This document shows positions 1 through 64,000 of a stretch of 64,000 nucleotides of DNA, piece by piece. Each line of letters begins with the position of its first letter. Positions within the stretch are counted from its first letter, which is position 1. A model generated the notes under the pieces. It saw nothing but the letters and a program-made list of their open reading frames with translations, did not search any database and was not told where the DNA came from. The position numbers and the translations under genes are program-made. Location of the stretch: positions 16,988,001-17,052,000 of the forward strand of contig CM059452.1 of NCBI GenBank assembly GCA_030390025.1. The letters run 5' to 3'. This DNA comes from Squalus acanthias (Eukaryota).

Positions 1-1898
1 TGGACAGTTCCAGCTCCGCACAGTTACAATCTGTGAGGACAGGTCCTGTATAGCACAGTTACGTTCAATGTGGACAGGTCCAGCTCAGCACAGTTACATT
101 CAGTGTGTACAGGTCCAGTACAGCACAGTTACATTCAGTGTGGACAGGTCCAGTACAGCACAGTTATATTCAGTGTGGACAGATCCAGTACAGGAAAGAT
201 ACATTCAGTGTGGACAGATCCAGTTCCGCACAGTTACAATCAGTGAGGACAGGTTCAGTTCAGCACAGTTAAATTCAGTGTTAACAGATCCAGTTCAGCA
301 TAGTTACAATCTGTGAGGACAGGTCCAGTTCAGCACAGTTACATTCTGAAAGGACAGGTCCAGTTTAGCATGGTGACATTCATTTTGGACAGGTCCAGTT
401 CAGCTCAGTTACATTCAGTGTTGGCAGGTCCAATTCAGCACGGTTACATTCAGTGTGGACAGGACCAGATCAGCACGGTTACATTCAAAGTGTCCCGGTC
501 CAATTCAGCAGAGTTACATTCAGTGTCGACAGGTCCAGTTCAGCACGGATACCTTCATTGTGGACAGGACCAGTTCAGCACGGTTACCTTCAAAGTGTCC
601 CGGTCCAATTCAGCAGAGTTACATTCAGTGTGGACAGGTCCAGTTCAGCACAGTTACATTCAGTGTGGACAGGTCCAGTTCAGCACAGTTAAATTCAGTG
701 TGGACAGGTCTCCTTTCGCGCTGTTGCATTCAGTGTGGACAGGTCCAGTTCAGCACGGTTACATTCAAAGTGTCCAGTTCCAATACAGCAGAGTTACATT
801 GAGTGTAGATTGTTCCAGTCCAGCATGGCTACATTCAGTGTGGACAGGTCCAGTATAGCTCGTTACATTCAGTATGGACATGTCCAGTATAGCACAGTTA
901 CATTCCATGTGGACAGAATCAGTACAGCAAAGTTGCATTCAGTGTGGACAGGTCCAGTTCCGCACAGTTACATTCAGTGTGGACAGGTCCAGTTCCGCAC
1001 AGTTACATTCAGTGAGGACAGATCCAGTTCCGCACAGTTACATTCAGTGTGGACAGGTCCAGTTCCGCACAGTTACATTCAGTGTGGACAGGTCCAGTTC
1101 CGCACAGTTACATTCAGTGTGGACAGGTCCAGTTCCGCACAGTTACATTCAGTGTGGACAGATCCAGTACAGCAAAGTTACATTCAGTGTGGACAGGTTC
1201 AGTTCAGCACAGTTACAATCTGTGAGGACAGGTCCATTTCAGCACAGTTACATCCTGCGAGGTGAAGTCCAGTTCAACACAGTTACTTTCAGTGTGGACT
1301 GGGCCATTTCAGCACAGATACATTCAGTATGGACCGGTTCAGTACAGCACAGTTACATTCAGTGTGGACTGATCCAGTTCAGCACAATTATGTTCAGTGT
1401 TGACAGGTTCAGTTCAGCACGGTTACATTCAGTGTGGCCAGGACCAGTTCAGCACAGTTACATTCAATGTGGACAGGTCCAGTTCAGCACAGTTACATTC
1501 AGTGTGGACGGGTCCAGTTCAGCACAGTTACATTCCGTGTGGACAGGTCCAGTTCAGCACAGTTACATTCAGTGTGGACAGGTCCAGATCAGCACAGTTA
1601 TATTCATTGTGCGAAGGTCTAGTTGAGCAGAGTTGCATTCAGTGTGGACAGGTCCAGTTCCGCACAGTTACATTCAGTGTGGACAGGTCCAGTTCAGCAC
1701 AGTTACATTCAGTGTGGACAGGTCCAGTTCAGCAGATTTACATTCAGTGTTGATAGGTCCAGTTCCGCACAGTTACATTCAGTGTGGACAGGTCCAGATC
1801 AGCACAGTTATATTCATTGTGCGAAGGTCTAGTTGAGCAGAGTTGCATTCAGTGTGGACAGGTCCAATTCAGCAGGGTTTCATTCAGTGTGTACAGGT
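1..1898. repeat. Tandem minisatellite, ~35-bp unit CAGTGTGGACAGGTCCAGTTCAGCACAGTTACATT
   Basis: The unit repeats about 50 times from the window start. Overlapping ORFs in all + frames are repeat artefacts. Confidence 0.95.
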
Positions 1899-2082
1899 CC
1901 TCAGTCCTCCGGGACCACGCCTGAAGCCAGAAAGGATTGAAAACTGATGTCAGGGCCTCTGCTATTTCCTCTTGTGCTTCACTTAACAGCCTGGGATATG
2001 TTCCATCCGGGCCTGGGGATTTTTTTCCAATTTTACAGCTGCTAAACCCATTAATACTTCCTCTTTCACTCTGTTTACATAT

Positions 2083-2782
2083 AAACATAGAAACATAGAA
2101 GATAGGAGCAGATGTAGGCCATTCAGCCCCTCGAGCCTGCTCCGCCATTCAATGCGATCATGGCTGATCATCCAAATTCTGTACCCTTTCCCTGCTTTCT
2201 CCACATATCCCTTGGTCCCTTTAGCCTTAAGAAATATATCTAACTCCTTCTTGGATATATTTAATGAATCGGCCTCAACTGCCTTCTGTTGTAGAGAATT
2301 CCACAGGTTCACCACTCTCTGGGTGAAGAAATTCCTCCTCATTTCAGTCCTAAATGGCTTACTCCTTATCCTTAGACTGTGACCTCTGGTTCTGGACGCC
2401 CCGCAATCGGGAACATCCTTCCTGCATCTAGTCTGTCTATTCCTGTTAGAATTTTATAAGTTTCAATGAAATCCCCTCTCATTCTTCTAAACTCTAGTCA
2501 ATATAAGCCTAATCGACCCATTCTCTCTTCATAGGTCATTCCTGCCATCCCAGGTATCAGTCTGGTGAATCTTCGCTGCACTCCCTCCATGGCAAGAACA
2601 TCGTTTCTCAGATAAAGCGGCCAAAACTGCACACAATACTCAAGGTTTGGTCTCACCAAGGCCTTGTACAACTGCAGCAAGACATCCTTGCTCCTGTACT
2701 CGAACCCTCTCGCTATGAAGGCCAACATACCATTTTCCTTCTTAACCGCCTGCTGCACCTGCATACTTACCTTCAGCGACGG
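2083..2782 (-). mobile_element. 5'-truncated CR1 LINE 3' end nested in the host CR1
   Basis: Encodes LVRPNLEYCVQFW and MRRNFFTQRVVNLWNSL, with a (TTCTATGT)n-type tail at ~2085-2100. The host reading EEECEILD|VNRVKEEVL resumes on either side. Confidence 0.85.
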
Positions 2783-4719
2783 TTCACATCTAATATTTCA
2801 CACTCCTCCTCCCTGATAGCAATGTCTGCTTCGCCCATCTTCTTTGTGAAAACAGACGCAAAGTAATCATTAAGAATCCTACCGACGTCTCCCGCCTCCA
2901 CACACAGAACACCCTCATGACCTCTAATTGGCCCTACCCTTTCTTTAGTTATCCTCTTACTCTTAATATATTTATAAAACATCTTTGGGTTTTCCTTGAT
3001 TTTACTTTGCAAGAATGTTTCATGCTCTCTCTTTGCTTTCCTAATATACTTTTAAATTGCACCCCTGAACTTTCTGTACGCCTCTAAAGATTCTGCAGTA
3101 TTTAGCCTGGGTATGTCATACGTCTCCCTTTTTTTCTTTATCCTACCCTGTATGTCACTAGTCATCCAGGGGGCTCTAGATTTGTTAGTCCCACCTTTTC
3201 TCTTTAAGGGCACATTTTTGGTCTGAACCCTCCGGTCACCTCCTTGAATGCCTCCCACTGCTCTGACACTGATTTACCTTCAAGTACTGTTTCCAGTCCA
3301 CTATGTTTAAATCCCCTCTGAGCTAAGCAAAATTTGCTTTTCCCCAATTTAGAATTTCTATTCCTTGTCTATCATTGTCCTTTTCCATAACTACCTTAAA
3401 TGAAGCAGGATTATGATCACTACCGCCAAAATGCTCCCCCACTGATACGCCTTCTACCTGCCCAGCTTCATTCCCTAAAACTAAGTCCAGAACCGCCCCC
3501 TCCCTTGTTGGCCTTGCTACATACTGGCTAAAAAAGTTCCCCTGGATGTATTTTAGGAATTCAGCACCCTCTCTACCCTTCACACTAACTTTATCCCAGT
3601 TAATATTCGAGTAGTTGAAATCCCCTACTATAACTGCCCTATAATTTTTGCACTTCTCTGAAATTTGTCTGCATCTTTGCTCTTCTATCTCCCTCTGACT
3701 GTTTGGGGCTCTATAGTACACTCCCAACAGAAACGGCTGTCTGCTCCCCTCACAATTGAATCCCCTATCGCTATTGCTCTTCCACTATTTTTCCTCCCCC
3801 CTGTGCATCGGAGAGACATGCCCCTTTTTGGTTTTTAAATTCGACCCATATGCCCTCGTTTGATGATCCCTCCAACATATCATCCCTCCTCAAAGCTATA
3901 ATAGTTTCTTTAATCAATACCGCGACCCTTCCCCTGCCTTTTTACCTCCCTTCCTATCCCGTCTCTAAATCCTGTAAGCAGGAATGGTGAGCTGCCAAAA
4001 CTGCCCCTCTTTCAGCCACGTCTCTGTAATAGCTATAATATCATAGTCCCAATTATCTACCTGTGCCCTCAGCTCATCAGCATTGTTCGCTATACTCCTT
4101 GCATTGAAGTAGAAACCATTTAGTACAGGCAAACCTCCTTGTTGACTACTATCTAGCCCTTGATTCCTCTGTCCTTCCAATTTACGTTCTACGTTTTTGT
4201 TTTCCAATTCCAGTTTTTCTTCCCTCCCTACCGACTCTATTTTTAGGTTCCCAACCCCCTGCCAAGCTTGTTTAAACCCTCCCCAACAGCACTAGCAACA
4301 TCCACCCCCGCCCCACGCGAGGATCTTAGTCCAGCTCTGTTGAGGTGCAAACCTTCCGGTTTGTACAGGTCCCACCTCCCCCAGAAACGGTCCCAATACC
4401 TTCGGAATCTAAAGCGCTCCCTCCTGCAACATCCTTCCAGCCAGGCCAGCATCTGCTCCATCCTCCTATTTCTGGACTCTCTAGCACGTGGCACCAAGAG
4501 TAATCCGGAGATTAACACCTTTCAGGCCCTGTTTTTTAATCTGATTCCTAGATCCCTAAACTCTGCCTGCAGGACCTCATCCCTCTTTATACCTATGTAA
4601 TTGGTACCGATATGGACAACGACATCTGGCTGTTCACCCTCTACCCAGAATGCTCTGCAGCCGTTCGGTGACTTCCTTGAGCCTGGCACCAGGGAGGCAA
4701 CATACCATCCTGGAGTCAC

Positions 4720-6593
4720 TTATCTCTTCCTATCTCGACTCTATTTTTTCTCCCCTTGTCCAGTCTCTTCCCACCTACATCCGCGACTCTTCCGATGCCC
4801 TCCGCCATTTTAACAGTTTCCAGTTTCCCGGCCCCAACCATCTCCTCTTCACTATGGACGTACAATCCCTCTACACCTCCATTCCCCACCAGGATGGCCT
4901 GAGGGCGCTCCGCTTCTTCCTTGAACAGAGGCCCAACCAGTCCCCATCCACCACCACCCTCCTCCGCCTGGCTGAACTTGTTGTCACATTGAACAACTTC
5001 TCCTTTGACTCTACCCATTTCCTCCAAATTAAAGGTGTTGCTATGGGTACCCGCATGGGTCCTAGCTATGCCTGCCTTTTCGTGGGATATGTGGAACACT
5101 CTTTGTTCCAGTCCTACTCGGGTCCCCTCCCTCACCTCTTTTTCCGGTACATTGATGACTGTATCGGTGCCGTCTCCTGCTCTCGCCCTGAACTAGAACA
5201 TTTCATTCACTATGCTTCCAATTTCCACCCTTCCCTCACCTTCACATGGTCCATCTCCGACTCTTCCCTTCCCTTCCTCGACTTCTCCATCTCCATCTCT
5301 GGGGATAGGTTATTGACTAACATTCACTACAAGCCCACCGACTCCCACAGCTACCTGGACTACACTTCCTCCCACCCCGCCTCCTGTAAGGACTCTATTC
5401 CATTCTCCCAGTTTCTCCGTCTCCGCCGCATCTGCTCTGATGATGCCACCTTCCATACCAGTGCTTCCGACATGTCTTCCTTTTTCCTCAACCGAGGATT
5501 CCCCTCTACCGTGGTCGACACGGCCCTCGACCGTGTCCGTTCTATCTCCCGCACATCTGCCCTCACCCCTGCCCCTCCCTCCCGGAACCACGATAGGGTT
5601 CCCCTTGTCCTCACCTTTCACCCCACCAGCCTCCACATTCAACGGATCATCCTCCGCCATTTCCGCCACCTCCAGCGTGATCCCACCACCAAACACATCT
5701 TCCCCTCACCTCCCCTTTCAGCATTCCGTAGGGACCGCTCCCTCCGCGACACCCTAGTCCACTCCTCTACCACCCCCAGCACCCCTTCCCCTTCGCCCGG
5801 CACCTTCCCGTGCACGCGCAGGAGATACAACACATGACCTTATACCTCCCCTCTTCCCACTGTCCAGGGCCCCAAACACCCCTTCCAGGTGAAACAGCGA
5901 TTTACTTGTACTTCCTGCAATTTAGTATACTGTATTCGCTGCTCACGATGTGGACTCCTCTACATTGGGGAGACCAAACGCAGATTGGGTGACCGCTTTG
6001 CGGAACACCTCCGTTCAGTCCGTAAGGGGGACCCCGAGCTCCCGGTGGCCTGTCACTTTAATTCACCGCTTCACTCCCACTCTGACCTCACCGTCCTCGG
6101 CCTATTACACTGTTCCACGGTAGCTCAGCGTAAGCTCGAGGAACAGCACCTCATCTTTCGTTTAGGCACGCTACAGCCCTCTGGACTCAATATCGAGTTC
6201 AACAATTTTAGATCATAACCTCAGCTCCAATCACATTTATATTTTATTTTATCCACCCTTTTATTTGTCCCCCCCACCTTTTTTTTTCCTCCTAGAAGCT
6301 GGCAGCTGTCCTTTATTCTGCCAGTGGATTTCACACTTCATTCAGCCTTAATCTGTCACATTAACACCACCTCTAGCCTTGCATATCTCTTAATGTCTCT
6401 TAATGTCTCTTCATCTCCCCCTTTGTTCCTTTATCCCCTCCCCCTTTTCCCAGCTTTACCCTGGCCTTAAATCTATTTGATTTCCGGCTCTTCCCAGTTC
6501 TGATGAAAGGTCATCGACCTGAAACGTTAACTCTCTTTCTCTCTCCACGGATGCTGCCTGGCCTGCTGAGTTTTTCCATCGTTTTCTGTTGTT
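4720..6593 (+). mobile_element. Penelope-like element (5'-truncated; RT + GIY-YIG endonuclease) inserted into CR1 ORF1
   Basis: RT motifs MDVQSLYTSIPH, GVAMGT and RYIDD. GIY-YIG motifs NLVYCIRC and LYIGETKR lie in the same frame after one stop at 5835-5837. A 13-bp TSD, ATCCTGGAGTCAC, occurs at 4707-4719 and 6594-6606. Confidence 0.93.
6496..6532 (+). ncRNA. Minimal type-I hammerhead ribozyme motif in the Penelope 3' end
   Basis: AGTT-CTGATGA-AAGGTC-ATC-GACCT-GAAAC-GTT-AACT: intact core, stem II, stem I AGTT/AACT, and a palindromic loopless stem III (ACGT). Confidence 0.75.
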
Positions 6594-7471
6594 ATCCTGG
6601 AGTCACGTCTGCGGCCGCAGAAACGCCTGTCTGCTCCCCTCACTATTGAATCCCCTACCACTGCTGCTCTTTCACTATTTTTCCTCCCCCCCCCCGCTGT
6701 GCAGGGGAGCCACCCGTGATGCCGAGGACTTGGCTCTGACTGCACTCCTCAGCGGGAACCATCGCCCCTAAAGTACTCAGAATAGAAAAGCGGTTGGAGA
6801 GCGAGATGACCTCCGGGGCATCCTGCACTGCCTGCCTGGTCTTCTTCTGTCTGATGGTCACCCACTTCCTCTCTGTCCGCTCTCTCTTAGGCTGCGGGGT
6901 GACCACCTCACTAAACGTGCTATCCACCTAGTTCTCAGCTTCACGGATGCACCACAGTGAATCCAGTCGCTGCTTATGCTCCATAAACCGTCGATCGATT
7001 CGTTGCAGCTCTTGACACTTACTGCACATGTAGTCATCCATGCAACGTGAAGCGTCCATGACTTTGCACATGCCACACGGTGTGCACTCCGCTAGAGTGA
7101 GCTGCGCTGCCATTCCTGTCATCTCTTTATCGAACAGGCTATTTAAAAAACTAAGAACTAACTTAACAGAATAAGGATTAAACTTAAAAAAACACTCACG
7201 CGCTATTATCAATTAGCTGCTTCCCTTGTGCCGACTTCAGACTCCTCCCAGGGCCGCTCTCGCTGTTGCCGCTGCCGGTGAGTCTGGGCCTCGCTCTCTC
7301 TGCCGCTCCTTACACACCCCGCTGTCGGTAAGGCTCCTCCCAGGGCCGCTCTCGCTCTGTTGCTGCCGGTGAGTCTTCCTTCCACTTCCCTCTCGGAACT
7401 TCAGCTCCTCCCAATCTCGAGTGTCTGTATCGATTCCTGCAGCAAATCCCGCTCGCGCATTTACCCTGTCA

Positions 7472-7797
7472 GCTCTCAGCTGTGGTTCAGTGGGCAGCAC
7501 TCTCGCCTCTGAGTCATAACGTTGTGGGTTCAACTCCCACTCCAGAAACATGTGCACGAAAATCTAGGCTGACACTCCAGTGCAGTGCTGAGGGAGTGCT
7601 GCACTGTCGGAGGTGCATTCTTTGGGATGAGAGTTTAAGCCGAATCACTGTCTGCTCACTCCAGTGGACGTATAAGATCCCACTGCACTATTTCGAAGAA
7701 GAGCAGTGGAGTTATCCCCGGTGTCCCGACCAAAATGTATCCCTCAATCAACATTAGAAACAGAGATTATCTGGTCATTAACCCACTGCTGTTTGTG
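7472..7797 (+). mobile_element. tRNA-derived SINE with Deu-domain-like core (SacSINE1-like)
   Basis: A/B-box-like head (GTGGTTCAGTGG...GGTTCAACTCCC) followed by GTGCTGCACTGTCGGAGGTGC...CCCCGGTGTCC. Homologous copies occur at 39655-39935 and 60325-60485. Confidence 0.8.
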
Positions 7798-8265
7798 AAA
7801 GATTCTTCGTCCAGCACAGCACGGGAAGGCGAATCGGTGACACAGAATTGTAGTCTTACAATAACAGATACAAACCCTGAGCTTTTCTGGCACCGGCAGC
7901 TCCCGGTCGGGCTCCGGTAAAAGCTGAGCGCAGAAGAGAGCGCTGTGCAGCTGAGAGTTTCTGAGGCGGGGATGTCAGGTGGCGCCATGTATCACTGCGC
8001 TCTGAGACCCACAGCTGAGAGTTTCTGGGGCGGGGGTGTCAGGTGGCTCCATATATCACTGCGCTCTGAGACCCACAGCTGAGAGTTTCTGGGGCGGGGG
8101 TGTCAGGTGGCTCCATGTATCACTGCGCTCTGAGATCCATAGCTGAGAGTTTCTGGGGCGGAGCTGTCAGGTGGCGCCATGTATCACTGCGCTCTGAGAC
8201 CCACAGCTGAGACTTTCTGGGGCGGAGCTGTCAGGTGGCGCCATGCATTGCTGCGCTCTGGGACC
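7798..8265 (+). pseudogene. TCR alpha/delta-type V segment pseudogene (psiV1)
   Basis: Translates DSSSSTAREGESVTQNCSLTITDTNPELFWHRQLPVGLR*KLSAEESAVQLRVSEAGMSGGAMYHCALRP: Cys23, a W-x-RQ motif and a YxCALR end. It has an in-frame stop at 7918-7920, the CDR2 region is deleted, the 5' end is interrupted by a SINE, and the 3' 64 bp are present in five tandem copies. Confidence 0.85.
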
Positions 8266-8267
8266 CA
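7948..8267 (+). repeat. Five tandem 64-bp copies of the V FR3-end/heptamer junction
   Basis: Units start at 7948, 8012, 8076, 8140 and 8204: CAGCTGAGAGTTTCTG...TGCGCTCTGAGACCCA. Confidence 0.9.
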
Positions 8268-8304
8268 CAGCTGCACAGCTCCATGCTCGTCCTGTACAAA
8301 ACCT
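8266..8304 (+). promoter_or_regulatory. 23-bp-spacer recombination signal sequence of psiV1
   Basis: Heptamer CACAGCT (8266-8272), 23-nt spacer, nonamer ACAAAACCT (8296-8304), immediately after the last CALGP copy. Confidence 0.8.
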
Positions 8305-9089
8305 GAAGGAAACTGTGTAAATAGAACAGTGTGTGGCCGCACCTCCCGCCTGTGATGGTCTGACTAGGACAGTTACTGTCAGGACAGAATTCCCCCACAA
8401 GGCAGCGCATAACAGCTCTGAATAGAGAAGAAATATTTTAGATTTAATTCACTCTATAATGAGAGATGAACAGGAGGAAAACCATTCAGGTTTAATCGGC
8501 CATCACATCGTGTAATGTGTGTTCAATTTCAAGTTTCCCCTTTTCACTGCCCGTGTATTTTTTTCATTGTCCCTGCACTTCAACCAGCACAGAAATCTGC
8601 AGCTTTGCACAGCTTTGGATTGTATTCAAAGGCCTCTAAACAGTCCCTTTTCTGAGCGATTATTTAATTTCTTCGGTGTATAAATGTTCACCGGGAGCAT
8701 TGACTTCACTCTCCTTTAACATTCGTGTTTAGACTGAACTATCCACTCCGTCGGGTAGATTTCATCTGGTCGCTACTTCTAGTAACATAGTGAATGCATT
8801 TTAAAACAATGAATAGCGATTCTACAAAATAGCGATCATACGAAATTTCCTGCTCTATTTGGGATGTCGCTACCACAGAGAGACCAGAGAAAGCCTTCAC
8901 CTTGTGTGACCCCAATAGTAGGTTCATCAGAGAGAGAATAGAGGAAATCTTCACCTTGTGTGTCCCCAGCAGAAGGTTAATCAAACCCGTGCCCCTGTCA
9001 CCACTTCCGCCTGATTAGTGACAATGAGTGAAATAAACCGAACATCATCATCTACATTCAAGTATTTTTTGTCACTTTGAGCCTACTTT

Positions 9090-9565
9090 ACTCAGGTCAA
9101 TTAGAGATCAGGCTCTCTCTTGGGTTAATTCGGGATCAAGCTGTCACTCGGGTCAATTAGAGATCAGGCTCTCTCTCGGGTCAATTCGAGATCAAGCTGT
9201 CTCTCGGGTCAATTAGAGATCAAACTCTTTCTTGGGTCAATTAGAGATCAAGCTGTCTCTCGGGTCAATTCGAGATCAAGCAGTCTCTCGGGTCAATTAG
9301 AGATCAGGCTCTCTCTCGGGTCAATTCGAGATCAAGCTGTCTCTCGGGTCAATTCGAGATCAAGCTGTCTCTCGGGTCAATTAGAGATCAAGCTCTCTTT
9401 CGGGTCAATTAGAGATCAGGATCTCTCTCGGGTCAATTCGAGATCAAGCTCTCTCTCGGGTCAATTAGAGATCAAAATTATTCTACGATGAATTGGAGAT
9501 CAAGCTGTCTCTCACGTCAATTCGAGATCCAAATGCTTCTCCGATCAATTAGAGATTAAGATGTC
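9090..9565. repeat. Tandem minisatellite, 28-bp unit GGGTCAATT(A/C)GAGATCAAGCTGTCTCTC
   Basis: About 16 visible copies. Confidence 0.9.
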
Positions 9566-9828
9566 TCATTCCATTATTTTTTCTCTCGCTGATTAGCAGA
9601 TTGTGACTTTAGTGAATGATTCAGTTCACTGCAACAAACACATACTTATGGTTAAGGAATGACAGTGGACGAGGCCCAGTCGGCGCTTCAGCTCTTTCTA
9701 TTCGATGTTATGCAGGAATTGACATCAGATCAACACCAGTCGAAGATCTCATCTCTTTCTAATTGATGTTCTTCAGGGAATGACATCAGAGCAGGCCCAT
9801 TCGATGATCTCAGCTCGTTTTATTTGAT

Positions 9829-12528
9829 AGAATAGAATAGAATGGAACAGTACAGCACAGTACAGGCCCTTCGGCCCTCGATGTTGTGCCGAGCATTGTC
9901 CGAGACCAAGATCAAGCTATCACACTCCCTATCACTCTGGTGTGCTCCATGTGCTTATCCAATAACCGCTTGAAAGTTCCTAAAGTGTCCGACTCCACTA
10001 TCACAGCAGGCAGTCCATTCCACACCCCAACCACTCTCTGAGTAAAGAATCTACCTCGGACATCCCTTCTATATCTCCCCCCATGCACCTTATAGTTATG
10101 CCCCCTTGTAACAGCTGCCTCTACCCGAGGAAATAGTCTCTGAACATCCGCTCTATCTATCCCCCTCATCATCTTATAAACGTCTATTAAGTCGCCTCTC
10201 ATCCTCCTCCGCTCTAAAGAGAAAAGCCCCAACTCCCTCAATCTTTCCTCATAAGACCTCCCCCCCAAACCAGGCAGAATCCTCGTAAATCTCCTTTGCA
10301 CTCTTTCCAATGCTTCCACGTCCTTCCTATAGTGAGGTGACCAGAACTGCACACAATATTCCAAATGTGGTCTCACCAAGGTCCTGTACAGTTGCAGCAT
10401 AACCTCACGGTTCTTAAACTCAAACCCTCTGTTAATAAACGCCAACACACCATAGGCCTTCTTTACTGCTCTATCTACTTGAGTGGCAACCTTCAGAGAT
10501 CTTTGGATATGAATCCCCAGATCCCTCTGCTCCTCCACGTTCCTCAGAACCCTGCCGTTGACCCTGTAATCCTTATTCAAATTTGCCCTACCAAAATGAA
10601 TCACCTCGCACTTATCAGGGTTAATTCCATCTGCCATTTTTCGGCCCAGCTCTGCATCCTATCAATGTCTCTTTGCAGCCTACAACAGCCCTCCACCTCA
10701 TCCACTACTCCACCAATCTTGGTGTCATCAGCAAATTTACTGATCCACCCTTCAGTCCCCTCCTCCAAGTCATTGATAAAAATCACAAACAGCAGAGGAC
10801 CCAGCACCGACCCCTGTGGCACACCGCTGGTAACTGGTCTCCAGTCCGAAAATGTTCCATCCACCACCACCCTCTGCCTTCTATGAGATAGCCAGTTACT
10901 TATCCAATCGTCCAAATTTCCCTCTATCCCACAACTCCTTACTTTCTTCATGAGCCGACCATGGGGAACCTTTTCAAACGCCTTACTAAAATCCATGTAT
11001 ACGACATCAACTGCTCTACCTTCATCTACACACTTAGTTACCTCCTCAAAGAATTCAATCAAATTTGTTAGGCAAGACTTACACTTCACGAATCCGTGTT
11101 GACTATCCCTGATTAAGTTGCCCCTTACCAAATGGTCATAAATCCTATCCCTCAGGACCTTTTCCATTACCTTACCAACCACCGAAGTAAGACTAACCGG
11201 CCTATAATTACCAGAGTCATTCCTATTTCCTTTCTTGAAGAGAGGAACAACATTCGCCACTCTCCAGTCCTCTGGCACCATCCCCGTGGACAGTGAGGAC
11301 CCAAAGATCAAAGCCAGAGGCACTGCAATCTCCTCCCTTGCCTCCCAAAGAATCCTAGGATATATCCCATCTGGCCCAGGGGACTTATCGACCCTCAGGT
11401 TCTTCAAAATTGCTAAAACATCTTCCCTCAGAACATCTACCACCTCCAGCCTATCCACCTTTATCACACTCTCATCCTCAAGAACATGGCCCTTCTCCTC
11501 GGTGAACACTGAGGAAAAGTATTCATTCATCACCTCTCCTATCTCTTCTGACTCCATGCACAAGTTCCCACTACTGTTCTTGACCGGCCCTACCCTCACC
11601 CTGGTCATTCTTTTATTTCTCACATAAGAGTAAAAAGCCTTGGGGTTTTTCTTGATCCGACCCGCCAAGGACTTCTGATGCCCCCTCCTAGCTCTCCTAA
11701 GCTCTTGTTTTAGCTCATTCCTTGCTACCTTGTACCCCTCAATCGACCCAACTGAACCTTGTTTTCTCATCCTTACATACGCTTCCTTTTTCCTCTTGAC
11801 TAGACATTCAACCTCTTTTGTGAACCATGGTTCTCTCACTCGGCCATTTCCTCCCTGCCTGACAGGGACATACCTATCAAGGACACGCAGTAATTGCTCC
11901 ATGAAAACGCTCCACTTTTCGTTTGTGCCTTTCCCTGATAGTTTCTGTTCCCATCTTATAATCCCTAATTCTTGCCTAATCGCATCATAATTACCCCTCC
12001 CCCAATTATAAACCCTGCCCTGCCGTATGGCCCTATCCCTCTCCATTGCAATAGTGAAAGTTACCGAATTGTGGTCTGTATCTCCAAAGTGCTCTCCCAC
12101 ATACAAATCAAACACTTGGCCCGGTTCATTACCCAGTACCAAATCCAACGTGGCCCCAGCTCTTGTCGGCCTATCCACATATTGTGTCAGGAAACCCTCC
12201 TGCACACACTGTGCAAAAACTATCCCATCCGAACTGTTTGACCTATAAAGGTTCCAATCAATATTTGGAAAGTTGAAGTCACCCATGACAACTACTCTGT
12301 GACCTCCACACCTATTCATAATCTGCTTTGCAATTTCTTCCTCCACATCTCTATTACTATTTGGGGGCCTGTAGAAAACTCCTAACAACGTGACCGCTCC
12401 TTTCCTATTTCTAACTTCAGCCCATATTACCTCAGACGGCAGATCCCCCTCGAACTGCCTTTCTGCCGCTGTTAAACTATCCTTGATTAACAATGCTACT
12501 CCTCCACCTTTCTTACCAACTTCCCTAA
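9829..12528 (-). mobile_element. 5'-truncated CR1 LINE (ORF2 APE+RT, one frameshift)
   Basis: ORFs 10601-12493 and 9912-10637 contain [25 protein letters not shown] and PHLEYCVQFW. A (TTCTA)n tail lies at 9829-9843. The element interrupts a ~61-bp repeat found on both sides. Confidence 0.95.
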
Positions 12529-12707
12529 ATGATGTTCTTCAGGAAGGGCGTCAGACCAGCCCCAGCCGACGATCTCAGTTCTTTCTATTTGATGTTCTTC
12601 AGGAAGTGGTATCAGACCAGCCCCAGCCGACGATCTTAGTCCTTTCTATTTGATGTTCTGCGGGTTTCTGAGACGCAAAAACTCCCTAGAATTCCGAAGC
12701 AGCAGCA

Positions 12708-12753
12708 ATGCGGCTCCCCATTCTCGCTGTGGTGTGGGTGACATGCATTTTTG
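12708..12753 (+). pseudogene. Leader exon of TCR V pseudogene psiV2
   Basis: ATG...MRLPILAVVWVTCIF + G|GTAAG: a hydrophobic signal peptide with a phase-1 donor, compatible with the V exon at 13475. Confidence 0.8.
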
Positions 12754-12799
12754 GTAAGAGGTTTCTAACTTTTAAACTGAGTTCATTTCTGGAGGAATA

Positions 12800-13390
12800 T
12801 AATTAAAAACCAGAGAGGTTATGTTAAATTGTATGGACCCTTGCTTGAACCAGACTTGGAGGATTGTGCACAGTTCCGGTCTCCAAATTATAAGAAAGAT
12901 ATAGGGGCATGGGCGAAGGTACCAAAAAATACAAGGATGATAGTAGAACTGAAAATTAAAACTATCAGTAAAGACTAAACAAGCTGGGGCTCCTTTCTTC
13001 AGTTAACAGAAGGCTGAGAGGTGACATTATAGAGGTATTTAAAATTATGAAGGCTTTGATAGGATATACGTAGTGAAGATGATTTCACTTGTGGCGGATT
13101 CCAAAACTAAGGGCCAGAAATGTAAGATAATCACAAAAAAATCCAATAGAGAATTCAGGTAAAATGTCTTTACCAAACGAGTCGTGAGAATGTGGAACTC
13201 AGTACCACATGGAGTGTTTGAGGCGAATATCAGAGATACATTTAAGGGGAATCTGGATAAGAGCATGAGGGAGAAAGGAATAAAAGTTATGCTGTTATCT
13301 GAGGCTCGTGTGGAGCATAAACACCGGCACAGACCGGTTGGGCCAAATGAACTATTTCAATGCTTTAAATTCTATTTAATTTTATGTAAA
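12800..13390 (+). mobile_element. Degenerate CR1 3' fragment in the leader-V intron
   Basis: RMWNSVPHGVFEANIRDTFKGNLDK and a CR1-type 3'UTR. Confidence 0.8.
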
Positions 13391-13474
13391 ACTCACTGCG
13401 CATTTTCACTTTCAATGTGGTTCAGTTTGAACTTTGAATCGATGATTTCCGCTTTCTTTAATCGTGTGTTCCTG

Positions 13475-13783
13475 ATCTGAGCGATGGAGATTCTGTTACT
13501 CAGCGGGAGTCCTCGCTCACACAGGCAGAGGGAGAAGATGCCACTTTTACCCGCACCCATCCCGGCGATGGTTATTACTTGTTCTGCTACCGTCAATACC
13601 CGGGCAGAAAGCCCGAGTTTGCAGTCCAGAGGATACAAGGACCGCGGTTCTGAATATCTGTCTGATTTTGCTCAAAACCGGTTTTCTGATACAGTCCAGC
13701 AGTCAGACAAGTTGTACCGATTGACCATCTCGGGGCTGCGGCTGTCTGACATACACCGCGTGGTATTACTGTGCACCGAGGCT
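13475..13783 (+). pseudogene. TCR alpha/delta-type V exon pseudogene (psiV2)
   Basis: (D)LSDGDSVTQRESSLTQAEGEDATFTRTHPGDGYYLFCYRQYPGRKPEF / SDFAQNRFSDTVQQSDKLYRLTISGLRLSD / TAWYYCAPR. Lesions: acceptor AG>TG (13473-13474), Cys23>Arg, Trp41>Cys and two frameshifts. Confidence 0.9.
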
Positions 13784-13821
13784 CACAGTGATCCAAAGAG
13801 CTAAAGCCACGCACAATAACT
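13784..13821 (+). promoter_or_regulatory. 22-bp-spacer RSS of psiV2
   Basis: Perfect heptamer CACAGTG (13784-13790), 22-nt spacer, nonamer ACAATAACT (13813-13821). Confidence 0.8.
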
Positions 13822-14279
13822 GCCGCACGTTTCTGGGGAACAGCTACTGTCTGTTGCGGCCTGTTTATCACAGCGGGTCAAACACTGACACGTGAATACA
13901 TTCCTGTGCGCGCAGACCCGAGCGCAAACCACATAAAACTCATATAAAACCGTTCACATCGAATACTGATAACATCTGATTTTTGTATTAACTGGGCGAG
14001 CGCAGAATTGGCTGCTTTTTCCGTGTATCTCTGGGAACTCGCCATTCCCATTGAGAAAACAAGCTCACATGCAGGTGGCCCGGAACTGGTTATATCGGTG
14101 AACCGCTGCTTCAGATCTAACGCACGGCAAACGGGCAAATAATGATTGGTTTAAAATATCAGTCGACAGTGTAGACAGAGGCGTCTCAGAGGGGAAAGAC
14201 CCCCAAAATTATAATAAATTTATTAAACAATTCTCCATATTAAAGACACTTATACATATTAAAAATAAGAATATATGCT

Positions 14280-14868
14280 AATACATGCTAAACCTATATC
14301 GACACTTTTTTAGACCATACTTCCAGTACTGTGTACAGTTCTGATCGCAGTATTATAAAAAGGACACAGAAGCAGCGAAGATTTACAAGGATGACACCAG
14401 AAATACGAGGGTGTACCTATCAGGAAAGGATGAACAGGTTATGTCTCTTTTCTGTTGAAAAAAGAAGGTTGAGGGTTGACCTAATAGAGGTCTTTAAAAT
14501 TATGAACAATTTTGATAGAGTGGATATAGAGAGAATATTTCCACTTGTGGGGAAGAGCATAACTAGTGGCCATCAATATAAGATAGTCACCAAGAAACCC
14601 AATAGGGAATTCAGGAGAAATTTCATTGCACAAAAAGTGGGGAGAATGCGGAACTCGCTACCACAGGGAGTGGTTGAAGCGAATAGTATAGATGCATTTA
14701 AGGGGAGGCTAAACACGCGTATGAGGGAGAAGGGAATAGAGGGTTACAGATAGAGTTAGATAAGGAAAGACGGGAGGTGGCTGGTTTGGTGCATAAACGC
14801 CGGCATGGACTGGCTGGGCAGAATGGCCTGTTGCTGTACCGTACATCCAATGTAATACTATGTAATCT
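14280..14868 (+). mobile_element. CR1 3' fragment
   Basis: QRRFTRM...EKRRLRVDLIEVFK...NSLPQGVVEANSIDAFKGRL plus 3'UTR. Confidence 0.85.
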
Positions 14869-16071
14869 GATTTTTTAACTGGTTCCAGGAGCTCTCATTG
14901 AGGGCAAGATTAGAAGCCGATGAGCAAACACTACTGGACTAATAATCTGCAAGGACAGACATTGTGTGCTCTAGACACCGGGCAAGATAGTCAGAAGACC
15001 AACTGAAAAAAAGCCTAATGGAGATGGTATCAGAAAAAATGTGCTAGTGAGCTTCAAACCGTGTAAAGAACAATGCACAAAGACTAGATAACATCGCGCA
15101 GAATCACTAAAGATAATGACATAATTTAGAAGATGATTTAATGGGTTAACGTGTTACGTATTAATTAAAAATAACCAGAAGGTGTTGACATGTTGCCATC
15201 ACCTTAACAAGACATTGCTAAGACTACAACAGGCACAGCAAACAAAAGATCAAAACAACTGAAAGATCCGAGCTTGAGGCAATCAAGGAACAAGATGTCG
15301 ACGCTGCTCACATTAGGAACAGGTAATAAGACTTCTATTGTATCTGTGGCTTTAGCTGGAAACATTGTTAGCAATCTGACTGATTAACTGGGCTTTGTGT
15401 TATACTTAGTAAAAGTAGTTATTTGTCACAACCGTTTTGGGAAATTATCCTTCTGATCGTCTGACATGGGTAAGTCGTTAAAATTATCGTCACAGAATTG
15501 AAGGCAAAATTACCGAGGAGTAAATCTGATTTATTCCTCTGGATGGCAGCAAATCCCCTGGAATCACCCGGCCGCCGATACAAGAGTTCACACGCAGTGT
15601 CGGCCGTTAACCACTGAACTAAGGTAAGTGGAAATAAGCTCATCCACCAGCTGGTCTGGGAATTGCTTATCAGCAACTAAGTGATGTAAAATCGTTTTGT
15701 GCTCCCAGAAATCACTCGGGTTAAATTGGTGAATTCATCTGTCCTCAGAGGAACAGATTCTCCAGCCTGTCTCCGTCTCACACGATGGTCCCTTGTAAAG
15801 AAAAAGAGAGTTCGGTCACTTCTACAAATTCTAACGCGCATTATGTCAATACCTTCACAATCAGGTATAAGATGATCTGGTAAGAAGTGTGAAAGTTCAT
15901 TCTCACCATAAAATGCATCTTTTGCCGTTTGATATTTCACCCTGCGGCTTAAATTTATTGTCCGCCTGCTTCCACAAGGAGCGGTAGTGTTTCTTGTTTC
16001 CTTTTCTTGGGTTGAATCAGTCATTCACCGATTGGGTTGATGAACGGTCAACACCTCCTTTAATTTATAGT

Positions 16072-17479
16072 GAGATGTCCCAGAACACCAGGTTATAGTC
16101 CAACAGTTTTATTTGAAATCACAAGCTTTCGGAGCGCTGCTCCTTTGTCAGGTGAAGTGAAGAGATGCATATCGGCACAGCATATATAGTCAGAGAACAC
16201 TGCCAGATGATTACAGTTAATCTTTCCAACTGCCCTTTATCACACCTCGGCAGAGAGATCCACGGCGAAGAATCACATAAAAGATTACATGATAACATCA
16301 ACAAGTTCCATCCCACCATCAAACTCACCATGGACTACTCCTCAGAATCGGTTTCATTCTTGGACACACGAATCTCCATCAAAGACGGACTCCTCAGCAC
16401 TTCACTCTACCGCAAGCCCACGCACAACCTCACGATGCTCCACTTCTCCAGCTTCCACCCGAACCACGTTACCGAAGCCAACCCCTATGGACAAGCCCTG
16501 CGAATAAACAGGATCTGCTCAGACGAGGAGGAACGCGATGGACACCTACAGACGCTGAAAGACATCCTCGTAAGAACGGGATATGACGCTCGACTCGTCG
16601 TTCGACAGTTCCGACGGGCCACAGCGAAATATCGCATAGACCTCCTCAGAAGACAAACACAGGACACAAACAACAGAGTACGCTACGTCGTCCAGTACTT
16701 CCCTGGAGCGGACAATCTATGCTATGTTCTTCGCAGCCTTCAACATGTCATCGATGATGACGAACACCTTGCTAAGGGCATCCCCACGCCTCCACTACTC
16801 GCCTTCAAACAGCCGCCTAACCTCAAACAGACCATCGTTCGCATCAAATTACCCAGCTGTCAGGAGAACAGCGACCACGACACCACACAACCCTGCCACG
16901 GCAACCTCTGCAAGACATGCCAGATCATCAACACAGATACCATCATCACACATGAGGACACCACCCACCAGGTACATGGTACATACTCATGTGACTCGGC
17001 CAATGTTGTCTACCTCATACGCTGTAGGAAAGGATACCCCGGAGCAAGGTACATCGGCGAGACCATGCAGACACTGCGACAACGTATGAACGGACACCGC
17101 ACAACAATCGCCAGGCAGGAGAGTTCACTCCCTGTCGGGGAACACTTCAGCAGTCAAGGACATTCAGTCTCCGATCTTCAGGTAAGCGTTCTCCAAGGTG
17201 GCCTTCGAGACACACGACAATGCAAAATCGTCGAGCAGAAACTGATAACCAAGTTCTGCACCCATGAGGACGGCCTCAACCGGGACTTGGGTTCATGTCA
17301 CGCTACATGTAACCCCACCTGACGTAGAGTCATTCAGACTCGAGTCGTCGTTGGCTTGTTCTCTCTACACAGATGCGGCCGTACCTGCTGTGATTTCCAG
17401 TAAAAAAAAATGTTTTTTCCATACAGACCACAGCATCTGCCACATTTGACCCCTTGTACCCCACCGGCATCTCCACATC
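16072..17479 (+). mobile_element. Penelope-like element (RT thumb + GIY-YIG) with inverted terminal fragment at its 5' end
   Basis: ORF 16165-17322 contains FLDTRISI, YRKPT, NVVYLIRC and RYIGETMQ. A 12-bp TSD, TTAATTTATAGT, occurs at 16060-16071 and 17480-17491. An antisense terminal piece at ~16082-16160 carries a mutated hammerhead core. Confidence 0.9.
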
Positions 17480-18009
17480 TTAATTTATAGTAACATGAGA
17501 ACAGGAGCAGGCAACTTAGCTATTTTTTAACGTAATTCCTGCAATGGATGTCCAATCGGTTTAGATATTCCCTCCGCTCCGCAGGACACCCGCAGACTGT
17601 CGGGAGCAACAACCCGGGCAGCTCCCGGCTGCAGGAGGTTGGGTTTGGATTCACTTAGTTAAAGACTCGGCCCAAGAGGGCTGCGGCTGCCACAATTCAC
17701 AGCGGCAGTGAAAAGCCCCATTGTGACAAGGGCCGCGATGCAATCTGGGAGAACAGTTCGTGCATGCGCACCTTGCCAACCGCATTAACGACAGCTTTTA
17801 TGCTCTCACCGACCAAAACTTTCACTTATGTCGGTTTAGATCGAACTGTTTTAATTTGATGGCTGAAATGCACAGCGTCTTCCGTCACAAAAACACGGCC
17901 GTGGGACCTTACACAAACCTGGCCGATAACGTCACACAAACATGGCCGACAGTACGTCACACAAAGATCACCGAGGTAACGTAATACAAACATGGCCGCT
18001 GGTTTGCCC

Positions 18010-18200
18010 TGCAGTGGGTGACGCCACAATCGTTTCAGTCCGTCGGAGTACCGTGTTTGACTGTTTCTCCCATTGATTCAGGGTCAGGGGGTCACGGGCC
18101 GTCTCCAGCCTCCGTTCAGCGCTAAAGAGCCGCGATTTATGCAGCCTATGACCCCTGACTCAGGGCGGTGACCTGGGGGGTCAGTCCGGGTTCTCTGAAA
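18010..18200 (-). promoter_or_regulatory. CpG-rich promoter-like element, homologous (inverted) to 59225-59420
   Basis: Aligns by eye with the reverse complement of 59225-59420. Contains RGGTCA direct repeats and TGACG. YY1-like AACATGGCCG motifs lie just to the left. Function is inferred. Confidence 0.45.
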
Positions 18201-18639
18201 TTTGCGCTGCACTCGCTGAGAACCTCCGAGCCTGGAGACAGAACAGAGAGTCGGAGAGAAACAGCGATGGTGGGTAAAGGTAATTGGAGCTTAGAAAGGC
18301 GGGAGAGAGATTGGGGCAGAGACAGAGTTTACTCACCAAATCCATCCCATCCCAAAATTACTTCAAAGGCCCTTCAGTCGCGCGTTGATACTTCCATCCA
18401 GCAACCCGTTGTGCTATTCCACTACAGGAGACCTCACGCCTGAACATCCAGAGTTTAGAGGAAAAGCATCCACGCATCAGAAGTAAAATGTTGGAAAATA
18501 CTCGGGTCTGACCAGAAACCTCTGGAGATGTTTCCGTGATCGGGAGGCTCCGAAAGAAAGATGAGACGTTGAAGGACAGGGTCCCAAAGTTAAGGGGTAA
18601 AGAGAGCGAATGTCACCAGCGGATCCATGCGTAATCTTA

Positions 18640-19190
18640 AGTGAGTTCAGGGAGATGGTATCAGAGGGAATGGAGCAGAGCAGGGTGAAAAGATCCCTGG
18701 GGTGATGGTCAGTATGTTCTGCTAGATGGTATCAGAGGGAATGGAGGAGAGTCGGGAGGAAGGATACCTGGGGTGAGGTTCAGTGAGTTCAGGGAGATGA
18801 TGTCAGAGGGAATGGAGCAGAGCAGGGAGAAAGGATCCCTGGGGTGATGTTCAGAGAGTTCAGGTAGATGGTATCAGAGGGAATGGAGGAGAGTCGGGAG
18901 AAAGGAAACCTGGGGTGATGTTCAGTGTGTTCAGGTAGATGGTATCAGAGGGAATGGAGGGGAGCAGGGAGACAGGATCCCTGGGATGATGTTCAGTGAG
19001 TTCAGGGAGATGGTATCAGAGGGAATGGAGGAGAGTCGGGAGAAAGGAAACCTGGGGTGATGTTCAGTGTGTTCAGGTAGATGGTATGAGAGCGAATGGA
19101 GGGTAACAGGGAGACAGGATCCCTGGGATGATGTTCAGTGAGTTCAGGGAGATGATATCAGAGGAATGGAGGAGAGCAGGGAGAAACGTA
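18640..19190. repeat. Purine-rich tandem repeat, ~71-bp unit (GTTCAGGGAGATGGTATCAGAGGGAATGGAG...)
   Basis: About 7-8 visible copies. Confidence 0.85.
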
Positions 19191-19649
19191 ATCTGGAAAC
19201 AGGAGACAGAGGGTAAGGGTTAAAGGGTGTTGCTGAGATTGGAGAAGGGTTGGAAGTGATTACTTTTATCCGTGGTCTGTGTAAAACATCTGTACTCGGG
19301 ACTCCTTTAAAGAGGTTAATCCAAATAAAAAATACATTCAATACTGTGGAGGGTTCCATTCGTGCACATGGCCTGAGCAAAACTAAAATGATTTTGCCCG
19401 TCTATCACACAACCTGTAACCCAGCGCGGCCCACTGGCTCAGAAGGCTCAAAAATACCCGCGGATACCCTGTGAACCCTCCTCTCATTTGTGTCAAATAC
19501 TGTCTAAAAGCTTGAGACAGTCTATGTGCATAACTGCAAAAATGGAGCGAGTACAACAGAAAACGGTCGAAATAGTGTTTGTGTGTCTGATAGGCCCAAG
19601 GCTCTGGGAATCATTCCCAGGGTTGCGCTCCATGGTGTGTTTATGTCAG

Positions 19650-20690
19650 ATATCTAACCGTGCTGTACCTGGTCTGGGAGTGTGTGATGAGACAGTGTAG
19701 AGGGTGCTTTACTCTGTAACAAACCCGTGTTCTACCTGTCCTGGGAGTGTTTGATGGGACAATGCAGAGGAGCTGTACTCTGTATCAAACCCGTGCTGTA
19801 CCTGCCCTCGGAGTGTTTGATGGGACAGTGTAGAGGGAGCTTTACTCAGTACCCAAACCGTGCTGCACCTGCCCTGAGAGTGTTTGATGGGACAGTGTCG
19901 AGGGAGCTTTACTCTGTATCTAACCCATGTTTACCTGTCCTGGGAGTGTTTGACGGGACAGTATAGAGGGAGCTTTACTCTGTATCTAACCCGTGTTTAC
20001 CTGTCCTGGGAGTGTTTGACGGGACAGTATAGAGGGAATTTACTCTGTATCTAACCCGTGTTTACCTGTCCTGGGAGTGTTTGATGGGACAGTGCAGAGG
20101 GAGCTTTACTCTGTATCTAACCCATGCTGTACCTGCCCTGAGAGTGTTTGATGGGAAAGTTTAGAGGAAGCTTTTCTCTGTATCTAACTCATGCTGTACC
20201 TGCCCTGGGGTGTTTGATGTGACAGTGTAGAGGGAGCTTTACTCTGTATCTAACCCGTGTTGTACCTGCCCTGGGAGTGTTTGATGGGACAGTGTAGAGG
20301 GAGCTTTACACTGTATCTAACCCGTGCTGTACCTGCCCTGGGAGTGATTGATGGGACAGTGTAGAGGGTATTTTACTCTGTATCTAACCGTGCTGTACCT
20401 GCACTGGGAGTGTTTGATGGGCCAGTGTAGAGGGAGCTTTACTCTGTATCTAACCCGTCCTGTACCTGCCCTGGGAGTGTTTGATGGGACAGTGTAGAAG
20501 GAGCGTTACTCTTTATCTAACCCGTCCTGTACCTGCTCTGGGAGTTTTTGATGAGAACGTGTAGAGGGAGCTTTACTTTTTATCTGAACCGTGTTGTACC
20601 TGACCTGGGAGTTTGTGGTGGTACATTTTAGAGGGAGCCTTTTCTTCATCTAACCAGTGGTGTACCTGCCCTGGGAGTGTTTGATGGGGT
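19650..20690 (+). repeat. 67-bp tandem repeat CTGTATCTAACCCGTGCTGTACCTGCCCTGGGAGTGTTTGATGGGACAGTGTAGAGGGAGCTTTACT
   Basis: About 15 copies. The same unit occurs inverted at 51320-51700, so this is a dispersed satellite family. Confidence 0.92.
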
Positions 20691-21177
20691 ATTTAATGCG
20701 TGATTTACTCTGCCATGGACTGCACTTTATCAAGGTGTAATGGAGCAGAGCTCTGCTCTGCAATAGAACCTGACATGATTCTACAGACCATAATATTGGA
20801 GGAGACTGCATGGTGCGCCTGGTCGCTGTGCAGTCATTCCACCTATTGGGTCTTACATAAAAAGGCCTGGCTAAAAATGTCTTTTCTCTGAGGGGACACT
20901 GGGTGGCGCAGTGGCTCCTTAACCGAAGGGTCTTGATTGAATCTCAACCCAGACAGGACAGGGGAAATACCTGCAGGGGAAATAAATAAAGTGTGATAGG
21001 GAAAATGGAGCTGTGTAGAGTAGCCTCGGAGAAAGAATTCAGCAATGTCTAAGTTAGAAAATTTGTCATTCCAGATTTATTAACAATTTCACAGAGTACG
21101 ATTTACAAAGAACGTTTAAAAAGGTAACACAAAGTGGATATAATAAACAATTGTGAATTAGAAATGAGAAAAGTGAT

Positions 21178-21187
21178 TTATTTTCAC
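21178..21187 (-). pseudogene. Possible degenerate IgM TM2 exon
   Basis: Minus strand reads ...ATATTTCAC|GTGAAAATAA, which could be a mutated acceptor plus VK-stop with 1 extra A. An AATAAA follows at 21076-21081. Very short, so weak support. Confidence 0.3.
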
Positions 21188-21566
21188 GTGAAATATTCAA
21201 ATAACTCTAAGATACATTTACATTATAGCCACGATTATCTCACACATTTCAAACAGAAAGACAGAATCCCATTGATATTTTTCTCAGCGATACATTCTGA
21301 TCTTTTAACTAAAGGCATTCTACTTTGGGAATCACCAAGAGAACATATTTTATTTTCAGAACACAGCGATGTTAATAAACAGATGAGGAAAATCCACGGC
21401 GTTCGAAATTCAACCGATAAATCGGCTTATAAAAGAGGGATAAAATAATGAAGCAGATGTTTCGTTCTCTACGACATTTATCTCACGGTTTTTATCAATG
21501 AAACGTTTAGAGATTTGTCAAACCGCTTCAGTCAGGTTTAAGTGTGAGTGGATTGAATCTTCTCAC

Positions 21567-21694
21567 CTTCACCAGAGTGACGGCAGCGCTGTATGAAATG
21601 CTCAGGAAGAACAGGAGGATGAATGTGGAAGCGGTTGTCCAGATGCTGCCGCTCTCTTCCTCATAGTCTTCAATCCAGATGTGGTCTGAGGAAT
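21567..21694 (-). pseudogene. IGHM: IgM heavy chain TM1 exon (open reading frame, part of pseudogene)
   Basis: TAG|(D)SSDHIWIEDYEEESGSIWTTASTFILLFFLSISYSAAVTLVK|GTGAG: acidic spacer plus the conserved antigen-receptor TM (CART) motif. Phase 1, matching the CH4 cryptic donor. Confidence 0.95.
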
Positions 21695-22319
21695 CTACGG
21701 GCATGTAGAGGAGGAAATATATTCAGATCTTTTATTAATCCAGGATATCATATTATTATTATATATTATCTTTTCATTTCCTTAACGGATTCGTTTGTTC
21801 TCTCATTTAATTTACAATGTATATCTTGTGTTAAGTTAATCACTCTCAGCATGTATCTCTGTTCCTAACTCCACAGTCGCTCTTCCTTTATGATCCTCAT
21901 GTAGTCCGTGTTGGAAAACGTGATATTATTTCCTCCCTGTCAGACGCTAATTGATTTTCTTCAATTCCTTACGATCTATCGTTCGGGACCAATATGATGC
22001 AATATCGAGGCAGGTTTACTGATTGATATCGATTATTTTAACGATAGCTACTTATTTGGAGACTGTCAAGGGGACTGGGTGAGAGATAAGATGTGAGCTA
22101 GAAGCGTATTTCTTTTTTTATTTGTTATTGCAATGCTCTGAACGTAATTAAATTGTCTCAGTTTCCTACTGAGAACTTTGATTCAGTGTATGTGTAGGAC
22201 CAGAATAGAGAAATAGAGATGTTATGGTATTAGGAATTATTTATTCAGGACAATCGTTGGAGACTGTGTCCGTTCAAAAAGTGCACTTTAATACGACATT
22301 CTTCTATAGCCTGACGTTT

Positions 22320-22920
22320 CTGTGCGCTTTAGTGTTTGCTTATGTGTGTATGACTATCACTTATTTTGCTTTAGTTTATGTTTGTATGTTAATGTGTGTG
22401 TTTACCTTAAGTGTGTGTGTTGAAGCATAAGCATGTGCGTTTGCGGTTTGTGTGTAAGTGTGTGTGTTTATGTGTAATTCGATGTAAGTGTGTTATGTGT
22501 AAGAGTGCGTGTGCGTGTATTTTTGTAAGTTTGTATATGTTTATGTATGTATCTCTGTGTGTTTTTGTGTAAATGTGTGTGTTTAAATGTAAGTGCGTGT
22601 GTTTATGTTTAACTGTGTTTGTGTTTTGTGTAAGTGTGTTCATGTGTATGGTTATGTGTAAGTGTTTGTGCTGATGTGTGTTTATGCGTGTGTCTGTGCG
22701 TGTGAGTTAATGCGTGTGCTTGTGTGTGTTTTGTGTAAGGGTGCGTTTGAGTATTTTTGCTGTTGTTAAAAGTTTCAGAGAGTACTAATAACTGGGTCTG
22801 CCATTGATGATGTGGATTTTAATCTGGGTAAGTGTAATGTGTCTGGGTGTCAATGTGTGTTTATGTGTAAGTCTGTGTGTGTTTATGTGTAAGTCTGTGT
22901 GTGTTTATGTGTAAGTGTGC
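22320..22920. repeat. Degenerate (TG)n low-complexity tract
   Basis: Imperfect GT dinucleotide runs. Confidence 0.9.
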
Positions 22921-23199
22921 ACAGAGCGGGTGGAATGCAACATTTCAAACGATGGGCATCAGCAACATCAGAGACACAACCGGGAGAAACTAGCTTAGAT
23001 CTGGACTGTTAGAACACAATCTGTTAATTTACGAATAAAAGGGAAACATTTACCCCAAGCCCTATTTAAAGATAATACGAAGAAAAAATATTTGTTTTAC
23101 AATAGGATTCCCATGGGGCAATGTTAACATTTTCCGACAGTGAGTTAGAAGCTGACTTTTACTGATAACAACTGACTTTATATAATTCAGAATTGGTTT

Positions 23200-26100
23200 C
23201 CCCCCCCCCCGCCCCCTCTCTGGGGTGGGGGAGTGGGAGTACAGTGGGATGAAAATTGCCCTTTGCCTCTCTCAGGTGGGCGAAAGGGGATACAATAGGT
23301 TAACAGTTGCCCTTTTCCCTCTCTCTGGTGGAGGAGTGCGGGTACAATAGGTTAACATTGCCCTTTCCCCTCTCTCTGGTGGGGAGTGGGGGCTATAGTA
23401 TGTTAATAGTTGCCCTTTCCCCTCTCTCTGGTGGGGGAGTCGGGGGTACAATGTGTTAACAAGTGCCCTTTCCCCTCTCTCTGGTGGGGGAGTGGGGGTA
23501 CAGTGGGTTAACAATTGTCCTTTCCCCTCTCTCTGGTGGGGAGTGGGGGGTACAGTATGTTAATAGTTGCCCTTTCCCCTCTCTCTGGTGGGGGAGTGGG
23601 GGTACAGTGGGTTAACAATTGTCCTTTCCCCTCTCTCTGGTGAGGCAGCGGGTACAGTTGGTTAACAACTGCCCATTCCCCTCTCTCTGGTGGGGAATGG
23701 GAGTACAGTGGGTTAAGAATTGTCCTCTCCCCTCTCTCTGTTGGTGAAGTTGGGGTACAGTGTGTTAACAATTGCCCATTCCCCTCTCTCTGGTGGGTTA
23801 GGGTTGTACAGTGGGTTAACAATTGTCCTTCCCCCTCTCTCTGGTGGGGGAATGGGGGTACAGTGGGTTAACAATTGTCCTTTCCCCTCTCTCTGGTGGG
23901 GGAGTGGGGGCACAGTGGGTTAACAATTTCCCTTCCCCCTCTCTCTGATGGGGAGTATTGCGACAGTTGGATAAGAGTCGAACGTTCCAGTCTCTCTGGT
24001 GGGGGAGTGGGTTAAAGTGTGTTAACAATTGCCCTTTCCCCTTCCTCTGGTTGTGGTGCGGGAGGTACAGTGGGTTCAAAAATAACCTTTCCTTGTCTCT
24101 GGTGGGGTACTGCGGTAAAAGTGAGTTAACAGTTGCCCTTTCCGTTCTCTCTGGTGGCGGAGCGACGGTAAAGTGGGATAACAATTTTCTTTCCCCTCTC
24201 TCTGGTGTGGGACTGTGGGTAAACTGTGTTAACAATTTCCATTCCTCTTCCTCTGGAGGGAATGTGGAAAGTACAGTTGTTTAATAGTTTCCCTTCCCCC
24301 TCTCTCTGCTATGGGAGCGGGGGTACAGTGGGATAACAATTGCCCTTTCCTCTCTCTCTCTCTGCTGGGGGAGTGTTGCGACAGTCAACCTTTCCAGTCT
24401 CTCTGGTGTTGGAATGCGTTACATTGTGTTAACAATTGCCCTTTCCCCTCTCTCTGGTGGGGAGTGGGGGTACAGTGTGTTAACAATTGCTCTTTCCCCA
24501 CTCTCTGGTGTTGCTGTTGGGATACAGTGATTTAACAATTGCTCTTTCCCCACTCTCTGGTGGGAAGTGGGGGTACAGTGTGTTAACAATTGCCCATTCC
24601 CTTCTCTCTGGTAGTGGAGGGGGGTATAGTGTGTTCATTAATGTCCGCTCCCCTCTCACCAGTGTGGGTGTGCGGGTACAATGGTTTATACAGTTGCCAT
24701 TTCCCCTCTCTCTGGTGGGGGCGTGTGGGTACAGTTGGTTAAAAAATGACTTTTCCCCTCTCTCTGTTGGGGGAGTGGGGGTACAGTGGGTTAACAATTG
24801 CCCTTTCCCCTCTCGCTGATGGGGGAGTGGGGGTACAGTGGGCTAACAATTGCCCTTTCCCCTCTCTCTGATGGGGGAGTGGTTGTACAGTGGGCTAACA
24901 ATTGCCCTTTCCTCTCTCTCTGATGGGGGACTGGGGTACAGTGGGCTAACAATTGCCCTTTCCCCTCTCTCTGGTGGGGGAGTGGGGGTACATTGGGTAA
25001 ACAATTGCCCTTTCCTCTCTCTCTGGTGGGGGAGTGGGTGTACAGTGTGTTAACAATTGCCCTTTCCCCTCTCTCTGAAGGGGGAGTGGGGGTACAGTGG
25101 GCTAACAATTGCCCTTTCCCCTCTCTCTGAAGGGGGAGTGGGGGTACAGTGGGATAACAATTGCACTTTTCCCTCTCTCTGGTGGGGGAGTGGGGGTACA
25201 TTGGGTAAACAATTGCCCTTTCCTCTCTCTCTGAAGGGGGAGTGGGGGTACAGTGGGATAACAATTGCAGTTTTCCCTCTCTGGTGGGGGAGTGTGGGTA
25301 CAGTGGGATAACAATTGCACTTTTCCCTCTCTGGTGGGGTAGTGTGGGTACAGTGGGATAACAATTGCACTTTTCCCTCTCTCTGGTGGGAGAATGGGGG
25401 TACAGTGGGTTAACAATTGCACTTCCCCCTCTCTCTGGTGGGGGAGTTGGGGTACAGTCGGTAAACAATTGTCCTTTCCCCTATCTCTGGTGGGGAGTGG
25501 GGGCACATTGGGTAAACAATTGCCCTTTCCCCTCTCTCTGGGGGGGAGTGGGGGTACAGTGGGTTAACAATTGCCCTTCCCCCTCTCTCTGGTGGGAGAA
25601 TGGGGGTACAGTGGGTTAACAATTGCACTTTTCCCTCTCTCTGGTGGGGAAGTGTGGGTACAGTGGGATAACAATTGCACTTTCCCCTCTCTCTGGTGGG
25701 GGAGTGGGGGAACAGTGCGTTCACAATTGCCCTTTCCTCTCTCTCTGGTGGGGAAGTGGGCGTACAGTTGGTTAACAATTGCACTTTCCCCTCTCTCTTT
25801 TGTGGGTGTGGGTGTACAGTGAGTTAACTATTGCTCTCTTCCCTCTATCTGGCGGAAGAGTGAGGATACAGTGGTTTAACAATTGCCATTTCCCCCCTCT
25901 CTGTTGGTGAAGTTGGGATACAGTGTGTTAACAATTGCCAATTCCACTGTCCCTGGTGGCGGAGGGGGGTACCCTGGGTTAATATATGTCCTGTCCTCTC
26001 TCACTGTTGTGGGAGTGGGAGGTACAGTGGGTTAACAATTTCCCCTCTCTCTGGTGGGGGAGTGGGGGTACAGTGTGTTAACAATTGTCCTTCCCCCTCT

Positions 26101-29100
26101 CTCTGGTGAGGGAGTGGGGGTACAGTGGGTTAACAATTGTTCTTTCCTCTCTTTCTATGGTGGAGTTGGAGTACAGTGGGTTAACAATTGCCCTTTCCTC
26201 TCTTTCTGGTTGGTGTCTGGGGTTACAGTTGGTTAACAATTTCCCTTTCCTCTCTTTCTGGTGGGGGTCTGGAGTTCAAGTTGGTAAACAATTGTCCTTT
26301 CCAGTCTCACTGGTGGGGGAGTGGGGGTGCAGTGGGTTAACAATTGCTCTGTCCCCTCTCACTGGTGGGGGAGTGGGAGGTACAGTGGGTTAGCAGTTGC
26401 ACATTCCCCTCTCTCTGGTGGTGGAGGCGAGTACATTCGGTTAATTAATGTCCTGTCCCCTCTCTCTGGTGGGGAGGAGGGGGGTAAAGTGGGTTAATAA
26501 TTGTCCTTCCCCCACTCTCTTGTGGGGCAGTTGTGGTACAGTGGGTTAACAATTGCCCTTTCCCCTCTCTCTGGTGGGGGAGTGGGGGTACAGTGTGTTA
26601 ACACTTGCCCTTGCCCCTCTCTCTGATTGGGGAGTGGGGGGTACAATGTGTTAACAATTGCCCTTTCCCCTCTCTCTGGTGGGGGAGTGGGGGTACAGTG
26701 TATTAACAATATCCCTTTTCCCTCTCTCTGGTGGGGATGTGGGAGGTACAGTGGGTTAACAATTGTCCTTTCCCCTCTCACTGGTGGGGGAGTGGGAGGT
26801 ACAGTGGGTTAACAATTGCACATACCCCTCTCTCTGGTGGTGGAGGGGAGTAGAGTCGGTTAACTAATGTCCTGTCCCCTCTCTCTTGTGGTGGAAGTGG
26901 TGGGCTCAGTGGGTTAACAATTGCCCTTTCCCCTCTCTCTGGTGTGGGAGTGGTGGGTACAGTTGGTTAACAATTGCCCTTTCCCCTCTCTCTGGTGCGG
27001 GAGCGGGGGCTACAGTGTGTTAACAATTGCCCTTTCCCCTCTCTCTGGTGCGGGAGTGGTGGTACAGTGGGTTAATTATTGACAATTCCGCTCTCTCTGG
27101 TGGGGGAGTGGAGGTACTTTGGGTTAACAATTGCCCTTTCCCCTCTCTCTGGTGGGGTGTGGAGGTACAGTGGGTTAACAATTGGCCTCTCCCCTCTCTC
27201 TGGTGGGGGAGCGGTTGGTACAGTGGGTTAACAATTGCCCGTTACCCTCTCTCTGGTGGTGGGAGCGGGGGCTACAGTGGGTTACCAATTGCCCTTCCCC
27301 CACTCTCTGGTGGGGGGAGCGGTGGCTACAGTGGGTTAACAATTGCCCTTTCCACTCTCTCTGTTGGGTGAGTGGGGGTACAGTGGGTTAACAATTGCCC
27401 TTCTCCCTCTCTCTGGTGCGGGAGCGGGGGCTACAGTGGGTTAACAATTGCCCTTTCCACTCTCTCTGTTGGGTGAGTGGGGGTACAGTGGGTTAACAAT
27501 TGCCCTTTACCCTCTCTCTGGTGGGGGAGTGGGGTGTACAGTGGGTTAACAATTGCCCTTTCCCCTCTCTCTGAAGGGGGAGTGGGGGTACAGTGGGATA
27601 ACAATTGCACTTTTCCCTCTCTCTGGTGGGGGAGTGGGGGTACATTGGGTAAACAATTGCCCTTTCCTCTCTCTCTGGTGGGGGAGTGGGTGTACAGTGG
27701 GTTAACAATTGCCCTTTCCCCTCTCTCTGAAGGGGGAGTGGGGGTACAGTGGGCTAACAATTGCCCTTTCCCCTCTCTCTGAAGGGGGAGTGGGGGTACA
27801 GTGGGATAACAATTGCAGTTTTCCCTCTCTGGTGGGGGAGTGTGGGTACAGTGGGATAACAATTGCACTTTTCCCTCTCTGGTGGGGTAGTGTGGGTACA
27901 GTGGGATAACAATTGCACTTTTCCCTCTCTCTGGTGGGAGAATGGGGGTACAGTGGGTTAACAATTGCACTTCCCCCTCTCTCTGGTGGGGGAGTTGGGG
28001 TACAGTCGGTAAACAATTGTCCTTTCCCCTCTCTCTGGTGGGGGAGTGGGGGCACATTGGGTAAACAATTGCCCTTTCCCCTCTCTCTGGGGGGGAGTGG
28101 GGGTACAGTGGGTTAACAATTGCCCTTCCCCCTCTCTCTGGTGGGAGAATGGGGGTACAGTGGGTTAACAATTGCACTTTTCCCTCTCTCTGGTGGGGAA
28201 GTGTGGGTACAGTGGGATAACAATTGCACTTTCCCCTCTCTCTGGTGGGGGAGTGGGGGAACAGTGCGTTCACAATTGCCCTTTCCTCTCTCTCTGGTGG
28301 GGAAGTGGGCGTACAGTTGGTTAACAATTGCACTTTCCCCTCTCTCTTTTGTGGGTGTGGGTGTACAGTGAGTTAACTATTGCTCTCTTCCCTCTATCTG
28401 GCGGAAGAGTGAGGATACAGTGGTTTAACAATTGCCATTTCCCCCCTCTCTGTTGGTGAAGTTGGGATACAGTGTGTTAACAATTGCCAATTCCACTGTC
28501 CCTGGTGGCGGAGGGGGGTACCCTGGGTTAATATATGTCCTGTCCTCTCTCACTGTTGTGGGAGTGGGAGGTACAGTGGGTTAACAATTTCCCCTCTCTC
28601 TGGTGGGGGAGTGGGGGTACAGTGTGTTAACAATTGTCCTTCCCCCTCTCTCTGGTGAGGGAGTGGGGGTACAGTGGGTTAACAATTGTTCTTTCCTCTC
28701 TTTCTATGGTGGAGTTGGAGTACAGTGGGTTAACAATTGCCCTTTCCTCTCTTTCTGGTTGGTGTCTGGGGTTACAGTTGGTTAACAATTTCCCTTTCCT
28801 CTCTTTCTGGTGGGGGTCTGGAGTTCAAGTTGGTAAACAATTGTCCTTTCCAGTCTCACTGGTGGGGGAGTGGGGGTGCAGTGGGTTAACAATTGCTCTG
28901 TCCCCTCTCACTGGTGGGGGAGTGGGAGGTACAGTGGGTTAGCAGTTGCACATTCCCCTCTCTCTGGTGGTGGAGGCGAGTACATTCGGTTAATTAATGT
29001 CCTGTCCCCTCTCTCTGGTGGGGAGGAGGGGGGTAAAGTGGGTTAATAATTGTCCTTCCCCCACTCTCTTGTGGGGCAGTTGTGGTACAGTGGGTTAACA

Positions 29101-32100
29101 ATTGCCCTTTCCCCTCTCTCTGGTGGGGGAGTGGGGGTACAGTGGGTTAACACTTGCCCTTGCCCCTCTCTCTGATTGGGGAGTGGGGGGTACAATGTGT
29201 TAACAATTGCCCTTTCCCCTCTCTCTGGTGGGGGAGTGGGGGTACAGTGTATTAACAATATCCCTTTTCCCTCTCTCTGGTGGGGATGTGGGAGGTACAG
29301 TGGGTTAACAATTGTCCTTTCCCCTCTCACTGGTGGGGGAGTGGGAGGTACAGTGGGTTAACAATTGCACATACCCCTCTCTCTGGTGGTGGAGGGGAGT
29401 AGAGTCGGTTAACTAATGTCCTGTCCCCTCTCTCTTGTGGTGGAAGTGGTGGGCTCAGTGGGTTAACAATTGCCCTTTCCCCTCTCTCTGGTGTGGGAGT
29501 GGTGGGTACAGTTGGTTAACAATTGCCCTTTCCCCTCTCTCTGGTGCGGGAGCGGGGGCTACAGTGTGTTAACAATTGCCCTTTCCCCTCTCTCTGGTGC
29601 GGGAGTGGTGGTACAGTGGGTTAATTATTGACAATTCCGCTCTCTCTGGTGGGGGAGTGGAGGTACTTTGGGTTAACAATTGCCCTTTCCCCTCTCTCTG
29701 GTGGGGTGTGGAGGTACAGTGGGTTAACAATTGGCCTCTCCCCTCTCTCTGGTGGGGGAGCGGTTGGTACAGTGGGTTAACAATTGCCCGTTACCCTCTC
29801 TCTGGTGGTGGGAGCGGGGGCTACAGTGGGTTAACAATTGCCCTTCCCCCACTCTCTGGTGGGGGGAGCGGTGGCTACAGTGGGTTAACAATTGCCCTTT
29901 CCACTCTCTCTGTTGGGTGAGTGGGGGTACAGTGGGTTAACAATTGCCCTTCTCCCTCTCTCTGGTGCGGGAGCGGGGGCTACAGTGGGTTAACAATTGC
30001 CCTTTCCACTCTCTCTGTTGGGTGAGTTGGGGTACAGTGGGTTAACAATTGCCCTTTACCCTCTCTCTGGTGGGGGAGTGGGGTGTACAGTGGGTTAACA
30101 ATTGCACTTTCCCCTCTCTATGGTGGGGAGTGAGGGTACAGTGGGTTAACAATTGCCCTTTCCCCGCTCTCTGGTTGGTGAGTGGGGGTACAGTGGGTTA
30201 ACAATTGCCCTTTCCCCATTCTCTGGTTGGGGAGTAGGGGTACAGTGGGTTAACAATTGCCCTTTCCCCTCTCTCTGGTGGGGGAGCGGGTGGTACAGTG
30301 GCTTAACAATTGCCCTTTCCCCATTCTCTGGTGGGGGAGTGGTGGTACAGTTGATTAACAATTGCCCTTTCCCCTCTCTCTGGTGGGTGAGTGGGGCTAC
30401 AGTGGGTTAACAATTGCCCTTTCCCCATTCTCTGGTTGTGGAGTGGGGGTACAGTGGTTTAACAATTGCCCTTTCCCCTTTCTCTGTTGTGGGAGTGTTG
30501 CTAATGTTGTTTAAGAGTCGACCTTTCCAGTCTCTCTGTTATGGGAGTGGGTTACAGTTGGTTAAGAGTCGACCTTTCCAGTCTCTCTGTTGTGGGAGTG
30601 GGTTACATTTGGTTAACAATTTCCCTTTCCCCTCTCTCTGGTGGGGGCGATTCGGTACAGTGGGTTAACAATTGCCCTTTCCTCTCTTTCTATGGGGGAG
30701 TGGGTGTACAGTGGGTTAACAATTGCCCTTTCCTCTCTTTCTACGGGGGAGTGGGGGTACAGTGGGTTAACAATTTCCCTTTCCTCTCTTTCTATGGGGG
30801 TGTGGGGGTACAGTGGGTTAACAATTCCTCTTTCCTCTCTTTCTATGGGGGTGTGGGGGTACAGTGGGTTAACAATTTCACTTTCCTCTCTTTCTATTGG
30901 AGATTCGGGGTCCAGTGGGTTAACAATTGCCCTTTCCTCTCTTTCTGTTTGGGGTCTGGGGTTACAGTTGGTTAACAATTGTCCTTTTCTCCCTCTCTGG
31001 TGGGGGAGTGGGTGTACAGTGTGTTAACCATGGCCTTTTTCCCTCTCTCTGTTGTGGGAGTGGGGGTGCAGTGGGTTAACAATTGCTCTGCCCCCTCTCT
31101 CTGGTCGGGGAGTTGGTGGTACAGCCGTTTAACTATTGCCCTTTCCCCTCTCTCTGGTGCGCAGGGGGTACAGTTGGTTAATAATTGGCCTTTCCCCTCT
31201 ATCTGGTGGGGGACTGGGTGTATAGTAGGTTAAGAATTGCCCTTTCCTCCCTCTCTGGTGGGGGAGTGGGGGTACAGTGTGTTAACAATTGCCTTTGTCC
31301 CTCTCTCTGTTGGGGAGAGGTGGTACAGTGTGTTAACAATTGCCCTTTCCCCTCTCTCTGGTGGCGGATTTGGAGGTACATTGTGTTAACAATTGCCCTT
31401 TCCCCTCTCTCTGGTGGGGAAGAGAGGGATCAGTGGGTTAAGAATTGCCCTTTCCCCTCTCTCTGTTGGGGAGTGGGGGTACAGTGTGTTAACAATTGCC
31501 TTTTCCCCTCTCTCTGGTGGCGGAGTTGGAGGTACATTGGGTTAACAATTGCCCTTTCCCCTCTCTATGGTGGGGAAGAGGGGCATCAGTGGGTTAACAA
31601 TGGCCTTTTTCCCTCTCTCTTTTGGGGAGAGGGGGTACAGTGTGTTAACAATTGCCCTTTCCCCTCTCTCTGGTGGGGGAGTGGGGGTCTAGTGGGTTAA
31701 CAATTGCCCTTTTCCCTCTCTCTGTTGGGGAGTGGGGGTACAGTGTGTTAACAATTGCCTTTTCCCCTCTCTCTGGTGGCGAAGTTGGAGGTACAGTGGG
31801 TTAACAATTGCCCTTTCCCCTCTCTCTGGTGGGGGAGTGGGGGTCTAGTGGGTTAACAGTTGCCCTTTCCCCTCTCTCTGGTGGGGGAGTGGGGGTACAG
31901 TGGGTTAACAATTGCCTTTTCCCCTCTCTCTGGTGGGGAAGAGAGGGATCAGTGGGTTAACAATTGCCCTTTCCCCTCTCTCTGTTGGGGAGTGGGGGTA
32001 CAGTGTGTTAACAATTGCCTTTTCCCCTCTCTCTGGTGGCGGAGTTGGAGGTACATTGGGTTAACAATTGCCCTTTCCCCTCTCTATGGTGGGGAAGAGG

Positions 32101-34470
32101 GGCATCAGTGGGTTAACAATTGACCTTTCCCCTCTCTCTGGTGGGGGAGTGGGGTTACAGTAGGTTGACAATTGCCCTTTCCTCGATCTGGTGGGGGAGT
32201 GTTGGTACAGTGGGTTAACAATTGCCCTTTCCCCTCTCTCTGGTGGGGGAGTGGGGGTACAGTGGGTTAACAATGGCCTTTTTACCTCTCTCTTTTGGGG
32301 AGAGGGGGTACAGTGTGTTAACAATTGCCCTTTCCCCTCTCTCTGGTGGGGGAGTGGGGGTCTAGTGGGTTAACAATTGCCCTTTTCCCTCTCTCTGTTG
32401 GGGTAGATGGGGTACAGTGGGTTAACAATTGCCCTTTCCTCCCTCTCTGGTGGGGGAGTGGGGGTACAGTGTGTTAACAATTGCCTTTCCCCTCTCTCTG
32501 GTGGGGGAGTTGGAGGTACATTGGGTTAACAGTTGCCCTTTCCCCTCTCTCTGGTGTGGGAGTGGGGGTACAGTGGGTTAACAATTGTCCTTCCCCCACT
32601 CTGGTGTGGGAGTGGGGTACAGTGGGTTAACAATTGCCTTTCCTCTCTCTCTGGTGTGAGAGTGGGGGTACAGTGGGTTAACAATTGCCATTCCCCCGCT
32701 CTCTGGTGGGGGTGTGGGTGTACATTGGGTTAACAATTGCCTTTCCTCTCTCTCTGGTGGGAGAGTGGGGGTACAGTGGGTTAAAAATCGCACATCCCCC
32801 TCCCTCTGGTGGGGGAGTGGGGTACATTGGGTTAACAATTGCCCTTTCCCCTCTCTCTGGTGGGGTAATGGATTACAGTGAGTTAACAGTCGCCCTTTCC
32901 CCTCTCTCTGGTGGGGTAGATGGGGTACAGTGGGTTAACAATTGCCCTTCTCCCTCTCTCTAGTGGGTTAGGGGGGGATTTAGTGGGTTAATAATTGCCC
33001 TTGCCCCTCTCTCTGATTGGGGAGTGGTGGGTAGAGTGGGTTAATTGCCCTTTCGCCTCTCTCTGGTTGGGGAGTGGGCGGTACAGTGGGTTAACAATTG
33101 CCCTTCTCCCTCTCTCTAGTGGGTTAGGGGGGGATTTAGTGGGTTAATAATTGCCCTTTCCCCTCTCTCTGGTTGGGGAGTGGGGGTACAGTGAGTTAAC
33201 AATTGCCCTTTCCCCTCTCTCTGGTTGGGGAGTGGGCGGTACAGTGGGTTAACAATTGTCCTTTCCCGTCTCTCTGGTGGGGGAGTGGGGTACAGTGGGT
33301 TAAGGATTGTCCTTCCCAATCTCTGGTTGGGGAGTGGTGCTCAGGGGGTTAACAATTGCCCTTTCCACTCTCTCTGGTGGGGGAGTGGGGGTACAGTGGG
33401 TTAAGGATTGTCCTTCCCAATCTCTGGTTGGGGAGTGGTGCTCAGGGGGTTAACAATTGCCCTTTCCACTCTCTCTGGTGGGGGAGTGGGGGTACAGTGT
33501 ATTAACAATTGCCACTTCGCCTCTCTCTGGTGGGGGAGTGGGGGTACAGTGAGTTAAATTTTGATCTTCCCCCTCTCTCTGGTGGAGGAGAGTGGGATCA
33601 GTGGGTTAACAATTGTCCTTCTCCCTCTCTCTAGTGAGGTAGTGGGGGGATTTAGTGGGTTAATAATTGCCCTTGCCCCTCTCTCTGATTGGGGAGTGTT
33701 GGGTACAGTGGGTTAACGTTTGCCCTTTCCCCTCTCTCTGGTTGGGGAGTGGTGTTACAGTGGGTTAACAATTGTCCTTCTCCATCTCTCTGGTGGGGTA
33801 GTGGGGGTACAGTGGGTTAACAATTGCCCTTCTCCATCTCTCTGGTGGGGTAGTGGGGGTACAGTGGGTTAACAATTGCACTTTCCCCTCTCTCTGGTGG
33901 GGGCGATTCGGTACAGTGGGTTAACAATTGTCCTTTCCCGTCTCTCTGGTGGGGGAGTGGGGGGTATATGTGGTTATCAATTATCCTTTCCCCTCTCCCT
34001 GGTGGGGGAACGCTGTACAGTAGTTTAACAATCGCTCTTCTCCCTCTCTCTGCTGGGGTGGTGGGTGGCACAGTTGGTTAACAATTGCCTTTTCCCCTCT
34101 CTCTGGTGGGAGAGTCGGAGCTACAGTGGGTTAACAGTTGCTCTATCCCCTCTCTCTGGTGGGGGAGTGGGGGTACAGTGGGTTAACAATTGCCCTTTCG
34201 CCTCTCTCTGGTGGGGGAGTGGGGGTACAGTGGGTTAACAATTGCCTTTTCCCCTCTCTCTTGTGGGGGAGTCGGAGCTACAGTGGGTTAACAGTTGCTC
34301 TATCCCCTCTCTCTGGTGGGGGAGTGGGGGTACATTGGGTTAACAATTGCCTTTTCCTCTCTCTCTGGTGGAGGAGTGGGGTTACGGTTGTTTAAAGATT
34401 GCCCTTTCGCCTCTCTCTGGTGGGCAGTGGAGGTACAGTGCATCAACACTTGCCTTTCCCCTCTCTCTGG
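23200..34470. repeat. 11-kb satellite, ~52-bp unit CAGTGGGTTAACAATTGCCCTTTCCCCTCTCTCTGGTGGGGGAGTGGGGGTA, in the IgM CH4-TM intron
   Basis: More than 200 diverged copies, including a near-identical higher-order duplication with 2549-bp offset. All ORFs here are artefacts. Confidence 0.97.
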
Positions 34471-34699
34471 TGAGACACAGTTCATGGTCCTCTGTGGCCG
34501 GACTTCAGTGAGTGCGATTCTCCAAATGAAAACTGTCCCCAATTCTGATGGGATGAATAACACGAGAAACTGGGAGACCGAGATCTAAATGTGCAGCCTT
34601 TGCTTGTCGGTAATGTGAATATTCAGATTCCCCCAGCGGAGGGAAATTTGCTCAAGTTACTTTGAGGAATGCTGTAGTCAGAGAGCTTCACTCTGTCTC

Positions 34700-36858
34700 T
34701 AACAAAGCAAACTACGAAGATATGAGGGGCGAGTTAGCTAAGGTAGACTACATGGCTAGCATTTAAAGAATTAATACATCATTTACAACAAATATACATT
34801 CCTTTCAGGCACAAAAAACCCACAGGAAAAGTGGTCCAATCGTGGCTAACAAGAGAAGTTAAAGATCGTATTAGATCAAACGAAGAGACTGATGACGCTG
34901 CCAAAAGATTAGTAAGCCAGGGGATTGGGAAGATTTTAGAATTCAGCAAAAGAGGACGAAGAAATTGATAAAGAAAGGGAAAATAGAATATGAGAGTAAA
35001 CTAGTGAGAGACATAAAAACAGACTGTAAATAGGTATGTAAAAATGTAAAGATTAGCGAAAATAAATGTGGGTCCCTTCCAAGCTGATACAGGAGCAATT
35101 ATAATTGGGGAATAACGAAATGGCTGAGCAATTAAGCAAATACTTTGTGTCCGTCTTCACGGAAGAAGACGCAAAAAACTTCCTGGAAATAGGGGACAAC
35201 AAGGGTCTAATGAGCATGAGGAATTGAAAGATATTAGTATTAGTAAAAAAAAGTAGTACTGGAGAAATTGATGGGACTGAAAGCCAATAAATCCGTTGGA
35301 TCTGATTGCCTACATGCAAGAGTTGAAAGAGTTGGCTATAGAGATAGTGGTTGTCATTTTCCAAAATTCCATAGATTCCAGAACGGTTCCCCTGGATTGG
35401 AAGGTGGAAAATGTAACCCCACTATTTAAGAAAGGAGGGAGAGAGAAATCGGGGAACTTCAGACCAGTTAGAATTACATCAGTAGTAGGAAAAATGCTAG
35501 ATTCTATTGTTAAGGACGTGGTAACAGGGGACTTAGAAAATAATAATAGGATTGGGCAGAGTCAACACGGATTTATGAAAGGGAAATCGTGTTTGACGAT
35601 TCTGTTAGAGTTTTGAGGTTATAACTATCAGAATAGATAATGGGGAACCAGTGGATGTGGTGTATTTGGATTTTCAGAAGGCATTCGATAAGGTGCCACA
35701 CAAGATATTTAAACAGAATTAGGGCTCATGAGATTGGGGGTAATAAACTAGCATGGATTGAGGTTTGGTTAACGGACAGAAAACAGAGAGTAGGAATAAA
35801 CAGGTCACTTGCGGGTTGGCAGGCTGTAACTAGTGGGGTACCCAAGGATCAGTGCTTGGGCCTCAGCTATTCCCAATTTACATCAATGATTCGGATGAGG
35901 GGACCAAATGGAATATTTCCAATTTTGCTGATGAAAAAAGGCTAAGTGGGAATGTAAGTTGTGAGGAGGATTCAAAGAGGCTTCAAAGGGATATAGACAG
36001 GCTAAGTGAGTGGGCAACAACATGGCAAATGGAATATAAGGTGGAGAAATGTGAAGTTATGCACTTTGGTAGGAAAAACAGAAAAGCAGAGTATTTTTAA
36101 ATGGTGAGAAATTGGGAGATGTTGGCGTTTAGAGGGAGCTTGATGTCCTTGTACACGAATCACTGAAAGTTAACATGCAAGTATAGCAAGCAATTAGGAA
36201 AGCAAATGGTATGTTGACCTTTATTACAAGAGGATTTGAGTGTAAGAGTAAATACGTCTTACTGCAATTATATAGGGCCCTGGTGAGACCACACCTGGGG
36301 TATTGAGTACAGCTCTGTTCTCCTTACCTAAGGAAGGGTATACTTGCCATAGAGGGAGTGCAACAAAAGTTCACCAGACTGATTCCTGGGATGGGGGGAT
36401 TGTCCTATGAGGACAAATTGAGTAGACTAAGCCTATATTCTGTAGAGTTTTGAAGAATGAGAGCTGATCTCATTGAAACATATACAATTTTACACGGCTT
36501 GACAGGGTGGATGCAGGGAAGTTATTTCCCCTGGCTGATGAGTCTAAAACCGGAGATCACAATCTCAGAATAAGGGGTCGGCCATTTAGGTCTGAGATGA
36601 GGAGAAATTTCTACACTCAGAGGATGGTGAATCTTTGGAATTATCTACCCCAGAGGGTTGTGGAGGCTCAGTCGTTGAGTATATTCAAGACAGAGATCGA
36701 TAGATTTTTGAGTATTAAGGGGGTCAAGGGATATGGGGATAGTTCAGGAAAGTGGAGATGAGGTAGAAGATCAGCCATGAACTTATTTAATGGCGGAGCT
36801 GGTTCGAAGCGCCAAATGCCCGACTCCTGCTCCTATTTCTTAAGTTGTTTATGTTCTA
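34700..36858 (+). mobile_element. Degenerate 5'-truncated CR1 LINE
   Basis: Fragments NVTPLFKKG, SQHGFMKGKSCLT, LGPQLF..FADE and MRRNFYTQRMVNLWN, plus 3'UTR. Confidence 0.9.
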
Positions 36859-37053
36859 ACCCGTGATGTAATCTGAGTTGGGAGCGCTGGCGTTACAAGC
36901 CTTGTGCCCGAGAACCGCAAACACCCTACTTCAGATAAACAGCTCCCCCTTGGCAAAAATGGGAAAACAATTAATTCAGCGGCTGTGTGTTTAACTCACG
37001 ATCGGAAGAAAAGGCCTTTATTGATTTTTATTTAAGAACTGAGATGCAGTTGC

Positions 37054-37444
37054 TCAATGATAAGAATTGACAGTGTCATTCAGTACAAGGGAAATGTTCA
37101 CAAACATTGTTTACCACTGGATTTATTGATCGTTCTGGTGATGATCTTCAAGGGGAGCGCTTCATGTCCCACCACACAGGAGTAAGAAGCGCCGCTGGCC
37201 CACTCCTCCGCTGCAATGGATAACAGGCTGTAAATGAAGAAGGAACTGCTGCCGTTCTCCGCCATCACCTCGGTGTTCTTGTAGTTGCTGGAATTCACCG
37301 GCTTGTCATTGACGATCATCTTGACGAAGATCTCTCGGGGGGAGAAACCTCTCCCTAAGCAGGTGAGTATGACGAACCTCTGAGCGGAGATTTCTTCTGC
37401 CGAGGGCAGGAGGACAGACGCGAACGTTTGCCGCGGATCTTTAG
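37054..37444 (-). pseudogene. IGHM: IgM CH4 exon plus secretory tail (frameshifted)
   Basis: CAG|(A)[47 protein letters not shown]...[29 protein letters not shown]. Cryptic TM donor G|GTAAA at 37115/37114. The tail [19 protein letters not shown] has a 1-nt deletion and Cys>Tyr. The conserved Trp is replaced by Met. AATAAA at 37027-37032. Confidence 0.95.
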
Positions 37445-37927
37445 CTGCAGGACAATTACAATAAAGGACAATAAACTGGAGAATTCCAGAGACAATGAAG
37501 CGGTGGTTAGATGTGACAGAAATGTGCTTTCCGCTGAATTTTAAAGGATTTATATTTCCCATCTGGGCCCTGTCCCATTTCCAGCCCGGAGCTGAGGGCT
37601 ATTCCATCCTTGTCTCTGAGAGCTTGAAGAGTTGAATTTACAGCACAGAAACAGGCCATTCTGCCCAACAGCTCTGTGCTGGTGTTTATGCTCCACAGGA
37701 GACTCCAACCATCTAACCCCAATAACATATCCTTCCATTCCTTTTTCTCTCATGGACTTATCTAGTTTCCCATTAAGTGCATATTATCGGGTGCCAGAGT
37801 GTTTAGTTAGTGGAATTACCAATCTGAATTATCAGAGTAGTACATTGAAGCTCTTAATAGAACGAATTGACACAAGGACAGCAAATAGTCACAATGTCTC
37901 ACTTATTGCTACAATTTCACCGCTCAC

Positions 37928-38236
37928 CTTTTTCCTTGTGGATGGAATTCCTCATAGGAGTCGGCATATCCTGATGGTTCACCACGCAGGTGAACTCATC
38001 CCCACTCAGCCAGGCTTGTGTCGAGATGTTGAAGTTGCTGATCACGCTGTTGGGATCCTCTCCGGTTTGAACGGCAATCTGTGATTTCAAAATATTCTTT
38101 CCTCTGGTCCAGGTCACGTTGACTCCATAAGGAGCATTAGACACGAAGCAGTTTAAGGTCATCGTGGCCTCCAGTAAGACCTGTTCTAGTGACGGTTACC
38201 GAAGAATAATCACTGGACCGTTGCATGAGGAAGGAT
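37928..38236 (-). pseudogene. IGHM: IgM CH3 exon (in-frame stop)
   Basis: CAG|(D)[41 protein letters not shown]...[33 protein letters not shown]|GTGAG. The TAA is at 38196-38198. Closely resembles shark Cmu3 as I recall it. Confidence 0.95.
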
Positions 38237-38934
38237 CTGTGAAACAGAAATGAAAGTCAAGCAAGGCTTCATCTTCACAATCAGGAGACCAGTGTTCAGC
38301 CATTACTGTCTCAAGGAGAATAAATCACCTTTGAGATATCACCCTCTCGCTGTTGCTTAAACACCATCATTAATGGAATGACAAGGAATTGGCAACGATT
38401 CCGGGAGACTCTTTAACATTTCCAGTGTATTTGCTCCCAGAGCCTCCTGTAATGGGCTGTGAAGCAAATACGCGGCGTAACAAAAGAATTAAATTCGGGT
38501 GCAATTGTTTTACGCACTGAATAACGCACTTCCCGAAATCCCTTGCTCCTTTATGCCAGTCTATAGACCCTTGAGCTCGATCACATCTCCGCTCATTATA
38601 ATGGCGCCGCCCCCAGGGTCACGAGCTCGACACGAAAATTACACTCGTTCAAAACGACTGTCAAACAAAATCCAGGATTTTAGGTGCAAAAAGGTAAATT
38701 TTCTGGTGACTTGTTGTAATTTTTGTCGCGATGAAAATCTGCAGGAACCAGTTGCAGCTCCCGTCAGAGAAAATGTGAAAGGTCGAGAGAATGGAGTTCC
38801 AAGGGGTCTTTTGTGTTGGGGAAATATGTGTAATGCCGGTGTGAGGTAGTTTATTCACTTCTGTCATTAGTGAACGTTTATCGTGTCTGGTGAGAGAGTC
38901 TGAATGGAATATGACCGCAGGGCATTAATACCAA

Positions 38935-39470
38935 CACAGGGACAGGAGGAGGTCATTCAGCGCCTCCAGCCTGTTCCGACATTCAATTAAATCCTGACTG
39001 ATCTGCACCTCAACACCATCTACCCGCCTTGTTTCTGTAACCCTTGATACCCTTGTCTAACAAAAATCCAGCAAACTCAGTTTTGAAATTTTTAATTGAC
39101 CCCCTGCCTCAACAGCTTTTTGGGGGAGAGAAGTCCAGATTGCCACTACCCTTTGTGTGAAGGAATCCTTCCTGACATCACCGCTGCGGCCTAGCTCTAA
39201 TTTTAAGGTTATGCTCCTTGATCTGGACTCCCCCACCTATATCAACCCAATCAATTCCATTTATCAACTTAAACACCTCAATTAGATCACCTCTTAATCT
39301 TCTATACTCAAAGGAATACAAGCCTATTCTGTGCAACCTGTCCTCATTATTTTATTCTTTTATCCGCGGTATCATTCTGGTAAATCTGCACTGTAGCCCC
39401 TCCAAGGCCAGTATATCCTGCCTGATGTGTAGTGCCCAGAATTGAACGCAGTTCTCTAAATAGGGTAGAT
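38935..39470 (-). mobile_element. Degenerate CR1 3' fragment
   Basis: Minus strand LENCVQFWAL..ILALE, RRLRGDLIEVFK and a CR1 3'UTR. Confidence 0.8.
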
Positions 39471-39654
39471 GCCCTTTCTAGCAGTCGGTTCCTGGACAGT
39501 TACCAGTAAAGGGTTCCAGACACCCACTGCCGCTCCGAATATGATCAGCCAACTCAGGAAAAACCTGCGACCAAGGACACCTCACTAACTGTCTGACACC
39601 AGAGCAGAGAGAAACATTCTCTGCCGAGATTAGTGAATCCTGAACCGTGAGGAA

Positions 39655-39935
39655 TCCTGATTCAGAAGATCGTGGGTTCAAGTCCCACTCCAGAGACTTG
39701 AACACGAAATGTAAATCGACACTCCCAGTTCAGTACTGAGGGGGGCGCTGCACTGTCGGAGTTGCTGTCTTTCACATCAGATGTTAAACCGAGGATCCGC
39801 CTGCTCACGCAGGTGTGCGTAATAGATCCCATGGCACTATTTCGAGGAAGAGCAGGGGAGTTCTCCCCGGTGTCCTGGCCAATATTTATCCCGAAACAAA
39901 CATCACTAAACCAAAAGGTTATCTGGTCATTATCA
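39655..39935 (+). mobile_element. Deu-domain tRNA-derived SINE
   Basis: GGTTCAAGTCCC B-box and a core homologous to 7472-7797. Confidence 0.8.
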
Positions 39936-42900
39936 CCAGAACTGCGCACAGTATTCTAAGAGCGATATGGACAGCGTAACTCTACACAGTAATCTAAGTG
40001 TGATATGGAGACCAGGACTGTGCAGAGTATTCAAAGTGTGATATGGAGACAGAACTGAGTACAGTATTCTAATTTTGATAAGTAGATCAGAACCGTGCAT
40101 AATACTCTAAGTGTGAAATGGAGAACAGAACTGTCCACAGTATTCTGAGTGTGATGGGGAGATCAGAACTGTGCAGATAACTCTAAATGTAATATGGAGA
40201 TCAGAACTATGAACAGTATTCTAAGTGTGATATGGAAACCAGAACTCTATACAGTATTCTAAGTTTGATATGACACCAGAACTGTGCACATACCTCCAAG
40301 TGTGATACGGAGACCAGAACAGTGCACAGTATTCTAAGTGTGCTATGGAGACCAGAACTCTACACAGTATCCTAAATGTGATAGGAGAACAACCTGTGCA
40401 CAGAACTCTAAATGTGATATGGAGACCAGAACTGTGCACAGTTTTCTAAGTGTGATATGAGACCAGAACTCTACACAGATTTCTAAGTGTGATATGAGAT
40501 CAGAACTGTGCACAGAACTCTAAATGTGATATGAGACCAGAACTTTGCACAGTACTCTAAGTGTGATATGGAGAACAGAACTCTGCACAATATTGTAAGT
40601 GATATATGGAGACCGGAACTCTTCACAGTACTCAAAATGTGATATGGAGACCAGAGCTGTGCACAGTATTTTAAATGTGATATTGGGACCAGGACTGTGC
40701 AGAGTATTCAAAGTGTGATATGGAGACCAGAACTGTGCACAGTATTCTAAGTGTGATATGGAGACCAGAACTGTGCACAGAACTCTAAATGTGATATGGA
40801 GTTCAGAATTGTGCACAGTATTCTAAGTGTGATATGGAGACCAGAACTCTGCTCATTACAGTAAGTGTGCTATGGAGACCAGAATTGTGTACAATACTTT
40901 AAGTATGATGTGGATACCAGAACTGTGCAGAGTGTTGTAAATCTGATATGGAGGCCAGAATTCTGCACAGTACAGTAAGTGTGATATGGTGACCAGAACT
41001 GTGCATATTATTCTAAGCGTGATATGAGACCAGCACTGTGCACAGAACACTAAATATGATATGAGACCAGAACTGTGCACAGTATTCTAAGTGTGATAAG
41101 AGAACAGAACTGTGCACATACCTCTAAGTGTGATATGGAGACCAGAACTGTGCACCGTATTCTAAGTGTGATATGGAGAGCAGAACTCTGCACAGTATTT
41201 TAAGTGTGATAAGAGAACAGAACTGTGCACATACCTCTAACTGTGATATGGAGACCAGAACTGTGCACCGTATTCTAAGTGTGATATGGAGACCAGAACT
41301 GTGCACAGTATTCTAAGTGTGATATAGGAGACCAGAACTCTGCACAGTATTCTAAGTGTGATATGAGACCAGAACTGTGCGCATACCTCTAAGTGTGATA
41401 TGGAGACCAGAACTGTGCACCGTATACTAAGTGTGATATGGAGACCAGAACTCTGCACAGTATTCTAAGTGTGATAAGAGAACAGAACTGTACACATAAC
41501 TCTAAGTGTGATATGAAGACCAAAACTGTGCACCGTATTCTAAGTGTGATATGGAGATCAGAACTGTGCACCGTATTCTAAGTGTGATGTGGAGACCAGA
41601 ACTCTGCACAGTATTCTAAATGTGATATGAGACCAGAACTGTGCGCATACCTCTAAGTGTGATATGGAGACCAGAACTGTGCACCGTATTCTAAGTGTGA
41701 TATGGAGAGCAGAACTCTGCACAGTATTCTAAGTGTGATAAGAGAACAGAACTGTGCACATACCTCTAACTGTGATATGGAGACCAGAACTGTGCACCGT
41801 ATTCTAAGTGTGATATGGAGACCAGAACTGTGCACAGTATTCTAAGTGTGATATAGGAGACCAGAACTCTGCACAGTATTCTAAGTGTGATATGAGACCA
41901 GAACTGTGCCCATACCTCTAAGTGTGATATGGAGACCAGAACTGTGCACCGTATTCTAAGTGTGGTATGTAGACCAGAACTCTGCACAGTATTCTAAGTG
42001 TGATAAGAGAACAGAACTGTACACATAACTCTAAGTGTATTATGGAGACCAGAAATGTGCACCGTATTTTAAGTGTGATATGGAGACCAGAACTGTGCAC
42101 CGTATTCTAAGTGTGATCTGGAGACCAGAACTCTGCACAGTATTCTAAGTGTGATATGAGACCAGAACTGTGCGCATACCTCTAAGTGTGATATGGAGAC
42201 CAGAACTGTGCACCGTATTCTAAGTGTGATATGGAGACCAGAACTGTGCACAGTATTCTAAGTGTGATATGGAGACCAAATCTGTGCAACGTATTCTAAG
42301 TGTGATATGGAAACCAGAACTGTGCACCGTATTCTAAGTGTGGTATGTAGACCAGAACTCTGCACAGTATTCTAAGTGTGATAAGAGAACAGAACTGTAC
42401 ACATAACTCTAAGTGTATTATGGAGACCAGAAATGTGCACCGTATTTTAAGTGTGATATGGAGACCAGAACTGTGCACCGTATTCTAAGTGTGATCTGGA
42501 GACCAGAACTCTGCACAGTATTCTAAGTGTGATATGAGACCAGAACTGTGCGCATACCTCTAAGTGTGATATGGAGACCAGAACTGTGCACCGTATTCTA
42601 AGTGTGATATGGAGACCAGAACTGTGCACAGTATTCTAAGTGTGATATGGAGACCAAATCTGTGCACCGTATTCTAAGTGTGATATGGAAACCAGAACTG
42701 TGCACCGTATTCTAAGTGTGATATGGAGACCAGAACTCTGCACAGTATTCTAAGTGTGATATGAGACCAGAACTGTGCGCATACCTCTAAGTGTGATATG
42801 GAGACCAGAACTGTGCGCCGTATTCTTAGTGTGATATGGAGACCAGAACTGTGCACAGTATTCTAAGTGTGATATGGAGACCAGAACTGTGCACCGTATT

Positions 42901-43766
42901 CTAAGTGTGATATGGAAACCAGAACTGTGCACCGTATTCTAAGTGTGATATGGAGACCAGAACTCTGCACAGTATTCTAAGTGTGATATGAGACCAGAAC
43001 TGTGCGCATACCTCTAAGTGTGATATGGAGACCAGAACTGTGCACCGTATTCTAAGTGTGATATGGAGACCAGAACTGTGCACAGTATTCTAAGTGTGAT
43101 ATGGAGACCAGAACTGTGCACCGTATTCTAAGTGTGATATGGAGACCAGAACTGTGCACCGTATTCTAAGTGTGATATGGAGACCAGAACTCTGCACAGT
43201 ATTCTACGTGTGATATGAGACCAGAACTGTGCGCATACCTCTAAGTGTGATATGGAGACCAGAACTGTGCACCGTATTCTAAGTGTGATATGGAGACCAG
43301 AACTGTGCACAGTATTCTAAGTGTGATATGGAGACCAGAACTGTGCACCGTATTCTAAGTGTGATATGGAGACCAGAACTGTGCACCGTATTCTAAGTGT
43401 GATATGGAGAGCAGAACTCTGCACAGTATTCTAAGTGTGATATGAGACCAGAACTGTGCGCATACCTCTAAGTGTGATATGGAGACCAGAACTGTGCAGG
43501 ACGGTTACCGGGAGGAGCGGGAAGTCGGCGTAGGACCAAGGGGACACAAGACTGGGAAGTCAGCGAAAGACCAGGGAGGTAAGACTAACTGGTAAGTACT
43601 TTCCTCAAACCTTCCTAGAAAGTAAAACTAAAACTAGTGGGATTTGGTTAGTTTAAAAAGGAATAAGAGGAGTACAGTATACATTGGTCTAAGTAAGCTT
43701 CGGGAAAACAAAAGTCAATAAATAAACTAAAACTAGAAAATTAAAAAGTAATATAAGGGTTAAGTC

Positions 43767-44714
43767 ATGGCAGTAGAGCTCGGACCTGTGTCATGCTCCT
43801 CCTGTAACATGTGGGAAATCAGGGACGCTTCCTGTGTCCCTGACAACCATGTGTGCGGGAAGTGTGTCCAGCTGCAGCTCATGTGGGACCGCATGACGGC
43901 CCTTGAGCTGCGGATGGACTCACTTTGGAGCATCCACGATTCTGAGAGGGTTGTGGATAGCACATTTAGTGAGTTGGTCACACCGCAGGTTAAGGCCAGC
44001 GTAGATAGTACATGGGTGACCAAAAGGCAGAGCAAGGGCAGGAAGGTAGTGCAGAAATCCCCTGGGGTTGTCTCCCTTAGCAAAAGGTTCACCGCCTTAG
44101 GTGCTGTTGTCGGGGGGGATGGCTCATCGGGGGAAGGCACCAGCAGCCAGGCTCATGGCACCATGACTGGCTCTGTTGCAAAGAAGGGAGGGAAAAAGAG
44201 TGGCAGGGCTATAGTAATAGGGGATTCGATTGTAAGGGGAATAGATAGGGGTTTCTGTGGTCGCGACCGAGACTCCAGGATGGTATGTTGCCTCCCTGGT
44301 GCAAGGGTCAAGGATGTCTCGGCGCGGGTGCAGAACATTCTGGAGGGGGAGGGGGAACAGCCAGTTGTCGTGATACATGTTGGTACCAACGACGTAGATA
44401 AAAAAAGGGAAGAGGTCCTACAAGTAGAATTTAGGGAGTTAGGAGCCAAGCTAAAAAGTAGGACCTCGAAGGTAGTAATCTCTGGATTACTACCAGTGCC
44501 ACGTGCTAGTAAGCGTACAGAGAACAGGATAGTTAGGCTAAATACGTGGCTTGAGCAGTGGTGTAAGAGGGAGGGTTTTAAATTTTTGAGGCATTGGAAC
44601 CAGTTTTGTGGTAGGTGTGACCTATACAAAAGGGACGGTCTACACCTGTGCAAAGATGGAACTGATGTTCTCGGGGTAATTTTTGATAAAGCATTTCGGG
44701 AGCATTTAAACTAG
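43767..44714 (+). CDS. CR1 ORF1p (N-terminal Cys zinc-binding motif + SGNH/GDSL esterase domain)
   Basis: 315 aa; CSSCNMW..CGKC, GDSIVRG, HVGTND, DGLHL. Confidence 0.9.
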   Translation: MAVELGPVSCSSCNMWEIRDASCVPDNHVCGKCVQLQLMWDRMTALELRMDSLWSIHDSERVVDSTFSELVTPQVKASVDSTWVTKRQSKGRKVVQKSPGVVSLSKRFTALGAVVGGDGSSGEGTSSQAHGTMTGSVAKKGGKKSGRAIVIGDSIVRGIDRGFCGRDRDSRMVCCLPGARVKDVSARVQNILEGEGEQPVVVIHVGTNDVDKKREEVLQVEFRELGAKLKSRTSKVVISGLLPVPRASKRTENRIVRLNTWLEQWCKREGFKFLRHWNQFCGRCDLYKRDGLHLCKDGTDVLGVIFDKAFREHLN

Positions 44715-44788
44715 TATGGCAGGGGGCTAGAAACCTATGTAGTGAAATAGAGGAAAGTGAAAGGCAGACAGAAATAAATGGTAAAAGA

Positions 44789-47656
44789 ATGAGGAACAAA
44801 AAACAAAGGGCCAAACTAATTCATAAAAAATGTGAGCATAAAAAAAGCCTGAGGGTTTTATACCTTAATGCGAGAAGCATCAGGAACAAGGTAGATGAAT
44901 TAGCTGTGGAAATAGAGGTTAATAATTATGATCTAATTGGGATTACGGAAACATGGTTACAGGGTGAGCAGGGCTGGGAGCTTAACATACAGGGGTATTC
45001 AGTATTTAGGAAGGATCGACAAAAAAGAAAGGGAGGAGGGGTAGCATTGCTGGTAAAAGAGGGGATAAATGCAATTGAAAGGAAGGATATTAACTCAGTT
45101 AATACAGAATCTATATGGGTGGAGCTAAGAAATAGCGAGGGGCGAAAAACAGTAATAGGAGTGGTATATAGGCCTCCAAATAGTAAAATAGAGGTTGGGG
45201 AGGGCATCACGAGGGAAATTAGAGAAGCGTGCAATAAGAGCACAGCTGTCATCATAGGTGACTTTAACTTACATATAGATTGGGCTAGCCTAATCAGTAA
45301 AAATAATGAGGAGGAGGAATTCCTTGAGTGTTTAAGGGATGGTTATCTGGATCAATATGTCGAGGAACCAACTCGGGAACAGGCTATATTGGACTGGGTA
45401 CTGTGCAATGAGAAGGGACTAATTAGTAATCTTGTTGTACGGGGACCCTTGGGTCAGAGCGATCATAACATGATCGATTTCTCACTCGAAATGGAGAGCG
45501 AAGAAATTGACTCAGAGACTAAGGTCCTGAATTTAAACAAGGGGAATTATGATGCCATTAGACGGGAACTGAGTAGTTCTGATTGGACAACGTTCCTGGG
45601 AGGACTGGAGGTAGATAAACAATGGCAAGCATTTAAAGATAGAATGACAAAATTGCAAAAATTGTTTATACCAATCTGGCATAAAAGGAAATCTAAAAAG
45701 GTGACTCAACCGTGGATAACAGGGGAAATTAGAGACAGCATAAAATCCAAAGATAGGGCGTATAAAATAGCCAAAAAAAGCGCCAGAGCGGAAGATTGGG
45801 AACAGTTTAAGATAGAGCAAAGGAGGACAAAGGGCTTAATCAAGAGGGGCAAAATAGCTTACGAAAGCAAGCTGGCGGAAAATATAAAAACTAACTCCAA
45901 AAGCTTTTATAAGTATATCAAGAGGAAAAGACTGGTGAAAACCAAAGTTGGTCCATTGCAGTCAGATACGGGGGAATATATAACGGGAAATAAGGAAATG
46001 GCAGACCAATTAAATGCATACTTTGGGTCAGTCTTTACGAAGGAAGACACAAAAAACCTCCCTGGGATATCGGGAAAAATAGGGACATTGGCAAAGGAGG
46101 AACTGACGCAAATCAATATCTCTAAGGATATGGTGTTAAGGAAGCTAAAGGGATTGAAGGCGGACAAATCCCCAGGGCCTGATAACATGCATCCTAGGGT
46201 ACTGAAGGAGGTGGCCCTAGAGATAGCGGATGCACTAAGTATGATTTTTCAGAATTCATTAGACTCGGGAACAGTGCCCATGGATTGGAGGGTAGCTAAC
46301 GTTACCCCACTATTCAAAAAGGGGGGTAGGGAAAAAGCAGGTAATTACAGACCTGTAAGCCTTACATCAGTTGTGGGCAAAATGCTGGAGTCCATCATTA
46401 AGGATGAAATAGCGGAGCACTTAGCAAATGGGGACAGGATAGGACAGAGTCAACATGGATTTACAAAGGGTAAATCGTGCTTGACTAATCTATTGGAATT
46501 TTTTGAGGGAGTAACTGGTAAAATAGATGGGGGAGAGCCAGTAGATGTGGTGTACCTGGACTTCCAAAAGGCCTTCGACAAGGTCCCACATAAAAGATTA
46601 GCATGGAAAGTTGAAGCTCATGGGATAAATGGGAAAGTATTGACGTGGATAGAGAACTGGCTGTCAGATAGAAAACAGAGAGTTGGAATAAACGGCTCAT
46701 TTTCTGAATGGCAGGCAGTAACAAGTGGGGTACCACAGGGATCTGTCCTGGGTCCCCAGCTGTTCACAATTTACATTAATGACCTGGATCAGGGAGTCGG
46801 ATGCAGCATTTCCAAATTTGCAGACGACACTAAACTTGGAGGGGGAGTGGGCTCAGAGGAGGAGACCAGGAAGCTCCAGAGCGATTTGGACAGACAGGGT
46901 GATTGGGCGGATAAATGGCAGATGCACTATAATGTGGACAAGTGCGAAGTTATCCACCTTGGGTGCAGGAACGGGAGGGCAAATTATTATTTAAATGGCA
47001 ATAAATTGGGAGAGGGGGAAGTACAGAGAGACCTGGGTGTTCTTGTACACCAGTCACTGAAGGCGAGCATGCAGGTGCAACAGGCGGTCAAGAAGGCAAA
47101 CGGTATGCTGGCCTTCATAGCAAAAGGGTTGGAATACAGGAACAGGGATACCTTGCTGCAGCTGTACAGGGCACTGGTGAGACCACACCTCGAGTACTGT
47201 GTACAGTTTTGGTCGCCTCATCTGAGGAAAGATGTTCTTGCCATGGAGGGGGTGCAGCGGCGATTCACCAGGCTGATACCAGGAATGGCGGGATTGACCT
47301 ATGAGGAGAGACTATGTAGTTTAGGGATGTACACACAGGAGTTTAGAAGATTGAGAGGGGACCTCATAGAAGTGTATAGAATTCTGACAGGTCTAGACAG
47401 ACTAGATGCAGAAGGAATGTTTCCCTTGGCGGGTGAGAACAGAACTAGAGGACATAATTTAAGGATAAGGGCTAAACCATTTAGGACAGAAATGAGGGGG
47501 AATTTCTTCACTCAGAGGGTGGTGAACCTGTGGAACTCATTGCCACAGAGGGCAGTGTACGCCAGCTCATTAAATATATTTAAGAGGGAATTAGATATAT
47601 TTCTACAGGCAAAAGAGGTTAAGGGTTACGGAGAGAAGGCGGGGACGGGATACTGA
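44789..47656 (+). CDS. CR1 ORF2p (APE endonuclease + reverse transcriptase)
   Basis: 955 aa, uninterrupted; YLNARSI, ITETW, GDFN, SDH, PGPD, QHGF, DFQKAFD, QGSVLGP, FADDTK. Confidence 0.95.
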   Translation: MRNKKQRAKLIHKKCEHKKSLRVLYLNARSIRNKVDELAVEIEVNNYDLIGITETWLQGEQGWELNIQGYSVFRKDRQKRKGGGVALLVKEGINAIERKDINSVNTESIWVELRNSEGRKTVIGVVYRPPNSKIEVGEGITREIREACNKSTAVIIGDFNLHIDWASLISKNNEEEEFLECLRDGYLDQYVEEPTREQAILDWVLCNEKGLISNLVVRGPLGQSDHNMIDFSLEMESEEIDSETKVLNLNKGNYDAIRRELSSSDWTTFLGGLEVDKQWQAFKDRMTKLQKLFIPIWHKRKSKKVTQPWITGEIRDSIKSKDRAYKIAKKSARAEDWEQFKIEQRRTKGLIKRGKIAYESKLAENIKTNSKSFYKYIKRKRLVKTKVGPLQSDTGEYITGNKEMADQLNAYFGSVFTKEDTKNLPGISGKIGTLAKEELTQINISKDMVLRKLKGLKADKSPGPDNMHPRVLKEVALEIADALSMIFQNSLDSGTVPMDWRVANVTPLFKKGGREKAGNYRPVSLTSVVGKMLESIIKDEIAEHLANGDRIGQSQHGFTKGKSCLTNLLEFFEGVTGKIDGGEPVDVVYLDFQKAFDKVPHKRLAWKVEAHGINGKVLTWIENWLSDRKQRVGINGSFSEWQAVTSGVPQGSVLGPQLFTIYINDLDQGVGCSISKFADDTKLGGGVGSEEETRKLQSDLDRQGDWADKWQMHYNVDKCEVIHLGCRNGRANYYLNGNKLGEGEVQRDLGVLVHQSLKASMQVQQAVKKANGMLAFIAKGLEYRNRDTLLQLYRALVRPHLEYCVQFWSPHLRKDVLAMEGVQRRFTRLIPGMAGLTYEERLCSLGMYTQEFRRLRGDLIEVYRILTGLDRLDAEGMFPLAGENRTRGHNLRIRAKPFRTEMRGNFFTQRVVNLWNSLPQRAVYASSLNIFKRELDIFLQAKEVKGYGEKAGTGY

Positions 47657-48387
47657 ATTGAAGGATCAGCCATGATCTCATTAAATGGCGGAGCAGGCTC
47701 GAAGGGCCGGATGGCCTACTCCTGCTCCTATCTTCTATGTATCTATGTATCTATGTAACTGTGCACAGTATTCTAAGTGTGATATGGAGACCAGAAGTCC
47801 GCACAGTATTTTAAGTATGATATGGATACCTGAACTCTGCACTGTACAGTAAGTGTGATATGAGACCATAATTGTGCACAGTATTCTAAGTGTGATATGG
47901 AGACCTGAACTCTGCTCGTTACAGTAAGTGTGCTATGGAGAGCAGAATTGTGCACAGTACTTTAAGTATGATATGGATACCAGAACTGTGCAGAGTATAC
48001 TAAATGTGACATGGAGACCAGAATTCTGCACAGTACAGGAAGTGTGATATGGAGAGCGGAACTATACACAATATTCTAAGTGTGATATGAGACCAGAACT
48101 GTGCACAGAACTCTAAATATGATATGAGAACAGAACTGTGCACAGTACAGTAAGTGTGATATGAGACCAGAACTGTGCACAGAACACTAAATATGATATG
48201 AGACTACAACTGTGCACAGTATTCTAAGTGTGATATGGAGACCAGAATTGTGCACAGTATTCTAAATGTGATATGGTGACCAGAACTGTTCACAATACTC
48301 TAAGTGTGGACTAACCAAATTACTATAAAAGTTGAACATGTCTCCTTACCTTATGACAGTTTTAGCCCTGTATCCCACAACACTAAC

Positions 48388-48687
48388 CTGCCATTGTGAT
48401 GTTCCAGATCGACTCACTTCGTCGACACACACAGTAGATTGTGCTGCTCCCCACCTCTGACTCGGTGAGGGTTAACTGGCTGCTCAGGATGTAGGTTCCC
48501 CTCTTGTTGAGCATTGACAAGCAAATCTTCTATCCAGTGGTGAGCGGCTCTTTACCTTTCTTCCAGGAACGGCTGGTGATTTCGGGGAAGTAGTCCATCG
48601 CCAAATAGCCGAAGGTGACAGAGCCGTCGGTGTTGGGTTGTTGACAGGAGGAGAGCAGGGTGAAGAGGGTGGGAGGAGACAGTGTCG
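48388..48687 (-). pseudogene. IGHM: IgM CH1 exon (in-frame stop, Cys>Tyr)
   Basis: CAG|(A)[98 protein letters not shown]|GTTAGT. 300 nt, with TAG at 48530-48532. Closely resembles shark Cmu1 as I recall it. Confidence 0.95.
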
Positions 48688-49559
48688 CTGGGAAAGAATG
48701 GACAATTGAACAAGTTAGAATCTGTAATCCGTGCTCATCAAACAACCAAACAACTCGAAATTTGACTCCGGGATAATCTCATTCCATCTTTTTTCCGCAC
48801 AAAGACTACATCGTCATTTGAGCTTCTGTCAGTTCCATCATTGACACCTGTAGATCCCCTGGTCAGGAACACACCTCTCTGTCCCCGAGCCCTAACACAT
48901 TACAGAAATAAGAACCTTTTCTCCTCACCTGAATAAACTATCTTTTATTGGATCATAGAATAGAAGATCAGACTCGTTTCCCTGCTATATCGGCCAGCAT
49001 TTATTTCTGAATCCACGACACTTTTATTCATTCATTTCATTGCAGTTTGTGGAAATTTGCTCTGTGCCAATTTGCTGCTCCGTTTCCTTACAAAACAACA
49101 ATGATTACACTTCAACAGTAACAGCGTAATCCGTGCTTATAACATTAGATATAACTCCTCAAACCTTGACTAACATAGAACTGAACAGGGAACTTATCCA
49201 TGGCCTAGTTTCTAAGTTTCAAGCTGCAGATGAATCGGGATTGATTCGAACATATCTCTTTCCTTCTCAGTATTTGAGGAAGAGAGATGTATTTCAACGC
49301 ATTGTGATTTGTGCTCTGTCCCATTCTATTGAATGGATGTCTCCTGAGTTTCCTCCTCCCTCCCGCTAAATTAATAATCCGAATTAAATACGATTCCCAC
49401 GTCCGGTCAATTGGAAGTGTCTCTTTAAATGGCCAACCGCCTACCACCAGTGAGAAGAGGCGCTGCTTTCTGGGTCCTAATAGGCACCACTTGTTGCTGT
49501 TTGTACCGAGCATAGTCTAAACATCTGGGCAGGTTTCTTCTCTAAATATCTAATATTGG

Positions 49560-60924: not shown

Positions 60925-62845
60925 ACGCTCGAGGGGCTGAATGGCCGGCTCCTGTTCCTATGTTCCTAACAGGCTCGAGGGGCTGAATGGCCGGCTCCTG
61001 TTCCTATGTTCCAAGCAGGCTCGATGGGCTGAATGGCCGACTCCTGTTCCTATGTTCCAAACAGGCTCGATGGGCTGAATGGCCGGCTCCTGTTCCTATG
61101 TTCCAAGCAGGCTCGATGGGCTGAATGGCCGGCTGCTGTTCCTATGTTCCGAACAGGCTCGATGGGCTGAATGGCCGGCTCCTATCCCCATGTTCCTAAC
61201 AGGCTCGAGGAGCTGAATGGCCGGCTCCTGTTCCTATGTTCCTAACAGGCTCGAGGGGCTGAATGGCCAACTCCTGTTCTTATGTTCCAAACAGCTCGAG
61301 AGGCTGAATCGCCGACTCCTGTTCCTATGTTCCAAACAGGCTCGATGGGCTGAATGGCCGACTCCTGTTCCTATGTTCCAAACAGACTCGATGGGCTGAA
61401 TGGCCGGCTCCTGTTCCTATGTTCCAAACAGGCTCGAGGAGCTGAATGGCCGACTCCTGTTCCTATGTTCCAAACAGGCTCGAGGAGCTGAATGGCCGAC
61501 TCCTGTTCCTATGTTCCAAACAGGCTCGATGGGCTGAATGGCCGATTCCAGTTCCTATGTTCCAAACAGGCTCGAGGAGCTGAATGGCCAACTCCTGTTC
61601 CTATGTTCCAGACAGTCTCGAGGAGCTGAATGGCCAACTCCTGTTCCTATGTTCCAGACAGGCTCGAGGAGCTGAATGGCCAACTCCTGTTCCTATGTTC
61701 CAGACAGGCTCGAGGAGCTGAATGGCCAACTCCTGTTCCTATGTTCCAGACAGGCTCGAGGAGCTGAATGGCCGACTCCTGTTCCTATGTTCCAGACAGG
61801 CTCGAGGAGCTGAATGGCCAACTCCTGTTCCTATGTTCCAGACAGGCTCGAGGAGCTGAATGGCCAACTCCTGTTCCTATGTTCCAGACAGGCTCGAGGA
61901 GCTGAATGGCCAACTCCTGTTCCTATGTTCCAGACAGGCTCGAGGAGCTGAATGGCCGACTCCTGTTCCTATGTTCCAGACAGGCTCGAGGAGCTGAATG
62001 GCCAACTCCTGTTCCTATGTTCCAGACAGGCTCGAGGAGCTGAATGGCCAACTCCTGTTCCTATGTTCCAGACAGGCTCGAGGAGCTGAATGGCCAACTC
62101 CTGTTCCTATGTTCCAGACAGGCTCGAGGAGCTGAATGGCCAACTCCTGTTCCTATGTTCCAGACAGGCTCGAGGAGCTGAATGGCCGACTCCTGTTCCT
62201 ATGTTCCAGACAGGCTCGAGGAGCTGAATGGCCAACTCCTGTTCCTATGTTCCAGACAGGCTCGAGGAGCTGAATGGCCAACTCCTGTTCCTATGTTCCA
62301 GACAGGCTCGAGGAGCTGAATGGCCAACTCCTGTTCCTATGTTCCAGACAGGCTCGAGGAGCTGAATGGCCAACTCCTGTTCCTATGTTCCAGACAGGCT
62401 CGAGGAGCTGAATGGCCAACTCCTGTTCCTATGTTCCAGACAGGCTCGAGGAGCTGAATGGCCGACTCCTGTTCCTATGTTCCAGACAGGCTCGAGGAGC
62501 TGAATGGCCGATTCCTGTTCCTATGTTCCAGACAGGCTCGAGGAGCTGAATGGCCAACTCCTGTTCCTATGTTCCAGACAGGCTCGAGGAGCTGAATGGC
62601 CAACTCCTGTTCCTATGTTCCAGACAGGCTCGAGGAGCTGAATGGCCGACTCCTGTTCCTATGTTCCAGACAGGCTCGAGGAGCTGAATGGCCGACTCCT
62701 GTTCCTATGTTCCAAACAGGCTCGAGGAGCTGAATGGCCGACTCCTGTTCCTATGTTCCAGACAGGCTCGAGGAGCTGAATGGCCGACTCCTGTTCCTAT
62801 GTTCCAAACAGGCTCCAGGGGCTGAATGGCCAACACCTGTTCATA
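60925..62845 (+). repeat. 46-bp minisatellite CAGGCTCGAGGAGCTGAATGGCCAACTCCTGTTCCTATGTTCCAGA derived from the CR1 3' terminus
   Basis: About 41 copies, beginning exactly at the end of a CR1 3'UTR fragment (60820-60965). Confidence 0.95.
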
Positions 62846-63231
62846 GGTAACTACATTTTCTGAGTTTAAATGAAGGTGAACAAATGTGGTCCCAGAACGG
62901 ATCCCTGCAAGACACCATTTCTCACTGTCTGCCATTCTGACAAAAGTCCCGTAACTCCTACCCACTGATTAATGTTTTGGAGCGGAATTTCCATTTATTG
63001 GACCACATGTTCAGGAGAACAACAGAAGAAAGAATGTTCCATAGAAACTAGAATTATCTGTTCTGAATTTCTGTCCTGTACTTACAGTTTTGACTGTTGT
63101 AAACTCCTTTTACAGGCTATTAGAAGGGGGAGGGGGAATTTGCAGACGGGAAAACTCAAACCAAACATCTGAAAGAATCTCTTGATTCATCAGGACCTGA
63201 ATGTCATCGGCCTTTGAATGTGGAAGGAGAA

Positions 63232-63729
63232 ATGTTTGTCTGTAATGTCTGTGGGAAAAGGTTTCAAACATCAGTGTGACTGGAAAAGCACCGAGACACA
63301 CACACCCGAGTGAGAGTGTGCCAGTGCACTGACAGTGGAAAGAGCTTTAACCAGTTACACAGCCTGAAAAAATATAGCACCATTCACAGCGGGGAGAAAC
63401 CGTACACGTGTTCTGTGTGTGGACAAGACTTCAACCGATCGTCCAACCTGGAGAGACACAAGGACACCCGCACCACGGAGAAACCGTGGAAATGTGGGGA
63501 CTGAGGGAAGGGATTCATTTTCCCGTCTGAACTGGAAATTCATCATTGCAGTAACACCGGGGAGAGACTGTTCACATGTTCCGAGTGTGGGAAGGGATTC
63601 ACTCAGTTATCCAACCAGCTCAAACACCAGCGAGTTCACACTGGGGAGAGGCCGTTCACCTGCTCCCTGTGTGGGAAGGGATTCACTCAGTCATCTTTCT
63701 TGCTGAAACACCACCGAATTCACAAGTGA
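63232..63729 (+). pseudogene. C2H2 zinc-finger pseudogene (about 6 fingers)
   Basis: MFVCNVCGKRFQTSV*LEKHRDTH...GEKPYTCSVCG...CGD*GKGF...[30 protein letters not shown]. Stops at 63277-63279 and 63502-63504. Probable acceptor TTTTACAG at ~63115. Confidence 0.9.
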
Positions 63730-64000
63730 CTGCAGGGGTTGGATTCTGCTGTTCTTGCTGCTGTTGATCACATCCAGTCTTGAACCATGTTCATTCTGAC
63801 AGTTTGGGTTTGTTTCTGCTGATGTTAATAGCCCTGTAACTGGGCTGGAGTTTAATATTCTTGATATATGACGAATTAATCAACGGGGTAATGAACAGCT
63901 AAAGTTACTGCTGATTGTGTTTTCCTCCAATGCAGTTCATTCTTACATTTGCAAATACTTCACACTTTAAACAGCTTTGTTCAAATACTGAAAGGTGCAG

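Follow-up and report, generated by a model that had tools for sequence, protein, structure and literature searches.

Conventional elasmobranch IgM has a constant region of four CH domains followed by a secretory tail and the membrane exons TM1 and TM2. The nurse shark IgM1gj lacks the second of these domains; two reports describe it as an antibody of neonatal serum whose VDJ is germline-joined, and it is expressed and has its tail intact (PMC5192425, PMC4279169). Three IgM pseudogenes are also reported in nurse shark cluster loci (PMC5192425). The elasmobranch antigen-receptor complex links IgM, IgW, IgNAR and TCR alpha/delta (PMC12227049).

The IgM heavy-chain gene in the window (the whole 64,000-nt stretch of Squalus acanthias DNA that was analyzed) is a broken, dead copy. 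It was compared with conventional four-domain IgM of horn shark, nurse shark and Triakis (P0006, P0008, P0009 and P0005) and with the C29 clusters of the same genome. CH1, CH3, CH4, the tail position, TM1, the splice phases and the intron sequences are like those of conventional IgM. However, the gene has no CH2, no leader-V-D-J and no TM2, it has stops in CH1 and CH3, conserved Cys and Trp residues are lost and the tail is frameshifted. It resembles IgM1gj in having three constant domains with the second one missing, but it has no V and no joined VDJ, its frame is not open and its tail is broken. As in the loci cited above, the dead cluster lies amid TCR-V-like relics and adjoins another IgH-type gene. 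The gene is very probably a V-less IgM pseudogene with a CH2 deletion, derived from an ordinary four-domain IgM of the same genome that was already decaying, and with no likely product. A broken copy that lacks both CH2 and the variable region and decayed by itself amounts to ordinary gene decay, and decay of this gene on its own is the most likely account, rather than descent from IgM1gj.

Exons of the broken gene

The gene is on the minus strand. CH3 (37928-38236) and CH4 (37115-37444) matched Pfam C1-set (E values of 1.3e-8 and 1.8e-18, respectively). Pfam returned nothing for TM1 or for either half of CH1, and CH1 (48388-48687) and TM1 (21567-21694) were identified by their identity to paralogues. 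The sequence-only reading had called these four exons recognizable with intact phase-1 splice sites, and canonical phase-1 AG/GT sites were confirmed at CH1, CH3 and CH4. The named best matches of the CH domains were IgM, not IgW or IgNAR. CH4 was 82-92% identical to IgM loci, and its identity to the remaining Ig genes was at most 46%.

In CH1, the first canonical Cys is replaced by Tyr (48607-48605) and a TAG stop interrupts the exon at 48532-48530. CH3 contains a TAA stop (38198-38196). The CH4 frame is open, with a conserved core Trp changed to Met (37319-37317). A 1-bp deletion, also present in four-domain relatives, shortens the secretory tail (37098-37114) to GKQCL-stop, and the TM2 remnant (21415-21432) has lost both the acceptor AG and the IK-stop. 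Relative to the elasmobranch norm, the constant region therefore has CH2 deleted and the tail and TM2 broken. The stops in CH1 and CH3, the damage to the tail and TM2 and the absence of V-D-J are additions to the sequence-only reading. TM1 is indeed open, as had been pointed out, with 6 differences from conventional TM1, but this carries no weight because an exon of its divergence has an approximately 80% probability of staying open by chance and TM2 is destroyed. Introns are retained and disabling lesions are present, both traits of an unprocessed (duplicated) pseudogene.

The CH2 and V-D-J deletions

The absence of CH2 noted from the letters alone held up: tblastn, blastn (word size 7) and nhmmer --max, at E<=10, detected nothing like CH2 in the interval between CH3 and CH1 (38237-48387). 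The queries were six CH2 exons of four-domain paralogues, and the positive control, L046, scored 2e-131. The deletion junction (39937/39936, within 39930-39943, minus strand) joins the satellite of the CH1-CH2 intron to a point midway along the CH2-CH3 intron with a 2-bp GT microhomology. Both flanks align with introns of four-domain paralogues, and at least 0.9-1.3 kb is gone, including CH2 and approximately 0.45 kb of the next intron.

The interval had been thought to hold about 0.7 kb of non-Ig unique sequence. Instead, its non-satellite 1.7 kb (38237-39936, minus strand) is the 3' part of an ordinary CH2-CH3 intron, 83.5% identical to L044 over 1727 columns. The rest includes a 38-bp satellite. 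An expanded array (39937-43499) ends where the CH2 deletion has its 5' breakpoint, and a CH1-proximal array (47757-48308) is part of the normal CH1-CH2 intron. The satellite is CR1-like, as had been proposed, being 82% identical to CR1 ORF2 over 34 bp; it is not special to this interval, however, since TRF found it in seven of eight four-domain paralogues. Inserted in the satellite is a full-length CR1 LINE of 4.3 kb (43500-47756, plus strand) with two open frames, 316 and 988 codons long, and a 9-bp target-site duplication. It occurs in this copy only. The arrays of L031 and L036, the two sister copies that retain one, are uninterrupted, indicating that the insertion postdates the CH2 deletion. 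The CH2 breakpoints lie in the CR1-like satellite on one side and in a high-copy repeat on the other. Because these two sides share only GT, homologous recombination among copies of CR1 or of the satellite was ruled out as the cause of the loss. The earlier suggestion of an independent, TE-associated deletion stands as to independence, while the association with transposable elements is only loose.

The second deletion removed the leader, V, D and J, approximately 3.4 kb relative to the C130 cluster. A 5'-truncated CR1 fragment (53530-54421, plus strand) lies exactly between its ends. On one side is the last retained sequence upstream of V (54428-55259, minus strand; 83% identical to the C130 cluster). 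On the other, the J-CH1 intron survives as its 3' part (48688-53529, minus strand; 77-84% identical to four-domain paralogues), in which no V, J or leader match was found. Both junctions are common to three sister copies, and V-D-J is deleted in all four copies. A V hidden in the stretch of N at 55275-56807 was rejected by inference from the sister copies, which have a GATA array at this position and no V or J match; in the intact C130 cluster the GATA array is upstream of V. In the literature searched, with subscription papers outside its coverage, no description of this specific combination of CH2 and V-D-J deletions was found.

Copies, selection and the order of decay

The four duplicated copies are on the same contig, are 98.2-98.8% identical to one another and have the satellite-intron junction at 99-100% identity. 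CH2 is retained at 53 of the 57 CH3 loci in the genome, and the remaining four are this family, so among these loci the same CH2 absence, proposed as a point to check in paralogous clusters, is confined to its copies. The CH3 stop is present in all four copies and the CH1 stop and Cys loss in all three that have CH1, this exon having been lost from the copy at 18.07 Mb.

The secretory-tail frameshift, common with four-domain relatives, would have come first. The family stem would then have acquired the CH2 deletion, probably by end joining at the 2-bp microhomology, the V-D-J loss at the CR1 fragment, the stops in CH1 and CH3 and the loss of TM2, with no order implied among these lesions. Segmental duplication would have followed, giving four copies, and copy-specific decay would account for the satellite expansion and full-length CR1 here and for the missing CH1 at 18.07 Mb. 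The stem lesions are common to all copies, so there is no direct sign that the loss of CH2 followed gene death.

A site-class test of modest power gave a 0-fold-site rate on the family stem of 1.00-1.39 times the intron/4-fold rate, a modest indication that this stem was under no purifying selection. On the terminal branches leading to conventional genes, the 0-fold/neutral ratio was 0.34-0.40. It was 0.66 both for the stem of the conventional genes and for that of the C130 genes (p = 0.11 and 0.08), and 1.60 for the C988 stem. Codon-level counts, 30 N to 2 S on the family stem, were set aside for the site-class test because four control stems, with omega of 0.5-2.8, showed that the method undercounts S. 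No RNA data set was listed as containing the sequence, and in the single RNA-like run, X8, there was a CH3-CH4 joint with differing letters, taken to come from conventional paralogues.

CH2 might instead have been deleted in a working gene, which would independently have given an IgG-like IgM of three domains, expressed for a while before it died. With the donor of CH1 and the acceptor of CH3 both intact and matching in phase, a three-domain mRNA was possible in principle, and the stem lesions are unordered. Furthermore, IgM1gj shows the viability of a protein of this kind (PMC5192425, PMC4279169), and a germline-joined VDJ is present in the closest relative that retains CH2. However, the stem lacks purifying selection, the tail frameshift would predate the deletion, the closest relatives (on C3, C988 and C1978) have stops of their own, and none of the 57 CH3 loci is an intact three-domain gene. 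A working ancestor of this kind is quite unlikely. There is an equally slim chance that the family is the fossil, with a readable breakpoint, of a second origin of three-domain IgM that was independent of IgM1gj and perhaps germline-joined and membrane-only. A related species may keep such an IgM intact; an intact orthologue, if it exists, would be a second origin of the IgG-like architecture in sharks. For the dead gene itself, the locus is of little importance beyond illustrating, at base resolution, how shark IgM clusters undergo birth-and-death decay. It does show that the CH1-CH2 intron satellite can form a deletion breakpoint that gives an in-phase CH1-CH3 gene, a plausible route by which three-domain IgM could arise.

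Relationship to IgM1gj and exon loss elsewhere

In the CH1+CH3+CH4 protein tree, with IgM1gj represented by protein P0014, the CH2-less family (support 100/100) nested among the four-domain IgM of its own genome. Its sister was a CH2-bearing pseudogene on C3 (95/90), and both fell inside a nine-row own-genome clade (95/98). A clade of the family with IgM1gj was rejected (AU p = 0.0003), although IgM1gj sits on a long branch and bootstrap support for the node uniting all 16 own-genome rows was only 89. CH1, CH3 and DNA trees agreed. P0016 (486 aa, labeled gamma-1-like, CH2 and CH4 only) was taken as a gene-model artefact and excluded. Identities for CH1/CH3/CH4 were 49/56/75% to IgM1gj versus 68-80/68-80/82-91% to the genome's own four-domain genes. 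Judged by these sequence comparisons, the family is not of the IgM1gj lineage. The proposed decayed IgM1gj descendant is thereby rejected, and the nesting is the outcome that the sequence-only reading had taken to favor a post-pseudogenisation deletion. A missing CH2 should not be read as a mark of IgM1gj orthology.

The same domain is missing in both genes, and germline-joined VDJs occur in this genome, the closest relative included, which would fit an IgM1gj orthologue that decayed and was homogenised with local IgM by gene conversion. Besides overcoming the identities and the AU test, conversion would need to have replaced the two introns all the way to the junction, and with V absent there is no V comparison to draw on; such an origin is very improbable. 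The V-domain tree (28 rows) did not resolve, and IgM1gj grouped with none of this genome's V sequences. In L043, the joined V combines an IgM1gj-like CDR3 with a very different framework, and the constant region retains CH2.

That CH2 is missing merely through assembly collapse at the satellite is scarcely credible: one breakpoint is inside a tandem array and no contig of the public runs spans the entire CH1-CH3 interval, but the same base-exact junction occurs at all four loci and is bridged by contigs from three public DNA runs, out of four runs used; these contigs include some from a different sample and study and some from a run labeled as another organism.

Broken IgM genes in this genome often lack exons. 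CH4 stands alone in L059, L068, L069 and L070, CH2 and CH3 alone in three C1978 stretches and CH1 and CH2 alone in L058, and CH1 is deleted in L038. Separately, contig C130 carries four IgM genes with a tandem CH3-CH4 duplication, three of which have six open constant exons.

Absence of CH2 from the IgM gene

The IgM gene of the window lies on the minus strand, with exons for CH1 (48687-48388), CH3 (38236-37928), CH4 (37444-37115) and TM1 (21694-21567). The sequence-only reading had found these recognisable with intact splice sites, and canonical sites were indeed seen at CH1, CH3 and CH4. CH3 and CH4 matched the Pfam C1-set, neither half of CH1 nor TM1 had a Pfam match, and the top match of CH4 among named proteins was IgM. 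Six CH2 exons of four-domain paralogues served as queries for a search of the window together with ten loci. Within the window, tblastn, blastn and nhmmer (E<=10) returned only cross-hits to CH1, CH3 and CH4 and chance matches of 12-23 bases; the same queries gave 2e-131 at the four-domain positive control, L046. The absence of a Cmu2-like exon, claimed by the earlier reading, is confirmed by these searches.

Exon searches of the genome gave at least 47 CH1, 58 CH2 and 58 CH3 rows (150 candidates scored for each). Split exons were then merged, and six CH2 rows at 40-42% identity were removed as non-IgM. CH2 was present within 15 kb upstream at 53 of 57 CH3 loci. The remaining four were the window gene and three sister copies on the same contig (16.64, 18.07 and 18.20 Mb), so that the proposed check of paralogous clusters did find the same absence elsewhere. 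No intact three-domain IgM was found among the 57 CH3 loci. Broken IgM genes of this genome often have partial constant regions. Other truncations (CH4 alone, CH2 and CH3 alone, or CH1 and CH2 alone within the stretches fetched) were observed at L059, L068-L070, L054-L056 and L058.

Deletions and decay of the family

Of the 10.1-kb CH1-CH3 interval, 4.1 kb is satellite with a 38-bp unit and 4.26 kb is a CR1 LINE; other sequence makes up the remaining 1.7 kb. A satellite and CR1 sequence had also been described in the earlier reading. The satellite is CR1-like (82% to CR1 ORF2 over 34 bp), but TRF placed it directly after CH1 in six of seven four-domain paralogues, it also occurs in the relative on contig C3, and its presence in the CH1-CH2 intron is normal. 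The supposed 0.7 kb of non-Ig unique sequence did not hold up: these 1.7 kb proved to be what is left of an ordinary CH2-CH3 intron, its 3' part (83.5% identity over 1727 columns). The satellite abuts this intron directly at 39937/39936, where GT are the sole bases common to both parents. The deletion removed at least 0.9-1.3 kb, and its 3' breakpoint falls in a repeat of very high copy number, judged by depth, and presumably a SINE. The CR1 (43500-47756) is full-length: its two open frames run to 316 and 988 codons, and it has a target duplication of 9 bp. Since it is missing from both sister copies that retain the satellite array, its insertion is younger than the CH2 deletion. It sits inside the CR1-like satellite and is likely very young.

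The leader-V-D-J region was lost in a second deletion. What normally precedes V (54428-55259) is now linked to the J-CH1 intron by a 0.9-kb truncated CR1 (53530-54421). The stretches searched upstream of the four copies, 35.6, 23.0, 14.6 and 17.1 kb long, contained no match to V, J or leader. An 11-kb satellite (23200-34490) was also observed between CH4 and TM1, where the intron is 15 kb versus about 3.5 kb in conventional clusters.

The window gene is dead. CH1 carries a Cys to Tyr change and a TAG in all three copies having this exon. All four copies have a TAA in CH3 and lack the acceptor and the stop of TM2. In CH4, the conserved Trp is gone from the window gene, and each of the three sisters has an extra frameshift at the start of this exon. 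TM1 is open, as had been noted, and 6 of its 129 bases differ from a conventional TM1; about 80% of TM1 sequences simulated at this divergence also stayed open. The secretory tail (37098-37114) ends in GKQCL-stop through a 1-bp deletion. The same deletion is present in CH2-bearing relatives on contigs C3, C988 and C130 and in a lone CH4 on C826, and the tail frameshift is therefore older than the loss of CH2. This deletion marks a whole IgM sub-clade (the window gene, L051-L053, L057, L059 and the first CH4 of the C130 genes), whose tails are mostly GKQCL-stop with the penultimate Cys still left.

The possibility was considered that the family was once a functional, convergent three-domain IgM. 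On its stem, the 0-fold rate was 1.00-1.39 times the intron plus 4-fold rate (p 0.19-1 across three choices of outgroup), against a ratio of 0.34-0.40 on the terminal branches leading to conventional genes (p 2e-6 to 0.06). The power of the test is modest, as the ratio of 0.66 on both the conventional and the C130 stem did not reach significance and that of the C988 stem was 1.60. Such a functional past is regarded as very improbable. Every stem lesion is common to all copies, so no lesion order is readable from them. The secretory-tail frameshift would have come first, followed by the stem lesions in whatever order, then by segmental duplication of the family and finally by decay of individual copies, for instance the 18.07-Mb one, which lost CH1.

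Ancestry of the CH2 deletion

The sequence-only reading had offered either a decayed gene of the IgM1gj lineage or an independent deletion. Nurse shark IgM1gj is described in PMC5192425 and PMC4279169 as an antibody abundant in neonatal serum, with a germline-joined VDJ and no CH2. The window gene shares one feature with it, the absence of CH2, and fails the other features compared. Its CH1, CH3 and CH4 were 49, 56 and 75% identical to IgM1gj (P0014), and 68-80, 68-80 and 82-91% identical to four-domain genes of its own genome. A CH1+CH3+CH4 protein tree of 28 rows was built without four near-duplicates and without rows in which CH1 or CH3 was missing. In it, the sister of the family (100/100) was a pseudogene on C3 that retains CH2 (95/90), and both belonged to a clade of nine genes from their own genome (95/98). 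IgM1gj, on a long branch, joined the IgM of nurse shark, bamboo shark, catshark and Triakis with support of 91/92 (not starred). Constraining the family to group with IgM1gj was 62.3 log-likelihood units worse (AU p=0.0003), and CH1, CH3 and DNA trees were concordant with the protein tree. Descent from the IgM1gj lineage is rejected on this nesting and the AU test. The position within the own-genome clade and the satellite joined to the CH2-CH3 intron indicate that the window gene belongs to a family of V-less IgM pseudogenes with its own, independent CH2 deletion.

An assembly artefact is ruled out by the presence of the junction at four loci and by bridging contigs in three sequencing runs. 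The 141-base junction was found at no fewer than four places on the window's contig at 99-100% identity (40 of 2035 candidates scored), and these loci are 98.2-98.8% identical to each other. It was bridged in three of the four public runs compared: X1, possibly from the sample that was assembled, X5, from a different sample and study, and X6, with a different organism label, the latter two with 0 differences. The bridging contigs are short and not assignable to one of the four copies. The RNA-like run X8 had no bridging contig among the best 32 of about 60,000 pieces.

IgM pseudogenes in shark cluster loci are already known (PMC5192425), and the family adds to this class. A literature search, with subscription papers and supplements outside its coverage, found no description of this CH2 deletion.

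Related IgM genes and genomic neighbourhood

Four clusters on C130, near 150, 276, 543 and 700 kb (L040/L041, L049/L076, L060/L075 and L050), have CH1-CH2-CH3-CH4 followed about 4 kb on by a second CH3-CH4. The first tail is frameshifted and the second intact, the CH4 donor is in phase with the second CH3 acceptor, and in three of the four clusters six open exons occur together with an RSS-bearing split V. From their exon arrangement, these genes may possibly encode a six-constant-domain IgM, of which no description was found in the literature search. L043, near 8.94 Mb on the window's contig, has an open germline-joined VDJ on a four-domain constant region; its V is very divergent (at most 52% to other V rows) and its CDR3 resembles that of IgM1gj. 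Germline-joined VDJs are many in the genome (L086-L091, L102, L071, L074), some open and some with stops.

Two V-like relics, which we take to be of TCR type, lie on the plus strand at 7800-8300, with a tandemly repeated 3' end, and at 13490-13830, with an RSS-like heptamer and nonamer. L066/L067 (17117895-17126064 of the same contig) is an IgH-type gene with five constant exons and a secretory tail, presumably IgNAR- or IgW-like, and was duplicated together with the window region, with copies near 16.72 and 17.70 Mb. The TCR-V-like relics and the adjoining IgH-type gene fit the linkage of IgM, IgW, IgNAR and TCR alpha/delta published in PMC12227049, in which V exons of TCR type lie between IgH clusters. 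The window also contains a plus-strand C2H2 zinc-finger exon with stop codons (63130-63730) and a 46-bp tandem array (60950-62840), identified by eye as derived from the CR1 3' end.
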